Positions 1 through 64,000 of a stretch of 64,000 bases of DNA are shown piece by piece; within the stretch, counting starts at the first letter, position 1; each line of letters opens with the position of its first letter. Made by a program: the position numbers and the translations under genes. The stretch spans positions 103,943 through 167,942 of the forward strand of contig CAVRJJ010000005.1 in NCBI GenBank assembly GCA_963721685.1, in the 5' to 3' direction. The notes below the pieces were generated by a model. That model made no database searches, was not told where the DNA came from, and saw only the letters and a program-made list of their open reading frames with translations. This DNA comes from an uncultured bacterium (GTDB lineage: Bacteria > Patescibacteriota > Saccharimonadia > UBA4664 > SCTI01).

Positions 1-1402
1 AATACTCAAACTCATCAAGTCGTTGGGCAAATATCGGGTTATTGGTGGGGTTTGCGGACTTGGTGGTGGGTGAGGCGGGGGGCTTTGGCGGCTGGCCCGA
101 ATCATTGATCAAAGGCTCAGGCTCAGCATTAGGGGTTAGCGGATTGACCTGTAACGGTGTTTTCCCGGAACCATCCGAGGAAGTTGAAAGCTCAATATGC
201 TGGGGGGGCAGCAGGTCTTCCATGACCGCCTCGGGCTCCGCCGGCACGTCGGGTTGAGGCGGGACGGCTGGCAGGGGTTCAGCAGCCGGTAATGGCGCTT
301 CAAGCTGAAGCTTAGGCTCGGGGTTCTCAAGAACCGCCGGTTTTGTGGGCGGCGCAAGCTGCTCTGGCACAAGAGCCTCCCGGGTCGGTAACGGCTCGGA
401 ATCGGGCATTGCCGAGGCGGCCGCATCGCGCAGAGCCCGCGGGGTCTCCGCGGCTGGTTGCGGACGGCGTATTGAAAGGACAGCGCCCGGCTCAGGGTTA
501 ATTAAGTGCTGTAGTCGCATGGGCGGCTTTTGGTCGGCTGGGCTTTCAGAGTCGACAGAAGGTATTACCGGAGCCGGTTGATTAGCAGGCGGCTTAGATA
601 TTGGTGAAGGCTGCCCGCCCGAAGACTTCTTTTCTCCCCGGTCGCCTTTTGAAAAGAGATTTTTAACTACTTTTTGCTGGTCGGCCCCGCCGGCAACCAT
701 TTGGGCTGCCACCGTCATGGTTTTTGCGGTGGTATGCACAGCGGTGAAGCGGTCGGTGGAAGCGTAGAGCGCGGTCAGCATAGTAGTGGCAATATCGGCA
801 TCAATAAGTCCAGACTGCAGCGATTCGGCCAGCGCGATTAAAATTTCAGCTAAACTGGCCGCCGACGTTTCCAAAAGGTTGATAGCGCCATACTGCTCGT
901 TAATACGGTGGAAATCAATATTAACCAAGGGGATCTGGCGCATCATCTCAAGGTTTTGAGTATAAAGCTTATCGATCCGACTGAATGATGCCACGCCAAG
1001 GACGATTACCAGGTCAAAATGCAGGTCGCCGTAGCTGTAGCTTACATCACGCTGGCTAAAGCCGCCGGAAAGCGGCGTGACATTTATGTTCAGCTTGCCG
1101 CCCTCAATAACGTATTTCAACTTATCGACTTCGGCGTTGGCAAGGTCAATTTGGACAATAAAGTCGCGCATCGCGCCCAAATCCCGCTCCATCAAGTTGG
1201 TTGGCAAAAAGCGCGATGCGGGCGGAATGTCGTCGCTGATCACCGCGGTAACTTTCTTGCCAAACTTACGCAAGATAGCCGCCAGGGCAATAGTAGAGGC
1301 TACCTGGTCAATATTCGGGTGCTGGCCGGTAATTAACAGGATAGTTTCCGCTTGGCGGATGGCTTCGGAAGTTTGTTGTTTGGGAGTTAATTCTTTATCC
1401 AT
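1..1402 (-). CDS. DHH-family phosphoesterase-like protein with degenerate catalytic motifs and a long Pro/Ala/Glu-rich C-terminal extension; partial, runs off window start, start codon ATG at 1402
   Basis: Own translation of the minus strand from ATG 1400-1402 gives MDKELTPKQQTSEAIRQAETILLITGQHPNIDQVAS...VNIDFHRINEQYGAINLLE...; no stop before position 1. Not in the ORF track because there is no stop in the window. Resembles NrnA/DHH N-domain, but DxD is NID and DHH is DFH. Confidence 0.5.
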   Translation of the reverse strand, partial: MDKELTPKQQTSEAIRQAETILLITGQHPNIDQVASTIALAAILRKFGKKVTAVISDDIPPASRFLPTNLMERDLGAMRDFIVQIDLANAEVDKLKYVIEGGKLNINVTPLSGGFSQRDVSYSYGDLHFDLVIVLGVASFSRIDKLYTQNLEMMRQIPLVNIDFHRINEQYGAINLLETSAASLAEILIALAESLQSGLIDADIATTMLTALYASTDRFTAVHTTAKTMTVAAQMVAGGADQQKVVKNLFSKGDRGEKKSSGGQPSPISKPPANQPAPVIPSVDSESPADQKPPMRLQHLINPEPGAVLSIRRPQPAAETPRALRDAAASAMPDSEPLPTREALVPEQLAPPTKPAVLENPEPKLQLEAPLPAAEPLPAVPPQPDVPAEPEAVMEDLLPPQHIELSTSSDGSGKTPLQVNPLTPNAEPEPLINDSGQPPKPPASPTTKSANPTNNPIFAQRLDEFEY

Positions 1403-1620
1403 AATACGCTCACAGATTTTTACTATTGTATCAAAAAAACGCCTATCTGTCAATAGCTGTTGTGCTTTGCTTACCGGGTAGTAACTTTTCGGGCATAGGA
1501 TTGCTTAGCTAGCGCTAGCTGATATATGCCTCGAAAAGCTCTACCACGGCGCGCCAACCAGCAAATACACCGCATAATACCTTTACAGCACTCGCTTTTT
1601 CCGCTATAGTCTCATCTGTT

Positions 1621-2019
1621 ATGCCAATTATCAAATCTGCAATTAAACGGGTCAAGCAATCGGCTAAGCGCCGCAGCCACAACCTGCAAGTTAAACGAGC
1701 AATCCACCAGGATGTGCGCGCCTTTACTGATGCGTTAGCGACTGGGGATGCCAAATCCACAGCCGAAACCTTAACCGCGGCTATCTCTGAAATTGACCGA
1801 GCCGTTAAAAAAGGTACCCTCCACCGTAACACCGCTGCCCGCCGTAAATCCCGTCTTCAAAAGCAGGCTAATACTATTGGCGCCAAGCCGGCTGCTAAAG
1901 CTAAGGCTCCGGTTAAGTCAGCCAAAAAGCCAACTAAGGCCAAGGCCGCTCCCAAAGCCGAGGCTAAAGCTCCTGCCAAAAAGCCAACTGCAAAAGCTAA
2001 GCCTAAAAAAGGTGCCTAA
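1621..2019 (+). CDS. rpsT: 30S ribosomal protein S20 with Lys/Ala-rich (histone H1-like) C-terminal tail
   Basis: N-terminus MPIIKSAIKRVKQSAKRRSHNLQVKRA...KKGTLHRNTAARRKSRL is the canonical S20 signature; tail is AKPAAKAKAPVKSAKKPTKAKAAPK... Confidence 0.85.
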   Translation: MPIIKSAIKRVKQSAKRRSHNLQVKRAIHQDVRAFTDALATGDAKSTAETLTAAISEIDRAVKKGTLHRNTAARRKSRLQKQANTIGAKPAAKAKAPVKSAKKPTKAKAAPKAEAKAPAKKPTAKAKPKKGA

Positions 2020-2211
2020 GCGCGCCGAAGACGCCCAAAGTAAACTTTTAGATAGCTGTGAGCAGCTCGTGGCACATGTGAAGTTACTACGCGATTACGC
2101 TACTACGCCCGATAATATTTGGCTGGCTCGGGGCGAACTCAATAAAATTAATGAAATGAGTGCTGAAGTTGACGCGCTGCTAACCGAGATAAAGGATAGC
2201 GGCGAGAATTC

Positions 2212-3144
2212 TTAGGCTTTAACCCGTCCCGCAACTTTATAAATCAACTGCTCAACCAAGACTTCCGCAACCCCAGCTCCGGATTTAATTTGATAATCGG
2301 TATCAACCGCCTCTAAAAAAGCTTCCTTCAAAGCTTCTTCGGTGAATAAATGCCGTTTGGCCAGCATTTTGCCAGACACATAAGGCGACATACCGGCGGC
2401 CTTTGCCAGCTGGGACGAGGACATTGATCCGGCCGTCTTGGCTATTAAGAGATTACGCAGCTGCCAAATAACCATACTCAACATATAAACTTCATGCTGG
2501 CCATCTTGCCGCAGCTTATGGTAGCCTTGGAGCGCTTCGCTAATTTTGCCGGCAGTCATGGCTTCAACCAAGTTAAAAATGGTTTCAACATTTCCCTCTT
2601 CCACCTGCTCGTTCACCGTTTCAAAAGTAATAAGCGAACGGTACGCGACTAGCTTGGCGATCTCGTTGCTCAGCCGCCATTGGTCATCGCCAGCCAGCTC
2701 CAACAACCGAGCCAGTGCGGACCGTTCAATTTCCGCCCCCGCTTCCCGCGCCTGCCGGGTTACCCAGCCCTGGAGTTTGGCTGGCGCCAGCATTTCAAAC
2801 TTTACCGCCTTACCTTTGCTGCTCATAGTTTTAAAATAAGTTGTCCGCTGGTCCACCTGGGGATCGTAAAACACCGCGATGGTGGTTTTGGGAATATTCT
2901 CCAGATAGTCGCCGATTTTTGGGGCAACCGCCTTATTTGCACCAAGATCCTCTATAATTACCAAGCGGCTGTTTGCCAGAAATGGGGCTGCCTGCAACGC
3001 GTTTTGAAACTCATCGGCTTTAACCTTAGCACCATCAATCCGCTCCAGTCCAAAATTGCTCCCAGACTTTTGTTCATAGTCTGCCATGAGCTTGCTAATT
3101 TGCTGCCGGGCTTCATAGGTGTTAGGCCCATAAAAGAAAAAGAT
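2212..3144 (-). CDS. holA: DNA polymerase III delta subunit-like (HolA); ORF track extends to 3249 but MIFFFYGPN start near 3144 is more likely
   Basis: ...MIFFFYGPNTYEARQQI... N-terminal motif, ~310 aa length, sits with fpg/polA on the same strand; weak family-level recognition only. Confidence 0.45.
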   Translation of the reverse strand: MFFFYGPNTYEARQQISKLMADYEQKSGSNFGLERIDGAKVKADEFQNALQAAPFLANSRLVIIEDLGANKAVAPKIGDYLENIPKTTIAVFYDPQVDQRTTYFKTMSSKGKAVKFEMLAPAKLQGWVTRQAREAGAEIERSALARLLELAGDDQWRLSNEIAKLVAYRSLITFETVNEQVEEGNVETIFNLVEAMTAGKISEALQGYHKLRQDGQHEVYMLSMVIWQLRNLLIAKTAGSMSSSQLAKAAGMSPYVSGKMLAKRHLFTEEALKEAFLEAVDTDYQIKSGAGVAEVLVEQLIYKVAGRVKA

Positions 3145-4047
3145 CATCCTGTAAGTGTACCACTCCGAGAAAGCTTCAGCTTTTGACATTGGGGGCACAA
3201 ATGCGTGCCCCGGCCCGCCACCCGGGTTTTGATAATCACGCTTTGGCACACCGGGCAGGTTAGCCCCTGGCGGCGGAACACCCGGGCATTTTGGAGGTAG
3301 TCTCCTTTGCCGCCTAGCGCGTTCACATAAGAGGTAAAGCTGGTACCACCGTGCTCTACACCAAGAGCAATAATGGCTTTTATGGCTTCATAGAGGCGCT
3401 GAACTTCAACTTTAGACAAGCTTCCAGCCAGCCGGGCGGGATGGATTTTAGCCAAATGCAGAGACTCGTCGGCGTAGATATTGCCCACCCCTGCAACGGT
3501 TGACTGATCCAAGATCACACCCTTAACCGGTGAACCGCTACGGCGTTTTAAGATAACTGAAAACGGAACTAGCTCGAAGGCTTCGGTCAGCGGTTCGGGT
3601 CCCAACCGGGCAATTAGGCTATCGCGCAATACATCAGGGTTGGACACTAATTTTACCCAGCCAAAGACTCGTTGGTCGTTGAAGTACAATATTGAACCGT
3701 CACTGAACCTAAAAATAACTTTGGTACTTTTATCCGGTAGCTGATCGGCCATGCTTTTAGTAGGATGGCCGGCGGCGTAACGCTCTCCTCCCGACTTAAC
3801 CAACACCATTTGGCCAGTCATTTTCAGATGGAACAGTAAGCTATAGCCGGTATCAAGTTCAATAATTAAGACTTTACCCTTGCGGCCGATCTTGGTGATA
3901 TGTGGCGCCAATCGCCTGAGCATCGGCTAATTCAGCCGACGACTGGAACGACTTCGGGTGCAGCACTTCAATATCGGTAAACTTCAGCCCAACAATGTTC
4001 TGCTGTAATCCAAGACGGATGGTTTCAACTTCTGGTAACTCCGGCAT
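3144..4047 (-). CDS. mutM: formamidopyrimidine-DNA glycosylase (Fpg/MutM), interrupted by a +1 frameshift near 3890-3925 (N-terminal 52 codons in another frame)
   Basis: Minus-strand translation from ATG 4045-4047 gives MPELPEVETIRLGLQQNIVGLKF... (catalytic Pro2/Glu3), stop after ...AIGATYHQDRPQG. Downstream frame has IGRKGKVLIIEL...HLKMTGQ...C-terminal zinc finger CPVCQ...CPQC. Confidence 0.75.
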
Positions 4048-4094
4048 AGGAGTATTGTAACCTGGTACGAATGTTACTTAAATAAGTGCGCCTT

Positions 4095-4127
4095 CCGGCA
4101 CGGACACCGAGAGGGCGTCCGTGCCGT
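4095..4127 (-). terminator. GC-rich hairpin downstream of high-GC gene 4156-4596
   Basis: cggcacggac-accgagaggg-cgtccgtgccg 10-bp stem; weak U-tract. Confidence 0.3.
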
Positions 4128-4155
4128 GATGACGACGACCGGATCGGAAGATCCA

Positions 4156-4596
4156 TCAGGCAGCCGCGGCAACAGCGGTGGGGACAGCGCTGTTGACCGT
4201 CGCGCTCCACTTGGAGTCGTTGCTGGAGATCCGGCGCCTGATGTTCGGCTTCCTCTGGAGGAGGCGCTTACGCAGCGCAACCGTAAGGCAGACGACCACA
4301 CCGTCGTTAACTGCCTTGGGCAGCGCCTTCTCCTTGTCGGCGCCGATGCGGCTGATGTTGAACTGCTCGATGATCGCGAGAACCTCCTCCACCTGGAGGT
4401 CGTTGAGGATGCCCTCGATCACGTCGTCAAGCGTGTCGGTGGTCGCGAGGCGATGCAGCCAGTCCTCAGGCAGATCCCTTGCTCGGTCGAGTTCGACCAA
4501 GATCTGGCTGGCGGCGGCCTGCAGCACCTTGCTGAGCTCCGGCGTCTCGATGTACGTGCTCTCCGCGGTTGCGGGGAGTGCTGTAGCTGTCATGGT
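4156..4596 (-). CDS. hypothetical protein on a high-GC insert between fpg and polA (start MTATALPATAES with AGGAGG RBS)
   Basis: taggagggatcacc-ATG on minus strand at 4596; GC visibly higher than flanks; no recognisable domain. Confidence 0.4.
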   Translation of the reverse strand, partial: TMTATALPATAESTYIETPELSKVLQAAASQILVELDRARDLPEDWLHRLATTDTLDDVIEGILNDLQVEEVLAIIEQFNISRIGADKEKALPKAVNDGVVVCLTVALRKRLLQRKPNIRRRISSNDSKWSATVNSAVPTAVAAAA

Positions 4597-4742
4597 GATC
4601 CCTCCTAGGAATCGTCGTCGAGGTAAAAGCATTGTGCTCCACCCATACTTTATTTATAGTCCTCTCTCCAGCTATGCGCAATGCTTACGCTGGTGATAGT
4701 CACAGAACGAATTGCTTTAAAGATGCTTTTTATTAGAGCTAC

Positions 4743-7475
4743 CTACAAGTCGCCCCAGCTTTTGCCCACTTTGGTATCTACCGCGATTGGCACGCCAAGA
4801 TCATAGACGTTTTCCATGGTGTCGCGCATGAGGTATGATACTTCTTCGGCCTGGCTTTCCTCAGCCTCAACGATCAGTTCGTCATGGATTTGCAGGAGTA
4901 GCATAGCGCCTTCGGGCAGTTTGGGTACCAGGGCAATCATCGCCAGCTTGATGATATCGGCGGCGGTGCCTTGAAGAGGCACATTCACCGCTACCCGTTC
5001 CGCGGCGTTGCGGATTAAAAAGTTATTTGAGTTAATTTCCGGTGAAGGTCGCCTGCGCCCCAGTAAGGTTTCGGTGTACTCATTCTTATGGGCGAACTCT
5101 TTTAATCCTTCAATATATTCTTTTAGGGTTTTGCGGATTTCAAAGTAGCGCTCAATGAACTGCACCGCCTCTTCACGGCTGATACCGGTGGCTACACTTA
5201 ACCCATGCGGACTCATGCCGTACAAGACGCCAAAGTTAATGGTTTTAGCGCTGTAGCGCTGCTCCGGCGTAACCTTATCCAGCGGCACCCCAAACATCTC
5301 GGCGGCGGTTTGCTGATGCAGGTCGATCCCCTTCTTGAAGGTTTCAATCATGCCTTTATCTTTACTGAGGGCGGCGGCAATGCGCAATTCAATTTGCGAA
5401 TAGTCGGCGCTAATGAATACGCGGCCCTTTTGGCGCTACAAAAGCTTTACGGATCTCGCGGCCAATTTCGGTGCGGACCGGAATGTTCTGCAAGTTGGGG
5501 TCGGTAGAATTAAGCCGTCCGGTTTGGGCAATGGTTTGGTTAAAGCGGGTATGGATGCGATTGTTTTTATCAACCAGCTTGGGCAGTGTTTCAACATAGG
5601 TTGATTGCAACTTGGCAAACTCCCGATAGCTGGAAATCATTGGTATGATCGGATGCGCGTCTTGTAGCTTTTCTAGCTCGTGAGCAGCCGTAGAAAGGCC
5701 GCCGGTTTTGCCTTTTTTCACCCCATGCGAAGGAAGCTTCAACTGGTTGAAAAGAATGTCGGACAGTTGGGCCGGAGAAGCGATATTAAACTTCTGTCCG
5801 GCGGCTTCCCAGATTTGCTCTTCCAGCTTTGCCAAATCCTTGGTTAACTTTTCATTAAACTTATTAAGGAAAGCGCTATCAAGTTCAATGCCCGCTATTT
5901 CCATCTGACCCAAGTATTTCAATTAACGGCCACTCGGTGGCTTTGCCGATCCGGTCAAAGCCCTGCTCCTTCAGCTCCGGTTCCATTTTTTGAAACAGCC
6001 GCCAGGTTATATCGGCGTCTTCGGCGGCGTAGGTAGTAGCCTCATCAATGGCGACATCATCAAAGGTAATTTGAGTCCGGCCGCTGCCAATTACCTCAGA
6101 AATCGGGATCATTTCAATGCCAAACTCTTTATACGCCAGGTCGTCCAATGACTGGGAACGGCCCAGCGGATTCAGCAAAAAAGCCGCGATCATGGTGTCA
6201 AACGAAATGGGGCTCGGCGTGATCCCGTGGCGAACAAGAATTTTGTAGTCGTATTTGGCATTGTGCGCGATCTTGCCAATGTCGGGGTCTTCAAAGGCCG
6301 GGCGCAGACGCATCCAGAATTACTTTTTTATTCAACTGTGAACCCTTTTTGTGCGCAACCGGAATGTAGTAGGCTTCAGCCTCTTTTAAGCTGACTGAAA
6401 TGCCAACCAGCTCGGCCTCCATTTCATTCACGCTCGTGGTTTCAGTGTCGAACGCGAACTCCTTGCTAGCTTGAAGGCGTTCAGCGAGTCTTGTTAATGC
6501 CGCTTCGGTCGTAATAGCCGTATAAGATGCGTTTTCCAAGTGCACACGCTGCTTTGCCGGCACCTCTACCCCGGGACCATCAAAGAGGTTGGGAGCTGAT
6601 ACCGTCATCTCTGGAGGCAGCTTGGTGAGCAAGGCCTTAAACTCCATCCGCCGAAACAGTTCCTGAATTTGTTGCTTGTTATACTGGCCAACCTCGGCCG
6701 GCTGTAAGTCCAGGTTGATAGGCGCGTCGCAGACAATGGTGGAAAGCTTTTGGCTTAAATAGGCCATATCTTTGTTCACTTCCAAGCGCTCTTTGAGCTT
6801 GCCTTTCAGCTGATCCAAATTGTTATACACGCCATCCAAACTACCGTAGGTTACGATGAGGTCTTTGGCGGTTTTCTCCCCTACTCCCGCGACGCCGGGA
6901 ATATTGTCGCTGGCATCACCCTTTAAGGCTTTAAGGTCAATGAACTGCTTGGGATCAACCCCGTAGCGTTCTTTGAGTTCAGGTAATCCATAAATAACGG
7001 TATCGGTAAAACCGCGCTTCATAGTGTAGATCTTGGTGTTTTCATCGATCAGCTGCAGTTCATCAAGATCGCCGGTTACAATAATGGTTTCCAAGCCTTG
7101 CTGTTCGGCCTGACGGCCAAGCGTACCAATAATGTCGTCGGCTTCGTAGTTGTCCAGCTCGATCCACGGCAAGCCCAATGCCTCGGTGACCTGGCGGGTG
7201 TAAGGTATTTGGGCATACAGGTCGTCGGGCTGCTTTTTGCGGGTAGCCTTGTATTCCGGGTACATTTCTTTGCGGAACGTATCACTCGATTTGTCCCAGG
7301 TGACAATCGCGTATTTTGGTTTTAGGTCGGATAACACCTTAAGCAGGATCATGGTGAAGCCATAGGTAGCGTTGGTAGGTATGCCCTCCGCGTTGGAAAG
7401 GTGCGGAATGGCGTGGTAGCCGCGATGAAACACAGCACTCCCATCAACCAGGACTAAGCGGTCTTTTTTACTCAT
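4743..7475 (-). CDS. polA: DNA polymerase I (5'-3' exo, 3'-5' exo-like, polymerase domains), split into 4 ORFs by three +1 frameshifts (near 6291-6313, 5885-5922, 5387-5410)
   Basis: Pieces carry MSKKDRLVLVDGSAVFHRGYHA (5' nuclease), KYDYKILVRHG, motif A region ISADYSQIELR (visible only after skipping one nt at ~5392), and RRRPSPEINS...QGTAADIIK...QIHDELIVEAEE motif C. Confidence 0.85.
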
Positions 7476-7502
7476 AGGGATAGTATAGCGTAGGTAAGAT
7501 TA

Positions 7503-8135
7503 TCAAAGCTGGCTGGCGGCGTAGTGGGGGTGCGGCTTTTGGGGGTAAGCGTCCGCGATTTTCACGGCTACCGCCTCAAGCTGCTCCAGCGTGCCATCGT
7601 TGCTAATGGTGGTATCAGCCGCTTGGATAACCGCCTCAATCTGCTGCGCACTACCAGCCCGCTCGGCTTCTTCGGTGGCTTTAAAGGTTTCAAAGCTGAC
7701 GTCATCCCCTGCCCGACCCCGGGCTTGCGCCCGCTGATAGCGGATTTCAACCGGTGCATCAATTGCAATGATCGTGTCACCCCGCTCATGGATGTAGTCG
7801 GCCTCGACTTTCTGGCGCAATCCCGGATACAGCAGGATGTCGGTTCCTGCTTCAGCTGCCTGATGAATTGATTGCTCAAGCCAGTAGGTATAACCGTGCT
7901 CGGCACCCACTTCGTCAACGGTCTTGCGCAGCACATTCCGGTCGGACGGGTCACCAAGATCGTGGTCGCGCACGTACTGGCGGATCAGGTCACCCGAAGA
8001 CACCATACCAACCTTGTGTCCGCGGCTTTCCAGCTGCTCTTTCAGCATTTCAGCAAAGCGGTCCTTGCCGGCACCAAAGTAGCCGGCAATGCCAATAATG
8101 TGTGGATTTTGGTCAGGTGTTTCTGGTTGATTCAT
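7503..8135 (-). CDS. P-loop kinase, dephospho-CoA kinase-like (CoaE-like)
   Basis: Walker A IGIAGYFGAGKD at N-terminus; position immediately upstream of polA mirrors polA-coaE synteny in monoderms. Confidence 0.45.
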   Translation of the reverse strand: MNQPETPDQNPHIIGIAGYFGAGKDRFAEMLKEQLESRGHKVGMVSSGDLIRQYVRDHDLGDPSDRNVLRKTVDEVGAEHGYTYWLEQSIHQAAEAGTDILLYPGLRQKVEADYIHERGDTIIAIDAPVEIRYQRAQARGRAGDDVSFETFKATEEAERAGSAQQIEAVIQAADTTISNDGTLEQLEAVAVKIADAYPQKPHPHYAASQL

Positions 8136-8186
8136 TTACCCATTTTATCAGATAAGATTAGATTGAGTGAAAGAAGCGGCAGATGT

Positions 8187-8224
8187 GCATCAAATTTGCC
8201 ACTAAAGTGATGCAAATTTGATGC
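8187..8224. promoter_or_regulatory. perfect 13-bp inverted repeat GCATCAAATTTGC (12-nt spacer) GCAAATTTGATGC plus a third TTGATGC half-site
   Basis: Read directly in the intergenic region between rpoD end and coaE-like start; half-site TGCATCAAAT also forms the unit of the 11-bp tandem repeat at 33988-34129. Confidence 0.4.
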
Positions 8225-8317
8225 TATATTGATGCCAACTTTGGCCAACCTATATTACGTGTTGCAAAAGCCGTTGCTTCATTTTCATCTTCATCACGAC
8301 TCAGTCGGCCGAAAACC

Positions 8318-9427
8318 TTAAGCCAGGTAGTCTTTCAGCTTCTTGCTCTCACGGTGGCGGCGCAGCTTCATCAAAGCTTTAGCTTCAATTTGGCGGATGC
8401 GCTCACGGGTAACCCCAAACTCCAAGCCAACTTCTTCAAGGGTATGACTTTTGCCATCCTCGAGACCAAAACGCATACGTAAAATTTTCTGTTCACGTGG
8501 TGTTAGTAGGCTCAGAACACTAGCCACCTGTTCTTTAAGCAGTTGATTGGCAGCCACTTCCGGTGGTGTCGGCCGGTCTTCATCTTCAATAAATTCACTT
8601 AAGGTTGAATCTTTATCATCACCAACGGTGGAATCAAGCGATACAATATCCTGCTTGATCTTTAAGATATGGTTGACCTTTTCAACCTCAATCTCCATCT
8701 CCACGGCAATCTCTTCCGGTAAGGGTTCGCGGCCCAGCTCCTGGACTAAGCGGCGTTGGGTGCGGATCAACTTATTTATGGTCTCAACCATATGCACCGG
8801 GATACGAATGGTTCGGGCCTGGTCGGCAATGGCGCGGGTAATAGCCTGGCGAATCCACCACGTGGCGTAGGTTGAAAATTTAAATCCTTTAGTATAATCG
8901 AACTTCTCAACAGCCCGTAGCAAACCGCTGGAACCTTCTTGAATTAGGTCAAGCAGGTCAAGGCCGCGGCCAATGTATTTCTTGGCAATTGAAACGACCA
9001 GGCGGAGGTTTGCTTCAACCATCTTGTCTTTGGCAGCCTTATCGCCCTTGGCAATGCGTTTGGCAAGTTCAACCTCTTCCAGCGCGGTTAGGAGGGGAAC
9101 CCGGCCAATTTCGCGCAGGTACAAGCGCACTGAGTCATCAGCGATATCTTTAACATAATCGTCGCTTTCCTTGGGGGAGGCTTCATCTTCTTCCTCCCCT
9201 TCCCAAATCAAGCGGTCTTTTTGGTCGGTTAATTCTACCCCGGCCTCCATAAGTCCGGCGTACAGTTCATCAAGCTCCTCCAGGTTGTCTTCCGCGTCGG
9301 GAATAACCTGGGAAACCTCTTGCTGGGTAACAAACCCCTGTTCTTTGCCTTTTTGTAATAATCTTTCGACTGCTGGGGAATAATGATGTTCCCGCTCTTC
9401 AGTAATCGGTGCAGCTTTTTTGGCCAA
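8318..9427 (-). CDS. rpoD: RNA polymerase sigma factor, sigma-70 family (primary)
   Basis: Regions 2-4 motifs: [50 protein letters not shown] and C-terminal [24 protein letters not shown]. Confidence 0.9.
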
Positions 9428-9437
9428 AAAATTCTCC

Positions 9438-11219
9438 TTAATCGTCTTCGGTTATAAGTGTTTGGTACTGGGCCAATAGGCGCTTAGCCAAATCAGCGTC
9501 GCCTTTATCCTCAGCCTCGCGTAACTTGTGGCTGAGCTTGGTCTTCGTATCTTTGTTCGTAACTATTCGCAGACGTCCTGCCAGTTGAAATGCTTCAAAA
9601 CTGCGTTCTGCGGGAGCGAATGAGCTAAATTCTTCCTCGCCCCGTAGTGCAAGTATTTTTACATAATCAGCGGCACTTGGCAAGCCAGCGGCCACGTCGC
9701 TTGCAGGGGCTCGGGCTAGTTGCTGCAGCATGTCTAGGATAGCCTGGTGATCCGGGTCGGCAAAATGGGCTAATGTTAGATCGTCAAGGCTGCTGCGGAC
9801 TTCAGGAAATGCCAAATTGATAGCCAGGACCGATTCCTCGAGCAACCGGCGAGCGGTTTTTGATGCCGGTTTGATGATGGTAACCGCTGGACGCTGGCTG
9901 CTTATAAGATCTGTGGTTCCGGTTTCAGCTTTCTTGATTTTCTCCCGAACTGACTCTTGGCTGATTTCAAGTTTCTGGGTTAGGCGCTCAATATAATGCC
10001 CTTGCTCAACCGGATCCGCAAGCCGCTGCAAGCTTGCAGCTACACGTTCGCCATATTGACGCTTACCCGTGATGGTAGAAAGTTCATATACCTCCTCCGC
10101 TTGAGCGAACAAATAATCGAGCACATATTCGGCATCCCCGATCGCTTTTTGCCACGCCTGAACATCTTTTTGGATCAAGTCATCAGGATCTTTGCCTTGG
10201 GGAAGCCGAACCATTGAAAGGGTTAATCCCAGCTTTTGGCTGAGCTCGATGGCCCGTTCAGTCGCGCGTAATCCAGCGGCGTCGGCATCAAAGCAAATTT
10301 TAATGTTCTTGGTCAGGCGGCCAAGAGCCTTAAGCTGATCAAGCGTAAAGGCGGTGCCGCTGACCGCCACAACTTGCTTCACACCCACTTGGTGGCTAGC
10401 CACGACATCCATGTTGCCCTCCACAATAACCACCTCGTCATGCTCGCGAATGGCTGCCTTTGCTAGATGGAGACCAAAAATAATCCGGCTTTTATCATAA
10501 AGGTCGGTTTGGGGCGTATTAAGATATTTCGGCATTTGGTCGTCATCAAGTACCCGACCGGTAAAGCCCACGGGAGCGCCCGCGGCGTCGCAAATGGTGA
10601 ACATCAGGCGTCCACGGTAAAGGTCATAAATAGTGGAGCTACCGCTTTTTTGCCCAACTAAGCCGGCTTTAATAAGCTCGAGCGGACTAAAACCTTTTTT
10701 TAGCAGGAACTGGCCCAGTGCATTCCAGTCGTCCGGCGCGTAGCCAATTTGAAAATCAATAACCGTCTGCTTTTTAAGGTGGCGTTGCTTAGTGGCGTAT
10801 TCTAGTGCCGAGCGATTTTTGACTAGTGATGCCTGAAAATATCTAACAGCCCATTCCAGGGCTTCACGCGAGCGCTTCTGTACCTGTTTCGCTTCAGCAC
10901 TGGCTGGAGTGCGTTCTTTCAGCTCAATCCCGGCTTTGCGGGCCAGCAATCCCAACGCGTCACGAAACTCCAGGCCTTCGTACTGCATAACAAAAGTAAT
11001 TATGTCGCCGCCGGCGTTACAGCCGAAACAATGCCAAATCCCCTTTTCCGGGCTAACCATAAAGCTTGCCGATTTTTCCTGGTGGAAGGGACAGGGCGCT
11101 TTAAGGTTGCGCCCCGCTTGTTTTAACGGAATATAGCCGCCAATAACTTCCGCCACATCTAAGCGTTCTTTGACCTGCTCCACGTCGTTCATAGGAGTAT
11201 TATACCAGTAAACGAACAA
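9438..11219 (-). CDS. dnaG: DNA primase
   Basis: Zinc-finger [31 protein letters not shown] region ([17 protein letters not shown]). Confidence 0.9.
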
Positions 11220-11688
11220 AATACGAACACGGAATGTGAAAATAAGTGCGTGCTACGACCACCTGCCCCGCGAGGGAGGCAGATGGTCGTGGGCGCGAGT
11301 TGAAGCTGCGGAAGCTTCAGCAGATTGATGTGTTCATGGCCCCGCAGAGGGTCCTGCAGGCATCCGACTGCCCCTCGAGGTGGAAGGGCGTGAACGAAGT
11401 TCTCTCACGACTGCCGCGAGGCGGCCCTGATCGAACCTTCTGGCTGTTGCCGGACTCCTCTTGGAAGGTGCGGAGGAAGAGCCGGTACCTCCCGGTGAAA
11501 CGGAAGGTGGTGCCGGTGGAGACATCAAATGTTCCTCACTCGCGTTTGACATTCATAGCCGTTATGTCGCGATGACAACCGGTCAGAGGAATGTGTTTGG
11601 ATGGGATCCTGCGCAAAAGGAAGCCCTAAGCGCAAGGCTTTCATTTATACCTTTTACCCTTACTTTAAGAAAGCTTTTTATCGGAAAA

Positions 11689-12492
11689 TTAATGTTGCTT
11701 AAAAAAGCCTTCTTTTGTCAGTTGTTCCAACAACCTCGTAACCCGCTCGGGGTTTTCATCAGGAAAATGCTGCATTATGGCTTGGCCGGTAAGCACTGGA
11801 AACTCAAGCAGCAAGCGAATAAGCCGCCCGCGGAGCTGGCGGTCGGAGCCTTCAAACTTCGGCTGAGGGTTATAGTGCTGACTGCGGCGGTTGGGATTAG
11901 GGACTGTTTTAGCAAGATGGGTTCCGTAATCCATAAGCGCGTAATACCATTCGCGCGGGCTGGACTTATCCAGCGCCGCTTCAACTAGGGGCATAAGTTC
12001 CGTGTCGCTAACCGTGTCTGCGTTTGGAAAAAAATGATAAATAAAAACCCTCCGAATGTTGGTTTCAATAAATACTACTGGCTGGTTAAACGCGAAGGCC
12101 GCGATAGATCCGGCGGTGGCGGGGCCAATTCCTGGAAACAAAATGAGTTTAGCCGGGTCGTCCGGAAATATGGACCGATGCTTTTGAACAACAATCTGGG
12201 ACAAGCGTTGCAAATTAAGTGCCCGGCGATTATAGCCCATGCCTTGCCAAGCCGATAGCACCTTAGCGGTCCGGGCTGTTGCCAACCGGTGGAAGTCGGG
12301 AAATTCAGCAATAAATGCGGGGTATTTTTGCAGTACCCGCGCTACCTGTGTTTGCTGTAACATAACTTCAGAGATTACCACGTGGAAGGGTGTCGGCTGG
12401 TCGCGCCAAGGCATGGGCCGCCGCTGGTGGCGGTAATAGTCCCAAACGTGGTTTTGAAACTCTGTTATTAAGGCGGGCTTTTGGTTGGCCAA
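11689..12492 (-). CDS. HhH-GPD base-excision DNA glycosylase (Nth/MutY-like; no obvious C-terminal 4Cys Fe-S cluster)
   Basis: VMLQQTQVARVLQKYPAF...ILFPGIGPATAGSIAAFAF helix-hairpin-helix GPD motif. Confidence 0.65.
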   Translation of the reverse strand: MANQKPALITEFQNHVWDYYRHQRRPMPWRDQPTPFHVVISEVMLQQTQVARVLQKYPAFIAEFPDFHRLATARTAKVLSAWQGMGYNRRALNLQRLSQIVVQKHRSIFPDDPAKLILFPGIGPATAGSIAAFAFNQPVVFIETNIRRVFIYHFFPNADTVSDTELMPLVEAALDKSSPREWYYALMDYGTHLAKTVPNPNRRSQHYNPQPKFEGSDRQLRGRLIRLLLEFPVLTGQAIMQHFPDENPERVTRLLEQLTKEGFFKQH

Positions 12493-12495
12493 TAA

Positions 12496-12930
12496 TTACC
12501 CTAGATGGCTTGGTGCACCACCGAAGCTCCGCGGCATCGGATGGGGCGCGAGATGCAATGAAACCACCGGATGGCTTTCGGCACCAGGGCCATGAAGATC
12601 AAGAAAAGAATTTTTCATTTGGATTTTGTCGCGTGTACTTAAGTTGGAATGCTGGATCTGGTCAACCGCTTGGTGGATTGTGGGATGCTCCATGCGGTCA
12701 ACCACTTTAAAGCGTTGACGATCCATAACCGTATTATGCCCGCTGTATTCAACCAAACTACCAACCTGAAGTTGCTGATGGTGGGCGTCATTAAGCCGCA
12801 ACGCTAGCGGGTTTTTGTGCCTCATCAGCAGATCATAACTATGGTGCTGGAGCGGGACAACGGAAGACATATAGTTATTATAACGCAGATACTTCTTCTC
12901 TACTTGTGCCGCTTGGAAGCGTCCAGCCAT
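12496..12930 (-). CDS. hypothetical His-rich protein (true start uncertain)
   Basis: ORF only; no recognised motif. Confidence 0.2.
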   Translation of the reverse strand: MAGRFQAAQVEKKYLRYNNYMSSVVPLQHHSYDLLMRHKNPLALRLNDAHHQQLQVGSLVEYSGHNTVMDRQRFKVVDRMEHPTIHQAVDQIQHSNLSTRDKIQMKNSFLDLHGPGAESHPVVSLHLAPHPMPRSFGGAPSHLG

Positions 12931-13315
12931 GTGGTGGAGCGAAGGATGTCGGCCTGGGCAGCGGCAATATCCCGATCTTCTTGAGACGACTTAAGGCGCT
13001 CTTCGGCCTCGGCAAGTTTTTGGCGCTCATTGAACTCATCAATATCCCCTACCTGCGCGGCGTCATCAACCAGCAGGATTACCCGCTCGCCATCAACTTC
13101 AACCAGCCCGCGCGTAATGACAAGATGGTCCATGGTGCGGTCTTCAGCTTTATAGCGAATATCAACCGTACCGGCACTAGCCACCGCGGCTAGCGGGGCG
13201 TGGTGCGGCAAAATTCCCAGAGAGCCAGCAGTGGTGGGCACCACAACTTCGCGAACCTCCTGATTAAAGACCGGTCCACCAGGGGTTAGCACCTCAAACT
13301 GTAATGTGCCTGCCA

Positions 13316-13316
<1 letters not shown>
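12900..13316 (-). CDS. atpC: ATP synthase F1 epsilon subunit
   Basis: MAGTLQFEVLTPGGPVFNQEVREVVVPTTAGSLGILPHHAPL; last gene of atp operon. Confidence 0.85.
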
Positions 13317-14731
<1,415 letters not shown>

Positions 14732-15691
14732 CTATTGTTCCTCAATTGCAGCGGCGGCACCGGTAATTTCCGAGATTTCCTGGGTGATCCCAGCCTGCCG
14801 GATAGTGTTAATTTGCAGGGTAAGCGAGTCAATTAAATCGCTGGCGTTGTCGGTAGCATTACGCATAGCCAGCATCCTCATAGCGTGCTCACTAACGCCA
14901 GCCTCCTGGGCGGCATTTAAAACTGAGGCGTCAAACAAGCGCTCCAATGCCACATCCACCACCTCTTCGGCGCTGGGCTCCAGCAGGGCAATGACATGAG
15001 GTCGCTTTTGACTATTCGCGGGTGACGTGTGAGGCGGGGACCCCGGCTGCCCGGAGACTTTGTCGAGGACTTGCGGGGTGCCGACCACGGCAGGACCCGC
15101 CGTATTGAGATCTACCGGCCAGATTGGCAAGACACGGACTTCCTGTTTCAATGCAGAGTGGGAATGGGTGTAAATAACTTCAATGGCGTCAATGGTGCCC
15201 TCAACGTACTGGGTACGTAAATATTCTGCCAGAGGCTTAACGTCGTTTATGCCGGGATCGGTGGAACGGCCAACAATTTGCTCAAGGATGGTCGCGTATT
15301 TTAAATGCTTGGCAACCCGAATAGCCTGCGCACCGATAGCGATGAGCTTAACTTCAACTTTCTTTTCCTCATATTGAGCAACCTGCGAGCGGAGACGGGC
15401 TGCCACATTGTGGTTATAAGCGCCAGCCAATCCCCTGTCTGAAGCAATTACCATAATCGCAACACTGCGGACCTTGTCGCGCTTCCACAGAGTTAGGTCA
15501 CTTTGCTCAATATCCTGGCTGAGCAAGCGTTGCAGGGTAGCCATGGTGGCCTCAATATAACTGCGCGAGCGCTTGGAAGCGGCTTGAGCCCGGCGCAACT
15601 TCGTGGCGTCCACAAGCTGCATCGCTTTGGTTGTTTGGCGGGTGTTGCTGATTGAGCGGACCCGCCGTTGCAACTCTTGCATCTGAGCCAT
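14732..15691 (-). CDS. atpG: ATP synthase F1 gamma subunit
   Basis: MAQMQELQRRVRSISNTRQTTKAMQLV... and C-terminal ITQEISEITGAAAA. Confidence 0.9.
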   Translation of the reverse strand: MAQMQELQRRVRSISNTRQTTKAMQLVDATKLRRAQAASKRSRSYIEATMATLQRLLSQDIEQSDLTLWKRDKVRSVAIMVIASDRGLAGAYNHNVAARLRSQVAQYEEKKVEVKLIAIGAQAIRVAKHLKYATILEQIVGRSTDPGINDVKPLAEYLRTQYVEGTIDAIEVIYTHSHSALKQEVRVLPIWPVDLNTAGPAVVGTPQVLDKVSGQPGSPPHTSPANSQKRPHVIALLEPSAEEVVDVALERLFDASVLNAAQEAGVSEHAMRMLAMRNATDNASDLIDSLTLQINTIRQAGITQEISEITGAAAAIEEQ

Positions 15692-17226
15692 TAGGAAGCC
15701 TCGTGGGGTATTAGGTCTGCCAACGCGGTTTTGATGATTTTCTTCAAACTCTCCATCTCATCATCGCTAATCGCTCCAGACTTATTGATTGATTCAGCAA
15801 CTTTGGGATGCTTAGCCAGGTTTTTCAAAAGGCTTTCGCGGGCTTCGGCCATATCTTCAACTTTAACTTTATCGAGCGGCCCGGTCGTACCGGCAAGCAG
15901 GAGGATGCATTGCTCAGCTACGCTCAATGGCTGGTACTGCGGCTGCTTGAGCAGCTCAATCAAGCGCTGGCCGCGATCGAGTTGGGCCCGCGTGGCTTCA
16001 TCAAGATCACTGGCAAACTGGGTAAAAGCGGCTACCTCGTTGTATTGCGCCAAGCTCACCCGAAGCGGACCCGCCAACTTTTTAACGGCTTTTGGTTGGG
16101 CGGCGCCGCCAACCCGGCTCACCGAGTTACCAACATCAATCGCGGGGCGGATACCCTGGTTAAACAGGTCGGTCGTTAAGAAAATTTGTCCGTCAGTAAT
16201 TGAAATTACATTCGTTGGGATGTAGGCGGAGATATTGCCAGCTTGGGTTTCAATAATTGGGAGCGCCGTCAGAGAGCCCGCCCCTTTTTCGTCGCTCATT
16301 TTGGCAGCCCGCTCAAGCAAGCGGGAATGCAGGTAAAACACGTCGCCGGGATAAGCCTCACGGCCGGGAGGGCGGCGCAGCAATAACGACATTTGGCGAT
16401 ACGCTTGGGCATGACGGGTTAAATCATCATAAATTGCCAGCGCGTGGCCGCCGTTGTCGCGAATGTATTCCCCAATTGAGGCGCCGGCGTAAGGCGCAAG
16501 ATACTGTAATGTGACCGGATCGGTTGCTGACGTCGCCACAATAATACTTGAATCCAAGGCTTCAGCTTGGCGTAAGCGCTCAACCAAACGGGCAATGGTG
16601 CTGCGTTTCTGGCCAATAGCAACGTATATTGAAATAATGCCGCTACCCTGCTTCATCTGGTTAAGCATGGTATCTAAAGCAATGGCCGTTTTGCCGGTTT
16701 GGCGATCACCAATAATGAGCTGGCGCTGGCCGCGGCCAATCGGGACCATACCGTCAATCGCGAGAATCCCGGTTGCAACCGGCTCATGTACCGATTTCCG
16801 GCTCATTACATCGGGCGCGGGGCTCTCAATGGGGCGGTGTTCCTTGGCTTTTACCTCACCCAACCCATCCAAAGGGCGGCCCAATGGATCAATTACCCGG
16901 CCTAGCAAGGCGTCCCCTACCGGAACGGTTAGCTGCTTCCCGGTTTGGGTGACTTCAGCACCGGCTCCAATCATGTCGTTCTCATCAAGCAGGACAACGC
17001 CTATTTCATCCTCAAGCAAGTTGAGCACTAATGCTGTGGCGGTTTCGCCTCCTTGCTTCAGCTCGAGCACCTCACCCAGTTGGGCTTTCGGCAAACCCTG
17101 GATAGTTGCAACCCCGTCACCAAGCCGTGAAACCACCCCATGGCCCTTCAGTTCGGCAGGGCTTGGCAAATTAGAGATAGCGGTCTTCAGTTCAGCGGTA
17201 ATGTCGGAAATAGTAAGTTTAGCCAT
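15691..17226 (-). CDS. atpA: ATP synthase F1 alpha subunit
   Basis: GDRQTGKTAIA Walker A, overlap ATGA with atpG. Confidence 0.95.
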   Translation of the reverse strand: MAKLTISDITAELKTAISNLPSPAELKGHGVVSRLGDGVATIQGLPKAQLGEVLELKQGGETATALVLNLLEDEIGVVLLDENDMIGAGAEVTQTGKQLTVPVGDALLGRVIDPLGRPLDGLGEVKAKEHRPIESPAPDVMSRKSVHEPVATGILAIDGMVPIGRGQRQLIIGDRQTGKTAIALDTMLNQMKQGSGIISIYVAIGQKRSTIARLVERLRQAEALDSSIIVATSATDPVTLQYLAPYAGASIGEYIRDNGGHALAIYDDLTRHAQAYRQMSLLLRRPPGREAYPGDVFYLHSRLLERAAKMSDEKGAGSLTALPIIETQAGNISAYIPTNVISITDGQIFLTTDLFNQGIRPAIDVGNSVSRVGGAAQPKAVKKLAGPLRVSLAQYNEVAAFTQFASDLDEATRAQLDRGQRLIELLKQPQYQPLSVAEQCILLLAGTTGPLDKVKVEDMAEARESLLKNLAKHPKVAESINKSGAISDDEMESLKKIIKTALADLIPHEAS

Positions 17227-17611
17227 GAGATATCCTTAGGGTTTGTAGTTGATTATCTAGTGTTAGATCAAGCGAAACATCAGCGGTGGTTAAATGAGCT
17301 CCTCCCAGCAATTTGGGGTCAATACTGGATTGCAGCTCATAGCTGGTACCACTTAGCTTATGAGCGAGTTCCTGGCTGAAGCGCTCCAATATTCCGTCGG
17401 GCAGGTTGTGCGCGCTGGTAGCGTGTACCACAATATGTCCTTTCGTCTGGGCCAATTCACGCTCCAGCTCCGGAATTAAACGGTCGAGCTGAGGCCGCGC
17501 ACCGCCGGCCGACATAACCGCGGCGGCCGCGCCAGCAACCTCGCTTAACTCATGCTCTTCAAGCATTGAGATCATGGCGGCGGCTAATCGGCGATGACTA
17601 ATTTTAGCCAC
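17219..17611 (-). CDS. atpH: ATP synthase F1 delta subunit (short)
   Basis: Position between atpF and atpA; OSCP-like C-terminus. Confidence 0.7.
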   Translation of the reverse strand: MAKISHRRLAAAMISMLEEHELSEVAGAAAAVMSAGGARPQLDRLIPELERELAQTKGHIVVHATSAHNLPDGILERFSQELAHKLSGTSYELQSSIDPKLLGGAHLTTADVSLDLTLDNQLQTLRISHG

Positions 17612-18143
17612 GGCGTCCCGCCGCTACAAACGCTTTTTCCAGCAACGCGGCGTCCCGCTTTTCATCCAATTTTTCTTCAATCAACCGGGAAGTCGCGGCA
17701 ACTACTAATGTACGGGCTTCTGACGCCAGCTCTTTACGAGCTGCCTCTAACTGACGCGTGGTTTCGCGCTTAGCTTGCTCAATAATATGTTCGGCCGAAC
17801 TTTCAGCTTCCGAGATAATACCATTTTTCTTCTTTTCGGCCTCAAGACGGGCTTCAGAAATAATTTCGGCGGCATGGGATTTAGCTTCGGCCAAAATTTT
17901 CGTGCGTTGCTCAGAAATAGCTGCCTTTTCCGCTTGGGCCTCGGCGGCCGCTTTCAAGCTGTCTTCAATTGTTTTGCGGCGGCGTTCGAGCGCGCCCAAA
18001 ATTGGCTTATAAGCGTAGCGGCGCAACACCCAAAACAAGATTGCAAAGTTAATTAATTCAAAAATGAGCGCCGGCAAACTAATACCAAGCGCGCCTAGGC
18101 CGGAGCTATGGGTTTCCGCTGCAAACAATACCGGAAATGGCAT
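17604..18143 (-). CDS. atpF: ATP synthase Fo subunit b
   Basis: N-terminal TM then long charged coiled coil (AEAQAEKAAISEQRTKILAEAK...). Confidence 0.8.
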   Translation of the reverse strand: MPFPVLFAAETHSSGLGALGISLPALIFELINFAILFWVLRRYAYKPILGALERRRKTIEDSLKAAAEAQAEKAAISEQRTKILAEAKSHAAEIISEARLEAEKKKNGIISEAESSAEHIIEQAKRETTRQLEAARKELASEARTLVVAATSRLIEEKLDEKRDAALLEKAFVAAGRRG

Positions 18144-18146
18144 GGG

Positions 18147-18395
18147 CTACCCGAGAAACTTAATTATAAAACCAAAGACCAGCGCGAAAATGGCCAATGA
18201 TTCGGTGAACGCGATGGTTAGAATCATGAGACTGGTAACCCGTCCTTGGGTTTCAGGATTACGCCCAACCGCTTCAATAGCTTTAGCGCCAATTAAGCCT
18301 ATTCCAATGCCCGGGCCAATGGCTCCGATAGCTACCGTCAAACCGGCGGCTAGGTTCCTGACTTGTTCTGGATCAATTGCATATTCTGCTGCCAT
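18147..18395 (-). CDS. atpE: ATP synthase Fo subunit c
   Basis: Two-helix proteolipid with GIGPGIGIG loop and essential carboxylate helix (AFTESLAIFALV). Confidence 0.9.
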   Translation of the reverse strand: MAAEYAIDPEQVRNLAAGLTVAIGAIGPGIGIGLIGAKAIEAVGRNPETQGRVTSLMILTIAFTESLAIFALVFGFIIKFLG

Positions 18396-18397
18396 TA

Positions 18398-19168
18398 TTA
18401 CTCCTTTACTGCTTCTTTTATTACTTGATGCTCATCAGCCACGGGCGTTATTGCCAGCTTAATGAAGACAAGCGTTAATATACTAAACACAAAAGCTTGC
18501 ACCGCTCCAACGAAGAGCTCAAAACCCAAAAAGGGCGTTGGCCCAAGTATTGGCACCAGCCCACTGATAACGATGAGTAATACCTCGCCTGCAAAGATGT
18601 TACCAAATAACCGGAAAGAAAACGAGAGAATTCTGGTGAATTCCAGAACCATTTCCATAACCCCGGTTCCCCACATTATTGGTCCGCCATGAAAATAGCG
18701 CTTCAGCGTGCCGCCCACTCCCAGTGTACGGTAGCCAATAATCATGGTGACAAAGAACGAGATTAAGGCCAGAGCAATGGTGGTATTTAGATCGGAGGTC
18801 GTCCGCCTAAACAGCGGCACCTCGCCCGCGGGAGTATCAATCATAATATGGGTAAATCCCGGTATAAGTCCCAGCCAGTTATTGACAAGAATAAAGAAGA
18901 AAAAGGTAGCGATAAGCGGAAAGTACTTTAATGCAAGCTTGCGGGATTCAAATACCGTCGTCATCTGTTCAATAATGGCATCAACGGCGGTTTCAACCAC
19001 AAAGCCCAGTCCCCTGCCGGGTTTCTCAACAGTCCGCCGAGCTATGACTATCATGGTGATTGCCAAAATAACGGTGATAAGCGTACCCGCCAAGATGGAG
19101 TTGGTTACGGCAAAGGAGCCAATATGGAAGACGGTTTGCGAGGGCAGCGAAATGTGGACGTCATTCAT
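18398..19168 (-). CDS. atpB: ATP synthase Fo subunit a
   Basis: Polytopic; conserved R in LSFSFRLFGNIFAGE. Confidence 0.9.
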   Translation of the reverse strand: MNDVHISLPSQTVFHIGSFAVTNSILAGTLITVILAITMIVIARRTVEKPGRGLGFVVETAVDAIIEQMTTVFESRKLALKYFPLIATFFFFILVNNWLGLIPGFTHIMIDTPAGEVPLFRRTTSDLNTTIALALISFFVTMIIGYRTLGVGGTLKRYFHGGPIMWGTGVMEMVLEFTRILSFSFRLFGNIFAGEVLLIVISGLVPILGPTPFLGFELFVGAVQAFVFSILTLVFIKLAITPVADEHQVIKEAVKE

Positions 19169-19173
19169 GGACG

Positions 19174-19908
19174 CTAAAGGCTCCTTTTAGATGCGCGACG
19201 GTTTACCTCGGCCTGCATCCGGCGGACGGTTCCTCGCACGAGTACATATGATAACGCAATTGCCACAACACATCCACCCAAAAGGAATAGAGGTGTTGTG
19301 CCTAACTGCCGATCGAGCAGCCCACCTCCAAAACCTAATAGAATTAAAGGACCGGCGGCCTGCCAACCGACCGTACCAACCAACGCCCATACGCGCAAGC
19401 CGTCCAGCGGACTTGCCACTTGGCCCTCTGGATTACGGAATGCCAGCCACCCCAAAGCCCGATAGAGGGCTTGGCTAGGTGGACTTAACTCGTAGGTATG
19501 CAGCTGATTTGTTTCAACCCACACCGCCTCAACCAAATCGTCCGCCGCCTTCATTTCACCGCTGTCATATTCACAAAGGTATTCCAAACAGTAATGATAA
19601 ACCATTTCCCCATGCTTATTAGGCGCGTCCACTTCTTGGGGCTCATCCAGGTATTCAGGAACGACGCAGCGGATATTCTTCACCTCAATGCCCAGCTCTT
19701 CACGCAGCTCGCGGCGCAATTCCGCGTGCAAGTAGGCATTGTCGTAATCCTGGCGCTGCCACAGCTTGGCGGCCAAAGCAGCGTCTTCGACTCCCCCGCC
19801 CGGGGTGTGCCAGGTATCCGGGTACGGCAACCGGCCCTTGGCTTTGCGCCCGAGTACCACTTGTGTTCCCTTTTGGACGACGCCGCTGACGATATAGCGG
19901 GATTTCAA
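19174..19908 (-). CDS. Nudix hydrolase fused to an AtpZ/AtpI-like membrane domain (ATP-synthase gene-1 family) directly upstream of atpB
   Basis: Nudix box GGGVEDAALAAKLWQRQ...ELRRELREELGIEV; C-terminal 2-TM GLLDRQLGTTPLFLLGG matches AtpZ-type motif. Confidence 0.55.
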   Translation of the reverse strand: MKSRYIVSGVVQKGTQVVLGRKAKGRLPYPDTWHTPGGGVEDAALAAKLWQRQDYDNAYLHAELRRELREELGIEVKNIRCVVPEYLDEPQEVDAPNKHGEMVYHYCLEYLCEYDSGEMKAADDLVEAVWVETNQLHTYELSPPSQALYRALGWLAFRNPEGQVASPLDGLRVWALVGTVGWQAAGPLILLGFGGGLLDRQLGTTPLFLLGGCVVAIALSYVLVRGTVRRMQAEVNRRASKRSL

Positions 19909-20837
19909 ATGACTTCCTCATAGGTAACTGATACGTTTTCTGGGTAGTCTTTCTCGGATTTCTCTTCATCCGTACTATAGCGGCAGACAAAACGTATGGT
20001 GGGATATTTGACCTTCAGCACCCGGTGTACCATATCCATACCGGTTTCCGGATCCCGGCCGGCGGCGGCAAAATGGGCAAACATAGCTGAGGCCACCTTT
20101 AATGGCAGTTCATCTTTCGAAACTTCTTCTTGATAAGAACGCTTATTGGCCACCGCGTCGCACTTATCCGCGGCTTCAAACAGCGCTTGCATCGTTTCGA
20201 ACTTCCGAAAGCTATACGCGTCCGTCAAGCCAAGCTCAAACAACCGGTCTTTTTCTTTTTCCTTATCATATGATGGCTGGCCTTGGATTTGATGGTGCAA
20301 CTCCACCAACGCCCTAACCATGCGGTCGTTCTCAAAATCTTCGGAGATCATCTGGGCTGAGTATTCGGCGTGCTTGGCCATTACCACGCTTTCTTCGTCA
20401 GTCAGCTTGCGTGGGAGCTTCACCAGCGCGGCAATTTCTGGCTCTAGCTTGCCAATATCATGCAATAAGGCGGCATCTACCAAGGTTCGAAGATTATCCG
20501 GACTGAACTGAAGCTCCTTTTGGTACGTTCTTGCTACAGTTGCCACAAGCCTCGCTACGCCCAGGATATGGCTATAGGTTTCCTTGTCATATTTGGGAGA
20601 GGTTTCGTTTCCTAGCTGGTCCAACCACTTTTTAATGTCCGGATTCGCGATGGCTCGTTCAATGTCTACTTGAACTTCCTCTTCCAGGCCGCGGTTTGTC
20701 TCTGCCCATGCCCCTTCAACCTGCCGATCATCAATGTCAGCCGCCAACGCATCGAGTGGATCATGCTCAGCGGGTTCAAACGGCGGCTCAGTTGTTTCAG
20801 TTTCCGACACGTATGGGTTTTCCTTTACTTTCACCAA
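19905..20837 (-). CDS. HD-domain phosphohydrolase
   Basis: HILGVARL...LLHDIGK motif. Confidence 0.6.
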   Translation of the reverse strand: MVKVKENPYVSETETTEPPFEPAEHDPLDALAADIDDRQVEGAWAETNRGLEEEVQVDIERAIANPDIKKWLDQLGNETSPKYDKETYSHILGVARLVATVARTYQKELQFSPDNLRTLVDAALLHDIGKLEPEIAALVKLPRKLTDEESVVMAKHAEYSAQMISEDFENDRMVRALVELHHQIQGQPSYDKEKEKDRLFELGLTDAYSFRKFETMQALFEAADKCDAVANKRSYQEEVSKDELPLKVASAMFAHFAAAGRDPETGMDMVHRVLKVKYPTIRFVCRYSTDEEKSEKDYPENVSVTYEEVI

Positions 20838-20902
20838 GTATAGCGGATTACAGCAGCCGTTAAACGTGAAGAAGGCCCGAAGATGAGTTTCGAAATCCTT
20901 CT

Positions 20903-21328
20903 TCAGACCTTTCTGGTCGGGTCTTTGGCATGTCTCTTCCTGCGATGAGACGCCTTGTAGTTAATTGCGGCGATATGGGCGTGAGCTAGTACTTCCTCGC
21001 GCTTGCCTTCGCCGATGGCTCTGCGTGTCGTTAAGGACGAGCCGTCGAGCCATTCATGGGGCGCCCTTAGCCAGGCGACGGCGAACTTGTCGCTGCACTC
21101 ATGCAGGTAAAGAAGCGCTACCGCCAGAACAGAAAGGCGTTCGTAATACTCTACTTCAATTGCGTTGAATGGATCATCCAACCAGCTAGCGACTACTTCG
21201 TGGGTTGCTTGAGTTGCAAGCCGAAGATCCTTGGCGCTCAGGGCATAACGATCCCTGAGCACACATGCGAGATTGCGTGTTGCAGGGGTCACCCACTTCT
21301 CCTTAAGCCATGCCGATAGGAGCTGCAC
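20903..21328 (-). CDS. hypothetical protein, elevated GC, possibly Xre/MbcA/ParS-like antitoxin C-domain (orphan)
   Basis: ...AWLRAPHEWLDGSSLTTRRAIGEGKREEVLAHAHIAAINY weak similarity to DUF2384 pattern; adjacent to tRNA cluster. Confidence 0.25.
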   Translation of the reverse strand: MQLLSAWLKEKWVTPATRNLACVLRDRYALSAKDLRLATQATHEVVASWLDDPFNAIEVEYYERLSVLAVALLYLHECSDKFAVAWLRAPHEWLDGSSLTTRRAIGEGKREEVLAHAHIAAINYKASHRRKRHAKDPTRKV

Positions 21329-21467
21329 GGACGCAGTCCTTCTGCGGCGGATGGAATCGAGTGGTACTTACTACGAAAACCCCATGGAAAAGGGATTTAA
21401 ACCGACGGCTTAGATTACCATAAAAAGCGTCCCGTGGATAGATGTAGGTTTAACAAATAATGCCATT

Positions 21468-21557
21468 TGGCGGAGAGAGAGGGATTCGAACCCTCGGTAC
21501 GGTTGCCCGCACACACGCTTTCCAAGCGTGCTCCTTAAGCCACTCGGACACCTCTCC
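21468..21557 (-). tRNA. tRNA-Ser (anticodon GGA), long variable arm
   Basis: Manual fold of reverse complement: GGAGAGG acceptor, anticodon loop TTGGAAA, T-loop GGTTCGAATCC, CCA present. Confidence 0.8.
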
Positions 21558-21620
21558 AGACCTGGGAATTATAGAGGTTCTGGATTGATTTGGGTAGTCA
21601 GAGAAATTATTTAACCAGGC

Positions 21621-21651
21621 GTCTGGTGGAGGCACCGGGAATCGAACCCGG
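21621..21651. repeat. 31-bp direct repeat copy 1 (tRNA 3' end: gtctggtggaggcaccgggaatcgaacccgg)
   Basis: 29/31 identical to 22598-22628; corresponds to T-arm plus acceptor 3' strand of the tRNA-like gene. Confidence 0.8.
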
Positions 21652-21695
21652 CCGACCCGAGTCGCGATCAGGTCACGACGCCAGTCTGTACCCCC
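21624..21695 (-). tRNA. tRNA-like element, degenerate or noncanonical (good acceptor/T-arm/CCA, no canonical D/anticodon arms in 72 nt); probable integration-site remnant
   Basis: Reverse complement GGGGGTA...CCGGGTTCGATTCCCGGTGCCTCCACCA; middle 31 nt cannot be folded into standard D plus anticodon arms; 10-bp complement between flanks tgtctggtgg/ccaccagaca. Confidence 0.35.
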
Positions 21696-21807
21696 GAAAG
21701 GTACACCGTACCACCAGACATTTTTATCGTATCAATCCGACATTACATTAGAATTAAATGTTGGTGTTTTTATTGAAAAATATGATTCGAGGGATATAAT
21801 TGAAATT

Positions 21808-21833
21808 GACCCGAGTCGCAATCAGGATCGCAC
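21808..21833. repeat. internal partial copy of tRNA-like body (gacccgagtcgcaatcaggatcgcac vs 21655-21680)
   Basis: 22/26 match read directly. Confidence 0.6.
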
Positions 21834-21852
21834 GGCATCAGCCATACACACG

Positions 21853-21880
21853 AAAAGAGCAGCCATGCTGCTCTTTTCTG
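21853..21880 (-). terminator. hairpin aaaagagcagc-atg-gctgctctttt after asparaginase-like gene
   Basis: 11-bp stem flanked by A/T runs immediately after stop at 21881. Confidence 0.45.
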
Positions 21881-22393
21881 CTATTCAAACCTAAATAATT
21901 CCACATTCTTGTCCACTTCACTGGAGGCAAAAATCCCGCCGTTCATGGAAAGGTAAACGCCGGGTTTAATGTTAGCAAACGACGCAACTACAAACCCCAG
22001 GTTGAAGCCGGCATCGGACGCGGCGAAACCAGTCAACGGGATCATCGATCCGGTCACAATAATTTTCTTAAGCCCCCCCCCGCTAAATTCTTGATCTAAA
22101 AATTGGGCTGTGTCTCGCATGGTAAAGGTGCCGTGGGTTACGATAATATTCTCGTGCGGGCTGGCATTAATGGCTTTGACAAGCTTCTTCCGATCTTCGT
22201 CGTTAATGTCCCGGCTGTCTTTTTCGATGACACTTTCAGTACTAAAATTGAAATGAGGCTTTATGAGATTGTGAAAATAACTTTCAATTGATGAATCCAG
22301 CTTCATGAGCTTTTTATTAATAGCGTCGTAGGCCGGGTCAAAGAACTCAATAGTTCCACCCATTTTTACAATGTGGACGTGGCTGTTTGGCAC
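21881..22393 (-). CDS. L-asparaginase/glutaminase family N-domain-like protein (170 aa, short) on AT-rich cassette between tRNA fragment repeats
   Basis: KMGGTIE (TGGTIAG-like) and IIVTHGTFTM (hGTDTM-like) motifs. Confidence 0.5.
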   Translation of the reverse strand: MPNSHVHIVKMGGTIEFFDPAYDAINKKLMKLDSSIESYFHNLIKPHFNFSTESVIEKDSRDINDEDRKKLVKAINASPHENIIVTHGTFTMRDTAQFLDQEFSGGGLKKIIVTGSMIPLTGFAASDAGFNLGFVVASFANIKPGVYLSMNGGIFASSEVDKNVELFRFE

Positions 22394-22597
22394 GATTAAG
22401 CTCCCATTTTATAACTGACATTAGTATAACTCATGCTTACAATTGGATGAGCTGATAAAAAACGAGCTGGAGTCGCGATTTAGCCGGTAATTATTCTTGA
22501 TCTGCGTTGCTTCAGGCGGTAAAATGTAAACTAGTTCGTAGCCAAGTCTTGATACATAAAACCCAGCAATTGCTGGGTTTTATGTCAGTACTATGAT

Positions 22598-22628
22598 GTC
22601 TGGTGGAGCCACCGGGAATTGAACCCGG
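22598..22628. repeat. 31-bp direct repeat copy 2 (orphan tRNA 3' fragment, no tRNA body upstream)
   Basis: gtctggtggagccaccgggaattgaacccgg; sequence 5' of it in RNA orientation is not tRNA-like. Confidence 0.8.
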
Positions 22629-22657
22629 AAAAGTGCATATGTTGCTACAATTAAGTT

Positions 22658-23404
22658 GTGAGTAATATTTTCCATCCAACCAGTTTTAACAACATTTCCG
22701 GATTAACCGTTGCCCTAAGCCTGCGTGACCAGGCGCAGCCCGGCGAATTTAGCATGCTGCCAACCAACACCACCATGGATGTTGTCATGGCTAACCGAAA
22801 ACAGTTCGCAGAAACACTTGGCTTTAAGGAAACGAGTCTTATACGAGCTAATCAAGACCATACCAATCTAGTGGAGGAAGTTACCGACGCCTATCCTACA
22901 ACGGATCCGCCCCAGGCCGACGCCTTAATTTCTAAGACTCCTGGATGGCTCATCGGCGTCACTATTGCCGACTGTGTCGGGCTGGCACTGTATGATCCGG
23001 TGAATTCCGCCCTTGGCATCGTCCATTCGGGCCGCAAAGGGACGATTGGTCGTATCGCTTCCAACACGATCCACAAAATGCAAGAATCGTACGGTACTGA
23101 TCCTGCAGAACTCCTCGTGTATCTTTCACCCTGCCCAAACCCCGACGAATATCCGATTGACCTCGATACCGCCAAAGCTTGCGACCCCCGCTACCTATCC
23201 CCTACTTCCAACCCCAATGAGGTTTATTATGACAACCGCCTAGCGGTTTATGACCAACTAATTGAAGAAGGGGTTGCTCCTGAACATATTGAAATCGATG
23301 AACGCTCAACTATAAGTAACCCCCAGCTCCACTCTTATCGTCGTGACGGGGATAAAGCCGGGCGAATGATGCTCGCGATCGGTTTAAAAAATGAAAAGTT
23401 TTAA
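22658..23404 (+). CDS. pgeF: YfiH/PgeF family (DUF152) purine nucleoside phosphorylase/peptidoglycan editing factor
   Basis: TIADCVGLALYDP and IVHSGRKG motifs. Confidence 0.7.
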   Translation: MSNIFHPTSFNNISGLTVALSLRDQAQPGEFSMLPTNTTMDVVMANRKQFAETLGFKETSLIRANQDHTNLVEEVTDAYPTTDPPQADALISKTPGWLIGVTIADCVGLALYDPVNSALGIVHSGRKGTIGRIASNTIHKMQESYGTDPAELLVYLSPCPNPDEYPIDLDTAKACDPRYLSPTSNPNEVYYDNRLAVYDQLIEEGVAPEHIEIDERSTISNPQLHSYRRDGDKAGRMMLAIGLKNEKF

Positions 23405-23439
23405 TAATTGCTGGTAAACGGACCAGAACACAAACACGT

Positions 23440-23466
23440 GGGGGCGGAGCTCGTCGCTCCGCCCCC
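23440..23466 (+). terminator. GC hairpin gggggcggagc-tcgtc-gctccgccccc after pgeF
   Basis: 11-bp perfect stem 36 nt after stop; no strong T-tract. Confidence 0.45.
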
Positions 23467-23549
23467 AGTGTCACTCCAACCCACGCGGGCCTACGTGGGT
23501 TATGACTGGCGTGAATCGCCGGTCAGTTTGGTTTAGGCGCGGCAGGCGC

Positions 23550-23783
23550 CTAGGTGATCAGCGTGTCGCCACCGAGGTCGGGCGCGTCGCCGAGGGCGTC
23601 GTCGATGATGTCGTCGTCGGCCGCGTTCGAGGTGACCCGGAGGAAGCCGCCGTCGGGCGTGATGGGCAAGCCGGCCTCGAGGTGATGGCAGTGCGCGCCG
23701 CGCGTGTCGCGGTCGATCTCGTGCGCGATGCCGTCGCCGAGGGTGAGGCCATAGTCCTTCGGCGGTGCCAGAATTCCCAGCAT
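23550..23783 (-). CDS. small acidic hypothetical protein (77 aa, MLGILAPPKDYGL...) on high-GC cassette; ORF-track 151-aa version over-extended
   Basis: aggagcaggatc-ATG RBS at 23783; conserved 5' element lies upstream at 23891-23987. Confidence 0.4.
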   Translation of the reverse strand: MLGILAPPKDYGLTLGDGIAHEIDRDTRGAHCHHLEAGLPITPDGGFLRVTSNAADDDIIDDALGDAPDLGGDTLIT

Positions 23784-23890
23784 GATCCTGCTCCTCTTCT
23801 TGCGATGAATAGCAACGCTTAACGATCCCGTCAGCTTATCAGATGCTCCGATAGCTTCATTGGTCGTTTGGTGGTCGATCCTCGAATACG

Positions 23891-23987
23891 TTGCTGTAAC
23901 CCGAGCAAAAAATAACCATATAAAATGGTGAACTTTTGCTCGGGTTACGACGTTGTGTTCTGGTCTGTCAAAGAAATAATCGTAATT
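23891..23987 (-). promoter_or_regulatory. cassette 5' element copy A: TTTCTTTGACAGACCAGAAC plus 15-bp-stem hairpin GTAACCCGAGCAAAA/TTTTGCTCGGGTTAC
   Basis: Read directly; same architecture as 27659-27756 and 29313-29423. Confidence 0.6.
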
Positions 23988-24146
23988 TGCAATATGCATA
24001 ACCACAACTACTGGTAATAAAGTATATAATTCATTTTCGAAATGTCAACAAAAAGCACCGACACTTCATTTTTGTCTTGACTACTGCGTATCCTGATAGC
24101 AACCGATCAAACGATAGGCGCAGGCAAGTGAAGAACGTATTTGTGA

Positions 24147-25169
24147 CTAGCCCAGTTCTTTCTTTAGCTTTTCAACAAGCTCAACGGGGGTTGGATCAAT
24201 CTGATTGAGAAATGCCAGATAGGTCGCCACGAAATCCCCCAGCAAAACCGACCATAGCATTTGCTGTAACTTGGTTTCGCCTTGCGCCTCAACTACAATG
24301 GGTGCCGGCATAATACCGGAAAGCAAACGGTTAGAAACTTCAAAACGTTTTTTAACCCGGTCATTATCCAGGCTTGAATGCAACTGCACCACCGCCATGC
24401 CGCTGTCTTTGGGATGATACCAACCTATAAACTCATTGTGGTTAAATTCGGGAAAGGCATTCACAAATGCCTGGTTCTTGGCGTTTTCATTAAAATCGAT
24501 TTTCCACTTTACCGCTGGCATGGCCAGGGTTGGGCCGCCATACATAACAATGGGATGGCCCACCAGTTTTTTGGCAATTTGCTTGGCGGCGTTATCGGCT
24601 TCGGCCACATTGGGCAGAAAATACGACGCCTCGTGCAATACCCATTCAGCGCTGGTTTCAAGCTCTTCCGTTATACCCTTAACCAAGCCAAGCTCTTCAA
24701 GTAATGTTGCCAGGGCCTTTACGCCGTAAAAGACAGCCATGCGCGGCTGGATGCCGCTGGGAATTTTAATTACTGGAAACGCTTCCCCCTGTTCGGCTAG
24801 CTTGCCGCCCGCTGTCATGATAATTACACCGGCGCCGGTCGTCTTTGCCTGCTCAAAGCAAGACAGGGTTTCCTCGGTATTACCAGAATAACTGGATACA
24901 ATTACCAGCGTTTGGTCATTTACGTATTTGGGCAAGGTGTAATCCCGGACGATCTCAATGGGTATAGTTAAGCGATCTGACAGCCAGTGACGGATGAATT
25001 CGGCAGCAATAGCCGATCCGCCCATACCCGCCAAAACAATCTTATCAAGACCTTCAACCTCGGGCACATCAAATTGGTACTGTTCCCTTAGTTGCTCCCC
25101 TTCGCTGGCCACTACGGTAAGTAAGTCGCTGTGATCAAACTGGTGGATATATTTTGAGTCGTCTAGCAC
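24147..25169 (-). CDS. SIS-domain bifunctional phosphoglucose/phosphomannose isomerase family
   Basis: LAGMGGSAIAAEF, VIVSSYSGNTEET SIS motifs; host-like GC. Confidence 0.65.
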   Translation of the reverse strand: MLDDSKYIHQFDHSDLLTVVASEGEQLREQYQFDVPEVEGLDKIVLAGMGGSAIAAEFIRHWLSDRLTIPIEIVRDYTLPKYVNDQTLVIVSSYSGNTEETLSCFEQAKTTGAGVIIMTAGGKLAEQGEAFPVIKIPSGIQPRMAVFYGVKALATLLEELGLVKGITEELETSAEWVLHEASYFLPNVAEADNAAKQIAKKLVGHPIVMYGGPTLAMPAVKWKIDFNENAKNQAFVNAFPEFNHNEFIGWYHPKDSGMAVVQLHSSLDNDRVKKRFEVSNRLLSGIMPAPIVVEAQGETKLQQMLWSVLLGDFVATYLAFLNQIDPTPVELVEKLKKELG

Positions 25170-25237
25170 GTATGCCTCCGCTTAGTATCCTCGTATTGTA
25201 GCTTCTAGGCGCAGAGGAGTCGAATAATTGCTGAGTG

Positions 25238-26070
25238 TGACACATCAGAACATAGGAGACGCGGGCGGGGGCCGTCCAAAGCCCCCGCCTTGTGAATGCG
25301 CCTCTGGCACCGATCCAGAGGTAGGCGATAGGATCGGCATCAGCTGTGCCGCAGGTGCGGCAGAAACTACGGAAGATCCAGCGAACGGCAACTGAGGCCG
25401 ACGGGAGGGGAAACGACCCCAGCCACCGTTCGCTTTACAGGGCTTGACCTTCTCCAACGCGCGACTCCCTGAGTGACGCGCGGTATGCACGCGGTAGACA
25501 GCTAAATGTCACTGCCAAAGCCGCGTACGTTTGAGCGCCGAGGCGCGGCGCCTAGATCTGATTCGAACTGCCACCGCCGGATCGCTTCGAGGTGGAGACC
25601 ATCCCCGGAAGGTTCACGACCTTGCCGGTTGTGGACCTGATCGGCAGGCCAGGAGGCGGCATGCCGAACGGAACCTTCTCGGTCCCCCGATGTCGTGTCG
25701 TCATTTGACGCTCCTGATGGGCGCGCTGTTGCGCTGTCGGAGGTACCTCGTCGGACTGACCGCCGTCGACGATGTCGAGACCACGCTGTACGTAGTGGTC
25801 GGCCGCAACACGGCGACCGGAGTGGTACTGGGGCCCGCTGCAGACGAGCCGTTGGTATGGCCATTCATCGATGAATCCCCTCTTCTAGCTGCGCGAAGAC
25901 AGTGGCTGCCAAGCCACGAGACAACATTCCGTGATCCATCCTTGCAATCAAAGACGCTTGTCTCATCCGTAGATATATCGCGCATATATCCCGAACAGCT
26001 AACCGCCAATATAAATTAGAAGCTGGCTGTCCGGGACAAAAACCGAAATTCGCTATGTTCTGATGTGTCA
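25238..26070. mobile_element. 833-bp high-GC cassette bounded by 17-bp perfect inverted repeats TGACACATCAGAACATA; right end also carries the TTGACA-type cassette 5' motif; small Ser/Thr-rich ORFs inside (e.g. 25701-25868 minus, 56 aa, GAGGGGA RBS)
   Basis: IRs at 25238-25254 and 26054-26070 read directly; coding content ambiguous (all six frames open due to GC). Confidence 0.35.
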
Positions 26071-26264
26071 AAGAATGTCGCGAATACTTATAAATAACCG
26101 CAACTGGTAAGACATTGTAGTTATACTTGCCAGAAGCGTCAACCCAGCAAGCCGTTGCGGGCTCTGCACCTTTAACCTGGCCGCTTTGTCAAAAAGCTCA
26201 TAAAAGCGAATAATTGCTGTTAGAACAGGCTTGAACACAATAGCAGGCATAGCGAGGTGGACAT

Positions 26265-26739
26265 AGTCGACATGGTGGCGGGCCGAAGCCCGCCACCGGT
26301 CGAGTTGAAGGGCTAGATGCCCGGTTGCGGGTCACTCCACTTGCTGTATCGCTGGCCGACGATGCGGTACTCGATGACTCCGTTCACATACACCGGCTTC
26401 TTCTCGACGTAGTAGACGCAGTCCAGCGTCGTGATCTTCCAGCGCTGCCAGTCGACGCGCTTGCAGGCCCCGTAAGGCACATTCGTGGCGTTTGAAACGC
26501 CCCATGCCTGGACGACTGCATCTTGAGCTTCAAGGCATGTCGGCATCGCGGGGTGATCGATCTTGGCCGCGATGTTGAAGAACACCGCAGTCGGACTCGG
26601 AGACCAACAGGGGTTCCAGTCTGGGTCGCACTCGCCCCTTGTTCCGTAGTCGTTGTAGTCAGGTTGCACCTGGCTGACCGGCGTGCTCGCACCAGCCACT
26701 GGCCACGGCGAGTTAATCGGTTGCGCGTCGTAGTAGTAG
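26265..26739. repeat. 475-bp block nucleotide-identical to 27881-28355 (3' gene ends plus 3' hairpin); second identical block 26792-26873 = 28408-28489
   Basis: Direct base-by-base comparison; mosaic identity. Confidence 0.9.
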
Positions 26740-27602
26740 TCGACATAGGTTGCCGCCCCATCATCAAGATCCATGATCTTGATTTGGGCCCGCTGCTGTA
26801 CGGGGCCCCGCCCGTAGGTGTCCAGCGCCGGGTCATAGGCGTTGGGGTAGTGGTAGTAGATCGGGAACGGCGTCGAACCTTGGAGTTGGAAATCCTGGTA
26901 GTAGCCGTCGCCAGAGTGAATCCGAATCCGCCGACCCACACCATTGTCTGTGTTGGCCGTCCGCGGGACGTTGATGATCAACTCTGCCCGAATGAGCTTG
27001 TTCGAAGTACCCGTCGGGTGAGTCAATCCACTAGTCGTCGATTCCGTGTGGCTCCTTGTTGAAAACGAGGAAGACACAAGCTTGTCTTCCTTTGCCACGT
27101 AATACCCGCCTTGGAAGGAATCGATTACAGTCGATCTCGTATACGGAGACGTCGGTACAGGAGCCAAAGCCGAGGTTTGGCTCCCCCCGTATTGCGAAAC
27201 GTATGGAGCGCTGGCATTTGCGCGTGCGCGCGACTCAGCAGTGGAACTTCCTGGAGCTCCAAGCATGCCTTGTCCCGCTGCTTCTACTGCGCGACGGGCT
27301 GTGTCACCCCGAATTGACTGCTTTGAAGGGCAAGCCGATCCAGTTGTTTTGATGACGGTGATGACCCACTTGGTGCCGTCCCACTGAGCACGCAGGTAGA
27401 CATAAACGTCGCATTGCTGCCCGCTCGAGCAGAAGATGAGCTTCGTGGTTGGCGTAGCCGGATTTGCCGAGACAATGCAGTAGTGCGGCAAGCCCGTCAC
27501 CGGGTCCGGAATGTGGAAGGCGGCACTCGCTGGCGACGGCGCAACTGCCATTGCCACGGACACTACGATGGCGGCTGCCAACGTAGTAAATAGTCTTTGC
27601 AT
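26313..27602 (-). CDS. secreted Cys-rich hypothetical protein, paralog A (signal peptide MQRLFTTLAAAIVVSVAMAVAPSPASA)
   Basis: 429 aa; C-terminal 190 aa identical to paralog B; 6 Cys in last 90 aa. Confidence 0.6.
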   Translation of the reverse strand: MQRLFTTLAAAIVVSVAMAVAPSPASAAFHIPDPVTGLPHYCIVSANPATPTTKLIFCSSGQQCDVYVYLRAQWDGTKWVITVIKTTGSACPSKQSIRGDTARRAVEAAGQGMLGAPGSSTAESRARANASAPYVSQYGGSQTSALAPVPTSPYTRSTVIDSFQGGYYVAKEDKLVSSSFSTRSHTESTTSGLTHPTGTSNKLIRAELIINVPRTANTDNGVGRRIRIHSGDGYYQDFQLQGSTPFPIYYHYPNAYDPALDTYGRGPVQQRAQIKIMDLDDGAATYVDYYYDAQPINSPWPVAGASTPVSQVQPDYNDYGTRGECDPDWNPCWSPSPTAVFFNIAAKIDHPAMPTCLEAQDAVVQAWGVSNATNVPYGACKRVDWQRWKITTLDCVYYVEKKPVYVNGVIEYRIVGQRYSKWSDPQPGI

Positions 27603-27658
27603 CTGATGCTCCTCACATGTAGCTGGGCAGTGAAAGGCAATTACCTCGTTCTCGAGCT

Positions 27659-27756
27659 CACTGCTGTAACCCGAGAAAAAGCTTGCAATAGATTATCTAC
27701 AAACTCATTTTCGGGTTACAGCAGTGTTCTGATCTGTCAAAGAAAATGCCGTAATC
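27659..27756 (-). promoter_or_regulatory. cassette 5' element copy C (19-bp stem cactgctgtaacccga.aaa / ttttcgggttacagcagtg, then GTTCTGATCTGTCAAAGAAA)
   Basis: 57 nt upstream of paralog A start. Confidence 0.6.
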
Positions 27757-27928
27757 AAACCTAATAGGAGCAACTACGACAAGTGTAGGGATTCTAATGC
27801 TTACTGTTGCACTTCGTCAATAGCGCCAATTTAAATAATTGCATTTGAAACGGATCAGAAGACTTTTAACTTGAGTTGTTAGTCGACATGGTGGCGGGCC
27901 GAAGCCCGCCACCGGTCGAGTTGAAGGG

Positions 27929-29254
27929 CTAGATGCCCGGTTGCGGGTCACTCCACTTGCTGTATCGCTGGCCGACGATGCGGTACTCGATGACTCCGTT
28001 CACATACACCGGCTTCTTCTCGACGTAGTAGACGCAGTCCAGCGTCGTGATCTTCCAGCGCTGCCAGTCGACGCGCTTGCAGGCCCCGTAAGGCACATTC
28101 GTGGCGTTTGAAACGCCCCATGCCTGGACGACTGCATCTTGAGCTTCAAGGCATGTCGGCATCGCGGGGTGATCGATCTTGGCCGCGATGTTGAAGAACA
28201 CCGCAGTCGGACTCGGAGACCAACAGGGGTTCCAGTCTGGGTCGCACTCGCCCCTTGTTCCGTAGTCGTTGTAGTCAGGTTGCACCTGGCTGACCGGCGT
28301 GCTCGCACCAGCCACTGGCCACGGCGAGTTAATCGGTTGCGCGTCGTAGTAGTAGAACGCGTAGGACACGCTCCTGTCGTCGAGATCCTCAATCTTCAGA
28401 ACCGCATGCTGCTGTACGGGGCCCCGCCCGTAGGTGTCCAGCGCCGGGTCATAGGCGTTGGGGTAGTGGTAGTAGATCGGGAACGGCGTGGTGGTCGATA
28501 TGAACATGTCCACGTGCGAGCCGTCGCCGGCGGAGATCCTGATGCGCCGGCCGTTGATGTTGGTACGCGGCACATTGACTACGAGCCCCGCCTCCATCAC
28601 CTTGTTCGAAGTACCCGTCGGCTGCTTGAGCACAGCGGTCTCGGCGTGATTTCTTGGCGTGATCCCGCCCGTTGATCCGCCCTTTGCCCGGATGGTTCCA
28701 CCGTCGAAACTTTCGATAGCGGTGAACGGCCGTGCATATGGCGCCGGGGGTGTCTGGCTGGTCGACCATGTCGGATTTGAAGCGGTCAGATATGGGGCCG
28801 TCCCCTTCGCCCTTGCAGACGCCGCCGGCCCCCAGCCTGGCGGCGGAGGATTCGCTCCACCGGGATCACCCAACATCCCCTTGCCAGCCTGTTCGACGGC
28901 TCGCTTTCCCTTGGCCGCGCGTTGCGCTCGCCTGGCCGGGGTCGCACCTACCGCCGTCGATTCCGTCACGACCCACTTGCCGTTGATGAACTCAGCGCGC
29001 ATCCAGATGGAGACGCTGCTGCGCGTCCCGTCGACGCAGTGCACAACGGCTACGCGCGGCCCTTCGCCCCGATCGATGACGACGCAGGTCAACTCCTCTC
29101 CCGTTTCCGGGTCGGTGATGATGTAGGCCTCAATCCCTTCGCCACCGGGAATGAAGATGGGGCCGTTCGCGCTTGCTGGTGACGGCGAGAACGCCATGGC
29201 CAGCATCGCGGCAACGGTTACGCATAGAGCCATCCGACGTTTTCTCATTTTCAT
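27929..29254 (-). CDS. secreted Cys-rich hypothetical protein, paralog B (true start MKMRKRRMALCVTVAAMLAMAF at 29254; track ORF over-extended to 29449)
   Basis: gggagcattctc-ATG RBS; signal peptide; conserved blocks TGTSNK..VNVPRT, TPFPIYYHYPNAYDPALDTYGRGPVQQ shared with A. Confidence 0.6.
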   Translation of the reverse strand: MKMRKRRMALCVTVAAMLAMAFSPSPASANGPIFIPGGEGIEAYIITDPETGEELTCVVIDRGEGPRVAVVHCVDGTRSSVSIWMRAEFINGKWVVTESTAVGATPARRAQRAAKGKRAVEQAGKGMLGDPGGANPPPPGWGPAASARAKGTAPYLTASNPTWSTSQTPPAPYARPFTAIESFDGGTIRAKGGSTGGITPRNHAETAVLKQPTGTSNKVMEAGLVVNVPRTNINGRRIRISAGDGSHVDMFISTTTPFPIYYHYPNAYDPALDTYGRGPVQQHAVLKIEDLDDRSVSYAFYYYDAQPINSPWPVAGASTPVSQVQPDYNDYGTRGECDPDWNPCWSPSPTAVFFNIAAKIDHPAMPTCLEAQDAVVQAWGVSNATNVPYGACKRVDWQRWKITTLDCVYYVEKKPVYVNGVIEYRIVGQRYSKWSDPQPGI

Positions 29255-29312
29255 GAGAATGCTCCCTTGGTTGCTGGTAACAGTGTATGGTGAATCTTTA
29301 TCGACCTCAGGT

Positions 29313-29423
29313 CCACTGCGTAACCCGAGCAAAAAACCACCAAAAAAGTATGGTGGACTTGTGCCCCGGGTTACGCCCGGTAAATTTATGTGTCCTAACC
29401 TGTCAAAGAAACTAGTCGTAATT
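29313..29423 (-). promoter_or_regulatory. cassette 5' element copy D (imperfect hairpin gcgtaacccgagcaaaaaaccacca / tggtggacttgtgccccgggttacgc, then CCTGTCAAAGAAA)
   Basis: Upstream of paralog B start. Confidence 0.5.
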
Positions 29424-29558
29424 AGAGAAAAAGCTCTAATTGCGGCCACATGGTATTAGATTCTATAATGAATTTTTAATTTGTCAATATATGTTCAGCC
29501 AGCAGAAAGAGCCTACTATAGCTCTTTCTGCTCAATATCAATTATCCTGTTCTGAGCT

Positions 29559-31232
<1,674 letters not shown>

Positions 31233-31261
31233 TCAGGTTTAGATTGTAAAAAAATGTTACT

Positions 31262-31524
31262 TGCTTTTGGCAATTGCCAACACGTCTTCTTCTTTAATAA
31301 TCAGCATGTCCTGGCCATCAACACGTAATGGTGTCCGGTCCGTACTGCTTATAGACCACTTGGTCGCCAACTTTCACTTCCTTCACTTCCTTGCCCACGG
31401 CAATAACTTCGCCCATTTGAGGCTTTTCTTTGGCGCTATCCGGCACATAAAACCCGCTGCTGGTTTTATCCTGAGCCTCTAACGGCTTGGCAACTACACG
31501 GTCAGCTAATGGCTGTAACGTCAT
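31262..31524 (-). CDS. groES: co-chaperonin GroES, C-terminal 22 aa out of frame (+1 insertion near 31320)
   Basis: MTLQPLADRVVAKPLEAQDKTSSGFYVP...; after skipping one nt frame continues LRVDGQDMLIIKEEDVLAIAKSK* ending ~31262. Confidence 0.8.
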
Positions 31525-31646
31525 TTGGTAACTCCTCCATTTATCGCAATTATCATTTAGTCTAATTTAGCACTCACATGCCTAGACTGCTAGTAGCTAT
31601 CTTAGCGAGAGGATTTTTGCCTGTCAACAGCCTAAATGGAGAATCT

Positions 31647-32284
31647 TTAGGAGGATTTAACCCGTTCAAGAATAAACTTAATGACGTCTTCAACATTCCG
31701 GTGGGTGGTGTCGATTACCGTGGCATCTTCAGCTTGCTTGAAGGTTCCAACTTTTTTGGCGGCGTCGGCGGCATCCCGTTCAAGCAAAGAGGTGACGGTT
31801 TCATGGCCGCGGCCACCGGCGTTTACCCGCCGCACCCGCTCTTCAGGGTCGCACGTGAAATGAAACTTGTAGGGCGTATCGGGAAATACCCGGGTAGTTA
31901 TATCGCGCCCTTCCATAACTACACCATTTTCATTGGCGTAGTTACGCTGTAACGATAAAATTTGGTCGCGCACCTGCCGGATGGCTGGACACCACGGCAA
32001 CCTGGTTGTTGACATCTTCCAGATGAAGCTTGCCGCGGACATCTTGCCCGTTGACGGTTACTACGTTACCGCCGTCAAACTTAAACTTGATGGCTTTGGC
32101 GATTTCCAAATTTCCCTTGGCATCCTGGGGGTCAATGCCGGCCTGTAAACAAGCAAATGTAATGCCGCGGTAGAGTTCACCGGTGTTTAAATGCGGAAGA
32201 TTAAGTTTTTCGGCAACACCCCGAGCTACGGTGGAAGTTCCGGTTCCGGCTCCGCCGTCTATCGCGATAATCAGTCTTCGTCAT
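31647..32284 (-). CDS. cmk: cytidylate kinase, broken into three frames by two +1 insertions (near 32272 and ~32000)
   Basis: ATG 32284 overlaps Mur-ligase stop (ATGA); middle frame LIIAIDGGAGTGTSTVARGVAEKLNLPHLNTGELYRG; C-frame EGRDITTRVFPDTPYKFHFTCDPEERVRRV. Confidence 0.7.
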
Positions 32285-33588
32285 GCTTTCCCTTTGCTTA
32301 AAATTGCTTTTTTAGCCTCGGCAAACTCATTCCACGGCTCTTCCCCGCTTGCGCGTTCGATGGTTTTTTCGTGCCCCTTGCCCAGCAGCATGACAGTGTC
32401 GCCTTGTCCGGCTTGTTGCACGGCAAAGGCAATTGCCTCGCTCCGATCGTGCACCAAAAACAAGTTTTTGTCACGCGCTTTTCCGGCTTCCGCGGCTCCC
32501 GCGGCAATCTGCTCCAAGATAGCTTGGCCGTCAATGTCGCGGTCGTCCTCTTCGGTTACCACTACTATATCGGCGTAGGTCCCGGCGCTGCGTCCCTGCA
32601 TTGGCCGTTTGGCCTCATCACGCCGCCCAGCTGAACCGAACATGACAATAAGCTTATGGGGCGGCTTAACGGTGGCGCGCATATCGCTTAATAATTTTTC
32701 AAAGGAATCGGGGGTATGGGCAAAGTCGACAATTACGGTAAAGTCCTGGCCTTCCTCAATCTTGGTCATCCGCCCTTCAACCACCTTAAGGGCGGCGATC
32801 CCCTGTTCAATTTGGGCGTTGGTAAGGTTAAGCGTAATTCCAACGCTAACCGCCGCCAACGAGTTATAAACGTTAAAACTGCCAGGCAAATGCAGTGTGA
32901 TATGCAAGGTATCATTCCCACGCCGAACCAAGTAATGGCTGCCGGTAGGAGTTGTTGTAACGTCAACAGCTTTGATATCGCCAGACTTAACCCCATATGT
33001 CAGCGGATGCGGCACATCGCCAGCAAAGGCGGCGGCGCTAGGATCTTCGGCATTAATAACCCCAACTTGCAAGCCGTCCTTATTGCTCCGGGCAAGCTGA
33101 AACAGGCGGCGTTTCGCGTCCCGGTAGCGCTCAAAGGTTTCGTGGTAATCTAGGTGCTCATGATTGACATTGGTCATTACCGCCACACTAAAGGGCACGC
33201 CCCATACCCTGTGTTGAGCCAAAGCGTGGCTGGTAGTTTCCAGCACAAGCCATTCAATGCCATCGGCACGCATTTGCTTTATGCGCTGCATCAACGGAAA
33301 AGCCTGCATGCTCGTCATATGCACATGATTGTGATGCTGCCACTTAGGCGTTCCGTATCCTATAGTGGTCATATAGCCAACGTTATAACCAGCTTCCTTT
33401 AACGTGGTCCAAATCAAGGTGGTCGTTGAGGTCTTACCGTCGGTTCCGGTAACGCCAATTACCTTCAAGCCGCGGGCGGGAAACCCGTAATAAATGTTGG
33501 CAGCAACCGTTTCAAGCAGATGGCCATAGGGCTCAATTTGGCGGAAAAGTTGGCGAGGGATTAAAGATTTTACAACGCGGCGAAACAT
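32281..33588 (-). CDS. Mur ligase family protein (MurE/MurF/MurT-like, 435 aa)
   Basis: GVTGTDGKTSTTTLI P-loop, Mur ligase middle-domain pattern; exact member undetermined. Confidence 0.6.
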   Translation of the reverse strand: MFRRVVKSLIPRQLFRQIEPYGHLLETVAANIYYGFPARGLKVIGVTGTDGKTSTTTLIWTTLKEAGYNVGYMTTIGYGTPKWQHHNHVHMTSMQAFPLMQRIKQMRADGIEWLVLETTSHALAQHRVWGVPFSVAVMTNVNHEHLDYHETFERYRDAKRRLFQLARSNKDGLQVGVINAEDPSAAAFAGDVPHPLTYGVKSGDIKAVDVTTTPTGSHYLVRRGNDTLHITLHLPGSFNVYNSLAAVSVGITLNLTNAQIEQGIAALKVVEGRMTKIEEGQDFTVIVDFAHTPDSFEKLLSDMRATVKPPHKLIVMFGSAGRRDEAKRPMQGRSAGTYADIVVVTEEDDRDIDGQAILEQIAAGAAEAGKARDKNLFLVHDRSEAIAFAVQQAGQGDTVMLLGKGHEKTIERASGEEPWNEFAEAKKAILSKGKA

Positions 33589-33625
33589 TAGCTCACATTG
33601 TACCTTTCCCTAGGTAAGCCGTCGA

Positions 33626-33913
33626 CTAGCGAATAATCCCGATCTGTATATAAAAAGCGTAAAGTTCAGGGTCGGTGGTGGCAATGGTCGGAGCTACATT
33701 GGGAGGCCAATGGGTGAATTGGTCTGGGTGGGGTAGCTTGCCAAGCATCTTGAGAGGCTTCGATTGATTGGAGCGCACTTCATCTGTATCACGGTCAGCT
33801 AAAAGTGTAGCCATAACCTTAAGCAATGCAGCAAGCGATGCATAACCGAGTTTAAATGCCTGATTCTCGGCTGATAGCTTAGTGTGGTTTGAAAGCCGGA
33901 TAATTACTTGCAT
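33626..33913 (-). CDS. hypothetical small protein
   Basis: ORF only. Confidence 0.2.
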   Translation of the reverse strand: MQVIIRLSNHTKLSAENQAFKLGYASLAALLKVMATLLADRDTDEVRSNQSKPLKMLGKLPHPDQFTHWPPNVAPTIATTDPELYAFYIQIGIIR

Positions 33914-33987
33914 GCTGATATTTTATTTTCTAAAACTTAATTTTGAGTTAAATGAGGCTTGTTTATCTCTAAGGCAAGATAAGAGAC

Positions 33988-34129
33988 AAATCTGCATCAA
34001 ATCTGCATCAAATCTGCATCAAATCTGCATCAAATCTGCATCAAATCTGCATCAAATCTGCATCAAATCTGCATCAAATCTGCATCAAATCTGCATCAAA
34101 TCTGCATCAAATCTGCATCAAATCTGCAT
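33988..34129. repeat. 11-bp tandem repeat (ATCTGCATCAA)x~13, perfect
   Basis: Read directly; lies in intergenic region before divergent gene 34240(+); ORF 33882-34133 is an artefact of it. Confidence 0.95.
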
Positions 34130-34239
34130 TTAAGTTTAGTGCATCCCAAAAAATACTGTAAGAAAGTAAGCGCAGCCGTGTTGACTTAAATTAAGGTCTT
34201 TGACACCATGGTAACCATAGGCATTATGTAGGGGGAATT

Positions 34240-34467
34240 ATGAAAATTATTAGCTATCTTCGCGAACCAAATAACACCGGTATCGCTCTTTTTGGCTTAG
34301 CTGCCACAATATTAATCGCAATTATTGGAGCCGGTTCGCTCGGGCTTGTCGCAACCGCGCAACTCCTTAACCAAGTTGCCCAACCGATTTGCGCCGCGGC
34401 GATTGGCGTTTTGATGTACTTAGCATTGGTCGCCCGCCAGCTTGAAAAAGCTAACGCCGACCGCTAA
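34240..34467 (+). CDS. small two-TM membrane protein, hypothetical
   Basis: GGAATTATG RBS-like context; hydrophobic helices. Confidence 0.35.
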   Translation: MKIISYLREPNNTGIALFGLAATILIAIIGAGSLGLVATAQLLNQVAQPICAAAIGVLMYLALVARQLEKANADR

Positions 34468-35492
34468 TAAAACAGCCGGTGGTGCCGACGCGCCTCGTAG
34501 GCCATCACCAAGCGCTCCCCCATCTGGCGCCACAGCTGGTACGATCTAGAATTTAATACCAAGTCATAAGTACCAATAAATTCTGTGATTTCGGAATTAA
34601 AGCCTCGCTTAAAACGCGCCAATCCAGCTAATGGATGATCGGGATTATCAATTTCGGCTAGCGGCGGAACACCATGCAGGTCGTATTCTTCGACGCCCCG
34701 GCTCTTTAGCCAGCGCATAATTTCCCACTGCATAAGATAAGGCGCCTGCAATTCGGGATGATCGCGGTATGAGGCACCATCTTTATAAAGGCCTGATTTA
34801 CCAAGATACGTTATAAACGCCCCGGCTACCGGCTCCTCTTCAAAGTAAGCAAAAAACATTTGCCCGCTCCCCTGTTCGGCATGTAAGCTCCAAAAATCGG
34901 TAAAATAAGCCTCCTCCCGGGCATACACCCCGGCACGCTCATAGGTTGATTTTGCCATTCGGTAAAGCTGAGCCATGCTTTCCGAGTTTGTCTCTGCGGC
35001 CTTAACCGTGACACCTTTTTTAGCTGCTAGCCGAATATTGTAGCGGGTTTTTTGCTTAAACGAAGCTATTATTTCATCTTCACTGGGCTTTAAATCCACT
35101 ATTACCGTCGCCGTGTTGTACTGAATGTCCCGGGTTCTCAGCAGTCCGGCAGCGGCCATTTGAGCCGGCTCACCTTTTTCCTTTGCTATTTCCGGGTCCA
35201 TACGAACGCAGAATGCATTACTGCTGCGCAGCTCTTTAACAACTTTCTTTAAGCTTGGTAAATCATTCACGCCTGGCCCTTTAGGTATATAGGTATACTT
35301 TCCCAAAATCGGAATATGGCGCGACAGTGTTAGTATTGCCACCCCGCCGGACACAATATAGTCTGCCTCCCAACCGTGGCGGATCTTAAGTTCGCCAAAC
35401 GCCTTCGCCTGCAGGACATTGCCGCCATCCGGATTAGCGGTGATTAACCGGTCCCAGTCTTTGCGTTCTTCAGGTGTAGCCGTTCTTAGCAT
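34464..35492 (-). CDS. FemAB-family peptidoglycan interpeptide-bridge aminoacyltransferase (paralog 1)
   Basis: ~340 aa, FemAB-like architecture, tandem with paralog of same size. Confidence 0.55.
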   Translation of the reverse strand: MLRTATPEERKDWDRLITANPDGGNVLQAKAFGELKIRHGWEADYIVSGGVAILTLSRHIPILGKYTYIPKGPGVNDLPSLKKVVKELRSSNAFCVRMDPEIAKEKGEPAQMAAAGLLRTRDIQYNTATVIVDLKPSEDEIIASFKQKTRYNIRLAAKKGVTVKAAETNSESMAQLYRMAKSTYERAGVYAREEAYFTDFWSLHAEQGSGQMFFAYFEEEPVAGAFITYLGKSGLYKDGASYRDHPELQAPYLMQWEIMRWLKSRGVEEYDLHGVPPLAEIDNPDHPLAGLARFKRGFNSEITEFIGTYDLVLNSRSYQLWRQMGERLVMAYEARRHHRLFY

Positions 35493-35495
35493 TGC

Positions 35496-36464
35496 CTATC
35501 CCCTGCCTCGAAACTTCCGGTAAAGCGAATATGCGCGGTATTTAAGCGGTTTTACCGGGATATCCCAGGTACCAAGGTAATCCACCGGCTTACCGCCAAA
35601 CGCTACTTTGAACCGGCTTAAGGAAGCGAGTCTATGACCAACCTCATCCGCGGGAGCAACCCCCCATAAATCAAACCGCTTAAGGCCTGCAGTCTTGGCG
35701 TCTAATATCGCCTGCCAAACTAAAGAAACCGACGCTTTGGCTTGACGATTTTGCTGCTGGTGGGCTCCGGCATGCATGTAGTAGCGTGTCCCCTCCCAAT
35801 CGTAGAACAATGCTGCCGCCACAGGACGGCCGGCAACCTCAGCCACATACAGTTTGGCAATGCCTAATGGTTGAAGGACGCTCCACAGTTTCTGGTAGTA
35901 GCTGGCGGGATAAAAGGTTACGTTAGAATGCTTAGCGGTTTCAGCCAGCATGGCTTGAAACACCTCAAAGTCTGATTGCTTATTAGTTTGTCGAACGCTA
36001 ATCCCCCGCCGCTTGGTGCCGTTTATCAGATTACGATGACCCGACGCAAGATCAAACCGAAGCTTAGATTCAGGCTGAGTTAAATCAAGCACACGAGTAT
36101 GCTGCGGGTCGACTTCGGCAACCGGTCGACCACCAAGCTTAAGCATTTCTTTAGTGCTTATGTTTGCATGTGGCTCTATCCGAACAAAATCGGTACCCAG
36201 CTCTTTCGCCGCCGCCAGCGTTGACATGATCGCGGTACTCATTGCAGCCTCATCGCGCGCTACCGGACCGTAGCCGCACAGCAAATAACGCAGGCCATGA
36301 CTCCCCCGCACCGCACCCGCCCAGCGCCAGCCATCACCCATGTCCCACACAACTTCGCGTTCCAACTGTTGTTGAAATAACATCCATGATTGACTCTGCA
36401 AAATGCCGCCGCCCAGCTTTTGCAGTTGATTATCCCAGTCGTCGGGCGGCAGTCCGTGTTTCAT
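35496..36464 (-). CDS. FemAB-family aminoacyltransferase (paralog 2)
   Basis: As above; HAGAHQQ...RFDLWGV pattern parallel to paralog 1 (HGVPPLA..). Confidence 0.55.
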   Translation of the reverse strand: MKHGLPPDDWDNQLQKLGGGILQSQSWMLFQQQLEREVVWDMGDGWRWAGAVRGSHGLRYLLCGYGPVARDEAAMSTAIMSTLAAAKELGTDFVRIEPHANISTKEMLKLGGRPVAEVDPQHTRVLDLTQPESKLRFDLASGHRNLINGTKRRGISVRQTNKQSDFEVFQAMLAETAKHSNVTFYPASYYQKLWSVLQPLGIAKLYVAEVAGRPVAAALFYDWEGTRYYMHAGAHQQQNRQAKASVSLVWQAILDAKTAGLKRFDLWGVAPADEVGHRLASLSRFKVAFGGKPVDYLGTWDIPVKPLKYRAYSLYRKFRGRG

Positions 36465-36504
36465 ACTGCGTATTGTACGAGCAATCCTGATATACTTCTA
36501 CCCT

Positions 36505-37536
36505 ATGAGGATTCTGGGAATTGAAACCAGCTGTGATGAAACCGCCGCCGCGGTAGTAGAAGACGGCCGCCACATCCTTAGCAATGAAGTAGCTTCCCAA
36601 GCTGATTTACACGCTCAGTTCGGTGGCGTGGTGCCGGAGGTGGCCGCCCGCAGTCATATTGAAGTAATTTTGCCAATTATCGAAAAAGCCCTATCCCAAG
36701 CCAAAAATGATTGGAATGGTATTGACGCGATTGCCGTAACTCAGGGGCCAGGACTAATTGGCTCACTGATGATTGGCACCCTAACCGCCCAGGTGCTAGC
36801 GACCCTTAAAAATAAATCGTTGATTCCAGTAAACCACATTGAAGCCCACACCTACGCCAACTTCTTACTGCCCGCTCCCCTTCCCTTTCCACTTTTGTCG
36901 CTAACCGTTTCCGGCAGCCACACCCAGCTAGTATTATTCAGAGACCATGGGAAGTATCAGGTTTTAGGTAAAACTATTGATGACGCGGCTGGCGAAGCTT
37001 TCGATAAGGTAGCGCGTATGCTTGGGCTTTCGCGTGCCAGCGGCGCCGCTATTGAAAATGCCGCCAAGAGGGGTAATTCACAAGCTTTTACCTTTCCTAA
37101 GCCGCAATTAGGCAAGGAAAGTTTAAATTTCAGTTTTAGCGGCTTGAAAACCGCGGTACTACGAACCGCCCAAACAGCGGTTGGGCGCGACCACCGCACC
37201 CTATCCCATGAACTGCCCGTACTGCTGAGCGACCAGCAGCGCAATGATTTAGCCGCCAGCTTTCAAAAAACCGTAACAGAGATCCTGGCTGGACGCCTGC
37301 TCCAAGCTTACGAGGCCCACTCCCCCATCTCAGTAGTGATTGGCGGCGGAGTGGCGGCCAACCAGGCGCTTCGAAATGAAGTGGCGAAGCTGCTTCCAGT
37401 TGATGTCAGCTATCCCCCGCTTGAGTTATGTACCGATAACGCCGCGATGATTGCCAGCCTAGGATATTTCCAGACAAAAAACACCCGTACATCTGAAGTA
37501 TCCGTAATTACGCCCAACCCAATTTTATCAATGTAA
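36505..37536 (+). CDS. tsaD: tRNA N6-adenosine threonylcarbamoyltransferase
   Basis: MRILGIETSCDETAAAVV..., VIGGGVAAN. Confidence 0.85.
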   Translation: MRILGIETSCDETAAAVVEDGRHILSNEVASQADLHAQFGGVVPEVAARSHIEVILPIIEKALSQAKNDWNGIDAIAVTQGPGLIGSLMIGTLTAQVLATLKNKSLIPVNHIEAHTYANFLLPAPLPFPLLSLTVSGSHTQLVLFRDHGKYQVLGKTIDDAAGEAFDKVARMLGLSRASGAAIENAAKRGNSQAFTFPKPQLGKESLNFSFSGLKTAVLRTAQTAVGRDHRTLSHELPVLLSDQQRNDLAASFQKTVTEILAGRLLQAYEAHSPISVVIGGGVAANQALRNEVAKLLPVDVSYPPLELCTDNAAMIASLGYFQTKNTRTSEVSVITPNPILSM

Positions 37537-37594
37537 AAACCGTAAGGCAGCATTATTTTGATACCCCACCTGCTAACCTGATACACTTTATGCC

Positions 37595-40132
37595 ATGAGT
37601 GAGATGGAAAAAGCCTACGAACCGGCCAAATACGAAACCGACATTTACAAAATGTGGGAAGACTTAGGCGCGTTTAAACCGCTTGAGGAAGCCACAAAAG
37701 AACCTTTTTCAATTATCATGCCGCCGCCAAACGCCAACGGCAGCCTGCACACTGGGCACGCTATGTTTACGGTAGAAGATATTATGGTCCGCTATCGCCG
37801 CATGCAGGGCCATCCCACCCTCTGGCTACCCGGCACCGACCATGCCGGTATTGAAACCCAGGTAGTGTTTGAGCGTGAGCTGGCAAAAGAAGGTAAAAGC
37901 CGTTTTGACTTTACCCCCCAAGAGTTTTACCAAGCCGCGCTGGAATACACCAAGAGCAACCAACACCGGATTATTTCCCAGTTAAAAAGCCTGGGCTTCT
38001 CGGCCGATTGGAGTCGGCTCAAATTTACTTTGGATGATGACATCCTGGAAACTGTTTATCACACTTTCGGACGCCTTCACGATGACGGCTATATCTACCG
38101 CGGCAACCGCATTGTTAATTGGTGCCCCACCTGTAACTCGGCTTTTGCCGATATTGAAATCAGTTACCGCGAGCAAGCCGACCCCCTGTACTACCTCAAG
38201 TACGGCCCATTTGTGCTAGCCACCGTTCGGCCGGAAACTAAGTTTGGTGATACGGCGGTAGCGGTCCACCCCAAGGATGAGCGCTACCAAAAATATATTG
38301 GTAAAGAAATTGAAGCTGAAGGACTGCTTGGGCCATTCAAGCTTAAAGTTATTGCCGATGAGCACGTCAGTCCGGAGTTTGGTACCGGCGTTATCAAGGT
38401 TACTCCCGCCCATGACCCGAACGACTGGGAGATTGGATTACGCCACAACTTAGAAGTGAAACAGGCAATTGGAACCGATGGCAAGCTTACTAAATTAACC
38501 GGTAGATACGCCGGCATGACGGTCGCGGACGCCCGGGAGCAAGTGGTTCATGATCTGGAAGAACGCGATCTCATTGATCATATTGAAATGAACTATTCTC
38601 ACAGTGTTGCTTACCATGGCCGCTGTGGCACCCAGATTGAACCTCTTGTGACCGAGCAGTGGTGGTTGAAGGTTGACGAGTTAAAGAAGCCCGCCATAGC
38701 AGCGGTCAAAAATGGTGAAATTACGTTAATCCCCTCTCGCTTTAAGAAGGCTTACATCGACTGGTTGGAAGACTTGCGCGACTGGAATATAAGCCGGCAA
38801 AACTGGTTTGGTATTCGAATTCCGGTTTACTACAACATCTCAGATGACACGTCCAAGGCGCCGTACCGGGTGTTTTCACGTGAAAACTTAGCTAAAGAAT
38901 ATTACGGTGAAGGCAATTATGAGCAGGAAACCGATGTATTCGACACCTGGTTTTCCTCAAGTCAATGGCCTTACGCTACCCTGCAAGCTACCGGCGACTT
39001 TGACCGCTTCTACCCTACCTCAGTTATGGAAACTGGCAGGGACATCCTGTTTTTATGGGTAACCCGTATGGTTATGCTCGGTCTCTACGCTACCGATAAT
39101 GTTCCCTTCAAAAACATCTACCTTCACGGCATGGTAAACGATTCTCACGGTAAAAAAATGAGTAAATCTAAAGGCAATGTAATTAATCCTTTGGAGTGGA
39201 CGGCCAAATACGGAACCGATGCCCTTCGGCTTGCTCTAACCATTGGTATAACCCCAGGTAACGATGGGGCCTTATCTGAAAAAAAGGTTGAAGGTTACCG
39301 TAATTTTGCTAATAAGCTGTGGAATGTGGCTCGGTTTATTCTTGATAAGGTCGAAAGTAACTACACCCCTACCCCGCTTGCACCAGTTAGCTTGGCCGAC
39401 GCCTGGGTTTTAAGTAAGTTTTCACGTGAAAACGCCGCAATAACCGAAGCAATTGAAAATTACCGGTTTAGCGAAGCTGGCGAACGCGTATATTCTCTTC
39501 TTTGGAATGATTTTGCCGATTGGTATATTGAAGCTTCCAAAACTGAGGCTAACATGAGCGTACTGGTTTATTGCTTAGAAAATATCTTGAAACTTACCCA
39601 CCCTTTTGCTCCTTTCGTAACAGAAGCAATTTGGCAAAATATTCCTTGGCAAAGCCATAATCTTATATCTGAATCTTGGCCGGAAAATGGGGAGCAATAT
39701 GCACAAAAAACACAGCAATTTGAAATGATTATGGCTTTGGTAAGTTATATTCGCACTATTTCGAGCGATTTAGCTTTAACAAAACCAACCCTCCTGATAA
39801 AGGATTCCCTGCTAAGTGAAAACCAGTCCTTGCTGAAACGCTTAGCCCGCCTGGGTAAAGTGGTAGCAGTTCAAGAGGGGAGGGGACTTAGGGTTCCCGG
39901 CACCCATAACGCGTGGTTGGACATCGATGAAGCTACCATTAAACGCTACCATGACCGGTTAACGAGCCGTCGGGCCGAAGCAGCGCTGTATCTTAAAAAG
40001 CTAGAAACGCAGCTAGCAAATAAAGCGTATCTTTCAGGCGCCCCGGCAGAGCTTATTACCCAAACTAAAGACCGCGTGGCAGTTACAAAACTGCTACTAT
40101 TGCAGTTAGATGAGCAGATCAAAGCAATCTAA
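37595..40132 (+). CDS. valS: valyl-tRNA synthetase
   Basis: PPPNANGSLHTGHA (HIGH), KMSKSKGNVI (KMSKS). Confidence 0.95.
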   Translation: MSEMEKAYEPAKYETDIYKMWEDLGAFKPLEEATKEPFSIIMPPPNANGSLHTGHAMFTVEDIMVRYRRMQGHPTLWLPGTDHAGIETQVVFERELAKEGKSRFDFTPQEFYQAALEYTKSNQHRIISQLKSLGFSADWSRLKFTLDDDILETVYHTFGRLHDDGYIYRGNRIVNWCPTCNSAFADIEISYREQADPLYYLKYGPFVLATVRPETKFGDTAVAVHPKDERYQKYIGKEIEAEGLLGPFKLKVIADEHVSPEFGTGVIKVTPAHDPNDWEIGLRHNLEVKQAIGTDGKLTKLTGRYAGMTVADAREQVVHDLEERDLIDHIEMNYSHSVAYHGRCGTQIEPLVTEQWWLKVDELKKPAIAAVKNGEITLIPSRFKKAYIDWLEDLRDWNISRQNWFGIRIPVYYNISDDTSKAPYRVFSRENLAKEYYGEGNYEQETDVFDTWFSSSQWPYATLQATGDFDRFYPTSVMETGRDILFLWVTRMVMLGLYATDNVPFKNIYLHGMVNDSHGKKMSKSKGNVINPLEWTAKYGTDALRLALTIGITPGNDGALSEKKVEGYRNFANKLWNVARFILDKVESNYTPTPLAPVSLADAWVLSKFSRENAAITEAIENYRFSEAGERVYSLLWNDFADWYIEASKTEANMSVLVYCLENILKLTHPFAPFVTEAIWQNIPWQSHNLISESWPENGEQYAQKTQQFEMIMALVSYIRTISSDLALTKPTLLIKDSLLSENQSLLKRLARLGKVVAVQEGRGLRVPGTHNAWLDIDEATIKRYHDRLTSRRAEAALYLKKLETQLANKAYLSGAPAELITQTKDRVAVTKLLLLQLDEQIKAI

Positions 40133-41018
40133 AAAGTTTTGGTTAATTGCCGCGGGTACTTTTGCGGGGGCAATAGCAGTTAGTGTGGCTTTAACTCCCG
40201 TCGCAAGCGAATATGTAGCATTCCGAGCGGCAGAGTATGCAGCCACGGCCCGGAGCAGCCAAGACGAAGCTAAACAAATTGGCCACTACCGCTTAGCTTT
40301 AGCTTTAGATCCGCAAAAGAGCGCCTACCGAAGTGAATTAGCCTCGGTTTACCTCAAGCAAAACAACCTTGAAGCGGCCATTAGCGTGTTGGGAGATACA
40401 AAAGAGGAGCGAATACGCAAAGCTGGCTATCAGCTTAGTTTGGGCTTATTCAAGGAAGCGGAACAGAGTATCGCTCCACTGGATAGTCCTGAGGCAGCCA
40501 TAATACGGTCTAGAATCGCCTTGGAGCAGGGGAATGCCCCAAAGGCCTACCAAGCAGTAAAAAGCCCTAGAAACGACTCAGAACGGCTCCAATTAGGGCT
40601 TAGTTATACTCTTGCGGGCATGTCCGATAACGCCAGGGAGGTTTTGGTGCTTATGAAGGCGGGGGAGCAAAAACGCCGTCTCGAGCGAATTCAAGGTGGG
40701 GGAGTGGCATTGGCCCAAGAGCTCTACCGGGAAAGACTCTACCGCAGCGCTGAACGGGTACTAAAGCAGGCGGGGGAATCAGGCGAAAAGTACTTATTGC
40801 TGGCGCACGTACAACTGGAGCAGGCTTCTTCAGATAAGAAAAGCCGCCAAGCAGCGCTTAGCCAGGCAAAAACCAGTCTGGCCAAAGGAGTTGGACGCGA
40901 TCCGGCTAACCTGAAACTACGCGAGCTTCTTCGAGAAGTTTACCAGCATCAAGGTGATGAAACAGGCGTTTCACGTGAAAACCAAGCGATTCAAAAGCTG
41001 CGGACAGGTAAACTGTAG
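40110..41018 (+). CDS. membrane-anchored TPR-repeat protein
   Basis: N-terminal TM FWLIAAGTFAGAIAVSVAL then TPR-like helical repeats. Confidence 0.45.
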   Translation: MSRSKQSKKFWLIAAGTFAGAIAVSVALTPVASEYVAFRAAEYAATARSSQDEAKQIGHYRLALALDPQKSAYRSELASVYLKQNNLEAAISVLGDTKEERIRKAGYQLSLGLFKEAEQSIAPLDSPEAAIIRSRIALEQGNAPKAYQAVKSPRNDSERLQLGLSYTLAGMSDNAREVLVLMKAGEQKRRLERIQGGGVALAQELYRERLYRSAERVLKQAGESGEKYLLLAHVQLEQASSDKKSRQAALSQAKTSLAKGVGRDPANLKLRELLREVYQHQGDETGVSRENQAIQKLRTGKL

Positions 41019-41044
41019 CTATTCATTATACTAAAAATAAAAGC

Positions 41045-41134
41045 TGGCGGAGAGGGTGGGATTCGAACCCACGATACCGTTGCCGGTATACCGCTTTTCG
41101 AGAGCGGCGCCTTCAACCACTCGGCCACCTCTCC
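41045..41134 (-). tRNA. tRNA-Ser (anticodon CGA)
   Basis: Manual fold: anticodon loop CTCGAAA, long variable arm, T-loop GGTTCGAATCC, CCA. Confidence 0.85.
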
Positions 41135-41209
41135 TGGAGAAAGCTATTTTATTATCGGCTAACAGTAGGTTTGGGGCAAATAAACAGTATTTCCTCTAAG
41201 AGATTCAAG

Positions 41210-42271
41210 CTAATGCTTGGACGACTCCACGTGCTGGCGAATCATCTCAACAGCCTCAGGCGCGGGTTCCCCCGTGACAAAATCAATTTTAGAATACGGT
41301 ATTTGAACCATATAACCCCTCAATGGGCGTTTAATTTGGCGTGAATAGCTATTTACCTTAGCCCTGAACTGGTTAAGGGATTTCTCAGTCTGCGTACTAA
41401 AATGGCTAGCTTGGCCGTTCTCATCGAGCGTCACACCGGGAAATCCAATGGTGTCGGTTTCATAAACCGCCATTTCACCATCTCGCGTGCCTTTTACTTG
41501 CACAACCTCATCATCGGCCCCCCAAAGATCAATTGCATTAAAAGCATCCTCTTTTGGATGAGACCAGTGTGGATTACCTCCTATTTGAGCAAACGCTTTA
41601 TAGGTGGCGACTTGACTGACAACCGAGCGGCGCAGGGCTGGCATGGTTCGAACATTGCCGGTATGCCCAGCCAGCCGTTCAGCGGTGCTCCAGAACTTTT
41701 CTAAATATTCTTTATCGCCAGATTGAAGCTCAACGAAATGTGAGATAAGGAACTGGAACTGAGTAATCTCTTGTACCAGCCGCTTGGCTTCGTCTCGATC
41801 GCCGCGCTCCCTAGCGTCATATAATTGGGCGTTAGCAGCAAAAAAATCTTGAAGTCCAAACATTACTTCCACCGCCTCAAGCTGATCGGGGTAGTCCATC
41901 TCGTAAAGTCCCTTCTGTCTAGCGGTTTCGGCCAGGTCTCCGGCGGCGAGCACCTCAAACAGCTCCTTTTGACGCTCCCAGGCGGCCTGAAGCTGCTCGG
42001 AAGGAGAGTGCTTACGAGCTAAAACCTCAGCGCGAGCTCTTTTATCGCCATAGTTGAAACCAAATTTTTCCTCCCACCATTCCTCGAGGGCCTGTCTTGC
42101 GACTGCACTCTCCTCATCAGATAAGGGAAGACCTTCCATTCGGCGATAAAGAAGCTCTTGGACCCTACTATCAAACAAAGCCATATCTTGGATCAACTCA
42201 ACACGCTCATAGGCTTTTGTTGACTGAGGTTCACGTTCGTCTTCCGTAAAAATCGGGGTTTGAAGCTCCAT
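41210..42271 (-). CDS. hypothetical protein (353 aa)
   Basis: ORF with coding-like composition; no motif recognised. Confidence 0.35.
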   Translation of the reverse strand: MELQTPIFTEDEREPQSTKAYERVELIQDMALFDSRVQELLYRRMEGLPLSDEESAVARQALEEWWEEKFGFNYGDKRARAEVLARKHSPSEQLQAAWERQKELFEVLAAGDLAETARQKGLYEMDYPDQLEAVEVMFGLQDFFAANAQLYDARERGDRDEAKRLVQEITQFQFLISHFVELQSGDKEYLEKFWSTAERLAGHTGNVRTMPALRRSVVSQVATYKAFAQIGGNPHWSHPKEDAFNAIDLWGADDEVVQVKGTRDGEMAVYETDTIGFPGVTLDENGQASHFSTQTEKSLNQFRAKVNSYSRQIKRPLRGYMVQIPYSKIDFVTGEPAPEAVEMIRQHVESSKH

Positions 42272-42385
42272 GATCTGATAATATCATGATGTAGAGAAGG
42301 TTCAGCACGATGGCTGAAACTTAAACCGCTTTATTGCCATACAGCTGATCACTTTAGGCAAATAGCTTGCTTGATTATTGCGTGA

Positions 42386-42411
42386 GAACGCCCCCTCCAG
42401 GGCGTTCTCAA
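42386..42411 (-). terminator. hairpin gagaacgccc-cctccag-ggcgttctc downstream of 42453-43064
   Basis: 10-bp stem; weak U-tract. Confidence 0.3.
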
Positions 42412-42452
42412 TCGATTGACGGAGGTCGCCTGGAGGAGACGCTTGGATCGTG

Positions 42453-43064
42453 CTAGCAGCCGAGTGGCTTCAGTGCCGCTTCCGGCAGCGTATCCACGAG
42501 GTCTGCGAGGTGGCCCAGGTTGACCGGCTCCCTCAGCTGGTTGAAAGGACAGATCAGGACGAGCCCGATCTCGGTCTGCCGGTAGATGCACTCGTAGCAG
42601 ACCAGCCCATGGAACATGGCCAGCATCGCTGCGAGTTGCAGCATGGTGCCCACGTTGAAATCGGAGGTCGCGTACCTGCAGTTGTCCGTGAGTCCACCGA
42701 CGGTGACCAGCATCTCGTTGAGATCGAGGAACCCGCCGGAAACGTGCCTGTAGAGCAGCATGCTCCCGGAGCGAGGAACGCAGACGATCGCGTCCCCGAC
42801 CATCGGAGGCGAGACCACGGCGCGCGGCACGGTGTAGTCAGCTTGAACTCGCACCCGTGGCTGATGCCGCCGGGTGTGGTTCCTCATCAGCGTCAGGATG
42901 CCGACGGAGCCGAGCAAGGCGATCGTGGAGCCGAGGGGCATCCACTTCGGACCCTCGACCCAGCCACTGAGGTAGGCGGAGGTAATGATCGCGGACAAAC
43001 CTACGGCGATCAAAAAGAACGGCCACATGGGGCCGGTGTACGAAACCCTACTTGAAATCGACAT
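42453..43064 (-). CDS. high-GC membrane protein with C-terminal Cys-rich region, hypothetical (start MSISSRVSY, GGAGGA RBS)
   Basis: RBS plus ATG at 43064; 2 TM helices. Confidence 0.4.
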   Translation of the reverse strand: MSISSRVSYTGPMWPFFLIAVGLSAIITSAYLSGWVEGPKWMPLGSTIALLGSVGILTLMRNHTRRHQPRVRVQADYTVPRAVVSPPMVGDAIVCVPRSGSMLLYRHVSGGFLDLNEMLVTVGGLTDNCRYATSDFNVGTMLQLAAMLAMFHGLVCYECIYRQTEIGLVLICPFNQLREPVNLGHLADLVDTLPEAALKPLGC

Positions 43065-43180
43065 TGATGCTATCCTCCAGGTTGGGGTAGGCCCTATCGC
43101 TAGGGGGCTGACATCAGTCAACACATTGCAGATAATAATACCATATTTATACTAATATAGCAAATTTTGATATTTGAAAT

Positions 43181-43245
43181 AAGCATAAGTCCTATGGTGC
43201 AGCACACTGGCTGAGGTTAGAACCATTTTATTATCGTATGGCGTA
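43181..43245. repeat. tRNA-Arg-derived att-like repeat R1 (aagcataagtcctatggtgcagcacactggctgaggttagaacc...)
   Basis: Shares aagcataag..ctatggtgc with the 3' flank/end of tRNA-Arg (46234-46253) and a degenerate T-arm. Confidence 0.8.
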
Positions 43246-43258
43246 GGTTGGAGCCCAA

Positions 43259-43684
43259 CTAAGACTTTTTTATCCTGAGCGGGTTAACTAATTTGAGCCC
43301 CTCAATATGCTGAAAATCATCCTTATTTGCAGTCCATAGCGCAACATCATGCTCAAGAACCGTAGCCGCTATGATCGAGTCACCTAAGCTCATGCGTCTG
43401 GCCTGGCGGAGTTTAATTGCTCGATCAACGATTGCGTCAGTAAGCGCAAGGCTATACGACTCCCCAAAGAGAGCATCAAGCAGTAGCAGCTCATTGGCAG
43501 GAATTCGGGCGTAGCCAAGCGCTTCAATTTTTGTGATGCTGGCGTGAGCTATGTCAGTTTCTGCAATAACATGGCGATCGAGCGTACCGTTTGAAAGATA
43601 AATAAATATATTGGTGTCGAGAATGATCACCAGAATTACTCTCTTCCTGGTAGAGAACGATCCGCACGATTCGTGCGCTGCCAT
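43259..43684 (-). CDS. vapC: PIN-domain toxin VapC
   Basis: ILDTNIFIYL...TANKDDF PIN acidic residues. Confidence 0.75.
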   Translation of the reverse strand: MAAHESCGSFSTRKRVILVIILDTNIFIYLSNGTLDRHVIAETDIAHASITKIEALGYARIPANELLLLDALFGESYSLALTDAIVDRAIKLRQARRMSLGDSIIAATVLEHDVALWTANKDDFQHIEGLKLVNPLRIKKS

Positions 43685-43899
43685 GCAGCCGGGTCATGTA
43701 TGTCTGTATAAGCTCCAATTTCTTGCAGTTGCTTCAGTAGTTCTTGTATCCGCTTTCGATCCTGTATTGATTCCGAAGTTGGTAATGCAATAATGGCTTT
43801 TTGCCCTAACTCCAACTGCGCGTCCTCTACGTACTTTTTCGGTACGCGAAGGGCATAGGAATTACCAGTTTTAATAACGGTTGCAGTGTAATTACGCAT
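43636..43899 (-). CDS. vapB: AbrB/MazE (SpoVT-AbrB) antitoxin VapB
   Basis: MRNYTATVIKTGNSYALRVPKKYV swapped-hairpin motif; overlaps vapC. Confidence 0.7.
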   Translation of the reverse strand: MRNYTATVIKTGNSYALRVPKKYVEDAQLELGQKAIIALPTSESIQDRKRIQELLKQLQEIGAYTDIHDPAAWQRTNRADRSLPGRE

Positions 43900-43965
43900 T
43901 GTAACTACAATTATACTTACAACGCTATAAGCGTCAAGTCACATTTTGTACTGATAATGGAAAAT

Positions 43966-44020
43966 AAGCATAAGCCCTATGGTGCAGCACGTTGGCTGAA
44001 GTTAGAACCATTTTATGTGG
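43966..44020. repeat. att-like repeat R2
   Basis: aagcataagccctatggtgcagcacgttggctgaagttagaaccattttat. Confidence 0.8.
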
Positions 44021-44051
44021 TTAACCTGATGGGTGTTGACGAAATTGATGG

Positions 44052-44273
44052 TTACGCCCAAAACTCTTGGGCACCAAGGTTCGACTGCTGTATAATATTC
44101 CTCAAAGTACCGGGTAAGATATCCCGACTGTGGAATGGAACCACAACGATAGCTTTAGTATCTGGGCGATGATAAATGCGGTGACTGCCGGTTTGGCGTT
44201 TCAGCAGAAATCCTTTACCAAGCAGCACTTTCTCGAGTTCTTTTGGCGTGTACGAGCGGCTCTGCTTCGGCAT
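44052..44273 (-). CDS. hicA: HicA mRNA-interferase toxin
   Basis: GSHRIYHRPD...VVVPFHSRDILPGTLRNIIQQ. Confidence 0.75.
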   Translation of the reverse strand: MPKQSRSYTPKELEKVLLGKGFLLKRQTGSHRIYHRPDTKAIVVVPFHSRDILPGTLRNIIQQSNLGAQEFWA

Positions 44274-44286
44274 ACTTGAGTACTAC

Positions 44287-44553
44287 TTACAGCCTAGCCG
44301 GAGAGCCAAAAGCAATTTTCCTGGTCGTGATGTAGTAGTCATCTGCATCTGGCCGAGGTAATGGTTCCCCAAGTTCAACCAGCGTTTCCAGGTAAAGTTT
44401 GATGGCTTGCTCCATGTTGGTGACAGCTGTATCAATTGTTGCACCAAAATCGGACAAACCTAAAGAGGGTGCATAGGCTACATAGACAGTTTTGCCATCC
44501 TGCTGCTCTTGCTCGACGATAATTCTATAGTTAGATACTGTAGTTTTCATATG
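44287..44553 (-). CDS. hicB: HicB antitoxin (start MKTTVSNYRII; track ORF over-extended into repeat R3)
   Basis: UPF0150-like: YAPSLGLSDFGATIDTAVTNMEQAIKLYLETL. Confidence 0.65.
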   Translation of the reverse strand, partial: HMKTTVSNYRIIVEQEQQDGKTVYVAYAPSLGLSDFGATIDTAVTNMEQAIKLYLETLVELGEPLPRPDADDYYITTRKIAFGSPARL

Positions 44554-44617
44554 ACCAATTATATCATGTTCACCGACGCAATTATCTGTTGAAGTTGGCA
44601 GTCTCCACAGAAAGAAT

Positions 44618-44675
44618 AAGCATAAGCTTAATGGTGCGACACACTGGCTGCGGTTAGAACCTTTTATTATCGTAT
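44618..44675. repeat. att-like repeat R3
   Basis: aagcataagcttaatggtgcgacacactggctgcggttagaaccttttattatcgtatagc. Confidence 0.8.
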
Positions 44676-44818
44676 AGCAAATCATATCAGGCAAATGGGA
44701 TTGGAAGAAATTAGAACTTTCAATGGTGGAAGCCTATAGATTTTCGAGCTTTTGCCTAGACGTGCAGGCGCCCCGCTGGGCGAGGTGCCTGCGGGGCGCT
44801 AGTTGGACCTCTTGCTCT

Positions 44819-45355
44819 TTATGCGAACCCAGGTTCGGGAACGACGCTCGAGGAGCCGGGACGGCCGGTGACACGCATCTCGCGCATCCCCTTCCGTGCG
44901 CCCTCAAGCCACAGCCACTCGTTCGTTCCACCGTGGACGCAGATCAGGTGCCCGTGCTCGGGACATCCGAGGAGGTTGAGGGACTCGTGATCGATCCAGT
45001 CAACGTTCTCCATGCAGGTCGGGCAGACGATCTGGAGGTTGACCCACCCCTGCTTCCTGGTTGGGTTGTAGGTGACCTCAACCAGGTTGCCGGGACCGTG
45101 AACCTGCATGTAGCCCCGGGGAAGGGTCGTGGTGTAGCCACGCACCTCCCAGGGAGCCAGACTCGGGTACTTGGGCTTGTCAATGCCCTTGACCTCGAGA
45201 TGGATGTCACCTCCGCATGCCAGGGGGAAGCAGAGGTTGCGCAAGCCATGCGCTCCCGCCGGATGCTGATCGAAGAGGTTCAGGACGAAGTCCCACTTGG
45301 ACGGTCCCTTGCCGGTTTCCAGCGAAATGGGCAGAATGTAAGCCAATTGACTCAC
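44819..45355 (-). CDS. high-GC hypothetical protein with Cys/His clusters (CPTC...CPEHGHLIC)
   Basis: ORF only; start uncertain. Confidence 0.3.
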   Translation of the reverse strand: MSQLAYILPISLETGKGPSKWDFVLNLFDQHPAGAHGLRNLCFPLACGGDIHLEVKGIDKPKYPSLAPWEVRGYTTTLPRGYMQVHGPGNLVEVTYNPTRKQGWVNLQIVCPTCMENVDWIDHESLNLLGCPEHGHLICVHGGTNEWLWLEGARKGMREMRVTGRPGSSSVVPEPGFA

Positions 45356-45486
45356 CCTTCTATGGTTCGTACCTCGAGAGTGCGAGGAAACACGTTGCGC
45401 CGAAGCACCACCTAAGCCAGTTGACCCAGGAATAGGGAATATTATATCATGTATGTCTTAATAAGTCCAGGATTAAGATTGTAAAA

Positions 45487-45548
45487 AAGCATAAGCCCTA
45501 TGGTGCAGCACGCTGGCTGAGGTTAGAAGCATTTTAGTGTCGTATAGT
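45487..45548. repeat. att-like repeat R4
   Basis: aagcataagccctatggtgcagcacgctggctgaggttagaagcattttagtgtcgtatag. Confidence 0.8.
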
Positions 45549-45718
45549 GGTGCGGTAGCGGCAAATGGATAGTCCAGCCCGGATGAAAAGAACCTAAACG
45601 CGTTAAAGCCCCACTGGGCTTACATGTGTAGCTCCCAATGGGGCTGTTTGGACAGGCAGGTGGCGTAATATGCCATTTGAACTCGCCAACTGCGAGCCTG
45701 CCTTACTGAAGACGACGG

Positions 45719-46105
45719 TTACTTCCGTGCCCCGATGTGGTGCAGACGCTCTTTCTTGAGCTCCTGGATGCCCAAGTCGGTGTCCCAGATCCTGCTCAGC
45801 AGGGTGTGAAGGACGCTGTCGGCGAAGGCCACGAAGGAGTCCCACGACATATCGTCGTAGGGGGTCTTCACGGTCCAGGTGATGCCCTCTGCCTCCAGCT
45901 GAATCAGAACCATCATCGCAGCGCCATCGGTGGGAGTGATCTCCTCGATGGCCTTGTGGATGGCCTTGTCGAGGTCGTCCACGTTCCATGCTTCGGGGGT
46001 GGCGTGATCGGCGTTGTACCACGCGAAGGCGCGGATGCCGAGGAGTTCGAGAGTCTGGGACTCCCTGAGCTTGTCAATGGGGTCGGGATCGCATGTGAGC
46101 GACAT
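45719..46105 (-). CDS. high-GC hypothetical protein (start MSLTCDPDPIDKL, GGAG RBS)
   Basis: RBS plus ATG 46105. Confidence 0.35.
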   Translation of the reverse strand: MSLTCDPDPIDKLRESQTLELLGIRAFAWYNADHATPEAWNVDDLDKAIHKAIEEITPTDGAAMMVLIQLEAEGITWTVKTPYDDMSWDSFVAFADSVLHTLLSRIWDTDLGIQELKKERLHHIGARK

Positions 46106-46247
46106 CTGATCTCCAGAGGTTCGAAAGGGTTGCTTGACCTTCAGCGTCAACAATAATAACATATAGAGCATGATAAGTCAATGGCAGATTATGTGCGACG
46201 GTCATCGTCGAGGTATGAATAGGATGAAAGAATAAGCATAAGTGCTA

Positions 46248-46324
46248 TGGTGCGCCCGGCAGGATTCGAACCTGCGACCTCCAGTACCGCAAACTGACGC
46301 TCTATCCAGCTGAGCTACGGGCGC
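46248..46324 (-). tRNA. tRNA-Arg (anticodon reads GCG)
   Basis: Manual cloverleaf: GCGCCCG acceptor, D GCTC/GAGC, anticodon loop TTGCGGT, T-loop TTCGAAT, discriminator A, CCA. Confidence 0.8.
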
Positions 46325-46376
46325 ATGTGGGCTTAAGACTTCAAGAGATTATCATAATTTCAGGTCGGGCGGAAGG

Positions 46377-46931
46377 TCAAAACCTTACGTAGCGCGTTAA
46401 CTTTTCCACGAAATCCGGCTCGCGGTCGAGACGAGGTAAATGCTGGGCCAGGACTTCTTCAATATGATTAAAGTCTTCTTCTTCACACAAAACAGTAAGC
46501 CGTTGGGAAAAGCGCTTGGCCGGTTCAAAATCAATTTCCCGCCACCCCACTTGAGGGTGCAGGCTATAAGATTTAAATAGTCGGTAGTCATGCAGTTTAT
46601 CGTTAATATGAATGCCTTGTTCGTCCACCGCGTATTCCAACGTACGCGGGTCCTTCCGCGAATAAACAATTACTGCAAACGTCATTACTGCCACTAAGGC
46701 GGTTCCGGTCCATTGTCGAAACCATGCCAACCCGGCCGCTAGGATTGTTGCGATTACAAGCAGCCCGACATACCAAGCTGCCGACTTGGAATGGGCCACA
46801 TACTCTGAAGCCTCCCACGCGAAACCATCTATCTGATCGTCAGGCGCGGTGTCTTGCTCCAAAATCCGCTGCTCTAAATCGGAAGAGGGGAGTGGAGGTG
46901 TTTCTTGGACTGGCTGCTGCTGAGGGTCCAT
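46377..46931 (-). CDS. hypothetical 2-TM membrane protein
   Basis: AAWYVGLLVIATILAAGLAWF...ALVAVMTFAVIVY. Confidence 0.4.
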   Translation of the reverse strand: MDPQQQPVQETPPLPSSDLEQRILEQDTAPDDQIDGFAWEASEYVAHSKSAAWYVGLLVIATILAAGLAWFRQWTGTALVAVMTFAVIVYSRKDPRTLEYAVDEQGIHINDKLHDYRLFKSYSLHPQVGWREIDFEPAKRFSQRLTVLCEEEDFNHIEEVLAQHLPRLDREPDFVEKLTRYVRF

Positions 46932-47036
46932 TTAAAATCCTTACGCTTTTATTATGCCTGAGGCTGGTGCTGAAAACAATCGGTTGAAGCAATTGCCTGA
47001 AGCGGCGGGAGACTGTTATGCTGAGATGTGGCGTCT

Positions 47037-47126
47037 GGAGGGGTGTCCGAGTGGTTGAAGGAACCGGTCTTGAAAACCGGCAGGGTTGCAAGATCCTCGT
47101 GGGTTCGAATCCCACCCCCTCCGCCA
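47037..47126 (+). tRNA. tRNA-Ser (anticodon TGA)
   Basis: GGAGGGG acceptor, loop CTTGAAA, long variable arm, GGTTCGAATCC, CCA. Confidence 0.85.
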
Positions 47127-47242
47127 GCAATTGTGATAGTCTCGATCTTTTTTAGACGCAAGCCGGAAGTAGGCACAGCCGCATGTCAACTCATTGATTC
47201 AGCCCCTGCTCTCCTGTATGCTTTCATACTGTAACCGCCTAT

Positions 47243-47335
47243 GGAGAGGTACCCAAGTGGCTGAAGGGGCGGGTTTGCTAAACCTGTAGGGGGATGTAAG
47301 TCCCCGCGAGAGTTCGAATCTCTCCCTCTCCGCCA
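47243..47335 (+). tRNA. tRNA-Ser (anticodon GCT)
   Basis: GGAGAGG acceptor, loop TTGCTAA, long variable arm, AGTTCGAATCT, CCA. Confidence 0.85.
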
Positions 47336-47343
47336 GCACTAAT

Positions 47344-47949
47344 TTAATCCCGGGCAGCCACCGCCCCATAAGCTACTGTGGCGCCCGCTGCCCGCAGCAC
47401 TTGAGCGCACTCACTGAGCGTGGCTCCTGTTGTTAAAACGTCATCAATAAGCAGCACCCGTATTTCCTGCAAATTGCCCTTAGCGCCGAACGCGCCTTTA
47501 ATATGCTCGGCACGCTGGCGCCGCGACTTTCCAACTTGCTGGTTAGCGCGGGCACGGTATAGCAAGCGGCGATAGGGGAGTAGTAACTCACGAGCTAACT
47601 GTTTGGCAATAAGTTCCGCTTGGTTGTAACCTCGCTGACGAAAACGCGAAGTTACCACCGGAACTGCCGTCACCGCGTCTAACTCAAAACGCTTAGGCTC
47701 AAAATAGGGGAGAAGGGCATGAGCAAAAATGGTTGCCGCTTCACGCTGATGCTTGTACTTTAAACGCTTAACAAGTTCGCGCAGCGTTGTTTGGTAAGGC
47801 CCGGCAGCCACGATTTCTGGCACACCAGGGCATGATGCCTGGACCAGCTGAAAAACATCTTCCCAGCAGTTCTGGCAAACCAGGCTTCCTTCATAGTCGC
47901 AGCGCGCACAACATGGCGGCGCCAACAACCTTGCAAGTTGCTGTAGCAT
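47344..47949 (-). CDS. comFC: ComF-family phosphoribosyltransferase (competence protein ComFC-like)
   Basis: N-terminal 4-Cys zinc finger CCARCDYEGSLVCQNCW; PRT motif VLLIDDVLTTGATL. Confidence 0.7.
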   Translation of the reverse strand: MLQQLARLLAPPCCARCDYEGSLVCQNCWEDVFQLVQASCPGVPEIVAAGPYQTTLRELVKRLKYKHQREAATIFAHALLPYFEPKRFELDAVTAVPVVTSRFRQRGYNQAELIAKQLARELLLPYRRLLYRARANQQVGKSRRQRAEHIKGAFGAKGNLQEIRVLLIDDVLTTGATLSECAQVLRAAGATVAYGAVAARD

Positions 47950-48127
47950 AGACTCCTTTCATCCTGTTAGTATAGATAGAGATTATTACCATATTCTTAA
48001 GCCTTCACCATCAGCGCATCATACCTGTATTGCTTTTGCCTTTCAGGTGTGGAATAATCAGGCAAAAGGCCGATGTCGGTGAGCAGCATTACGCCTGGTA
48101 AGGTAGGAGTTTTAAGGAGACAAAAGC

Positions 48128-48559
48128 GTGGCACGAAAGAACCCAACCAACGACGAAACCATATTAGAGAATGAGTTTCTAAATGATGAAGAAGCCGGGC
48201 AAAACTGGCTGGAAGAAGAGCAGGAAGTAGAAGGCCAATTAGCGGTAGACGTATTCCAAACGAAAGAAAGCGTGGTTATTAAGGCTCCAATTGCCGGAGT
48301 TGACCCTAAGCAGCTGGAAGTAGCCATTGCTGAAGATGTGGTAACCATCCGCGGTGAGCGGGTTGACGACTCGGTTGTTGAACGCGAGAACTACTATGTG
48401 CAGGAATGCTACTGGGGGGCCTTTAGCCGCTCAATCATTATGCCGGTAAGCGTCAATGCCGATAAGGCTGAAGCGAGCTTAAAGAACGGTGTGCTCAGCA
48501 TCAGCATTCCTAAAGTCATTCAAGATAAGATTAAGAAAATCAAAGTTATCGCCGGCTAA
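48128..48559 (+). CDS. Hsp20/alpha-crystallin small heat-shock protein
   Basis: ACD pattern ...VDVFQTKESVVIKAPIAGV...GAFSRSIIMP...GVLSISIPK. Confidence 0.8.
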   Translation: MARKNPTNDETILENEFLNDEEAGQNWLEEEQEVEGQLAVDVFQTKESVVIKAPIAGVDPKQLEVAIAEDVVTIRGERVDDSVVERENYYVQECYWGAFSRSIIMPVSVNADKAEASLKNGVLSISIPKVIQDKIKKIKVIAG

Positions 48560-48571
48560 ACCGACAACCAT

Positions 48572-48602
48572 AAAAAAAGACCCTTTCGAGGGTCTTTTTT
48601 TA
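48572..48602. terminator. bidirectional rho-independent terminator (aaaaaaagaccctttcgagggtcttttttt) between convergent hsp20 and pilin P1
   Basis: 8-bp GC stem flanked by A-run and T-run. Confidence 0.8.
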
Positions 48603-48620
48603 TTGGCTTAAGTAGCCGAT

Positions 48621-49046
48621 TTATTCGCCGGCACCGGGAGCAAGCGACGAAGTAACGAAGTTTACTATGGCGTAGGCCAAAATCGCGACGATAATGCCAA
48701 TCACCGAATAGAGAATGGTATCTTTGGCTGAAGAAACATGTTCTTTATTACCCTGGGAAATAACGTAGCGCAAGCCACCGATAATCAACATGATAACGGC
48801 CACGGCACCCACTAGGAAAATGAGAATGTTGGCAATGGTGTGGAAGATACCACCGGCGCCAAACAAGTCGCCGCTGGTGCCTTTTGCTTGGGAACATTGG
48901 GCTCCGGCGTTAATAGGGTTCTCGGCAGAAGCCGGATCACTGCAGGTCTCTCCGGTAGTTTCACCGGCCAAGATCGCTGAGGGCAGAAAGCCGGCGGCAA
49001 CAATGCTGACCTTGAGCACCCTGTCGTTTAGAAGTAGTTTATTCAC
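48621..49046 (-). CDS. T4SS VirB2/TrbC-like pilin paralog P1
   Basis: Signal peptide, Cys-containing variable region, TM1 IANILIFLVGAVAVIMLIIGGLRYVISQG, loop, AKDTILYSVIGIIVAILAYAIVNFV TM2. Confidence 0.6.
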   Translation of the reverse strand: MNKLLLNDRVLKVSIVAAGFLPSAILAGETTGETCSDPASAENPINAGAQCSQAKGTSGDLFGAGGIFHTIANILIFLVGAVAVIMLIIGGLRYVISQGNKEHVSSAKDTILYSVIGIIVAILAYAIVNFVTSSLAPGAGE

Positions 49047-49119
49047 AATTTAATTTCCTTTTAAGTTGTTACGCTTATTTTGGTGCAATATTATCATAGT
49101 TTAATCCAGATGGCTACCA

Positions 49120-49518
49120 TCAAGGCTCGCGGGGCGGCGGGGGAGCCAAAGCTCCGGATACAAAATTAACGATCGCGTAGGCTAAAATCGCGACCACAAT
49201 CCCAATAATGCTATACAGCAGGGTGTCTTTAGCGGACTTAACTTGGGCCGCGTCGCCTTGGGAAATAACGTAACGCAATCCGCCAATGATCAGCATGATC
49301 ACGGCCACGGCACCCACCAGGAAAATAAGCAGGTTCGCGATTTGGGAAAAACTTCCCTGTAGGTCGCCCGAAACGCCAGCGGGTTTTGCATCCCTGGCAC
49401 CTTCGTCAATTTTTGTTACCGCCAGGGCCGATTGCGAGAGGGAAAGGCAAAAAAGCCCGGCCAAGAGTATTTTTTGCTTATACCGATTAATCATTAATCC
49501 TCCTTTATTACCCAACAT
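49120..49518 (-). CDS. T4SS pilin-like paralog P2
   Basis: Same architecture; GGLRYVISQGD...AKDTLLYSIIGIVVAILAYAIVNFV. Confidence 0.6.
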   Translation of the reverse strand: MLGNKGGLMINRYKQKILLAGLFCLSLSQSALAVTKIDEGARDAKPAGVSGDLQGSFSQIANLLIFLVGAVAVIMLIIGGLRYVISQGDAAQVKSAKDTLLYSIIGIVVAILAYAIVNFVSGALAPPPPREP

Positions 49519-49906
49519 TTTGACTCACAAACCGGACAATCGCGTAAGCCAAAACCACGACAATCAAACCGATAACGGCGTAAAGCAGCGTGTCTTTGGC
49601 GGCTTTAATCCTAGCCGCGTCGCCGGTTGAAGTAACGTAGCGAATGCCCGCTAAAATAATAATTATTACGGCAATGGCTCCGGCTACCAGCAGCAAGGTA
49701 TTGGTCACGTCTCCAAGAAAACCATTGTCACCGGTAAGTTCCTTTTGCCCGGTAATGTTGCATTTGCCATTAACAATGGTGCCGCCGGCTCCTTTGCACA
49801 GATTAATTTCTGTGGTTGTTGGAGGTGGAGGCGGCGGAGCTCCTGCAAAGGAAGCCCGCGACACGCCAAGCCAAAGCCCTGCCAGCAATAGCCCAATCCG
49901 TTGCAT
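49508..49906 (-). CDS. T4SS pilin-like paralog P3
   Basis: AGIRYVTSTGD...AKDTLLYAVIGLIVVVLAYAIV; poly-Pro after signal peptide. Confidence 0.6.
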   Translation of the reverse strand: MQRIGLLLAGLWLGVSRASFAGAPPPPPPTTTEINLCKGAGGTIVNGKCNITGQKELTGDNGFLGDVTNTLLLVAGAIAVIIIILAGIRYVTSTGDAARIKAAKDTLLYAVIGLIVVVLAYAIVRFVSQNVG

Positions 49907-50265
49907 TAAGCTATCTTCCCCACTACGAAGCCCACAATGGCCCGCGCCAAAATCACCACGATCAACCCGATAACCGCATAAAGGATGGTGTCTTTAGCGG
50001 CTTGGATGCGTTTGGCATCCCCCGTTGAGGTTATATAACGGATGCCGCCCATGATTAAAATCAGAACCGCGATGGCGCCCACCACAATGAATAGCGTATC
50101 TATTACCACATTGAGCTTTGTTGTAAGGGCGGTATCGCTGCAGGCCGCCGAACCCGCCACCGCTTTCAGCCCCTCGCATTGCTGGCTAGCGGCAAGGGCG
50201 CCTTGCGGGACAATCATAAGAATAAAAAGTCCGAGCCGCGTAAGTTTTTGCCGAATTGCTAACAC
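49906..50265 (-). CDS. T4SS pilin-like paralog P4
   Basis: GGIRYITSTGD...AKDTILYAVIGLIVVIL. Confidence 0.6.
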   Translation of the reverse strand: MLAIRQKLTRLGLFILMIVPQGALAASQQCEGLKAVAGSAACSDTALTTKLNVVIDTLFIVVGAIAVLILIMGGIRYITSTGDAKRIQAAKDTILYAVIGLIVVILARAIVGFVVGKIA

Positions 50266-50266
50266 C

Positions 50267-50677
50267 CTAGCCTCCTGCCGCGTGAATAATAAATGCCGAA
50301 ATCGGTACTGCCAGAAAGGTGACGATCAACCCGATAATAGCATAGAGCAGGGTATTCTTAGCGCTTTCTATACGAGTGGGGTCACCGGTTGAAGTGATAT
50401 AACGCACACCTCCCATAATGACAAAGATGAAGGAAACAATGCCAGCCGCGAACAAGAAAATATTTAAGAACACTTGGAAGTAGGTGAGCCCATCAGGGTC
50501 GCCATTGCTATCAAGCTTTTGGCCATCCGCGTCGCAGCCGCTCATGGCGGGAAGGGCGTCGCAAGCTTTCCCCACAATAGACGATGGCTTGCTGGCTGCC
50601 ACGGCAGGGGAGCTAGCGAAAATAAAACCACTTACCAACACTGTAAGAATAAGCATAAGATGTTTCATTGATTGCAT
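50267..50677 (-). CDS. T4SS pilin-like paralog P5
   Basis: GGVRYITSTGD...AKNTLLYAIIGLIVTFL. Confidence 0.6.
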   Translation of the reverse strand: MQSMKHLMLILTVLVSGFIFASSPAVAASKPSSIVGKACDALPAMSGCDADGQKLDSNGDPDGLTYFQVFLNIFLFAAGIVSFIFVIMGGVRYITSTGDPTRIESAKNTLLYAIIGLIVTFLAVPISAFIIHAAGG

Positions 50678-50710
50678 TGTAACTAAAACACCAGATAGGT
50701 GTCAAAAAGG

Positions 50711-51088
50711 CTAAGGGCTTTTAGCAATAATAAACCCAACAATAAAAGGAGCGAGCACCGACAGCAAAAGGCCAATCGAAGCGTAGATTAGCGTTTGTTT
50801 GGCTCCCTCAACCCGTTGGGCATTGCCGCTGGAAGCCGCGTAGCGTATGCCACCCAGGACCAGGAAAATTACCGACAGCACACCGGCAATCAGCGAAAGG
50901 GTATTAATAGCCCCCTTAGCTATATCGCTTGCCTTTACATTGGGAACATCAAGTTCGCTGGGGTCGTTGGCCAAACACCCGCTGGGGGGGCACTTAGCGT
51001 CGGGATCGGGAGCATCGGCAAAAGCCATTCCTCCCGCCAAAGTCAGGGAAACAAAGCCGCACATAAGCATAATAAAAAAGCGTTTCAT
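50711..51088 (-). CDS. T4SS pilin-like paralog P6
   Basis: GGIRYAASSGN...AKQTLIYASIGLLLSVL. Confidence 0.55.
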   Translation of the reverse strand: MKRFFIMLMCGFVSLTLAGGMAFADAPDPDAKCPPSGCLANDPSELDVPNVKASDIAKGAINTLSLIAGVLSVIFLVLGGIRYAASSGNAQRVEGAKQTLIYASIGLLLSVLAPFIVGFIIAKSP

Positions 51089-51402
51089 TCCAAACCTCTG
51101 GCGAGGAACTCAATTATTAAATAGGCTCCGGCGGATAACATAATTCCCACTACCGCGTGAATAAGTCCGGTTTTAGCCGCGGCGGTTTTGGCCGGTTCGC
51201 CCTGCGAAACAATGTAGAGAATACTGGCATAAATCACATAAATAACCGCCAAAATACCTATCAGCATGAGGAGGATTTCAACAACATTTGCTAAAATAAT
51301 GACGATTTGCTTAATACTGGTGAACTTAAGCTCCCCGGAACCATCCCGAGGGATGCCTTTATAGAGGTTGGGAAAGATATCGGCTAAGAGATGGGTATAC
51401 AT
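51085..51402 (-). CDS. pilin-like paralog P7, lacks signal peptide/Cys region (degenerate)
   Basis: ILYIVSQGEPAKTAAAKTGLIHAVVGIMLSAGAYLII core retained. Confidence 0.4.
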   Translation of the reverse strand: MYTHLLADIFPNLYKGIPRDGSGELKFTSIKQIVIILANVVEILLMLIGILAVIYVIYASILYIVSQGEPAKTAAAKTGLIHAVVGIMLSAGAYLIIEFLARGLE

Positions 51403-52056
51403 TTAAGAACTCGTAAACAGTTTAACATCCGGCGGCAGGATCATTTGAATCAGCCCGAACATAATTACAAACAAGACAAGGCCGGTAATTGCCCCTTTTA
51501 TCCGCTCTTTAGCTTCTTTGGCAATTTCAGGGTCATCGCCGGAAATAACGTACTGCAGCCCGGCAATCACCAGCACCAGCACAAGAATTACCCCAAAGAT
51601 TCCGGTTAAAAATTGCACGCCATATGCCACCAGAGCGAAAATCGGATTTTGGTCGCCGCCGCCGATGCAGCCGCCGGTTCCCAGGGCCTTGCTTACCTTA
51701 ACCCCTTTGCCGGTACAACCGCCGGCGCTGGGGTTGGCCGCCCGGTCGTTGCGACCGCTTTCAGCCCCTTTATCGTACGACTTGTTGCAGGATGTAAGCT
51801 TTGCCCCACGTAAACTGGAGGGCTTACACAGCGCGCTCTTGCTAACACCCCCCTCGGTGTAACCACCTACGAATGCCTTTTTGCACTGCGTTTCACTTAC
51901 CTTGGTTGAAGTGGGGGCGTTGGGGTAACTTCGGCAAAAGTCATTGGCCTGTTCGGTTTTGGAGGCTGGCGCGGCCGAAGCCGTTTCGGTAACCAGAACC
52001 CCGGGAACTCCCAAGGTCATAACCAGCACCATAAGCTGCAGAAGATAACGTTTCAT
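51403..52056 (-). CDS. pilin-like paralog P8 with long Cys/Gly-rich extracellular region
   Basis: Signal peptide, 8 Cys, AGLQYVISGDDPEIAKEAKERIKGAITGLVLFVIMF. Confidence 0.5.
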   Translation of the reverse strand: MKRYLLQLMVLVMTLGVPGVLVTETASAAPASKTEQANDFCRSYPNAPTSTKVSETQCKKAFVGGYTEGGVSKSALCKPSSLRGAKLTSCNKSYDKGAESGRNDRAANPSAGGCTGKGVKVSKALGTGGCIGGGDQNPIFALVAYGVQFLTGIFGVILVLVLVIAGLQYVISGDDPEIAKEAKERIKGAITGLVLFVIMFGLIQMILPPDVKLFTSS

Positions 52057-52108
52057 GGGCTTTATTTTAGGCTTCAGGTAGCCCAGCTGTCAAAGTTGTT
52101 ACGTTTAA

Positions 52109-55087
52109 ATGGTGCATTTCGGGGTAAAATCCATTACACTTATGCTTATGAAGAGGAGTAATTCCCGAGTACTCGCGGCGCTCGCCGTCTACCTGTTCGC
52201 GATGGTGGCATCTTTGCTCGTGCCCCTGTTTGCGCAGCCCGCGCAAGCAGCCACGGTAGAGCGCGACTGGGTAATGGTTTTCCCAACCGATAGGGAAGTG
52301 TTAGCTGAAATGAACCGGGAGCTTAGCACGGGCGTTACATCACAGCCTGGTTTTTCCCCGGGTCTGAGCCAAACCTATGTAATGCATAAAAACGACTTAT
52401 GGGATCCGGCCGGGTTTCGTAAGTTTAGCTTTAACCGGGCAGCATCGGACCAAGCAAATTTCCGTTTTTACGCCTTTACCACCTCTTATTACTGTGCCAA
52501 CGATAAAGTAGTTAAATCCAAGCCTTCATCGGGTGACTATTCATTTGTGGAGCTAAAGCTGAACGCGGTTATTAAGGCCGGTTTTGCCAGCACGCCGCCG
52601 CCCACCCACGACACGACCCTTACCGTTAAGCGCTTCACCCACTACAACTCAGCGGGCACCGGGGTGGATTACGAGGTTGGCAACAAAACCAAAACCGGAA
52701 CCCTGCAGCAAGTCGCCCGGCACCGCAGTTGTATGCCCGGGGAAACCGTCTTTTCCCCGACGTCGAGCGCCAGCGACCTATTTGCAATCCGTAATATTAA
52801 AGATCCGGCGGTAAACGATTCCACCTGGGCAAACGCCAAAGACAAGGTACGAGACCAAGTGGAAGCCGACCCGATTACCGGCTCCGACCCTTCGGCGGGT
52901 GGCGGGGGCAGCACCGGCTCAACCGGGGCCGACACCGACCAAGGAGACCAGTGCCCCCGAAAAGCCTTTAACTTTGGCTGGTTGATTTGCCCGGCGCTTG
53001 AACTGGTTAATAATCTCTTTGTGCAAAATTTCCAAAAATTTATGGCTGGCGCTCTCAGCATTGACCCCTTAGACCAAAACGGCGCCGATAAAAATATCTA
53101 CCTGGTATGGAAAAACCTTCGCGACCTCGCGAATGTGCTGTTCCTGCTTATTTTCATGATAATTGTGCTAGCCAACACCCTCTCCATTAATGTGCAGACC
53201 TACACCATTAAAAAGATGATCCCCAAACTGGTAGCGGCGGCGATACTGGTCCAGTTTTCCTTTATCATCAGCGCGGTCATTATAGACGTGGGTAATATCT
53301 TAGGGGATGGCATAGGCGACCTCATTAAGAGCGTGGCAAATACACCGGGAGGCACAAACGATAAAGCCATTGATGGCTTCTTCCAGAACTCCGCCGCCGC
53401 CATAACCGCGGTGGTGGGGGGAGGCTTAATTGTCGGTTCCGCGATTGCCACATCGGGAGCAACGGTTGGTGTGGCGATTGGTGCCATAATACTCGTCGGA
53501 ATAACCGCCTTCTTCGCGTTTTTGTCTATTCTCCTAACCCTCGTGCTGCGGAAGATGATAATCATCATTCTCATTATCGTTTCCCCGCTGGCATTCGCGG
53601 CCATGGTCCTTCCCAGCACCGACAAGTTCTTCAAGATATGGCTGGAAACGTTCATTAAAGTAATTATGATGTACCCGATCATCGTGTTTATGTTTGGGGC
53701 AGCCACCGTTTTGCAAAAAGCCGTGAGTGGCGGCGAAGGCGGCGTGGGCGATGACGCGGGACTGGTAAAAATAATGGCGGCGGCTATGCCAATTGTGGCG
53801 TGCTTTATGGTTCCGAAAGCCTTCGCCTGGGGAGGAAAGTTAATGAGTGGCGGATCTAACGCCATTGACAGTCTGGTGCGCGGTAAGATTGGCGGCAAAG
53901 CCACCGCTAAATTCAAAGCAAGCGACGCCTATACCGTTCCTCGGGCCTTGCGTGAGGGCAACAAGCAAGAAAAAACCGAAGGCCACGCGGGCTTGGACGG
54001 CAAAGATCCCCTCAGCAGGTACCGGCGCTATAAGGCTGGCGTTAAGCTTAGGGGTGACTACCTTGGGGGGAACCGGACCATAGCAAAGGGCGCGGATGGC
54101 AAGTACTGGCATATTGATCCTGATACTGGGAAAAGAACCTTAAATAAATATGGAGATATGTCACGCATGCAGACTAAGCAAAGAAACGCTTATTTGCAAA
54201 AAGGCATTGATGCCAACAAAGAACTTGACCGGAATGAAATACTTGGTCTCTTAGATCCGATGCGACAGGGTGCTCAACACGGAGACTTCAAGGACATTAA
54301 AGAGAATCCGCTGCTTTATGACCAAATGGTGAATGGCATTGGTAGCTATATTGAAAAAGAAGGCAAGCTTCCTTACGCCGAAGCACTCGATGATTTGGCA
54401 GACTTAGGGCATGCCCTCGGTAAAGGTAGTGAAAAGATAGGAATGGACAGGGACTTCCTGATGAGCCGGGACCATAAAGTAGCAGAGGCTCACCCCGTTT
54501 CATCGGAAGGTGCCCAAGTAATGCCGACCGCGCAAAGAGTCGAGCTGAATGACGACGGAACTACTAAAGTTGCCAATAAAGAGTTCCATGGCGTAGAGGG
54601 CTCAGAAGCTAAAAAAGCCACGGTCTTTAAAGAAGGAAGCCATGCACATGAAGATATCAAGAGAAAATTTGGCGCTGAAACATTCATGGGCGATAACCAC
54701 GAACAAGCGGTGGATCAGCTCGCCCACAATTATGTCCAAACTTCTTCAGGAGAACAACAGCGCCTTCTCGACCACCTGCTCGCGGACGATAATAATAAAT
54801 TCGTTCTTCATAACCTAAGAACAACCCCCACCGCCTACCGTAACGTAAAACCCGAAACGGCCGCTGCGGTCGTAAGTCACGCAAACAAGTCCTTGGCTCG
54901 CCTTGGACATCTTAAGTCGACTGGACCTAGTAACGACCAAGAAAGAGCGGAGCTGGCCCTCCTCACCAAAAATGAAAGTAGCTATATAGTTGCCTCCCAT
55001 TTTCAGGACGACCTTACGCAATATAATGACGAAGCCGGTAAGACTGGATCAAAACTCAATCTTGCACTGGAGGATCTAAGGTCATAA
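52109..55087 (+). CDS. VirB6/TrbL-like polytopic T4SS membrane protein with large N-terminal extracytoplasmic domain and C-terminal hydrophilic tail (992 aa)
   Basis: Signal/TM, then >8 TM helices in aa ~330-600; first gene of plus-strand T4SS operon; TAATG coupling to next gene. Confidence 0.5.
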   Translation: MVHFGVKSITLMLMKRSNSRVLAALAVYLFAMVASLLVPLFAQPAQAATVERDWVMVFPTDREVLAEMNRELSTGVTSQPGFSPGLSQTYVMHKNDLWDPAGFRKFSFNRAASDQANFRFYAFTTSYYCANDKVVKSKPSSGDYSFVELKLNAVIKAGFASTPPPTHDTTLTVKRFTHYNSAGTGVDYEVGNKTKTGTLQQVARHRSCMPGETVFSPTSSASDLFAIRNIKDPAVNDSTWANAKDKVRDQVEADPITGSDPSAGGGGSTGSTGADTDQGDQCPRKAFNFGWLICPALELVNNLFVQNFQKFMAGALSIDPLDQNGADKNIYLVWKNLRDLANVLFLLIFMIIVLANTLSINVQTYTIKKMIPKLVAAAILVQFSFIISAVIIDVGNILGDGIGDLIKSVANTPGGTNDKAIDGFFQNSAAAITAVVGGGLIVGSAIATSGATVGVAIGAIILVGITAFFAFLSILLTLVLRKMIIIILIIVSPLAFAAMVLPSTDKFFKIWLETFIKVIMMYPIIVFMFGAATVLQKAVSGGEGGVGDDAGLVKIMAAAMPIVACFMVPKAFAWGGKLMSGGSNAIDSLVRGKIGGKATAKFKASDAYTVPRALREGNKQEKTEGHAGLDGKDPLSRYRRYKAGVKLRGDYLGGNRTIAKGADGKYWHIDPDTGKRTLNKYGDMSRMQTKQRNAYLQKGIDANKELDRNEILGLLDPMRQGAQHGDFKDIKENPLLYDQMVNGIGSYIEKEGKLPYAEALDDLADLGHALGKGSEKIGMDRDFLMSRDHKVAEAHPVSSEGAQVMPTAQRVELNDDGTTKVANKEFHGVEGSEAKKATVFKEGSHAHEDIKRKFGAETFMGDNHEQAVDQLAHNYVQTSSGEQQRLLDHLLADDNNKFVLHNLRTTPTAYRNVKPETAAAVVSHANKSLARLGHLKSTGPSNDQERAELALLTKNESSYIVASHFQDDLTQYNDEAGKTGSKLNLALEDLRS

Positions 55088-55938
55088 TGGGTACCTATAA
55101 AGTTCCTCAAGATGTTGAGTCCGACGATAAGATCTTAGGGCCGTTAAGCATGAAGCAGTTCATCTATGCCATGATCGGCATAGGCTACGGGCTGTTAACC
55201 TTCGCGATTTTAAAATCAGTTATCATCATTTGGATCCTGGTGGGTGTTCCGCCCATGCTCGCGCTACTGGCACTTGGTTTGTACCAGAAAAAAGACCAGT
55301 CAATGGAAACCTACATTGTCAGCATCATCCAATTTATCGTCCGGCCAAAAGTCCGCTATTGGCAAAAGGAGCCAATTGCCGAAGTGTTCCACCTTGAACC
55401 GCCGCCGCCAAAACCGGCCATGGAAATGCGAGATTCGCGTAAAGTCCGCAGCCAGCTGGCGCAGCTAGCCAACGTGGTAGACACCCGCGGCTGGTCGGTT
55501 AAGCATCCCGAGCTGCAAGAGCTCCAGGAGCTGCACGATTTACCAACGGTTGATCTTGGTGGCAGGGTTGGCGGCGGCCAGTTAGGCGGCCCATCCACCG
55601 TGGGAATGGAGCCGCCGGAGGTTAGCGACGAGGATGACATGCTAAGCTCCACTACCACCAAAGCCGGGGAGTTGGACGCGCTGATTGCCAATAGCGTTAA
55701 AAGCCTACGCGCCGAGGTAATGGAGGGCATGGCAGCCGGCCATGTTCCAGGGGACGCTCCTGCCCTCTCAAGCACAAGCGGGATGACAGTGGCCCCATCT
55801 GGTGATATACTCAAATTAGCCGCGGAGGGTGGGGATTTGTCAGTTGCCCAAATTGCTGCCCAAGCCCACCGCTTTAATCAACCAACCGCCGAAGGGCAGC
55901 AAGTGAGCGTGCAGAATGCCAACAGCCAACCAGCCTAA
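55087..55938 (+). CDS. VirB3-like small membrane protein (2 TM near N-terminus) with disordered C-terminal tail
   Basis: FIYAMIGIGYGLLTFAILKSVIIIWILVGVPPMLALLALGLY; position immediately before VirB4. Confidence 0.45.
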   Translation: MGTYKVPQDVESDDKILGPLSMKQFIYAMIGIGYGLLTFAILKSVIIIWILVGVPPMLALLALGLYQKKDQSMETYIVSIIQFIVRPKVRYWQKEPIAEVFHLEPPPPKPAMEMRDSRKVRSQLAQLANVVDTRGWSVKHPELQELQELHDLPTVDLGGRVGGGQLGGPSTVGMEPPEVSDEDDMLSSTTTKAGELDALIANSVKSLRAEVMEGMAAGHVPGDAPALSSTSGMTVAPSGDILKLAAEGGDLSVAQIAAQAHRFNQPTAEGQQVSVQNANSQPA

Positions 55939-56659
55939 TCCCGCCCCCAAGCCCAGCACCCAAGATACACTGCTGATTTCCGAAATCCGCGACGGGGTAG
56001 TGGTGATGCGCGACGGTAGCTTACGCAATGTGCTTATGGCCAGCGCGGTAAACTTTGACCTTATGAGCGCGGGCGAGCGTGAAGGGGTGGAGTACGCCTA
56101 CCAAAGCTTCTTAAACTCGCTGCACTTCCCTATTCAAATTGTGGTTAAGTCGCAGCGGCTGGAGCTTGAAAGCTATATTGCCAATCTCCAGCAACTTCAA
56201 ACCGAGCAAGACAACCCGATGCTCGCTAATTTAATGGATGACTACATTGCCAATATCTTCAACCTGATTGACCAAGTTAATATCATGGATAAGCAGTTTT
56301 ATGTGGTAGTGCCGTTTTATCCGCCCGTGGTGGATAAAATTGCCAAAAAGAATATTGTCTCGAGCATCGCGGGATCATTTAAAAAAACCACTGTTACCAC
56401 CGTTAATGAAACCGACTTTAACGCTTATAAAGAAGAGCTGGCCCAGCGCGTGGGGTTGGTTTCCAGCGGTTTGGGGCAAATGGGGGTTCGTAATATCCCC
56501 CTCAACACCCAGGAATTGATTGATTTGTATTACTCCGCCTACAACCCGGACGCGGCTGAAAACCAAAAGCTGGTTGAGGCCGCCCAATTGCAAACCGCGG
56601 CGGTTACCAAGGGTGAGGGTGAGGCGCCGCGCCACTTGGCCGGCGGAGGGCCGTACTAA
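55916..56659 (+). CDS. probable VirB4 N-terminal domain encoded as separate ORF (247 aa), TAATG-coupled to ATPase ORF
   Basis: Length plus 621 aa = canonical VirB4 size; no TM; overlaps upstream gene by 23 nt in +1 frame. Confidence 0.4.
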   Translation: MPTANQPNPAPKPSTQDTLLISEIRDGVVVMRDGSLRNVLMASAVNFDLMSAGEREGVEYAYQSFLNSLHFPIQIVVKSQRLELESYIANLQQLQTEQDNPMLANLMDDYIANIFNLIDQVNIMDKQFYVVVPFYPPVVDKIAKKNIVSSIAGSFKKTTVTTVNETDFNAYKEELAQRVGLVSSGLGQMGVRNIPLNTQELIDLYYSAYNPDAAENQKLVEAAQLQTAAVTKGEGEAPRHLAGGGPY

Positions 56660-58524
56660 TGGGGGTGTTTGGCGGCAAAAAACCAGTTAATGACCCCATT
56701 GCGCTAGCCGAAGCCCAGAGGGCCAAAGAACAGCAGGAAGCCGAGGCCATTTACCGGCAGGGCATTGTGAGCCTGCGCGATCTTATAGCGCCGCCCAGTT
56801 TGCAGGTAACGGCCGACCACATCCAAATCGGTACCCGCTTCGCCCGGACATTATATGTGTACGGCTATCCCCGCCAGATTTTTACCGGATGGTTAAGCCC
56901 CCTGGTAAACCTTGATGAGGTCATGGACCTAAGCATGTTCATTATGCCGGTCGAAAGCCAAATTGTATTAAACAACCTGAGACGCAAAGTAGGCCAACTG
57001 GAGGCCAGCTACAGTATTAACCAGGAAAAAGGCCGGGTGCGCGATCCCGGCTTAGAAGCGGCCATTATGGACGCCGAGGAGCTGCGCGATAAGCTGCAAG
57101 TTGGTGAGGAGCGGTTTTTCCGCTTTGGTTTATATGCCACCATCTACGCCGACAGCCTGGAAGAGCTCAAGGACGTTCAGCGTAAGATTGAGGGTATTTT
57201 TGGGCAATCGCTGGTTTATACCAAAGCCGCGACCATGCAGATGGAGCCGGGCTTTAATTCTACTCTGCCGCTCGGCACCGACCAGCTTCAAGTAGCGCGC
57301 AACATGGACACCAATGCCCTTTCTACCAGCTTTCCGTTCACCTCAGCCGAACTCAGCCGCAACGAAGGCGTGCTCTACGGTATTAACCGTCACAACAATG
57401 GGCTGGTGCTATTCGACCGATTCAGCCTGGAAAACGCCAACATGGTGGTATTTGCAAAATCCGGAGCCGGTAAAAGCTTCGCAATTAAACTTGAGGCCAT
57501 CCGGAGCTTAATGCTGGGCACTGAAATTCTGGTTATCGACCCCGAAGATGAGTACCGGGCGCTATGCGAAGCCGTTGGAGGCAGCTACTTGCGCCTAAGC
57601 CTAGCCTCCGACAATCGGCTTAATCCATTCGACCTTCCTAGAGTCCTCGACAGTGAAGACGCCGACAATGCCCTGCGGGCCAACATTATCACACTGCACG
57701 GCTTATTGCGCCTGATGATGGGAGGCCAAGCCGCGCCGCTCGGTCCGGCCGAAGACGCCGACTTGGATGTGGCACTCATTAATACCTACGCTAAAGCCGG
57801 CATTACCAACGACCCCCTTACCCACGGTGCCACCCCGCCCACCATGAACGACCTGCATAAGACTTTGTCGGAAATGAGCGGCAACGGTCCCGCGCTGGCC
57901 CAGCGCCTGCGCCAGTACACTACCGGAACATTTGCCGGCATCTTCTCGGAACAATCAAACGTTGACCTCTACAACAAGTTTGTGGTGTTCAACATCCGTG
58001 ACCTGGAAGACGAGCTGCGCCCGGTTGGGATGTACATTGTTCTTAACTACATTTGGAACAAAGTAAAAAGTGACAAGAAGAAGCGCATCCTAATTGTGGA
58101 TGAAGCCTGGCAGCTCATGAAGTTTGAAGATAGCGCTAACTTTATGTTCAGCATTGCCAAGCGAGCCCGAAAATATTTCTTGGGCCTGACCACCATCACC
58201 CAGGATGTCGACGACTTTCTAAGCTCGCGGATGGGCCGCGCGATTGTATCCAACTCATCACTGCAGCTGCTGCTGAAGCAAGCCCCCAGCTCAGTGGATA
58301 TTATTGGCGAAACCTTTAAGCTAACCTCTGAAGAAAAAACCCGGCTTACCACGTTCCCGGTTGGAGAAGGCCTGTTCTTTGCCGGCCTTAACCACGTGGT
58401 GATGCGTATCCTAGCCTCCGAGACCGAAACTCGGCTGATTACCACCAACCCCCAGGCGGTAGCCAAGCAGGAGGCAGCCACACAGGCATACAGAGAGGCC
58501 CAGCAGGAAATAGCGGGGGGCTAA
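56659..58524 (+). CDS. virB4: VirB4/TraC/CagE-family T4SS ATPase (C-terminal ATPase domain)
   Basis: Walker A VVFAKSGAGKSFAIK, Walker B KKKRILIVDEAWQLM. Confidence 0.8.
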   Translation: MGVFGGKKPVNDPIALAEAQRAKEQQEAEAIYRQGIVSLRDLIAPPSLQVTADHIQIGTRFARTLYVYGYPRQIFTGWLSPLVNLDEVMDLSMFIMPVESQIVLNNLRRKVGQLEASYSINQEKGRVRDPGLEAAIMDAEELRDKLQVGEERFFRFGLYATIYADSLEELKDVQRKIEGIFGQSLVYTKAATMQMEPGFNSTLPLGTDQLQVARNMDTNALSTSFPFTSAELSRNEGVLYGINRHNNGLVLFDRFSLENANMVVFAKSGAGKSFAIKLEAIRSLMLGTEILVIDPEDEYRALCEAVGGSYLRLSLASDNRLNPFDLPRVLDSEDADNALRANIITLHGLLRLMMGGQAAPLGPAEDADLDVALINTYAKAGITNDPLTHGATPPTMNDLHKTLSEMSGNGPALAQRLRQYTTGTFAGIFSEQSNVDLYNKFVVFNIRDLEDELRPVGMYIVLNYIWNKVKSDKKKRILIVDEAWQLMKFEDSANFMFSIAKRARKYFLGLTTITQDVDDFLSSRMGRAIVSNSSLQLLLKQAPSSVDIIGETFKLTSEEKTRLTTFPVGEGLFFAGLNHVVMRILASETETRLITTNPQAVAKQEAATQAYREAQQEIAGG

Positions 58525-58527
58525 GCA

Positions 58528-61500
58528 ATGCAGCCAACGCTTTCCCCACAAGATGATGAGGAGCTCGATAACCCGGTTGACGACCATGACGCACTGGGGG
58601 AGGAGGACAACGCACCCTATAGCGATCTGCCGCGCAGCCACCAGCCGGCATCTTCACGCTTCCAGGATGATGCCCAGCGCGGTTTAGATGATATCCCGGT
58701 ACAAGACCCGGCCCACCGCAGCAACCGCCCGGGCGATGGAACAGCCAGGGCCAGTGATGGATCGCCCCTGCCGGGAGGACCCGCCAGCGAGGTCTCATCC
58801 ACGAAAAAAGGCGGGGTGAGTGACGAAGATGGCCCGGAGGGTGAAGAGGGCGAAAAACCAAAGCCCAAAACATCTGCCTACAAGAAATATAAAAGATACA
58901 AGCTGGCCAAAAATACCGCTAAGGCCATGCTGGGCAGCAGGCGGGCGATTTTCGGACTAATCTTCAGCGGCAGCATCATTGGTTTACTGATTGGCGGATT
59001 TTTTCTCCTAGCCCCCTTCAAGCTGATGTTTATGAAAGAAAACATCGATCAAGTCCGGATGGCGCGGATGTATTACATCTTGGATAGGCGCAGCGACCGG
59101 TTCCTGGTAACCATGCTAAAAGCCGAGATAGCGGGCGAAGACGCTGGCGGCCAAAACCGCTACTTTATTGCAAAGGGCTGGGTTGGATCAGAAAACCCCT
59201 TCACCCAGTGGTATAAAGACATGAGAACCGACAAGTTTTTTGAGCAAATGGAGCGCACCCAGGGCGTCCGCTTTATTCGCGAAAAACCGGCGGGTGGCGG
59301 CAAAGACCGCCTGGTAAAACTAAATGTTCGGGGCGAAATAATCGACTTTAGCGCCATAACCAACGATGGCGGCATGGTTTTTGAAGACACCGAACGGTTT
59401 GAGCGGCTGGTAGACACGCGCTACGCGAGCAACAAGGAAGCTCGCCGGGCCTGGAACGGAGCGGTTAAAGACGCCACCAAACGCCACCAGATCATCATGC
59501 GTTATACCATGCGTAAGTGGGGAAGGGAGCGTCTGGGTATTACCAAGTGGCGCTTTTTCGAAAACACCCGAGAGAAAGCCGACGACAAGGTGAGGGCGAC
59601 ATGGAATAAATCCGTCCGTAAGGCCGCGATCAGCGGCAAGGCCATCCGCTGCTTATTTGATGTGGGGCCGTGCCCCGACAGCGACAGCCTAAACGACAGC
59701 GACAACGCGACCGGCGCCCCCGACCCGGAATTTGAACAGGCCGCCAACGAAGCCGATGCCGAGGCGGAACAGGATAGCACGCCCGAAAATCCCAATGACC
59801 CCAGCAAATCGACCCGGCTGTTCGCGAAAAAGATTGTTTTAAAACTCATTCCGTTTGTAAACATTGCGGAGATAATTGACCTCGCGATGCATGTTGACAA
59901 GATGTTTGAAGAAAAGAAGCTGTCTAAAATGGTTGCCGCCTATCGCGCCGCCGAGTACGCGAGCGCCTATTTTACCTTCTCAACCCTTACCGACAACCTT
60001 AAGGCCGGCAAGGACGTGAGCGGCCCGGAGGCTGGCGCGGCGCTAGCGATGTTTAACGGTATGGAAAATAGCGACGGCTACCTGCAAGTTACCAAAAATT
60101 CATCGAGCACCGCCTTCCTTCCCAGCCTGAATAAGGCCTATGCCGCGGATTCTAACCCTATTGATCGGGTTGATGATTCATTCCGCGTTAATGGGTCATC
60201 AAACGCCTCAAAATTTGAAGCCCTTTACGAAAAAACGGTTGGCAAAATTCTTCGCCCCATCCTCAGGGAATGTGACGGACTTATCAATTTCTGTACTATC
60301 GCCAGCAAAATATCCGGCGTTATCGGATCGGTTATTGAAACGATTCTTAAGCCGCTGGTCGCGGTGGCCGCTCCGGTGGGAGGGTTCCTTTTTAGCGCGG
60401 TAGCCGGACAAAGCCCCCAAGAGGCGATGCAGGGAGTAATGGCCGATGCCACGGTTTTCATGGCGGGCTCATCAAAGTGCTCTACAAAATCAGTGAAAGA
60501 ACAGGAAAAAACCGGCAGGGGCGGTGGCCGCCTATTCAATTGTGTTGATGGGGGAGCATCGGTAATAACCGAGGCGGTAACGCAAAATATGGGTGGCGGG
60601 CCCGCCACCACCGTGACCATTAACGAGCTCAACGCCAACATCGCCCAGGCAAAGAGGGAGGAAGATACCGGTAGAAGCCTGTGGGACAAGATCGCTTCCT
60701 TAGAACGAGGGGATTCTTTGGTAGCCAAGCTCATTATGCGCGGCCCGTCATCCGGCAAAGAGCTGGCGGCAAACTTCCAGGGTATGCTTGCCTACATCAA
60801 CCCGGTCAACCTTTTAGATGCCGGCGGTGCCAGCATTGTGGCTCTTTCCAGCCAGCCTTCTTACGCTGATATATTAGATGACAATATGTACGGGGTGGCC
60901 CGGTACGCCGTAAGCGAAGAGGACCTTGCCAAAGAGCCTTATGGCAGCAAGAGCAAAGCCGAATGCGACAAGGAAATGGCCGAATACAAGACCGCCATGG
61001 AGGCCGGCGGCAGCCCCCCAACCAGCATGTGTACGCTGGACTCCGAGGTTGCCAACTCTCTTGCTTGCCTTAATAGTGAAGACCCCGATTGCGCCAGGGT
61101 AGGCGAGCAGGCCATGACACCCTGTCTTGCAGAGCAATCTACCGTAACCAGCCTAACCGGCCAAGCGCCCGTGGATGCCCCTGGCCAAAACCGAAAAATC
61201 GTCCTTATTGGTGATTCACTACTAACGGGTGCCGATGAAACCGGCGACCTCGGGGGCCGGCTTGAGGCCAAAGGTTTCAACGGCGTGGATATCGTAATTG
61301 AGGCATCAAACGGACGCTCAATAACCGGCGCTGGTACCAGCGGGAGCCGGCTTTCCGGGGAAGAGGCGGTTGAGCAGCTGGGCGAGCCTGGCGGGGCAAT
61401 CGACGGCGCCTCCGTGGTTGTGGTGGAGTTAGGCACAAACACCAGCGGAACCCCAGCCCAATTTAAGGCCCAGGTGCGCAAACTTGTTGAATCGATAAAA

Positions 61501-62268
61501 AACGCGGACAAAGAAAGTGATGCCCTAATTTATTGGGTAAGTATTGTGTCCAAAAAAGATGCCAGGTACGCCGCTTATAACGAGGCGATCGAAGAAGTCG
61601 CGGAAAGCGAAAATATCTCGGTAATTACCCCCAAGGACATTAGCCTGAACGCCGATAAAATCCATCCGACACCGGAAGGATATAAAAAGTACGCCCAAGC
61701 CATTGCCGGCGCGGTTGACGCCGACGGTTTAGGTGACGCGGCCAAGCCCGACTGTGGCAACCCGGATGACGCGGTTATTGCCGGCGACGCCCAAGAGATA
61801 GCGGGAAAGCTAAAAGAACTAATGGGCGGAAGCTCGCCGAAGGTGCTTGGCGACAGCCGTTACCTTAAGCAAATTACCAATATTGCTGACGGCAAAGCTG
61901 GCTGCAATGTTGACGAGGCCATCCTTAAGTTGATATATGGCATGACTACTAAAGGCTACCAAGTGAGCATTTCCTCCTTAAACCGCTTTTGCACAAAGGT
62001 GCTGACCGCCTCTGGCGAGGGAAGCAACCACTATAGAAATGGCGGCGGCCACGCGGTGGACTTTCAGGCGGTAAACGGGCAGGCGGTAAATGGCGGGAGC
62101 GCCTTATCGATCAAGTTTATTAAGGATATGGAAGATTTTATGCTAGACGGGACTGAGCTGGGGCAAGTAAACTGCCGCTCGGAACAATTAAGCTTCAGCA
62201 AAAAAGTAAGCCAGGTAAACGACTCTTGCAACCACATTCATGTCGGCTTTGAGCGAGGAGCAGAATAG
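58528..62268 (+). CDS. 1246-aa membrane-anchored multidomain cell-wall hydrolase: acidic disordered N-terminus, one TM, SGNH/GDSL esterase domain (~61190-61700), C-terminal M15-like zinc-peptidase-like region
   Basis: SGNH blocks read directly: IVLIGDSLLTG, ASNGRS, ELGTNT, DKIHPTPEGY; C-terminus SNHYRNGGGHAVDF...NHIHVGF resembles M15/VanY His-Asp-His pattern (weak). Confidence 0.6.
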   Translation: MQPTLSPQDDEELDNPVDDHDALGEEDNAPYSDLPRSHQPASSRFQDDAQRGLDDIPVQDPAHRSNRPGDGTARASDGSPLPGGPASEVSSTKKGGVSDEDGPEGEEGEKPKPKTSAYKKYKRYKLAKNTAKAMLGSRRAIFGLIFSGSIIGLLIGGFFLLAPFKLMFMKENIDQVRMARMYYILDRRSDRFLVTMLKAEIAGEDAGGQNRYFIAKGWVGSENPFTQWYKDMRTDKFFEQMERTQGVRFIREKPAGGGKDRLVKLNVRGEIIDFSAITNDGGMVFEDTERFERLVDTRYASNKEARRAWNGAVKDATKRHQIIMRYTMRKWGRERLGITKWRFFENTREKADDKVRATWNKSVRKAAISGKAIRCLFDVGPCPDSDSLNDSDNATGAPDPEFEQAANEADAEAEQDSTPENPNDPSKSTRLFAKKIVLKLIPFVNIAEIIDLAMHVDKMFEEKKLSKMVAAYRAAEYASAYFTFSTLTDNLKAGKDVSGPEAGAALAMFNGMENSDGYLQVTKNSSSTAFLPSLNKAYAADSNPIDRVDDSFRVNGSSNASKFEALYEKTVGKILRPILRECDGLINFCTIASKISGVIGSVIETILKPLVAVAAPVGGFLFSAVAGQSPQEAMQGVMADATVFMAGSSKCSTKSVKEQEKTGRGGGRLFNCVDGGASVITEAVTQNMGGGPATTVTINELNANIAQAKREEDTGRSLWDKIASLERGDSLVAKLIMRGPSSGKELAANFQGMLAYINPVNLLDAGGASIVALSSQPSYADILDDNMYGVARYAVSEEDLAKEPYGSKSKAECDKEMAEYKTAMEAGGSPPTSMCTLDSEVANSLACLNSEDPDCARVGEQAMTPCLAEQSTVTSLTGQAPVDAPGQNRKIVLIGDSLLTGADETGDLGGRLEAKGFNGVDIVIEASNGRSITGAGTSGSRLSGEEAVEQLGEPGGAIDGASVVVVELGTNTSGTPAQFKAQVRKLVESIKNADKESDALIYWVSIVSKKDARYAAYNEAIEEVAESENISVITPKDISLNADKIHPTPEGYKKYAQAIAGAVDADGLGDAAKPDCGNPDDAVIAGDAQEIAGKLKELMGGSSPKVLGDSRYLKQITNIADGKAGCNVDEAILKLIYGMTTKGYQVSISSLNRFCTKVLTASGEGSNHYRNGGGHAVDFQAVNGQAVNGGSALSIKFIKDMEDFMLDGTELGQVNCRSEQLSFSKKVSQVNDSCNHIHVGFERGAE

Positions 62269-62282
62269 TGGGTGGGCTTAAG

Positions 62283-64000
62283 ATGGTGGCGCCCCCCACG
62301 AGGGTCCACGGCTGGCGCTACGGCCTGTGCTGGGCGCTCATTATAGCGCTTAGCATGCTGGTGCCGGCGCAAGCGCTGGCCATCAGCAAGGCCGACAAAG
62401 AAGCCGTGCTGTATGACACCCCGTACTACGACCCCACCCAATGCCAGGAAGCTCCGGCGCAAGACCTAACCACCGACCCCAAAGGCTCAAGCTCCCAAGA
62501 GAAAGCCTTTGATTTTTACAAGAAACAGGGCGTAAGCGCTGAAGCGGCGGCCGGGATTGTTGGCAACCTTATTGTAGAGTCGGGCGCCAAGCTCAACACT
62601 AGGGCAACCAACGGTAGCCACTGGGGCATAGTGCAGTGGGATGCCGGCCGCTATGCCAAGATGCAAAAATACGCCAAAGACAACAACATGAGCGAATTCA
62701 ACCTGATCGCGCAACTGGAATATTCCTGGATAGAGGCAAAACAAAGGAATGTTCCCGAAGCCATGCGTTCGGCCGACACCCCTGAAAAAGCCGCCGTGGT
62801 GTGGGAAAATCTAGTTGAAAACTGCGGCTGCACCATAGACAAGCGCAAAACCGAAGCCGCGAAGGTGTTTAAAAAATATGGTCGATCTGCCGCGCCTGAC
62901 GACGATGCCGACACCGGTTCCAGCGTTGACCCCATTAACCCACGCTTAAGCTTGGCGGAGGTAGCTAATAAACACAGCCTACATTCAGCAATTATCAAAG
63001 AACTTGATGGCGACACCATAGGAAAATATAAAGCCACTACCGCGCCCAATGCCCCGGGCAGCACAATGAAGCTCATAATTGTAGATGTTGTTTTACAAGA
63101 CGAGCTGAGCCTAAATAAAACCCTTCGCGTATCAAGCGAGTTGCATTACGGCGGGGACAACGACCTGGGCGGCAACACCATATCGGTTCGTGACGCGATC
63201 AAAGCCACTCTTGGAGCCTCCAGTAATGTCGGGGCAAATGTTTTAATAAAAGCGCTGGGTGGCGTAGACGCGTTTAGCACAAAGGCCCATAAATACGGCT
63301 ACACAAAAACCACTATGGAAGAGTATTATCAGCCCGGTCCTGACAACAATACCAGCACGATTCGCGACCAGGCCGAAGCTATGAGCCGGATTTTTGACGA
63401 AACCGGCGAGGGCTACAAAATTGCGCAGAAGGCCTTGCAGGACGCCGCCAACGGAGAGGGCAACCACTTTAATGTTGAGGGAGTGATTGCCACTAAAGGG
63501 GCGTGGACCGACGAGGTGGCGGGCAATGTTGGTAAGTTTAAAATCAGCAACAAGGATTATATAATTGGCTTGTACTACGAGGGTAATTCATCCTCGGAAG
63601 CGGCCAAAAAGGCTATCCGTGAGGGGTCGGCCGACTTGGTCAAGCTAATTAAGACAGGGATACCCTCGAGCGCGGACAGCATAATCGCCAGCTGCTGCCC
63701 GAACGTAGCCACCGACGGCACTCCGGGAAACTCCAACGGTTCGGATGCCGGGGTGTGGAGCAGCGGCCTTAGCGCTCCCTTTATTGTGGAACAATACGCG
63801 ATTGAGGTGCTGAAGAACTTAGCAAAAAAGAAGGGGGTTGAGGAATCGAAGGCTGTTACCAAAGAGCACGTGCTCGCGCTGGTTACCTGGGTGCTTCTAG
63901 AGGGCGGTGATATCGCAAACGACGGCCGCTTTAACCTGTACAATACCGGCAAATCAGCGCCCGAGCTTAACGACGGCGCGCACACCGCTAACGGGCTTGG
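62283..64000 (+). CDS. secreted protein, partial (no stop in window): phage-tail-lysozyme-like domain plus class-A beta-lactamase/PBP-like serine hydrolase domain (SxxK, SxN, KTG)
   Basis: Own translation from ATG 62283: signal MVAPPTRVHGWRYGLCWALIIALSMLVPAQALA; AAAGIVGNLIVESG motif; STMK (63067-63078), SSN, KTG motifs; absent from ORF track. Confidence 0.6.
   Translation, partial: MVAPPTRVHGWRYGLCWALIIALSMLVPAQALAISKADKEAVLYDTPYYDPTQCQEAPAQDLTTDPKGSSSQEKAFDFYKKQGVSAEAAAGIVGNLIVESGAKLNTRATNGSHWGIVQWDAGRYAKMQKYAKDNNMSEFNLIAQLEYSWIEAKQRNVPEAMRSADTPEKAAVVWENLVENCGCTIDKRKTEAAKVFKKYGRSAAPDDDADTGSSVDPINPRLSLAEVANKHSLHSAIIKELDGDTIGKYKATTAPNAPGSTMKLIIVDVVLQDELSLNKTLRVSSELHYGGDNDLGGNTISVRDAIKATLGASSNVGANVLIKALGGVDAFSTKAHKYGYTKTTMEEYYQPGPDNNTSTIRDQAEAMSRIFDETGEGYKIAQKALQDAANGEGNHFNVEGVIATKGAWTDEVAGNVGKFKISNKDYIIGLYYEGNSSSEAAKKAIREGSADLVKLIKTGIPSSADSIIASCCPNVATDGTPGNSNGSDAGVWSSGLSAPFIVEQYAIEVLKNLAKKKGVEESKAVTKEHVLALVTWVLLEGGDIANDGRFNLYNTGKSAPELNDGAHTANGL

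Follow-up and report, generated by a model that had tools for sequence, protein, structure and literature searches.

How did two neighbouring genes that differ along most of their length come to end in exactly the same nucleotides? The question is raised by genes A and B, which lie head to tail in the window (the whole stretch of DNA analysed, 64,000 nucleotides) as two intact open reading frames (ORFs) separated by a spacer of 326 nt.

26313-27602, minus strand: gene A, a paralog of B, 429 amino acids, with a GAGGAG ribosome-binding site; the probable recipient; corresponds to P0002.
27929-29254, minus strand: gene B, 441 amino acids, with a GGGAG ribosome-binding site 7 nt upstream; the probable donor; corresponds to P0001.

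The start of B is most plausibly at 29254; a longer ORF from the GTG at 29449 would run through the promoter and leader. With a probability of roughly 0.78, A and B are old tandem duplicates in which non-reciprocal homologous recombination (gene conversion), most likely from B to A, has recently made the 3' ends alike. The identity that calls for this explanation is a mosaic of the following parts.

26264-26739, minus strand: identical tract 1 as it stands in A, 476 nt; it takes in the final 142 codons plus stop, then the hairpin and the 10 nt that follow it.
27880-28355, minus strand: identical tract 1, copy in B, 476 nt.
26740-26791, minus strand: patch in A that appears unconverted, 52 nt, about 58% identity to its partner in B at 28356-28407.
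26792-26873, minus strand: identical tract 2 in A, 82 nt, exact; partner in B at 28408-28489.
26274-26297, minus strand: GC-rich hairpin GGTGGCGGGCTTCGGCCCGCCACC after A, without a T-tract; copy after B at 27890-27913.

Across tract 1, A and B match exactly at an offset of 1616, including 141 of 141 aligned codons and all 49 nt of the non-coding part. Tract 2 encodes TPFPIYYHYPNAYDPALDTYGRGPVQQ, the most conserved motif of the family, and the two tracts together hold 167 codons that are nucleotide-identical without exception. The likeness ends abruptly in the flanks, where identity falls to 24-64% within 50 nt; upstream of tract 2 it is 56-74% for about 150 nt, after which the genes cannot be aligned. 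The mosaic described in the first-pass annotation (475, about 55 and 82 nt) is thus recovered by alignment as 476, 52 and 82 nt, and the similarity of about 40% given there for the N-terminal halves is matched by 94 identical residues among 232 aligned (40.5%) in the 5' part. Near-identity is sharply bounded within one genome, with synonymous and non-coding sites identical inside the tracts and saturated outside them. Since only 38 of the 94 amino-acid-identical codons outside the tracts (40%) use the same codon, as against 167/167 inside, chance is excluded as the cause.

The 52-nt patch is predicted to encode the F-G beta-hairpin of an Ig-like domain (A residues ~271-288), with strands at E268-278 and E283-293 in the structure model. 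Eight of its 18 codons are amino-acid-identical and only two are nucleotide-identical, such that six of the eight differ synonymously; the differences between A and B in the patch involve all four bases.

The direction of transfer is read from composition. Overall GC is 0.584 in A, 0.624 in B and 0.51 in the backbone, and GC at third codon positions (GC3) is 0.68 in A, 0.76 in B and 0.50-0.60 in backbone genes. The unique part of A has a GC3 of 0.605 and tract 2 one of 0.93, while the patch, a small sample of 17 codons, resembles its own gene in each case (0.59 in A, 0.77 in B). This pattern points to B as the most likely donor and A as the recipient. Both genes had been called visibly high in GC and unlike the backbone; GC and GC3 do exceed the backbone, but the rise is only moderate (58-62% versus 51%). 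GC-biased conversion could account for the raised GC as an alternative to a high-GC donor. Codon statistics, diverged flanks and the GC3 asymmetry all fit the recent recombination or gene conversion already proposed for these 3' ends.

Under gene conversion, divergence in the 5' two-thirds of A and B would have left about 40% amino-acid identity and saturated synonymous sites, and homogenisation, which probably recurs, would have run from the most conserved family motif through an orphan extension and the stop codon to a point shortly beyond the 3' hairpin. The patch may have escaped either as too diverged for heteroduplex or through selection against converted versions. The two resulting proteins would differ in their N-terminal and Ig-hairpin surfaces and have one tail in common.

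Four high-GC units stand in a row among housekeeping genes here, and A and B are carried by two of them. Common to all four are a sigma-70-like promoter, a conserved box, flanking inverted repeats and a leader hairpin of 23 bp that covaries.

27791-27820, minus strand: promoter of unit A, TTGACG-18-TAGAAT, sigma-70-like.
29460-29487: promoter of unit B, TTGACA-16-TAGAAT, sigma-70-like.
27650-27744, minus strand: 5' leader of unit A, TTCTTTGACAGATCAGAACA box and long hairpin.
29305-29410: 5' leader of unit B, the same element as in unit A.
26207-26240, minus strand: right-end block downstream of A, TGTGTTC...CAGCAATTATTCG, conserved.
27834-27862: right-end block downstream of B.
25238-26142, minus strand: unit X, with promoter, box and hairpin as in A and B, followed by some 730 nt at about 60% GC.
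23403-24048, minus strand: unit 0, with promoter, box, hairpin and right-end block as in A and B, and an unrelated 77-aa ORF.

The promoters of units A and B match the consensus at 10 and 11 of 12 positions, respectively, and their right-end blocks are homologous but diverged. No convincing ORF was found in the body of unit X (~730 nt); the ORF of unit 0 (23550-23783, 77 aa) has a GC3 of 0.92. A perfect inverted repeat of 18 nt (26053-26070 / 25238-25255) frames unit X; its counterpart matches at 16/18 positions in unit 0 and at 11/16 in L003, and A and B have weaker ones. The promoter is positioned outside the inverted repeats, no target-site duplication was seen at the units, and the row is interrupted by pgi. 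L003, from another genome, contains a family member with the same leader, which brings the copies to four clustered in the window and one elsewhere; no further units were found in three public collections. The first-pass annotation was silent on this context of four units with a common promoter, structured leader and inverted-repeat ends.

Searches with the leader added little. No Rfam family covers it, and a microRNA match in Rfam was set aside as a spurious hairpin match. A pattern of box plus hairpin yielded only chance matches in eukaryotic coding sequence when scanned against metagenomes, nothing useful in viral scans and, in a genome scan, a single match of 22 nt, in a Patescibacteria MAG, whose surroundings were not comparable. 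A covariance model of the leader recovered no further copies in the window or beside other family members, and blastn of unit X against plasmid records gave no match.

The strongest of the other explanations of the identical 3' ends, though unlikely, is that the B unit was recently duplicated and that the 5' part of one copy, including promoter and leader, was then replaced by a diverged member from another strain, for example by natural transformation. The identical 3' end would then be the remnant of a recent duplication and not the product of conversion between old paralogs. Such an import predicts the same identity pattern, and it agrees with tracts that are B-like in GC3, with the lower GC3 of the unique part of A, as if from another lineage, and with the cassette-like occurrence of family members in different genomes with the same leader (L003). 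Against it, the right-end block past the hairpin is also diverged between A and B, so the import must have hit both sides and spared an island of 610 nt, itself interrupted by an imported patch of 52 nt, which takes at least four crossovers. Nor was a candidate donor allele found among ~15 billion proteins.

Considerably less probable again is an artefact in which two alleles were misjoined in tandem during assembly or consensus polishing erased the differences between similar 3' ends. The tandem arrangement and the exact identity are known from a single assembly, and in it polA (4743-7475) is split over three frames, a likely sign of indel errors and possibly of a polished long-read assembly. 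The only independent contig of the same population (Logan, short-read, ERR12037361) ends at ~26064, about 200 nt short of A, and confirms neither gene; the protein collection holds no fragment of A or B from other assemblies. However, collapsed alleles would have common flanks, and these two units differ in promoters, leaders, 5' coding parts and downstream blocks, with both ORFs intact and head to tail. Polishing, for its part, is unable to turn about 60% similarity into identity or to leave a sharply bounded patch of 52 nt. Assembly error is therefore an unlikely cause of the identity. Purifying selection on an essential C-terminal domain, or later hypermutation of the patch by a diversity-generating retroelement, can be dismissed: tract 2 does encode the most conserved family motif and Patescibacteria are known to carry such retroelements, but selection is refuted by the identity of all synonymous sites and 49 non-coding nt, codon identity of 40% upstream against 167/167 in the tracts pointing instead to recent non-reciprocal recombination, and the retroelement by patch differences that are not adenine-only and synonymous differences at six of eight same-residue codons; no reverse transcriptase was found among window ORFs of at least 150 aa.

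Turning to the proteins, A and B are predicted to share the order signal peptide, N-terminal beta domain, linker, Ig-like (PKD-like) beta-sandwich and C-terminal extension of about 100 aa. Protein A begins MQRLFTTLAAAIVVSVAMAVAPSPASA, followed after the predicted cleavage site by AF, and B begins MKMRKRRMALCVTVAAMLAMAFSPSPASA, followed by NG. As judged from sequence, both have a basic n-region, a hydrophobic core and ASA right before the predicted cleavage site, in keeping with the signal peptides first assigned to them. Beyond residue 30 the maximum 19-residue hydropathy is 0.85. With an n-region, h-region and AxA, and lacking a lipobox Cys or a further transmembrane segment, both would be expected to be substrates of Sec and signal peptidase I. 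The window also contains a monoderm-type type IV secretion cluster, which, together with the small contig and the housekeeping genes present, makes a patescibacterial (saccharibacterial) source probable.

The shared C-terminal part had been credited with six Cys and the proteins labelled Cys-rich; the count is five (A residues 325, 332, 356, 380 and 395) and the shared domain is only 3.5% Cys. The tail is aromatic-rich (14% W/Y/F). The Ig-like domain is modelled as a seven-strand beta-sandwich in which the second strand is followed by an invariant GDG and one strand is the aromatic 'Y-x-N-A-Y', and the best structural matches of the predicted domain are PKD, FN3 and E-set domains. An initial structure prediction from the two sequences gave a pLDDT of 36, and the C-terminal extension was predicted only at pLDDT <45. 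A viral fold search returned no significant match. Neither the full proteins nor ten excised domains matched any PKD model (Pfam PF00801 / PF18911) at E up to 10, PDB sequence and profile searches gave nothing meaningful even at E=10, and scans of A, B and homologues against Pfam, NCBIfam-style models and PHROGs assigned no family.

When 1.84 billion cluster representatives, which represent ~15 billion proteins, were searched exhaustively with an HMM, no more than eight distant relatives emerged, making a family of ten. All eight are metagenomic and lack the C-terminal extension; one lies on a phage contig. A single-sequence word-indexed protein search retrieved only A and B themselves, a word-indexed profile search added only P0009, an already known relative, and A found no tblastn match among 50,697 phage records. 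Orthologues in related genomes were absent from the collections searched, and no homologue was found in named or actinobacterial genomes; an actinobacterial origin is not supported. No relative of the ~100-aa extension was detected. Since every other family member lacks it, the homogenised tail is an orphan extension and not a conserved family domain. A role as surface-binding protein, effector or adhesin may be suggested from sequence features. The variable parts would carry the binding specificity, and the aromatic-rich five-Cys tail would fix the protein to the surface of the producing cell, or display it there, the producer being a small-genome epibiont that is probably patescibacterial.

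Tandem surface-protein paralogs are a textbook case of gene conversion, and the core finding is accordingly ordinary and changes no view; the orphan family and the cassette-like setting are unusual, the cassette architecture more so than the conversion. Speculatively, and with the odds clearly against it, small-genome bacteria (probably Patescibacteria) could possess a type of gene cassette not described before, with A and B as cargo and with units made up of a strong promoter, a TTCTTTGACA box, the covarying 23-bp leader hairpin and unit-specific inverted-repeat ends. The units, which occur in two genomes or more, would have ends that co-vary in sequence from one unit to the next and a cargo that is unrelated and high in GC (A/B, the 77-aa ORF with its GC3 of 0.92, a decayed unit). 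Their effect would be to place secreted proteins of foreign or phage origin among the housekeeping genes and have them expressed there, and recombination between cassettes, as in A and B, would reshuffle modules. Integron cassettes were considered and rejected: each unit has its own promoter (10-11/12), the units are interrupted by pgi, and no tyrosine recombinase was found among window ORFs of at least 150 aa.

As an example of module sharing, A and B are clean and dated; they come from a genome-reduced bacterium, probably an episymbiont, whose surface proteins are almost wholly uncharacterised. The family is nearly unique to the lineage, and recombination would be actively spreading or maintaining its orphan ~100-aa tail. 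If A and B mediate host-cell attachment or phage resistance, the variable head and constant tail would mark the parts that recognise the partner. The cassette architecture could hint at the route by which foreign genes are taken up and expressed in such organisms.

Phage morons, mobile insertion cassettes and Correia-type miniature elements are the natural comparison for the units. Like them, the units have their own promoter and 3' hairpin, atypical GC, short terminal inverted repeats and no transposase of their own, and one family member lies on a phage contig. Unlike them, the units lie between housekeeping genes and not in a prophage, show no target-site duplication and place the promoter outside the inverted repeats. 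A conserved covarying 23-bp leader hairpin like that of the units is not known from any of these three. At the protein level, the predicted seven-strand beta-sandwich would be shared with PKD and other E-set Ig-like domains of secreted or surface proteins, but the family motif YPNAYDxxxDxxGxGP differs from the PKD consensus.

Gene conversion between bacterial surface or adhesin paralogs is known from babA/babB/babC of Helicobacter pylori and from opa and pilE/pilS of Neisseria; conversion is known also from tufA/tufB of Salmonella. A literature search found no description of such conversion in small-genome, probably patescibacterial hosts. A and B differ from these systems in that only two copies are visible, with no archive of silent cassettes, no phase-variation repeats or switching machinery is seen, and the homogenised module is an orphan extension absent from other family members. 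They resemble them in the sharply bounded tracts of identity beside diverged segments, where mosaic tracts also occur, and in the result, presumed surface-exposed parts that differ around a common module that is kept uniform.

Genes A and B, arranged head-to-tail on the minus strand, encode two secreted paralogs whose tails and 3' untranslated regions have been made identical through recombination. The pattern described in the first-pass annotation proves accurate, with an exact match of 476 nt, a diverged stretch of 52 nt and a second exact match of 82 nt, the two copies lying 1616 nt apart throughout.

26313-27602, minus strand: gene A, intact ORF of 429 aa
27929-29254, minus strand: gene B, intact ORF of 441 aa
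26264-26739 (A) = 27880-28355 (B), minus strand: identical tract, exact over 476 nt
26740-26791 in A, minus strand: diverged patch of 52 nt, ~58% A/B identity
26792-26873 (A) = 28408-28489 (B), minus strand: identical tract, exact over 82 nt
26274-26297 (A) and 27890-27913 (B), minus strand: GC-rich 3' hairpin inside the 476-nt tract

The longer tract takes in the final 142 codons and the stop codon, as well as the hairpin and 10 nt past it. Upstream of the 82-nt tract, nucleotide identity is 56-74% across ~150 nt before the ungapped alignment is lost, and the proteins are 40.5% identical there (94/232 aligned residues). The gene conversion proposed earlier is supported by codon usage: all 167 codons within the tracts are identical, as against the same codon at 38 of 94 amino-acid-identical positions outside them and two of eight in the patch. 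With a background of 40%, 167 consecutive matches have a probability of ~1e-66. Since the identity also runs on into non-coding sequence, protein-level constraint is ruled out as its cause, and the tracts are recently copied sequence.

An assembly artefact is an unlikely source of the tandem identity, since the flanks, promoters and 5' parts of A and B all differ and a sharp diverged patch persists inside the identical region. What speaks for one is the state of polA in the same assembly, where frame breaks bear on the trust to be placed in single-base details of the contig.

4743-7475, minus strand: DNA polymerase I gene, as three ORFs in differing frames (6291-7475, 5410-5922 and 4743-5387)

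Either the gene is a pseudogene or the assembly has indel errors here. The only independent contig of this population (Logan, ERR12037361) carries a 100% identical pgi and ends at ~26064, short of gene A.

The duplication behind A and B is old, and the separate promoters, leaders, ribosome-binding sites and downstream blocks of the two genes are homologous but only ~60-75% alike. Third-position GC (GC3) is 0.605 in the unique part of A and 0.733 in that of B, while the 476-nt tract reaches 0.776 and the 82-nt tract 0.93. In this respect the tracts differ from the unique part of A (Fisher p=5e-4; 2.5e-5 with both tracts) but not from that of B (p=0.40), and the patch resembles its own gene (0.59 in A, 0.77 in B). 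The simplest reading of this pattern, held with moderate confidence, is that B overwrote A. Alternatively, A may descend from a recent duplication of B in which imported diverged DNA took the place of the 5' part, although this history requires more crossovers. With the same moderate confidence, conversion recurs and leaves out the patch. Since homologous recombination requires stretches of identity, repeated conversion probably keeps the tracts alike, with a highly conserved motif and the 3' hairpin region as seeds. The patch may be a barrier to conversion, or its converted versions may be selected against.

Turning to the proteins, each opens with a typical Sec signal peptide that ends in ASA, and neither has a later hydrophobic segment. 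Sequence searches of Pfam, PHROGs and PDB gave no match, and among 5.8 billion clusters searched by word index only A and B themselves came up. Eight remote relatives (E 5e-23 to 3e-5) emerged from an exhaustive HMM search over 1.84 billion representatives; all are metagenomic, 118-356 aa long, and match only profile positions ~10-320. In the family, the signal peptide is followed by a small beta domain, which holds a conserved Cys pair and a 'RAVE' helix. A linker rich in Pro, Thr and Ala comes next, then a conserved domain of ~100 aa (R-x-I-x-V-x2-GDG ... YPNAYD-x3-D-x2-G-x-GP ... D-x-DDG ... YDAQP) and a short Cys loop. Past this loop, A and B alone have a tail of ~100 aa, rich in aromatics and proline (14% W/Y/F) and with three further Cys; the common C-terminal part holds five Cys, not the six first counted. 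No homologue of the tail was detectable, and structure modelling gave no model. In essence, the converted tract corresponds to this orphan tail together with the final strand of an Ig-like domain, of which the unconverted patch is the F-G hairpin. Very tentatively, the proteins may act at the cell surface, where the N-terminal domain and F-G hairpin could differ in what they bind and the shared aromatic tail with its Cys residues could serve in anchoring or presentation. The effector or adhesin role proposed earlier stands only as a candidate reading.

One relative, P0009, lies on a 16.5-kb phage contig (L001, Logan SRR28401763) encoding on a single strand a PHROG helicase, an ATP-dependent ligase, ThyX and a tail-fibre protein.

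L001 5854-6900: P0009, with signal peptide, in a DNA-metabolism module between ThyX and helicase; ligase and tail-fibre genes downstream

That a phage carries this relative suggests a part in surface interactions, whether between cells or between cell and phage. Among the others, P0004 comes from a contig of 67% GC whose small ORFs run in one direction, and P0010 adjoins an fn3/DUF4082 protein. The closest, P0003, is a 62% GC gene in a ~50% GC contig (L003). An actinobacterial source, as once suggested, is unsupported because all eight relatives are metagenomic and none comes from a named genome. The raised GC also noted is confirmed, though only as moderate (58% in A and 62% in B against 51% in the backbone); it could stem from foreign or phage origin or from GC-biased conversion, and GC3 is highest in the most recently converted segments.

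A and B are two of four high-GC units (0, X, A and B) between pgeF and groEL, with the housekeeping gene pgi separating unit 0 from unit X. Each runs from a sigma-70-like promoter among the region's best (10-11/12 matches) through a ~60-nt leader, a box, a long hairpin, cargo and a GC-rich hairpin to a right-end block; P0003 has this architecture as regards promoter, box, leader hairpin and right end. The box TTCTTTGACAGATCAGAACA has five matches in the window, all at 23.9-29.4 kb, against 0.11 expected. The right-end block, TGTGTTCTGRTCYGTT...CAGCAATTATT, is conserved in all units and inverted relative to the box.

23880-23975, minus strand: leader element, unit 0
25980-26075, minus strand: leader element, unit X
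27650-27744, minus strand: leader element, unit A
29305-29410, minus strand: leader element, unit B
L003 1559-1650, plus strand: leader element
26207-26240: right-end block, unit A
27834-27862: right-end block, unit B
L003 2760-2800: right-end block
23403-23437 / 23956-23975: inverted repeats, unit 0
25238-25255 / 26053-26070: perfect 18-nt inverted repeats, unit X
23550-23783, minus strand: unit 0 cargo, a 77-aa ORF unrelated to A/B, GC3 0.92 in a 51% GC genome
25256-26052: unit X cargo, ~800 nt, ~60% GC, behind promoter and leader

The leader element combines a TTCTTTGACA box with a 23-bp hairpin behind it and stands ahead of four different cargos in the window, as well as of one family member in another metagenome. 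Across the five copies the consensus stem shows compensatory changes at 11 pairs, with folding z-scores of -4.5 to -8. No Rfam family matched the hairpin, and no other copy of the leader turned up when genome, metagenome and viral collections were scanned. A Patescibacteria MAG contig (JBFLWV010000036.1, 5992-6061) matches the box consensus exactly over 22 nt, TTTCTTTGACACACCAGAACAC, with a small hairpin after it, inside a long stretch of non-coding DNA; the match is due either to chance or to very distant kinship with the leader.

Inverted repeats bracket each high-GC cargo, and box and right-end sequences co-vary within units: 'ACC' is common to the ends of unit 0, 18 nt are perfect in X and both ends are altered in L003. 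No target-site duplication was found at the units, nor any recombinase, transposase or reverse transcriptase among window ORFs of at least 150 aa. The 77-aa ORF has a single relative in the protein collection, which differs by a 6-nt in-frame indel, is 75 aa long and lies on the ERR12037361 contig, where the order pgeF, ORF, pgi is identical. The cargo of unit X lacks a convincing reading frame and matches nothing in the databases; the unit may be a decayed cassette.

The surrounding backbone is housekeeping (groES-groEL, pgi, pgeF, murE, FemAB-family genes, the F-ATPase operon, valS, dnaG, rpoD and polA). Within it, a monoderm-type type IV secretion cluster lies at 51403-62268, a region of strongly positive AT skew. 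Besides a T4SS pilin and PrgI, the cluster encodes a VirB4/TraG-like ATPase, a 992-aa orphan and a 1246-aa protein containing a GDSL esterase domain, and it accords with a patescibacterial host. With a parent contig of 466 kb, these features point to an organism of small genome, probably patescibacterial or saccharibacterial. Other islands of ~60-62% GC (51-651, 4051-4651, 42401-43101 and 44701-45351) hold orphan ORFs with no Pfam match and are without the box and hairpin elements; one ORF (4156-4632, minus strand) starts with a Tat-like RRRFLGG signal. PIN and HicB-like toxin-antitoxin genes (43259-43684, 44287-44694) lie between the last two islands.

As to what the units are, the candidates include non-autonomous cassettes, insertions at palindromic sites, Correia-like intergenic promoter elements and transcripts with paired 5' and 3' ends. 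The moderate interest of the locus rests on the orphan family and this cassette architecture; gene conversion itself is a known kind of phenomenon.

Follow-up and report, generated by a model that had tools for sequence, protein, structure and literature searches.

The locus raises the question of how a run of short repeats came to alternate with small genes directly downstream of one tRNA gene. We examined it within a stretch of 64,000 nucleotides (64 kb), hereafter the window, and conclude that it is probably an array of gene cassettes assembled through site-specific recombination at the very 3' end of a tRNA-Arg(GCG) gene in Candidatus Saccharibacteria. No description of such arrays was found in the literature searched. 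The host lineage is indicated by a neighbouring 184-aa protein, all of whose homologues come from Saccharibacteria MAGs, and gene order is kept among relatives (T4SS pilins, HSP20, ComF, two tRNA-Ser genes, the 184-aa gene and tRNA-Arg). The tRNA-Arg(GCG) gene is intact (46248..46324, minus strand; ARAGORN; Rfam tRNA, 68.2 bits), and the cassettes lie downstream of it, in a variable interval whose conserved distal boundary is tRNA-Ser(CGA) (41045..41134, minus strand; ARAGORN). The array adjoins a type IV secretion gene cluster, and a ComF-like gene occupies 47344-47949. The attI/attB role falls to the 3' end of tRNA-Arg, ...GGGCGCACCA, which serves the array as its proximal insertion point. 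The 3' flank of the tRNA (46231..46247, minus strand) reads TAGCACTTATGCTTATT, a motif that follows every repeat and here marks the left end of cassette 5. At the distal side, a 353-aa ORF with no family match (41210..42271, minus strand), preceded by CATGATATTAT, lies between the last repeat, R0, and tRNA-Ser(CGA); it was probably also acquired, because it is missing from the equivalent interval of two related loci (L041 and L015), and its membership of the array is uncertain.

A repeat search of the window returned a four-copy family of 59-nt repeats (43172-43230, 43957-44015, 44609-44667 and 45478-45536), 73-90% identical and spaced by 785, 652 and 869, together with a five-copy, 29-nt family that adds 46226-46254, overlapping the 3' end of tRNA-Arg(GCG). 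The pattern AAGCATAAGYNCTATGGTGC matched five times in the window against 0.03 expected, and a 32-nt inner pattern three times against 0.00 expected. At the core of the repeats is a conserved block of ~38 nt, AATAAAAT-GGTTCTAACCTCAGCCAGYGTGSTGCACCA, which ends in the same ...GCACCA as the tRNA and forms the right end of each cassette. Four minus-strand blocks were recovered by the repeat search, nhmmer and a consensus match: R4 (45501..45538; 36/38 to consensus, ending ...GTGCTGCACCA), R3 (44632..44669; 30/38, ending ...GTGTCGCACCA), R2 (43980..44017; 35/38) and R1 (43195..43232; 37/38). These are the four repeats named in the original prediction, to which the consensus match adds a fifth and most degenerate copy, R0 (42298..42335, minus strand), whose score of 28/38 compares with a best of 25 in 50 shuffles of the window. 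R0 is the oldest copy and is orthologous to the degenerate terminal copy of a close relative (L041). No other site in the 64 kb reached 24/38 to the 38-nt consensus, nhmmer with a profile from all copies recovered R1-R4 alone in the window, and all five repeats are co-oriented with tRNA-Arg.

Being short, multi-copy and non-coding, the repeats could be read as a dispersed element of REP or MITE type whose position near this tRNA is coincidental, a reading we consider extremely improbable. REP and MITE elements are dispersed over intergenic regions, whereas the five copies here are the only ones in 64 kb and all fall within the array. In about 10 related lineages, placement of the block was likewise observed directly to be only downstream of a tRNA ending ...GCACCA, and co-oriented with it. 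That tRNA is mostly tRNA-Arg(GCG) (the window, L003, L007/L020, L009, L016, L017, L024 and L037), with tRNA-Arg(TCG) in L005 and tRNA-Tyr in L004. The 10 kb upstream of the tRNA held no block copy in any synteny-fetched locus (about 100 kb of related loci), and the block was absent from IMG/VR viral contigs (scans) and from phage and plasmid collections (BLAST). For the sequence available, the dispersed-element explanation is effectively refuted, as every copy, whether in the window or in the roughly 100 kb of related loci, is tRNA-downstream and co-oriented.

The part common to the repeats and the tRNA locus is 6 nt of the tRNA (GCACCA) and ~17 nt of its 3' flank. The repeats had been described as copying 15 nt of flank and the adjoining tRNA nucleotides, followed by a degenerate T-arm, and as attL/attR partial tRNA duplicates; the shared flank stands, at ~17 nt, and the tRNA component shrinks to those 6 nt. 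Across loci the repeat-tRNA match is limited to the last 6-9 nt (GCACCA in the window, GGTGCACCA in low-GC relatives), upstream of which the repeat departs from both T-arm and acceptor and carries extra bases. What was taken for a T-arm is instead a conserved site of its own. When a metagenome was scanned with the block, 11 contigs were found; between the window (52% GC) and relatives of 36-42% GC the block is 87-97% identical, whilst identity of their neighbour protein is only 25-34%. Positions -37 to 0 have high information content, which collapses right after CCA, the most conserved positions being partly chosen by the search pattern that found the block. To the right of the crossover, conservation is poor overall, with a few recurrent left-end motif classes, and this is unusual for a simple two-armed recombinase site. 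Site conservation of this kind, itself observed directly, argues for the repeats being a cassette-borne site conserved across distant Saccharibacteria rather than decaying attL/attR-style duplicates of this tRNA. The block looks like a remodelled tRNA 3' half. A strict 28-nt pattern had zero matches in GTDB species genomes because relatives there carry one-base variants (TTATAAC, GTACCA), as seen in L016 and L017.

As single strands, the window copies did not fold better than shuffled sequences, whichever strand was taken (z between -0.2 and +1.1), and the repeats had no Rfam match at gathering or E-value thresholds. An inverted second arm occurs in some relatives only (L001-type junctions, z = -2.2). 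Since Rfam was empty and folding gave no hairpin, attC-like and structured-RNA readings of the block were dropped. Cassette genes may sit on either strand while the sites remain co-oriented; therefore, a DNA recombination site is favoured over an mRNA 3' element.

The anatomy of the window array was observed directly: at least five cassettes, not the four originally counted, each with a single gene or a toxin-antitoxin pair. At 0.45-0.9 kb the units are compact, their ORFs are intact, and all lie on the minus strand. Nearest the tRNA, cassette 5 (45539..46230) combines a promoter-like site (TTGACT-17-TATTAT, 46181-46153) with a high-GC orphan ORF of 128 aa (45719-46105) with a weak DUF465 match, whose sole database match is the source genome itself. 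Cassette 4 (44670..45500) has a promoter-like site at 45469-45441 (TGGACT-17-TATAAT, with a TG extension), a leader of ~95 nt and a 178-aa high-GC ORF (44819-45355) that belongs to no family and has one homologue (52% identity), with promoter and leader in common. Cassette 3 (44018..44631) carries hicB (44287-44550) and hicA (44052-44273), with CATGATATAAT ahead of hicB; Pfam returned HicA_toxin at 3.4e-19 and HicB_lk_antitox at 5.8e-06 (26.9 bits, just missing the Pfam gathering cut-off of 27). Cassette 2 (43233..43979) has a promoter-like site at 43937-43910 (11/12 match), a putative vapB (43636-43899) and a vapC/PIN gene (43259-43630; Pfam PIN 9e-07, NCBIfam VapC matches sub-threshold). The vapB gene (AbrB-like) has no family match and is assigned only from gene order and homologous cassettes. 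The cargo thus includes two type II toxin-antitoxin pairs, a PIN toxin with a small upstream antitoxin and HicA with HicB. Cassette 1 (42336..43194; promoter-like site 43163-43135) contains the high-GC membrane-protein gene that had been placed beyond R1 (42453-43064; GC3 0.81), for which no homologue was found among 1.84 billion representative proteins. The predicted vapBC, hicAB and high-GC content was therefore borne out.

Judged by a consensus scan only, four of the five sites have a sigma-70-like site directly after them on the coding strand. The three high-GC ORFs have a regional GC of 0.58-0.64 against 52% for the window, with a GC3 of 0.81 in cassettes 1 and 5. For the orphan cargo, PADLOC, NCBIfam, PHROGs and PDB sequence searches returned nothing useful, and no more than one homologue came from searches of 5.8 billion proteins and 1.84 billion representatives. 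The idea that the high-GC cassettes originated in well-sampled Actinobacteria hosts is unsupported for that reason.

Comparison of the same tRNA locus across strains, the check suggested with the original prediction, revealed that cassette content differs among relatives and among near-identical strains. The site is empty in L014 and in L015/L032-L036, where tRNA-Arg and tRNA-Ser(CGA) are 230 bp apart (measured in L015); the interval is 510 bp with one cassette in L041, L016 also has one cassette, L020 has 6 and L008/L009 at least 9. Units range from 0.45 to 4.7 kb across arrays and lack an integrase. Six contigs show 100% identity from the neighbour gene to the end of the tRNA and split exactly after ...GGGTGCACCA into three different first cassettes. 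Different cassettes thus occupy exactly this spot in related strains, and the locus therefore behaves like an integron. Cassette re-use across array positions was also observed directly: L024 10655-11871 matches L009 4589-5804 (89.7% over 1218 nt), with homology beginning at GGTGCACCA, a sequence that closes the tRNA in L024 and a repeat in L009, and the 206-aa cassette of both loci is also found between two repeats in L020. A block-bounded vapBC cassette recurs in L016 and L019. The junction of L010, a circularly permuted version of the 100%-identical L003 array, reads repeat|tRNA-type flank and is possibly that of an excised circle or its tandem re-insertion. Repeat ends match the resident tRNA end imperfectly: both read GTACCA in L016, and one repeat each in L017 and L024 ends in GTACCA beside a GCACCA tRNA. 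Larger cargo includes acetate kinase and phosphoketolase (L020/L002). The tRNA-Ser genes of L019 had no repeat family around them despite the toxin-antitoxin pairs there. Serial site-specific insertion at the tRNA-Arg 3' end, as originally proposed, is supported by these differences, and the breakpoints point to recombination.

The same breakpoints bear on whether a dedicated recombinase is needed. If the block were a protein-binding or transcript-end signal, cassettes might be swapped by natural transformation with homologous or microhomology recombination anchored on the tRNA and blocks. Saccharibacteria encode competence-type genes, such as the ComF-like gene beside this array, the blocks supply 38-60 nt of near-identical sequence, and no recombinase was found nearby. 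However, breakpoints were directly observed to be nucleotide-exact, at CCA in three independent variants and at block ends internally, and this counts against homologous exchange, whose breakpoints would be spread across the flanking homology. Direct orientation and tRNA-downstream placement are also strict, and a signal role sits poorly with a block that has no stable fold or Rfam match and also flanks opposite-strand genes. We consider this explanation unlikely.

We judge it a little less likely again that the cassettes are what erosion has left of full-size integrative elements that arrived in succession (prophages, ICE/IME or tycheposon-like islands), each of which once brought an integrase and an attP copy of the tRNA 3' end and has since been whittled to one gene. 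Such elements classically insert at a tRNA 3' end and displace older material distally, as tycheposons do (bioRxiv 10.1101/2020.12.28.424599), and composition is heterogeneous, with high-GC orphan ORFs beside a type IV secretion gene cluster. Yet neither an integrase gene nor a fragment of one was found in the window or about 12 related arrays, the units are compact with intact ORFs and their own predicted promoters, and single cassettes recur at different positions, bounded at the block. Moreover, the repeats share just 6-9 nt with the tRNA, and conservation of a non-tRNA block in very distant hosts is unexpected under decay. Of the "integron-like or tandem-island array" first suggested, the integron-like cassette array is thus favoured over a tandem array of decayed islands.

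Insertion always directly 3' of ...CACCA, every unit ending in that pentamer, would also suit non-autonomous single-strand units of HUH/Y1 type (IS200/IS605-like), which insert 3' of CACCA and themselves end in CACCA, so that the target is regenerated; strong conservation of one end only and strictly uniform orientation are compatible with them. We regard this as very unlikely: window copies lack significant subterminal hairpins, no TnpA-like gene was seen, and a 5-nt target would be dispersed through the genome, whereas copies are confined to tRNA ends.

For a site-specific cassette array, the recombinase would have to act from a distance. As originally reported, the window has no integrase: a Pfam scan of its ORFs detected no Phage_integrase, resolvase or other recombinase domain. 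Called genes within 10 kb of 12 related loci included no such candidate either, and no phage or plasmid with the site beside an integrase was found in IMG/VR or the phage and plasmid collections. L009 carries only IS-type DDE (rve) transposases, between tRNA and array; these were rejected as the cassette recombinase because near-identical L024 cassettes follow the tRNA without them. The enzyme, most likely a tyrosine recombinase, would be encoded elsewhere in the genome and act in trans. Read along the tRNA direction, a cassette would consist of a left-end motif (TAGnnCTTATGCTTATT here), its own promoter, a gene or toxin-antitoxin pair, and the ~38-nt site at its right end. A circular cassette with one site would recombine either at the tRNA end or at that of a resident site, probably by crossover within the last ~7 nt, TGCACCA. 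The tRNA would remain intact, with the new cassette directly after CCA and older ones displaced distally, and recombination between two co-oriented sites would excise a cassette.

CPR bacteria have tiny genomes, are host-dependent and are thought to be poor in mobile elements, and the way in which they acquire and shed genes is still to be explained. We put forward, as an evenly balanced proposition, that Saccharibacteria, and perhaps other CPR, own an undescribed, integron-analogous gene-capture platform in which the tRNA end ...TGCACCA is the fixed site, a 38-nt site derived from a tRNA 3' half marks promoter-bearing cassettes with orphan, toxin-antitoxin and central-metabolism cargo, and the recombinase is trans-encoded. 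If so, a platform next to a type IV secretion locus would offer a concrete mechanism for strain-level variation, with cargo spanning orphan genes, toxin-antitoxin pairs, secreted and membrane proteins and phosphoketolase-pathway genes. The 38-nt site could serve as a probe for harvesting cassettes from metagenomes and for a recombinase hunt by phylogenetic profiling. Saccharibacteria are now cultivable and transformable, and the site could also act as a natural landing pad for genetic tools.

Among known systems, IMEX and the pdif modules of Acinetobacter plasmids are similarly small, often carry toxin-antitoxin pairs and rely on short conserved sites with a recombinase encoded elsewhere. Compared by eye with the dif consensus, the arrangement ...GCACCA-6 nt-TTATGCTTATT loosely resembles an 11-6-11 (28-bp) XerC/XerD site, and serves as a lead only. 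In contrast, pdif sites alternate in orientation and lie on plasmids, whereas here direct repeats sit at a tRNA end in every array; IMEX target dif rather than a tRNA end, and the conserved part here covers ~38 nt on one side of the crossover. Tycheposons of Prochlorococcus are tRNA-targeting integrative islands with a site-specific integrase (bioRxiv 10.1101/2020.12.28.424599). They and CIME/ICE accretion share with this locus integration at a tRNA 3' end without disruption of the tRNA, newcomers that push older elements inward, partial tRNA-like boundary repeats and a small, streamlined host genome. Those elements, however, are kilobases long with their own integrase and often replication genes, and their repeats are true copies of tRNA segments, typically tens of nt, unlike the 0.45-4.7 kb units without integrase and the 6-9 nt in common here. 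The closest likeness is to integrons, especially sedentary chromosomal ones with toxin-antitoxin cassettes: a single, fixed point of proximal insertion, units that mostly hold one gene and each precede a direct-orientation recombination site, and strain-variable content in which toxin-antitoxin cassettes sit among many orphan genes. The differences are that intI is missing beside the array (in the window and within 10 kb of 12 related loci), that a tRNA gene 3' end replaces attI, and that a linear site of ~38 nt without an attC-type hairpin replaces the imperfect inverted repeats (R''-L''...L'-R') by which attC folds single-stranded. Cassettes here have their own predicted promoters, where integron cassettes are mostly promoterless and depend on a common Pc, and the host is a CPR bacterium. 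Ultimately, if our reading is correct, a linear tRNA-derived site without an adjacent integrase would represent a second, independent way to an integron-like array.

All features of the array lie on the minus strand of the window and are described in that direction. The tRNA-Arg(GCG) gene (46324 to 46248; ARAGORN, Rfam 68.2 bits) has the 3' end ...GGGCGCACCA, followed by TAGCACTTATGCTTATT, and a repeat search of the window recovered its end junction, ...GCACCA-TAGnnCTTATGCTTATT, four further times, within the strong repeats R4 (45538 to 45478), R3 (44669 to 44609), R2 (44017 to 43957) and R1 (43232 to 43172). The 20-nt junction pattern had five matches in the window against 0.03 expected by chance, and the 32-nt inner repeat pattern three against 0. 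Upstream of GCACCA, R1-R4 depart from the tRNA and have a common sequence of their own, TATACGATAATAAAATGGTTCTAACCTCAGCCAGYGTGCT. A fifth, degenerate copy, R0 (42335 to 42298), matched the 38-nt consensus at 28 of 38 positions, compared with at most 25 when the whole window was shuffled 50 times; beyond the known copies, no position in the 64-kb window scored 24 or more, and an nhmmer profile search of the window returned R1-R4 only. The interval from tRNA-Arg to R0 is made up of five cassettes, characterized by Pfam, start-codon checks and composition: C5, nearest the tRNA, and C4 each carry a high-GC orphan ORF (45719-46105 and 44819-45355, respectively), C3 hicB and hicA, C2 vapB and vapC, and C1 a high-GC membrane ORF (42453-43064). 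Promoter-like sites on the coding strand were located just past four of the junctions (46181-46153, 45469-45441, 43937-43910 and 43163-43135), and in the remaining cassette (C3) CATGATATAAT lies ahead of hicB. Overall, the array region contained 15 promoter-like sites versus 5.3 +/- 2.4 in shuffles. Between R0 and tRNA-Ser(CGA) lies a 353-aa ORF with no detected family.

The C4 gene is preceded by a leader of ~95 nt (45356-45451, minus strand; CATGATATAAT...AACGTGTNTCCTCGCACTCTCGAGGT) that is kept ahead of the gene's sole homologue (leader at L018 298-400; 52% amino acid identity between the proteins) and may be a regulatory element; in L018, this gene comes after an SGNH-hydrolase gene with no repeat between them. 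Outside the array, two large minus-strand ORFs adjoining GroEL (26313-27602 and 27929-29449) have raised GC (GC3 0.68-0.71) and no Pfam family, and have possibly been acquired as well. DNA polymerase I (4743-7475, minus strand) is seemingly broken up over four successive ORFs (394, 142, 170 and 214 aa), with frameshifts, pseudogene formation or misassembly as possible causes.

The conserved ~38-nt block at the distal end of each cassette extends well beyond this genome. Scanning metagenomes with TTCTAACNNCAGCCANNGTGNNGCACCA yielded 11 contigs of 35-42% GC, and in these, as in loci fetched independently through the 184-aa membrane protein encoded beside tRNA-Arg(GCG) (hereafter the neighbour protein), the block GGTTCTAACCTCAGCCAGCGTGGTGCACCA was 87-97% identical to the window copies; the neighbour protein of the same relatives was only 25-34% identical. 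Across 26 distinct sites, information content was high from -37 to 0 (AATAAAAT plus 30 nt) and near background from the first base past CCA; the search pattern accounts in part for the choice of core positions, but not for the sharp 3' edge or the 5' extension. The repeats had initially been read as degenerate copies of the tRNA 3' end, and comparison with the tRNA 3' half upheld this for the GCACCA junction common to both, but the rest of the block is a conserved sequence of its own. Although it resembles the tRNA 3' half (GGTTCTAACC versus the T-arm GGTTCGAATCC, and GTGCACCA versus the acceptor end), the block has extra bases relative to it, and its identity with the resident tRNA is only 6 nt in the window to 9 nt in low-GC relatives. 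No folding of the block was detected on either strand (z between -0.2 and +1.1), and Rfam gave no match. The repeat is a conserved site rather than a decaying tRNA copy.

At every locus, all block copies lay downstream of a tRNA and shared its strand. This tRNA was mostly tRNA-Arg(GCG) (the window, L003, L007/L020/L021, L009, L016, L017/L022/L023, L024 and L037, with weak copies in L019, L038 and L041), and otherwise tRNA-Arg(TCG) (L005) or tRNA-Tyr (L004), ending in each case in ...GCACCA with the exception of L016 (GTACCA). The 10 kb preceding the tRNA contained no block copy at any synteny-fetched locus, and none was detected in IMG/VR, phage and plasmid collections. The association with a tRNA therefore holds against the REP-type element dispersed through the genome that the original prediction had named as its alternative, and within the available sequence a repeat of dispersed type can be ruled out. 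Elsewhere in the window, ARAGORN called a 72-nt 'tRNA-Arg(gcg)' (21624-21695, minus strand) that did not match the Rfam tRNA model; against the tmRNA model it scored a sub-threshold 25 bits, as a tRNA-like domain alone, with the end ...CCTCCACCA. Approximately 25 nt of it (GACCCGAGTCGCGATCAGG...) are repeated 160 bp away, at 21809-21835, and together these could be another insertion site.

The serial integration originally proposed for this tRNA was matched by cassette gain and loss at the same locus across strains. In L015 and another five samples from its lineage, the interval between tRNA-Arg and tRNA-Ser(CGA) is empty and measures 230 bp. In L041, whose neighbour protein is 62% identical to that of the window, it measures 510 bp and holds a single small cassette plus a degenerate last copy, the orthologue of R0; in the window it reaches 5.1 kb. 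Arrays of low-GC lineages contain from two sites up to nine or more. Divergence just past the tRNA gives the most direct evidence: contigs from different samples share 100% identity over the neighbour gene and on through the tRNA, then split exactly after ...GGGTGCACCA into three sequences, ATGTCCGAAAG... (L024, L028), TAAATTGACAC... (L025, L026, L027) and ATTTCTGAAAT... (L029). Homologous exchange after transformation may be a contributor, but leaves such nucleotide-exact breakpoints unexplained. The post-tRNA cassette of L024 corresponds to the second and third cassettes of the L009 array (89.7% over 1218 nt), with homology beginning at a common GGTGCACCA, which ends the tRNA at one locus and a repeat at the other; the 206-aa gene of this cassette also lies between two sites in L020. 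Similarly, homologues of the window vapBC cassette, again bounded by the block, have other neighbours in L016 and L019. Given these breakpoints and this re-use, the cassettes are discrete units bounded by the CCA of the tRNA or block. An array of decayed full-size islands would leave the re-use of single cassettes and the conserved non-tRNA block unexplained, and no integrase remnant was found.

Cargo in relatives comprises toxin-antitoxin pairs, small membrane or secreted proteins and alpha/beta hydrolases, as well as genes of central metabolism, with acetate kinase and phosphoketolase lying between two sites in low-GC Saccharibacteria (L020/L021, L020 13805-18620; L002, 80-3893). In one array, two inserted IS-type DDE (rve) transposase genes separate tRNA-Arg from the first repeat (L009 1838-4059 and L008 197-1171); the related L024 array lacks them.

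Homologues of the neighbour protein were confined to Candidatus Saccharibacteria MAGs, and the surrounding gene order (VirB2-like pilin paralogues, HSP20, a ComF-like gene, two tRNA-Ser, the 184-aa gene and tRNA-Arg) is conserved in the phylum. In the window, eight small ORFs stand in tandem (48621-52056, minus strand) upstream of a TraG/VirB4-like, PrgI-like type IV secretion cluster; the last (51403-52056), the only one scanned, matches Pfam T4SS_pilin, as do the syntenic genes of relatives in precomputed matches, and the arrangement adjoins the array in all relatives examined. In L019, the closest long relative of the window, three PIN/antitoxin pairs (7562-9903) both separate and flank the two tRNA-Ser genes, a stretch in which no repeat family was found.

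Site-specific recombination between sites with a common ...TGCACCA, with crossover within the last ~7 nt, would be the simplest account. Insertion at the tRNA end would keep the tRNA intact and give the newcomer first place, each cassette would retain its 38-nt site distally, and any pair of direct sites could excise the intervening DNA. A possible product was observed in sister samples L010 and L003, which are 100% identical in two blocks, the second starting at GGTGCACCA, and carry a circularly permuted three-cassette segment (tRNA|flank-gene1-geneA-site-geneB-site-geneC... in L003; ...gene1-geneA-site-geneB-site-geneC-site|flank-gene1... in L010). The L010 junction, a site followed by tRNA-type flank, is the one expected if the tRNA end recombined with the third site, either in a ~4.2-kb circle or after tandem re-insertion of that circle. 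Consistent with the original statement that the window lacks an integrase, a domain scan of its ORFs returned no recombinase, and because none was found within 10 kb of ~12 arrays, the recombinase must act in trans. An IS200/IS605-like single-strand mechanism would fit insertion 3' of CACCA by units ending in CACCA, but the hairpins and dispersal expected of that family are missing. Our best guess for the putative enzyme is a tyrosine recombinase, since tRNA 3' ends are the usual targets of these enzymes and some relatives have an inverted second arm past the block (GGTTCTAAC...GTTAGAACC), so that two arms are arranged as in the core site of a tyrosine recombinase; GCACCA-N6-TTATGCTTATT may loosely resemble an 11-6-11 Xer site.

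A full-text literature search turned up no account of arrays like these from Saccharibacteria or CPR. The nearest tRNA-island logic is that of tycheposons, which are, however, integrase-bearing elements (bioRxiv 10.1101/2020.12.28.424599). Anatomy and comparative evidence give strong support for a site-specific cassette array, for which an enzyme and intermediates are postulated. Integrons work by attI x attC and attC x attC recombination; here, in contrast, a tRNA end stands in place of attI, the conserved site is linear rather than a hairpin, cassettes have their own promoter-like sites and an adjacent integrase is absent. Like integrons, these arrays would combine insertion at one fixed end, a site kept by each cassette and excision between direct sites.

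Follow-up and report, generated by a model that had tools for sequence, protein, structure and literature searches.

Wang et al. (2023, Cell; PMC10633639) described a type IV secretion system (T4SS) cluster in Southlakia epibionticum ML1. Tn-seq identified this cluster as essential for epibiotic growth, with the NTF2-like gene 0012 as the only non-essential T4SS gene (PMC10633639). In a survey of Patescibacteria, Quinonero-Coronel et al. (2025, Microb Genom; PMC12102498) found T4SS loci near dnaA with TrsD, PrgI, VirB6 and VirB2 arrays of 2-11 genes and no relaxase; identity in the VirB2 arrays averaged 25% with a maximum of 54%. The T4SSs of Patescibacteria have also been reviewed (PMC12857230). 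The DNA examined here, a stretch of 64,000 nt called the window below, is core chromosome of a member of the Saccharibacteria (TM7, Patescibacteria), which are ultrasmall and depend on a host. The region from position 48621 to beyond 64000 is very probably a conserved chromosomal Saccharibacteria T4SS locus, the counterpart of SEML1_0006-0019, with a role in epibiotic interaction. This T4SS type is the one already described (PMC10633639, PMC12102498, PMC12857230). The present copy differs mainly in its cell-wall hydrolases; particular to it are an SGNH esterase in the fifth gene of the operon, a PBP/beta-lactamase-like domain in the sixth, eight pilins and a single VirB6.

The initial annotation, which was made from the DNA letters, had described 52109-64000 as a complete-looking operon of tightly coupled plus-strand genes. 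The six closely coupled genes and their coordinates stood, but the locus starts at 48621 with eight overlooked minus-strand pilin genes, divergent to the T4SS operon, and the last gene is cut at the window edge. The plus-strand genes are g1 (VirB6-like, 52109-55087, 992 aa), g2 (PrgI/VirB3-like, 55087-55938, 283 aa), g3 (TrsD-like, 55916-56659, 247 aa), g4 (VirB4 ATPase, 56659-58524, 621 aa) and two multidomain hydrolases, g5 (58528-62268, 1246 aa) and g6, which starts at 62268 (GTG) or 62283 (ATG) and has an open frame past 64000. The TAATG overlaps at 55085 (g1/g2) and 56657 (g3/g4) are present as had been reported. Furthermore, g3 shares its first 23 nt with g2, 3 nt separate g4 from g5, and the GTG start of g6 overlaps the stop of g5 (TAGTG).

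At least 596 genome stretches contain VirB4 relatives, and nearly all of them carry a Saccharibacteria label. The locus comparisons below use the best 80 of these, almost all labelled Saccharibacteria or Saccharimonadia. The recurring order in related loci is a minus-strand pilin array followed by one or two VirB6 genes, VirB3, TrsD, VirB4 and proteins of ~850-1150 and ~400-830 aa. The operon usually runs one to three genes further in the relatives, and then recF-dnaN follows.

The VirB6-like assignment of g1 is weak for the protein alone: the TrbL/VirB6 model PF04610 matched the full protein with E=1.6e-3 and the transmembrane (TM) region with E=1.7e-4, both under the Pfam cutoff. It is backed by the homologues, 8 of 27 of which matched TrbL (best E 1.6e-5) and one TrbL_3, and by the family profile, whose top PDB match was TrwI, the VirB6 of plasmid R388 (E=2.6e-3). 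A hydropathy scan gave six TM helices at aa 340-568. They are preceded by a signal/anchor (aa 21-39) and an ectodomain (~aa 40-335) and followed by a hydrophilic C-terminal domain (aa 569-992); the N- and C-terminal domains had no Pfam match. From these sub-threshold matches and the family support, g1 is probably an extended VirB6-like polytopic membrane protein. The VirB3-like label of g2 held well (PF12666, PrgI/VirB3, E=5.7e-14, 52.9 bits vs a cutoff of 27). In the protein a two-TM hairpin (aa 24-63) is followed by a long C-terminal tail. In 70 of the 80 related loci a PrgI gene comes immediately before TrsD-VirB4.

The initial annotation had read g3 as a VirB4 N-domain, in agreement with its match to the NCBIfam TrsD/TraD model NF041427 (E=2.4e-8). 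On the VirB4_plasma model (894 positions) g3 covers 135-233 and g4 279-893, so the two are colinear, being aligned to consecutive parts of one full-length VirB4; they are also colinear on the SCO6880 model. The g3 protein, which has no TM segment, is thus a detached, TrsD-like VirB4 N-terminal domain. A TrsD-like gene immediately precedes virB4 in 72 of the 80 loci. The VirB4 assignment of g4 survived the profile search, with a match to the CD1110-family VirB4 model NF045971 (E=5.9e-112, 375 bits vs a cutoff of 325), to the TraG P-loop PF19044 (E=8e-29) and to the VirB4 ATPase C-terminal domain of PDB 4AG5 (E=8.7e-47). The Walker A (KSGAGKS, aa 267-273, nt 57457-57477) and Walker B (ILIVDEAW, aa 477-484, nt 58087-58110) motifs were located, and identity to VirB4 of the 80 best-matching related loci is 64-90%. 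By these matches the protein belongs to the Firmicute CD1110/FATA-type family. Together with the TrsC/PrgI-TrsD-TrsE(VirB4)-hydrolase order this bears out the monoderm-type T4SS that had been proposed. An extended VirB6, PrgI/VirB3 and a split VirB4 make up the cytoplasmic-membrane core of a Gram-positive (MPF-FATA-like) T4SS in this locus; no VirB8-like protein was found.

A phage packaging or other ATPase context had been considered in the initial annotation as well. A phage-derived module, in which a tail lysozyme is joined by an ATPase of the packaging or HerA-like kind, could account for the match of g6 to 'Phage tail lysozyme' PF18013 and for a weak match of g4 to the DUF87/HerA central domain. 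The latter, however, scores 27 bits against 375 for the VirB4-specific model, VirB4 is surrounded by VirB3, VirB6, TrsD and eight VirB2 pilins, and the window yielded no genes for a capsid, portal, terminase or tail. The profile results favour a VirB4 T4SS, and we rejected the phage-derived module as exceedingly improbable.

The eight VirB2-like genes of the pilin array (48621-52056, minus strand) are pil1 (51403-52056), pil2 (51085-51402), pil3 (50711-51088), pil4 (50267-50677), pil5 (49906-50265), pil6 (49508-49906), pil7 (49120-49518) and pil8 (48621-49046). All eight matched the Pfam T4SS_pilin family PF18895 above the cutoff (E 1e-6 to 7e-13), and four also matched TrbC/VirB2. Every pilin has two C-terminal TM helices flanking the conserved loop GG(I/L)RY..S.GD...AK(D/N)T(L/I).Y, and six carry an N-terminal hydrophobic, signal-like segment. 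The paralogues are 24-69% identical, with adjacent ones most similar; local alignment gave 69% for pil7/pil8 and 61% for pil5/pil6. Putative sigma70-like matches (11/12) occur on the minus strand at 52093->52064 and 50705->50676. The divergent eight-gene pilin array is the most distinctive trait of this T4SS type.

Beyond the array lie a plus-strand Hsp20 gene (48128-48559, HSP20 E=1e-16), a minus-strand ComF-like gene (47344-47949, Pfam Pribosyltran plus a double zinc ribbon) and, preceding the latter, two tRNA-Ser genes (47037-47335). The ComF-Hsp20-pilin order recurs in related loci (clusters c12 and c9) and in Southlakia SEML1_0020-0022. We regard this flank as synteny context and do not assign it to the machine. 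A T4SS for DNA uptake or release, like ComB of Helicobacter or archaeal Ced, would include the ComF-like gene and feed host DNA to a nucleotide-auxotrophic cell. It would fit the ComF-like gene beside the pilin array, in the window and in 14 related loci, and the inability of Saccharibacteria to make nucleotides (PMC10633639). The weak matches of g4 to the DNA-import ATPases CedB and CedD (E=2.7e-11 and 5e-4) point the same way, but they score far below VirB4 and cover the P-loop region only. Moreover, the Southlakia ComF homologue SEML1_0021 is non-essential whereas the T4SS genes are essential, and deletion of comEC ends competence with viability unaffected, so ComEC-dependent DNA uptake does not explain the essentiality of the T4SS (PMC12857230). 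We consider a DNA-uptake system improbable.

The initial annotation had named conjugation, effector delivery and host attachment as possible functions. A conjugative T4SS belonging to an ICE or plasmid, for which the relaxase and coupling protein genes would lie beyond the window, would be consistent with a VirB4 family defined on conjugative elements (CD1110/CTn2-type) and with the TrsC-TrsD-TrsE-hydrolase order, which the plasmids pGO1/pSK41 also have (PMC12102498). The view is limited to 64 kb, and VirD4 homologues occur elsewhere in many Patescibacteria genomes (PMC12102498). Against this, housekeeping genes (rpoD, dnaG, ATP synthase, GroEL, Mur ligase, TsaD and an aaRS) are spread across the window, and its GC content is uniform. 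A Pfam scan of 26 window ORFs of at least 250 aa, which left out 18398-19186 (262 aa) and the plus-strand neighbour 37577-40132, found no relaxase, VirD4/T4CP or integrase, as the initial annotation had noted for the first two; four of the 26 matched no family. Likewise, no relaxase or coupling protein was found beside the locus in relatives, nor a conserved T4CP-sized gene up to 10 kb downstream. The locus keeps the same position across dozens of species, by ComF/Hsp20 and in relatives by recF/dnaN, which indicates vertical inheritance and not a mobile element. The Patescibacteria survey counted 2,474 virB4 genes but only 103 genomes with relaxases; in Southlakia the T4SS is essential and the T4CP homologue is not (PMC12102498). 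Conjugation is therefore disfavoured and appears very unlikely. Because of the core-chromosome context, the position conserved across species and the lack of a relaxase or T4CP nearby, we favour a non-conjugative role of the T4SS, probably in host interaction; this role, like the essentiality, is carried over from another species.

The g5 protein, earlier called SGNH-esterase/M15-like, is predicted to be a membrane-anchored multidomain hydrolase. A low-complexity charged N-terminus (aa 1-143) and a TM helix (aa 144-162) precede a helical domain (~aa 163-860, nt 59014-61107) that is conserved in P0002-P0013. This N-domain of ~700 aa had no Pfam match, and its AF2 model (pLDDT 58) had no Foldseek match. 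The SGNH esterase domain (aa 891-1062, nt 61198-61713; GDSL_2 E=6.9e-12, above cutoff) has the blocks GDS (aa 895), GTN (aa 969) and DxxH (aa 1043). A LAS/M15-like zinc peptidase at ~aa 1088-1246 (nt 61789-62265, plus strand) agrees with the positional equivalent SEML1_0007, which has a Hedgehog/DD-peptidase domain at aa 951-1105.

The lysozyme/beta-lactamase-like reading of g6 was borne out, and the protein, 868 aa in full (exact match P0014), is probably a multidomain hydrolase that is either secreted or anchored. After a signal anchor (aa 21-39) come a lysozyme-like domain (aa 77-204, nt 62496-62879; Phage_lysozyme2 E=1.9e-23, above cutoff) and, at aa 262-434 (nt 63051-63569), a PBP/class-A-beta-lactamase-like domain (Beta-lactamase2 E=4.3e-14, above cutoff). 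The latter, which weakly matched the DD-carboxypeptidase 4P0M (E=0.0075), has SxxK (STMK) and SxN (SSN) motifs; its KTG box is degenerate (KGA), and it may therefore bind instead of cleaving. The part beyond 64000 comprises a central region and, at aa 749-832, an NlpC/P60-like Cys peptidase (Amidase_5 E=2e-3 and NlpC/P60 E=1.2e-2, both under cutoff). The positional equivalent SEML1_0006 has two lysozyme-like domains and a cysteine proteinase. The initial annotation had called these hydrolases atypical compared with VirB1. The Pfam scan indeed found no VirB1/SLT domain in either, but their architecture, shared with SEML1_0006 and SEML1_0007, is the norm in the clade.

The hydrolase pair evolves fast and modularly. 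Median identity of relatives to the window is 68% for VirB4 and ~26-28% or undetectable for g5 and g6; in one relative (L001) VirB4 is 90% identical and the g5 counterpart only 24% over 200 aa. The 60 proteins that follow VirB4 in 36 relatives contain 15 Pfam families, nearly all wall hydrolases. This extreme domain turnover speaks, indirectly, against g5 and g6 being plain VirB1-type helpers that open the cell's own wall for T4SS assembly and have no host-wall role. Their divergence, far greater than that of the remaining machine, suggests the same, since so much divergence would not be expected of enzymes acting solely on the conserved wall of their own cell. Their position directly after VirB4, however, is that of PrgK/TraG/TrsG, the N-terminal TM anchor of g5 resembles PrgK and TraG, and the muramidase and Cys peptidase of g6 parallel the SLT+CHAP pair of monoderm VirB1 proteins. 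A purely own-wall function is thus a serious but less probable possibility, and own-wall and host-wall roles may coexist.

In the proposed mechanism of host interaction, VirB4/TrsD, anchored by VirB3 and VirB6, would power assembly of a VirB2-type pilus or conduit built from one or several pilin paralogues. To let this structure cross a wall, g5 and g6 would cut peptidoglycan: glycan strands would be cleaved by the lysozyme domain and stem peptides by the LAS, PBP-like and NlpC/P60-like domains, and O-acetyl groups would be taken off by the SGNH domain. The cell's own wall could be the one opened, and plausibly the wall of the actinobacterial host as well. In the epibiotic interaction the apparatus would then transport proteins or other cargo into or out of the host, with no DNA conjugation.

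The closest known system is the SEML1_0006-0019 cluster of Southlakia, with gene-for-gene synteny across SEML1_0006-0022. A comparison with Saccharibacteria had been suggested at the outset, and the chromosome is of that group. Both loci comprise tRNA-Ser, ComF, Hsp20, a VirB2-like array, VirB6, PrgI, TrsD-like and VirB4 genes, a ~1100-1250 aa protein ending in a Hedgehog/DD-peptidase (LAS) domain and a protein with lysozyme-like and cysteine-peptidase domains, and neither has an adjoining relaxase or coupling protein. The window has eight pilins and one VirB6 gene, whereas Southlakia has six and two, with an NTF2-like (VirB8-fold) gene between the VirB6 copies that the window locus lacks. The g5 SGNH domain is extra, and the PBP/beta-lactamase-like domain of g6 replaces the second lysozyme-like/glucosaminidase domain of SEML1_0006. 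The window does not contain dnaA-dnaN-recF, so that an origin-proximal position of this locus is only putative. As in the survey, the locus is chromosomal and has an MPF-FATA-related VirB4 with TrsD and PrgI beside it, VirB6, a VirB2 array and, downstream of virB4, glycosidases or peptidases that are not of the VirB1 kind; only pil7/pil8 and pil5/pil6 exceed the survey's maximum identity, and the locus is otherwise typical.

The VirB6/VirB3/(TrsD)/VirB4/hydrolase order is common to the window and to pGO1/pSK41 (TrsC-TrsD-TrsE-TrsF-TrsG), pCF10 (PrgH-PrgI-PrgJ-PrgK-PrgL) and pIP501. Conjugative MPF-FATA systems also have the split VirB4 N-domain (TrsD) and, following VirB4, a multidomain hydrolase with a TM anchor, and like the locus they lack outer-membrane core components. 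The locus differs in its chromosomal core position, in lacking a relaxase, T4CP, oriT, PrgB-type adhesin and recognisable VirB8-like protein, in its lysozyme-2, LAS, SGNH, PBP-like and NlpC/P60-like modules in place of SLT+CHAP, and in the VirB2-like pilin array that ordinary Gram-positive MPF-FATA systems do not have. The effector-translocating T4SSs of Bartonella and Anaplasma are diderm MPF-T systems with VirB7, VirB9, VirB10 and known effectors, whereas the window locus is monoderm; they share with it tandem amplified, diversified pilin genes beside the T4SS. One proposal for multi-paralogue VirB2 is that it varies the exposed surface or broadens host-cell recognition (PMC12102498).

Between 52109 and the end of the window, six open reading frames follow one another on the plus strand with nearly no intergenic space. 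The first two genes, g1 (52109-55087, 992 aa) and g2 (55087-55938, 283 aa), are joined by a TAATG overlap at 55085. The third, g3 (55916-56659, 247 aa), overlaps g2 by 23 nt and is linked to g4 (56659-58524, 621 aa) by a second TAATG at 56657. Both of these junctions were located where the initial annotation had placed them. After a gap of 3 nt follows g5 (58528-62268, 1246 aa), the stop codon of which overlaps a GTG start of g6 at 62268 (TAGTG). An alternative ATG start of g6 lies at 62283, and its frame remains open past the window edge.

By its sequence g4 is clearly VirB4, and the assignment made in the initial annotation was upheld by a profile search with the NCBIfam CD1110-family VirB4 model NF045971 (E=5.9e-112, over cutoff). 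The protein also matched the Pfam TraG P-loop family (E=8e-29) and the solved VirB4 ATPase domain 4AG5 (E=8.7e-47), and contains a Walker A motif KSGAGKS from aa 267 and a Walker B motif ILIVDEAW from aa 477. The preceding g3 protein matched the TrsD/TraD model (E=2.4e-8) and nothing meaningful in the PDB. Since g3 and g4 align in succession to one full-length VirB4 model, covering positions 135-233 and 279-893, respectively, they form a split VirB4, which is the TrsD/TrsE arrangement of pGO1-type systems. The VirB3-like call for g2 was borne out by the PrgI profile (E=5.7e-14) and by a two-helix hairpin topology as expected for PrgI/VirB3.

Taken by itself, g1 identified itself only weakly as VirB6-like, with a TrbL match of E=1.6e-3 that is under the Pfam cutoff and of E=1.7e-4 when only the transmembrane region was used. 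Among 27 homologous transmembrane regions from related loci, TrbL was matched by eight (best E=1.6e-5) and TrbL_3 by one, and the best PDB match of the g1 family profile was TrwI, the VirB6 of plasmid R388 (E=2.6e-3). The VirB6-like call thus holds at the level of the family, and g1 is a predicted polytopic membrane protein of remote VirB6 homology. The predicted topology comprises a signal or anchor segment, an ectodomain of about 300 aa, six transmembrane helices and a hydrophilic tail of about 420 aa, a layout that is of the 'extended VirB6' kind. Pfam and PDB searches with the parts of g1 outside the transmembrane region gave no matches.

The start of the operon at 52109 in the initial annotation overlooked an array of eight tandem genes at 48621-52056 on the minus strand, directly upstream of g1 and divergent from it. 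All eight products matched the T4SS pilin family PF18895 over the cutoff, four also matched TrbC/VirB2, and each has two C-terminal transmembrane helices flanking a conserved loop; an N-terminal signal-like hydrophobic segment is present in 6/8. Identity between these paralogues ranges from 24 to 69% and is highest between neighbors, as tandem duplication would give. A scan for sigma70-type promoters gave five matches where 4.3 were expected by chance, so that the total is not above chance. Two minus-strand matches of 11/12 positions lie in intergenic gaps, at 52064-52093 before pil1, the pilin gene nearest to g1, and at 50676-50705 before the fourth pilin gene, pil4 (TTGACA-18-TAAAAT and TTGACA-18-TACAAT). 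We regard these two predicted elements as leads only. The match before pil1 leaves about 15 bp ahead of the annotated g1 ATG at 52109, and because of this short distance the true g1 start may be at downstream Met codons (MKRSN..., about 52148).

The window is core chromosome. Its genes include those for a RecJ-like protein, holA, fpg, a polA-type exonuclease, rpoD, dnaG, ATP synthase, GroEL, a Mur ligase, a FemAB pair, TsaD and an aminoacyl-tRNA synthetase, and the GC content is even across the window. In Pfam scans of the window ORFs of at least 250 aa other than 18398-19186, no relaxase, VirD4/TcpA coupling protein, oriT or mobile-element genes were found in the 64 kb, in agreement with the absence of relaxase and VirD4 recorded in the initial annotation. 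In relatives, the 10 kb around virB4 likewise contained neither a coupling protein nor a relaxase. An integrated conjugative element (ICE) is rejected as very unlikely, given the housekeeping context of the 64 kb together with the conserved position of the locus. A phage module, in which the ATPase would belong to a packaging context as the initial annotation had considered, is ruled out by the far higher VirB4-specific scores and by the absence of phage structural genes in the window. The core-chromosome position, the vertical conservation and the lack of relaxase and coupling protein also argue against conjugation as the function of the system.

Several other features of the window were observed. 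The cumulative GC skew has its minimum around 36-38 kb, and at about 36.45 kb the coding strand changes, with a pair of minus-strand FemAB-like genes meeting the plus-strand genes for TsaD and an aminoacyl-tRNA synthetase (34464-37536). This may mark a replication landmark; dnaA is absent from the window, and in relatives recF and dnaN come after the locus. Four scanned ORFs had no Pfam family (26316-27692, 27932-29455, 40110-41015 and 41210-42283). The first two, both on the minus strand (459 and 508 aa; no family at E<=1e-4), are located where the GC content of the window peaks, with a fraction of 0.58 at 28-30 kb. A tRNA-Arg(gcg) was predicted by ARAGORN at 21624-21695 on the minus strand, where the Rfam tRNA model scored below gathering, and a second one at 46248-46324 was confirmed by both ARAGORN and Rfam. 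A small minus-strand ORF at 44290-44694 resembles a HicB-like antitoxin below threshold (E=1.7e-5, 25.4 bits vs a cutoff of 27); the surrounding 42-46 kb is otherwise without recognizable genes.

Using VirB4 as the query, we found at least 596 related stretches in a set of species-representative genomes. The 80 best VirB4 matches came almost entirely from Saccharibacteria/Saccharimonadia MAGs and were 64-90% identical, which by sequence places the protein closest to Saccharibacteria VirB4 proteins, of the FATA-related type. The recurring gene order in relatives is ComF (minus), Hsp20 (plus), the pilin array (minus), one or two VirB6 genes, VirB3, TrsD and VirB4, then a protein of about 850-1150 aa, one of about 400-830 aa, one to three variable genes for which Pfam gave nothing informative, recF and dnaN. 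An identification of the conserved minus-strand downstream genes as FemAB/Mur ligase genes proved wrong, since scans of two of them gave recF and dnaN.

Variations on this order were also seen. Relatives L004 and L011 carry one giant VirB6-like ORF (2133 and 2221 aa) where others carry two VirB6 genes, and these ORFs may be fusions of two paralogues. The hydrolase genes are often followed by a pair of conserved genes, each of about 210 aa (L008, 16850-18161; gene clusters c10/c13, 12-16 loci), and one of them gave a weak Phage_tube_C match. They are probably counterparts of the essential genes SEML1_0004 and SEML1_0005 of Southlakia epibionticum ML1, which encode PEGA/prealbumin-like exported proteins. 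In relative L015 the VirB3, VirB6, pilin and hydrolase genes are inverted relative to TrsD-VirB4, so the cluster can be rearranged without being lost.

The g5 protein starts with a charged, low-complexity segment, after which a single transmembrane helix is found at aa 144-162. A region of about 700 aa is kept in the homologues P0002-P0009 with 37-48% identity, and Pfam and PDB sequence searches with this region gave no matches. An AF2 model of aa 130-860, built with 13 sequences, was mostly helical with a pLDDT of 58, and its best Foldseek match in the PDB was insignificant (E=1.7). Residues 891-1062 matched the SGNH/GDSL family PF13472 (E=6.9e-12, 46.7 bits vs a cutoff of 32.9) with the catalytic blocks intact: block I GDS (GDSLL, aa 895), block III GxN (GTN, aa 969) and block V DxxH (DKIH, aa 1043). 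This segment is a predicted SGNH/GDSL esterase that could act, for example, on O-acetyl peptidoglycan.

The C-terminus of g5 carries a zinc-ligand signature of the type H-x(n)-D ... H-x-H, with SNH..GGGHAVD at aa 1166-1178 and DSCNHIH at aa 1232-1238. Across ten homologues of this part the residues S, H, G, A, D, H and H of the motifs S-x-H, G-x-A-x-D and H-x-H are invariant, and the family profile gave a weak match to hedgehog N-domains (E about 0.016). The C-terminus agrees with the Hedgehog/DD-peptidase fold, and because of these invariant motifs and the weak profile match we predict with moderate confidence that it is a LAS-type zinc peptidase (Hedgehog/DD-peptidase; M15/M74/M23-related). 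The M15-like call of the initial annotation stands with regard to the LAS zinc motifs and does not stand at the level of curated families, as the C-terminus itself gave no Pfam matches at E<=1, to M15, M74 and VanY models or any others. Homologues in the same position do match such models, namely M74 (P0007) and VanY (9/60).

An exact database match (P0014) gives the full g6 protein a length of 868 aa. It consists of a signal anchor, a lysozyme-like domain (PF18013, E=1.9e-23), a PBP/class-A-beta-lactamase-like domain, a middle part with no assigned domain and a C-terminal NlpC/P60/Amidase_5-like cysteine peptidase domain with sub-cutoff scores. The PBP-like domain at aa 262-434 matched PF13354 (E=4.3e-14, 52.8 bits vs a cutoff of 22) and has the boxes SxxK (STMK) and SxN (SSN), with KGA instead of K(T/S)G as the third box. 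Profile searches of g5 and g6 found no SLT (PF01464) and no CHAP domain, consistent with the earlier view that the hydrolases are atypical when compared with VirB1-type transglycosylases. The lysozyme-2 and NlpC/P60-like domains of g6 could supply chemistry analogous to SLT and CHAP, both of which are present in some post-VirB4 proteins of relatives.

The hydrolases evolve far faster than VirB4, and rates differ sharply across the locus. Median identity of relatives to the window proteins was 68% for VirB4, 46% for TrsD, 34% for VirB3 and 31% for the VirB6 transmembrane core, and for g5 and g6 it was about 26-28% or no match was found. In 60 post-VirB4 proteins from 36 relatives we counted 15 different Pfam families, nearly all of them wall hydrolases (lysozyme-2, M23, VanY, SLT, GH3, Amidase_3, CHAP, NlpC/P60, GDSL and others). 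The SGNH domain occurred in two of these proteins and the PBP-like domain in one, from the closest relative L001. The VirB4 of L001 is 90% identical to g4, and its g5 counterpart (8455-11355) shares 24% identity with g5 across 200 aa, so the sequence at this position may have been replaced or have diverged to an extreme degree. The layout of g5 is retained, with a transmembrane segment, a long domain and the C-terminal motifs S-x-H, G-x-A-x-D and H-x-H.

In the mechanism that we propose, VirB4/TrsD, VirB3 and VirB6 would form a membrane translocon and supply the energy with which a VirB2-type filament or conduit is put together, with g5 and g6 opening the wall. A plausible division of labor, judged from the predicted domains, is that the SGNH domain would de-O-acetylate peptidoglycan, the lysozyme domain would cleave the glycan, and the LAS, PBP-like and NlpC/P60-like domains would cleave stem peptides. 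ComEC-linked DNA uptake is argued against as the essential role by published genetics (PMC12857230). Hydrolase modules and pilins both turn over fast, a hint that the two may face the host. A more far-reaching proposal, which we consider rather unlikely as a whole, is that the post-VirB4 hydrolases are host-directed wall-breaching enzymes and more than helpers of the VirB1 type, that rapidly shuffled modules and diversified pilins set the actinobacterial host range, and that the 700-aa domain of g5 is a structural part new to T4SSs. On this reading the modules in the window genome would be the SGNH de-O-acetylase, the lysozyme, the LAS peptidase, the PBP-like domain and the NlpC/P60-like peptidase, and the helical g5 domain would replace a missing VirB8 or stalk and carry the enzymes to the contact site.

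The comparison with Saccharibacteria T4SS loci suggested in the initial annotation revealed a gene-for-gene match to the cluster of S. epibionticum ML1 (Tables S1 and S2, PMC10633639). In that genome SEML1_0006 encodes two lysozyme-like domains and a cysteine proteinase, SEML1_0007 (1113 aa) has a C-terminal Hedgehog/DD-peptidase, and SEML1_0008, 0009 and 0010 are VirB4, TrsD-like and PrgI, followed by the VirB6-like SEML1_0011 and 0013, six pilins (SEML1_0014-0019), Hsp20 (SEML1_0020), ComF (SEML1_0021) and tRNA-Ser (SEML1_0022) (PMC10633639). According to Tn-seq, growth on the host requires every one of these T4SS genes apart from the NTF2-like 0012, and the authors remarked on the unusual pilins and the absent relaxase and coupling protein (PMC10633639). 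With the Saccharibacteria system, a T4SS was for the first time shown to be indispensable to the growth of its bearer; it is a Gram-positive-type system with VirB2 pilins. Particular to the window locus are eight pilins, a single VirB6 and the lack of an NTF2-like gene.

A survey of Patescibacteria by Quinonero-Coronel et al. (2025) described a VirB4 clade related to MPF-FATA that is most often accompanied by TrsD, together with PrgI, VirB6 and 441 VirB2 arrays of 2-11 genes each; relaxases were rare, proximity to dnaA was frequent but not universal, and non-VirB1 peptidases and lysozymes were found downstream of virB4 (PMC12102498). The window locus shares the VirB4 type, TrsD and PrgI directly upstream of virB4, VirB6 and the pilin array, as well as a chromosomal context with no associated relaxase or coupling protein in the 64-kb window and in the downstream genes of relatives. 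Some of its pilins are more alike than the survey maximum (PMC12102498). Conjugative MPF-FATA systems (pGO1, pCF10, pIP501, CTn2) differ in having a relaxase, oriT and VirD4/TcpA, none of which was found at the window locus, and a VirB1-like SLT and CHAP hydrolase, whereas g5 and g6 are without either domain. They have no VirB2 pilin and make contact via surface adhesins, in contrast to the eight VirB2-like pilins here. A VirB8-fold protein (PrgL, TraM, TcpC) is also part of those systems; the window cluster showed no Pfam match for one and no separate small gene, the g1 ectodomain gave no Pfam or PDB match, and the g5 N-domain gave a model of low confidence. A 2025 review treats the Patescibacteria system as a separate, recent addition to the T4SS superfamily (PMC12857230), and the window locus is a further member of this already described system. 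It adds two uncommon module combinations, SGNH with LAS and lysozyme with PBP-like and NlpC/P60-like domains, and figures on the faster change of the hydrolase pair and pilins relative to the ATPase core; studies of host range could take this rate contrast as a lead, though it does not amount to a discovery. The locus exemplifies the conserved architecture cleanly and is not a new kind of system.

Follow-up and report, generated by a model that had tools for sequence, protein, structure and literature searches.

The 1246-amino acid protein encoded by the open reading frame (ORF) at positions 58528..62268 (forward strand; ATG start, TAG stop) of the window, by which we mean the whole 64,000-nucleotide stretch of DNA that was analyzed, is probably a membrane-anchored envelope hydrolase associated with a Saccharibacterial T4SS. 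Encoded directly behind virB4, it would be the counterpart of SEML1_0007 from Southlakia epibionticum ML1 and a functional analogue of PrgK, TraG and CwlT, opening the wall for the secretion channel and its pilus. The evidence for this reading comes from the position of the gene, from the layout of the family to which it belongs and from the conserved residues of two C-terminal enzyme cassettes.

Position of the gene within a T4SS operon

The gene encodes a membrane-anchored protein within a T4SS operon, a location already proposed in a preliminary description of this DNA, and is translationally coupled both to virB4 on its 5' side and to a lysozyme/beta-lactamase-like gene on its 3' side. Its start lies 3 nucleotides past the stop of a VirB4-like ATPase ORF (56659..58524, forward strand; Pfam P-loop_TraG at E=8e-29, AAA_10 and DUF87), and its TAG stop shares one base with the GTG start (62268) of the next ORF, which has an AGGAG sequence 7 nucleotides to its 5' side; the same 1-nucleotide overlap is found in the gene call on an independent contig. 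Three further genes precede virB4 (52109..56659, forward strand; assigned by Pfam and synteny): a VirB6/TrbL-like gene (992 aa; Pfam TrbL at 1.6e-3, below the cut-off), a PrgI/VirB3-like gene (283 aa; Pfam PrgI at 5.7e-14) and a 247-aa ORF that occupies the place of a TrsD-like gene described for Patescibacteria (PMC12102498). Their order and sizes recur at related loci. Four divergently transcribed T4SS pilin genes (PF18895; 50267..52056, reverse strand; E=1e-6 to 2.5e-11) are also found in the vicinity.

Eleven related genome loci were recovered from a species-representative collection by means of a single peptide pattern (Southlakia is not among them), and all eleven carry the labels Saccharibacteria/Saccharimonadales or Patescibacteria. 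Wherever upstream DNA is available (8 of 8 loci), an ORF of VirB4 size (approximately 590-640 aa, judged by ORF size) directly precedes the family gene, and the order by ORF size at eight loci is VirB6-like, PrgI-like, an ORF of approximately 250-356 aa, a VirB4-sized ORF and the family gene. A second peptidoglycan hydrolase is the next gene in all ten downstream genes that were scanned, at eight related loci. In the window, this second hydrolase (62268..64000, forward strand, running off the end of the window) combines a Phage_lysozyme2 domain (PF18013, E=1.9e-23) with a beta-lactamase-like (DD-peptidase-like) domain (PF13354, E=4.3e-14); the 1246-aa protein itself has no glycosidase domain in Pfam or NCBIfam. 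The earlier suggestion that the protein replaces a VirB1 transglycosylase is therefore not supported: with a coupled next gene that is lysozyme/beta-lactamase-like, the protein accompanies, rather than replaces, a glycosidase of the VirB1 type.

In S. epibionticum ML1, SEML1_0007 (1113 aa) is encoded directly after the VirB4 gene SEML1_0008, contains a Hedgehog/DD-peptidase domain at residues 951-1105 and proved essential in Tn-seq for growth as an epibiont, and SEML1_0006 contains two lysozyme-like domains and a Cys protease (PMC10633639, including its Tables S1/S2). By analogy, we regard the target as the positional counterpart of SEML1_0007, a link based on its position and size, its architecture and its chromosomal context. 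Both are Saccharibacterial proteins with a C-terminal Hedgehog/DD-peptidase domain. In both cases the gene comes straight after virB4, the T4SS cluster includes pilin genes transcribed divergently, and a gene for a lysozyme-type hydrolase is next; one family member (at locus L012) also adjoins recF-dnaN, as SEML1_0007 does. The best structural neighbors of SEML1_0007 are annotated as M15B- and M23-domain proteins, mirroring the variation in cassettes across the family described below. In contrast, no SGNH domain has been reported for SEML1_0007, whereas the target has an esterase cassette of approximately 180 residues inserted before the peptidase, and the Tn-seq essentiality data belong to SEML1_0007 and not to the target.

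Membrane anchor and helical module

The target has the layout of an unnamed SEML1_0007-like family, whose members (approximately 900-1350 aa) consist of a transmembrane helix, a helical module of approximately 700 residues and one or more C-terminal wall-enzyme cassettes. Its N-terminal tail (aa 1-140; 58528..58947, forward strand), predicted to be cytoplasmic, is acidic, low in complexity and rich in Pro, Ser and Gly (27 acidic versus 17 basic residues, 15 Pro, 13 Ser and 12 Gly within the first 128 residues), and ends in a basic cluster (KKYKRYKLAKNTAKAMLGSRR) just before a single strong transmembrane helix (aa 141-163; 58948..59016, forward strand; maximum of 2.32 in a 19-residue Kyte-Doolittle window). 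The acidic tail and the one strong helix of the preliminary description are thus both borne out by composition, basic cluster and hydropathy. The position of the helix is kept in all homologues that were aligned, and the length of the tail differs among them; a ‘VYDxE/PEEY’ motif near the N-terminus, carried by 75 of 139 family members, is degenerate in the target. Weaker hydrophobic stretches at aa 431-456 and aa 584-629 (Kyte-Doolittle values of 1.6-1.8) may also associate with the membrane.

The family-defining module itself (aa 164-859; 59017..61104, forward strand), delimited by alignments, HMM searching and AF2 modeling, contains an invariant pair of cysteines (Cys375/Cys382) and is predicted to be extracytoplasmic and all-alpha (AF2 pLDDT 67, pTM 0.72, a model of medium confidence). 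It has no match in Pfam or NCBIfam, none among PDB sequence profiles and none in a Foldseek search of the PDB. An exhaustive HMM search with the module recovered 1934 representatives at E<=1e-3 (674 at <=1e-30), each standing for a cluster at 50% identity. The preliminary description mentioned neither the module nor the interchangeability of the cassettes that follow it.

The predicted SGNH esterase cassette

The first cassette (aa 885-1065; 61180..61722, forward strand), recognized through Pfam, conserved residues and PDB profile matches, is by its sequence a bona fide SGNH/GDSL domain with intact catalytic residues. Lipase_GDSL_2 (PF13472) matches aa 894-1053 at E=6.9e-12 (46.7 bits versus a cut-off of 32.9 bits), across profile positions 2-177 of 178, which answers the domain search proposed earlier. 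The four SGNH blocks that had been described are present with one reservation: Blocks I (G895-D-S897-L), III (G969-T-N971-T) and V (D1043-K-I-H1046) are intact, and the G-D-S, G-x-N and His are invariant across 12 homologous cassettes, but the Block II glycine (N-G929-R-S) is less conserved, aligning with G/S-R in homologues in a column that is not invariant. The predicted catalytic residues are S897, N971, D1043, H1046 and, with a question mark, G929.

The substrate is less easily read. In profile searches of the PDB, the best solved matches are the OatA C-terminal domain (6vjp/6wn9; 2e-8), a transferase domain whose identity PMC9487903 confirms for 6VJP, and E. coli TesA (2.7e-8), followed by Ape1 (4k3u; 8e-4) and PatB (0.06), with carbohydrate esterases of families CE2 and CE3 also matched; beyond the family, the cassette is closest to small SGNH esterases of a generic kind, annotated ‘lysophospholipase L1-like esterase’. 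Because the OatA domain and TesA score equally and the outside relatives are generic, the sequence gives no pointer to the substrate. The target shares with Ape1, OatA and PatB the SGNH fold family and its blocks, an extracytoplasmic location and a place among peptidoglycan enzymes, while lacking an AT3 partner and the accessory domain specific to Ape1. A role as a peptidoglycan de-O-acetylase is plausible. It is also possible, though we lean against it, that the cassette is instead a lipase or lysophospholipase, or an esterase acting on teichoic or lipoteichoic acid or capsular polysaccharide, a reading favored by the TesA, CE2/CE3 and outside matches, by the much poorer score of Ape1 and by sister cassettes (GDPD and Exo_endo_phos) whose expected targets are teichoic acids or lipids. 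The ‘lysophospholipase L1-like’ source annotations are generic, however, and the partner domain and neighboring gene of the SGNH cassette all encode peptidoglycan enzymes (LAS, lysozyme-like and DD-peptidase-like). Moreover, lysozymes and lytic transglycosylases are blocked where MurNAc is O-acetylated, a straightforward reason for pairing a lysozyme with an esterase.

The predicted C-terminal zinc peptidase cassette

The second cassette (aa 1085-1246; 61780..62265, forward strand), identified by motif, profile and AF2 model, is predicted from both sequence and model to be a LAS-type zinc peptidase of the Hedgehog/DD-peptidase fold (M15/M74/Hedgehog), M15-like in character. Its motif reads S1166-N-H1168 … G1174-H-A1176-V-D1178 … H1236-I-H1238. 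In an alignment of 10 homologous C-terminal domains, no columns other than those of its S, H, G, D, H and H are invariant, which goes far beyond a chance resemblance. H1168, D1178 and H1238 are the predicted zinc ligands and H1236 the predicted catalytic histidine; these three ligand positions (His, Asp, His), with the H-x-H on the last strand, are those of a LAS enzyme. A profile search of the PDB returned ShhN (E=1.4e-3, with the zinc motif aligned) and, more distantly, the T5 L-Ala-D-Glu peptidase (0.23), and hhalign against VanY-type cassettes of the same family gave a probability of 81% (E=1.2e-5). Structure prediction, which the preliminary description had proposed as a check, yielded an AF2 model of the domain with a pLDDT of 88.8, for which the four best Foldseek matches are all LAS enzymes (ShhN at probability 0.98 and E=0.014, then MepA three times at E=0.04-0.07), followed by ChiX, with E-values and TM-scores (0.44-0.47) that are modest.

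The earlier assignment to M15-like peptidases is therefore upheld for the LAS group as a whole, by ShhN, the AF2/Foldseek results and hhalign, but not for M15 in the strict sense. Strict membership was ruled out by the lack of any Pfam M15 family match at E<=1 (nor is there an M74 match) and by the spacing within S1166-N-H-Y-R-N-G-G-G-H-A-V-D1178, where H-x9-D replaces the canonical M15 H-x6-D; this 3-residue insertion is common to the target and one homologue (P0003), the other homologues having x6. The pattern S-x-H…G-x-A-x-D…H-x-H is shared with MepA (M74), with VanY/VanX and the zinc DD-carboxypeptidase (M15), with the T5 and ChiX L-Ala-D-Glu peptidases and with Hedgehog. The predicted fold is closest to ShhN, MepA and ChiX, and the terminal H-x-H is that of MepA and Hedgehog, not the E-x-x-H of VanX/VanY.

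Interchangeable cassettes behind a conserved module

Across the family, the enzymes found behind the module include VanY, M23, M74, M14, CHAP, amidase, SLT, beta-lactamase, EEP and GDPD. Among 55 long-tailed members, the C-terminal enzyme is VanY in 21 (it is also matched at loci L004 and L007), SGNH in 10, M23 in 6, Exo_endo_phos in 4, M14 in 3 and GDPD in 2, with CHAP, Amidase_3, SLT_2, beta-lactamase and others once each. Of 158 representatives, 12 have an SGNH domain immediately after the module; these carriers are scattered, their nearest neighbors being without SGNH, and two members (P0004 and P0005) have N-terminal modules that are 87% identical followed by different C-termini. Judged from these sequences, the SGNH and peptidase domains are interchangeable cassettes, with SGNH being one of more than ten enzyme types in the slot. 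That EEP and GDPD phosphoesterases also occupy this slot suggests that its targets are not only peptidoglycan.

Such an arrangement resembles that of polymorphic toxins (a conserved N-terminal module with a variable C-terminal enzyme), and the module could be a stalk or delivery domain that brings swappable enzymes to the envelope of an Actinobacterial host, the cassette set then reflecting host wall chemistries rather than upkeep of the epibiont's own wall. We consider this rather unlikely. The range of bonds attacked (esters, phosphodiesters, peptide, amide and glycosidic bonds), the recent swapping between nearly identical modules and the scattered SGNH distribution are in its favor, as is the fact that growth on the host specifically requires the T4SS, the Southlakia system having neither coupling protein nor relaxase (PMC10633639). 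However, the target retains an N-terminal transmembrane anchor with no evident release site, its next gene is another hydrolase instead of a small immunity-like gene, and the hydrolases of Gram-positive conjugative T4SSs, which also vary in their domains, act on the donor's own wall (PMC12857230).

Proposed role

For an envelope hydrolase that serves the T4SS of its own cell, the following arrangement can be proposed. The acidic tail would remain in the cytoplasm, as suggested by the positive-inside cluster, and the transmembrane helix would anchor the protein beside the VirB3/VirB4/VirB6 translocon, as operon coupling and conserved synteny suggest. The helical module would point outward as a family-specific scaffold (a conjecture, because the model is of medium confidence and no relative was detected), and its end would display the two cassettes, whose Ser-Asn-Asp-His set and H/D/H site are both intact. 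Together with the lysozyme/DD-peptidase-like protein of the next gene, these cassettes may create a local opening in the wall for the channel and pilus of the T4SS. Most likely, the esterase would remove O-acyl (O-acetyl) groups that block glycan cleavage, and the peptidase would cut stem peptides or cross-links.

A comparable arrangement exists in Gram-positive systems, where VirB1-like hydrolases are needed to pass the thick wall (PMC12857230, PMC12102498). The genes for PrgK (pCF10), TraG (pIP501), Orf14 (Tn916) and CwlT (ICEBs1) likewise lie next to virB4 in T4SS operons, and each protein unites several wall-degrading domains in a single polypeptide that is anchored in the membrane at its N-terminus. 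These proteins differ from the target in combining an SLT/muramidase domain with CHAP, NlpC/P60 or LytM (versus SGNH and LAS), in having the glycosidase within the same protein (versus the next gene) and in lacking the module; SGNH esterases are not among the T4SS wall-hydrolase domains described in the literature searched, and Pfam, NCBIfam and PDB profile searches detected no sequence similarity between the target and these proteins. Of the three hydrolase-like domains of PrgK, two have a regulatory and not a catalytic function (PMC12857230), so that intact-looking domains need not be active ones. That one or both domains of the target are regulatory or binding domains (as are LytM and CHAP in PrgK), or that the SGNH cassette is an O-acetyltransferase like the OatA C-terminal domain, its best solved relative, or PatB, is nonetheless very improbable: both domains keep their catalytic residues throughout the cassette families, hydrolases match statistically as well as OatA does, and there is neither an AT3/MBOAT acetyl-donor domain in the target nor an AT3 fusion among its relatives.

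Significance

No T4SS before that of the Saccharibacteria had been shown to be indispensable to the life of the cell that carries it, and among the essential components of this system is the protein encoded behind virB4. The family is very large and has a conserved 700-residue module for which there is no Pfam model. At their catalytic ends, its members carry a reshuffled assortment of esterases, phosphoesterases, peptidases, amidases and glycosidases, in which SGNH recurs. A more speculative proposal, which we judge quite unlikely as it stands, is that the module is an unrecognised core part of the Patescibacterial T4SS, a wall-spanning stalk presenting swappable, host-matched enzymes that degrade the envelope at the interface between epibiont and host. 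If so, the SGNH cassette would strip O-acetyl or acyl groups from the host wall, allowing the co-encoded lysozyme to breach it and open a conduit for feeding and secretion, and the cassette set would be a determinant of host range. The family provides testable handles on these questions: which bonds are cut, whose wall is cut and whether the type of cassette tracks the host.

Architecture of the anchored protein and its conserved module

The open reading frame at 58528-62268 of the window (plus strand) begins with ATG and encodes 1246 amino acids, of which the first 128 form a low-complexity, acidic tail (27 Asp/Glu versus 17 Lys/Arg). A basic cluster closes this tail and is followed by one strongly hydrophobic helix (residues 141-163), in agreement with the preliminary description of an acidic N-terminus and a single transmembrane segment. 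Two weaker hydrophobic stretches, both Gly/Ala-rich and helical (residues 431-456, window 59818-59895, and residues 584-629, window 60277-60414; plus strand), lie inside the ~700-residue module that comes next. Both fall where the structure model is poorly predicted, the second being the lowest-confidence portion of the module's AF2 model, and they could represent membrane- or partner-embedded segments.

[quoted passage not shown] The copy in the present protein is degenerate: MQPTLSPQDDEELD (window 58528-58600).

The part of the protein that is common to its homologues spans residues ~130-860; the enzyme domains are not shared. Word-indexed searches, which returned 13-17 relatives, had given the impression of a rare family, a reading overturned by an exhaustive HMM search of 1.84 billion cluster representatives with a profile of the module, in which 1934 proteins matched at E<=1e-3 (674 of them at <=1e-30). 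The family is thus large, with typical members of 850-1350 residues that carry the module at residues ~100-900. The module has no match in Pfam or NCBIfam, nor does its profile match any PDB sequence; for the entire protein, an NCBIfam scan was likewise empty and a phmmer search of the PDB gave nothing but one spurious low-complexity match. The AF2 model of the module, which contains an invariant Cys375/Cys382 pair in its sequence, is nearly all alpha-helical and of medium confidence (pLDDT 67, pTM 0.72), and retrieved nothing meaningful from the PDB with Foldseek (best E=0.13, TM 0.05).

Two predicted enzymatic domains behind the module

Residues 894-1053 match Pfam Lipase_GDSL_2 over its full length (E=6.9e-12; 46.7 bits against a cut-off of 32.9); Lipase_GDSL also exceeds its Pfam cut-off, and SASA falls just short. 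The preliminary description had listed four ordered SGNH/GDSL blocks, of which I, III and V are established by their residues (G895-D-S897-L, G969-T-N971-T and D1043-K-I-H1046), while G929-R-S is a candidate only for Block II. Across the 12 SGNH cassettes of the family (‘cassette’ denoting an exchangeable enzyme domain behind the module), G-D-S, G-x-N and the histidine are invariant, with an aspartate at -3 from the histidine in most. With its catalytic residues intact, the domain is probably active.

[quoted passage not shown] Outside the family, searching 5.8 billion proteins with the cassette profile yielded only small stand-alone relatives with generic names, and no AT3-fused (OatA-like) or functionally named close relative. 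Given the scores for OatA, thioesterase I, CE2 and Ape1, together with these generic relatives, the sequence leaves the substrate unspecified. Neither lysozymes nor lytic transglycosylases can act on MurNAc that is O-acetylated, hence the need for Ape1 in Gram-negative bacteria. The idea of a peptidoglycan de-O-acetylase comes from context, because peptidoglycan enzymes are found both in the partner domains and in the gene that follows; as a specific assignment it is tentative and somewhat less likely than not. The targets may include envelope polymers other than peptidoglycan, or lipids, because GDPD and Exo_endo_phos phosphoesterases fill the same slot in sister proteins.

The C-terminal domain displays the pattern S1166-N-H1168 … G1174-H-A-V-D1178 … H1236-I-H1238. 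An alignment of the last ~160 residues with the C-termini of nine homologues left only S, H, G, D, H and H invariant across the ten sequences, exactly the signature of the LAS (M15-like) zinc peptidases. Searched against all PDB sequences, the resulting profile found the N-domains of Sonic, Indian and Desert hedgehog (best E=1.4e-3), with the zinc motif S-L-H-Y-x-G-x-A-V-D in register, and the L-alanyl-D-glutamate peptidase of phage T5 (E=0.23). An AlphaFold2 model built from the ten-sequence alignment is confident (pLDDT 88.8, pTM 0.88), and its top four Foldseek matches in the PDB are all LAS proteins, namely ShhN (probability 0.98, E=0.014) and three chains of MepA (E=0.04-0.07), with ChiX lower in the list; these E-values and the TM-scores (0.44-0.47) are modest. 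The corresponding search of BFVD was uninformative, its best match being an uncharacterised phage protein (E=1.3e-3). An hhalign comparison with the family's own VanY-type C-termini covered a core of helix and zinc motif (probability 81%, E=1.2e-5).

From this agreement of sequence and model we conclude that the domain is a predicted LAS-type zinc peptidase of the Hedgehog/DD-peptidase fold, with its putative metal site intact. The earlier designation ‘possible M15 peptidase’ therefore holds for the M15-like LAS signature and for the hedgehog and MepA fold matches, but not for M15 membership in the strict sense: the protein itself matches none of the Pfam M15 families, and its spacing is H-x9-D rather than the H-x6-D of M15, a three-residue insertion shared with the homologue P0003. 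Its H-x-H ending is closer to MepA and Hedgehog than to the E-x-x-H of VanX and VanY.

Genomic neighborhood

The placement of the gene inside a T4SS operon, as first described, is borne out by its surroundings. Four consecutive PF18895 pilin genes (136, 125, 105 and 217 residues; 50267-52056, minus strand) run divergently from the operon, in which a VirB6/TrbL-like gene (992 residues), a PrgI/VirB3-like gene (283 residues) and a VirB4-like ATPase gene (621 residues) lie upstream, the last of them directly, with 3 nt between its stop and the start of the gene described here. Between the PrgI-like gene, whose end it overlaps, and virB4, which it adjoins, lies a 247-residue reading frame lacking a Pfam match (55916-56659, plus strand). 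Of the eight related loci for which upstream DNA is available, seven have a frame of 248-356 residues in this position; the frame may encode the TrsD-like (VirB4 N-terminal-like) protein that a 2025 survey of Patescibacteria T4SSs reports beside virB4 (PMC12102498). A few kb from the pilin genes, a 201-residue frame (47344-47949, minus strand) combines a phosphoribosyltransferase domain with a double zinc ribbon, a ComF-like architecture.

Downstream, a second hydrolase gene (62268-64000, plus strand, running off the window) carries Phage_lysozyme2 (E=1.9e-23) and, as a beta-lactamase/transpeptidase-like domain, Beta-lactamase2 (E=4.3e-14). The gene begins at a GTG that overlaps the preceding TAG stop (TAGTG), with AGGAG 7 nt upstream, and on an independent contig it is called as at least 742 residues, up to that contig's end. 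The proposal that the esterase-peptidase replaces a VirB1-type glycosidase is not supported, because a gene carrying a glycosidase comes next: the protein is paired with such an enzyme.

When each GTDB species was represented by a single genome, 11 loci were recovered, restricted, as far as their labels show, to Saccharibacteria/Patescibacteria: the label is Saccharibacteria, Saccharimonadales, Saccharimonadia or ‘Patescibacteria group’ for ten of them and ‘uncultured bacterium’ only for the other. In the eight with upstream DNA, where upstream frames were matched by size alone, the order is VirB6-like (700-1100 residues), PrgI-like (~300-385), a frame of ~250-356, a VirB4-sized frame (~590-640), the homologue, and a second hydrolase. 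The gene that follows the homologue is always a second peptidoglycan hydrolase, whether SLT+M23, Amidase_2, Phage_lysozyme2+M15_4, beta-lactamase+M23, CHAP or NlpC/P60. On one metagenomic contig (locus L012, 6246-8560, minus strand) the family gene and its partner adjoin recF and dnaN, the origin-proximal site at which T4SS clusters of Patescibacteria, and the one of Southlakia, have been described.

Cassette repertoire and exchange

Among 158 family representatives, 34 stop within 30 residues of the module's end, ~100 have tails of 100-250 residues and 20 have tails above 250. Pfam assignments in the 55 members with tails longer than 200 residues comprise VanY (21), Lipase_GDSL_2 (10), Peptidase_M23 (six), Exo_endo_phos (four), Peptidase_M14 (three), GDPD (two), and CHAP, Amidase_3, SLT_2, Beta-lactamase2/Peptidase_S11 and M74 (one each). 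In alignments of family members, Exo_endo_phos, GDPD or an M14 carboxypeptidase fills the SGNH slot in some proteins (for example at locus L008, 9680-13750); these sister cassettes suggest that peptidoglycan is not the sole substrate and that teichoic acids or lipids, for instance, are targets too.

An iterative HMM search begun with the present SGNH domain found it in 12 of the 158, always immediately behind the module: as sole cassette in four (P0104, P0126, P0129 and P0150), ahead of a LAS domain of the present type in three (P0001, P0015 and P0135), ahead of VanY in P0101, ahead of M23 in P0010, and ahead of tails in which no domain was identified in the remaining three. Cassettes move between modules. 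The nearest neighbors of SGNH carriers by module identity are mostly SGNH-less, and the LAS domain described here most resembles the one in P0003 (53% identity), whereas the module in front of it has its best match in P0002 (48% versus 38%). Direct evidence of recent exchange is provided by two metagenomic homologues, P0004 and P0005, whose modules are 87% identical and whose C-terminal ends are unrelated (a 167-residue LAS domain in one; a beta-lactamase/S11 plus an M15-like domain in the other).

Such diversity and mobility would also suit a host-directed polymorphic enzyme, its cassettes aimed at the host's wall instead of the epibiont's own; this is unlikely, given the transmembrane anchor and given that conjugative hydrolases, whose target is the wall of the donor itself, are comparably diverse in their domains. 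In the favored model of local wall opening, the protein would adopt an N-in topology with its enzymes extracytoplasmic, would associate with the VirB3/4/6 translocon, and would cooperate with the downstream lysozyme/DD-peptidase-like protein.

Relation to Southlakia and significance

In Southlakia epibionticum, Tn-seq identified the T4SS cluster SEML1_0006-0019 as essential for epibiotic growth (Wang et al. 2023, PMC10633639). Within it, the VirB4-like SEML1_0008 is essential, as are SEML1_0007 (1113 residues, directly downstream, with a Hedgehog/DD-peptidase ECOD domain at residues 951-1105 and best structural neighbors annotated as ‘Peptidase M15B’ and ‘Peptidase M23’ domain proteins) and SEML1_0006 (two lysozyme-like domains and a cysteine protease; PMC10633639). 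The series of 992, 283, 247, 621 and 1246 residues, the lysozyme-type gene and the divergent pilins mirror SEML1_0011 to SEML1_0006; the multi-pilin arrangement is the same as one reported essential there, and the recF-dnaN location of L012 is shared as well. The likeness to SEML1_0007 rests on position, architecture and context rather than on alignment. P0139, also of 1113 residues and from a recF-dnaN neighborhood, was ruled out as SEML1_0007: it originates from a JGI metagenome and is an M23 variant.

By this analogy, the protein would be a member of an existing, unnamed Saccharibacterial T4SS family flagged as essential in Southlakia. Gram-positive VirB1-like hydrolases are reported to carry CHAP, SLT, muramidase and LytM domains (2025 review, PMC12857230); an SGNH domain is absent from that list, and in the full-text literature searched we did not find such an esterase cassette described for T4SS wall hydrolases. 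Taken singly, the gene holds no surprise for a specialist in T4SSs or CPR bacteria. What offers a useful lead, and one open to testing, is the picture across the family: a large conserved module that lacks a Pfam model and, behind it, a shuffled set of enzymes with esterases and phosphoesterases among them.
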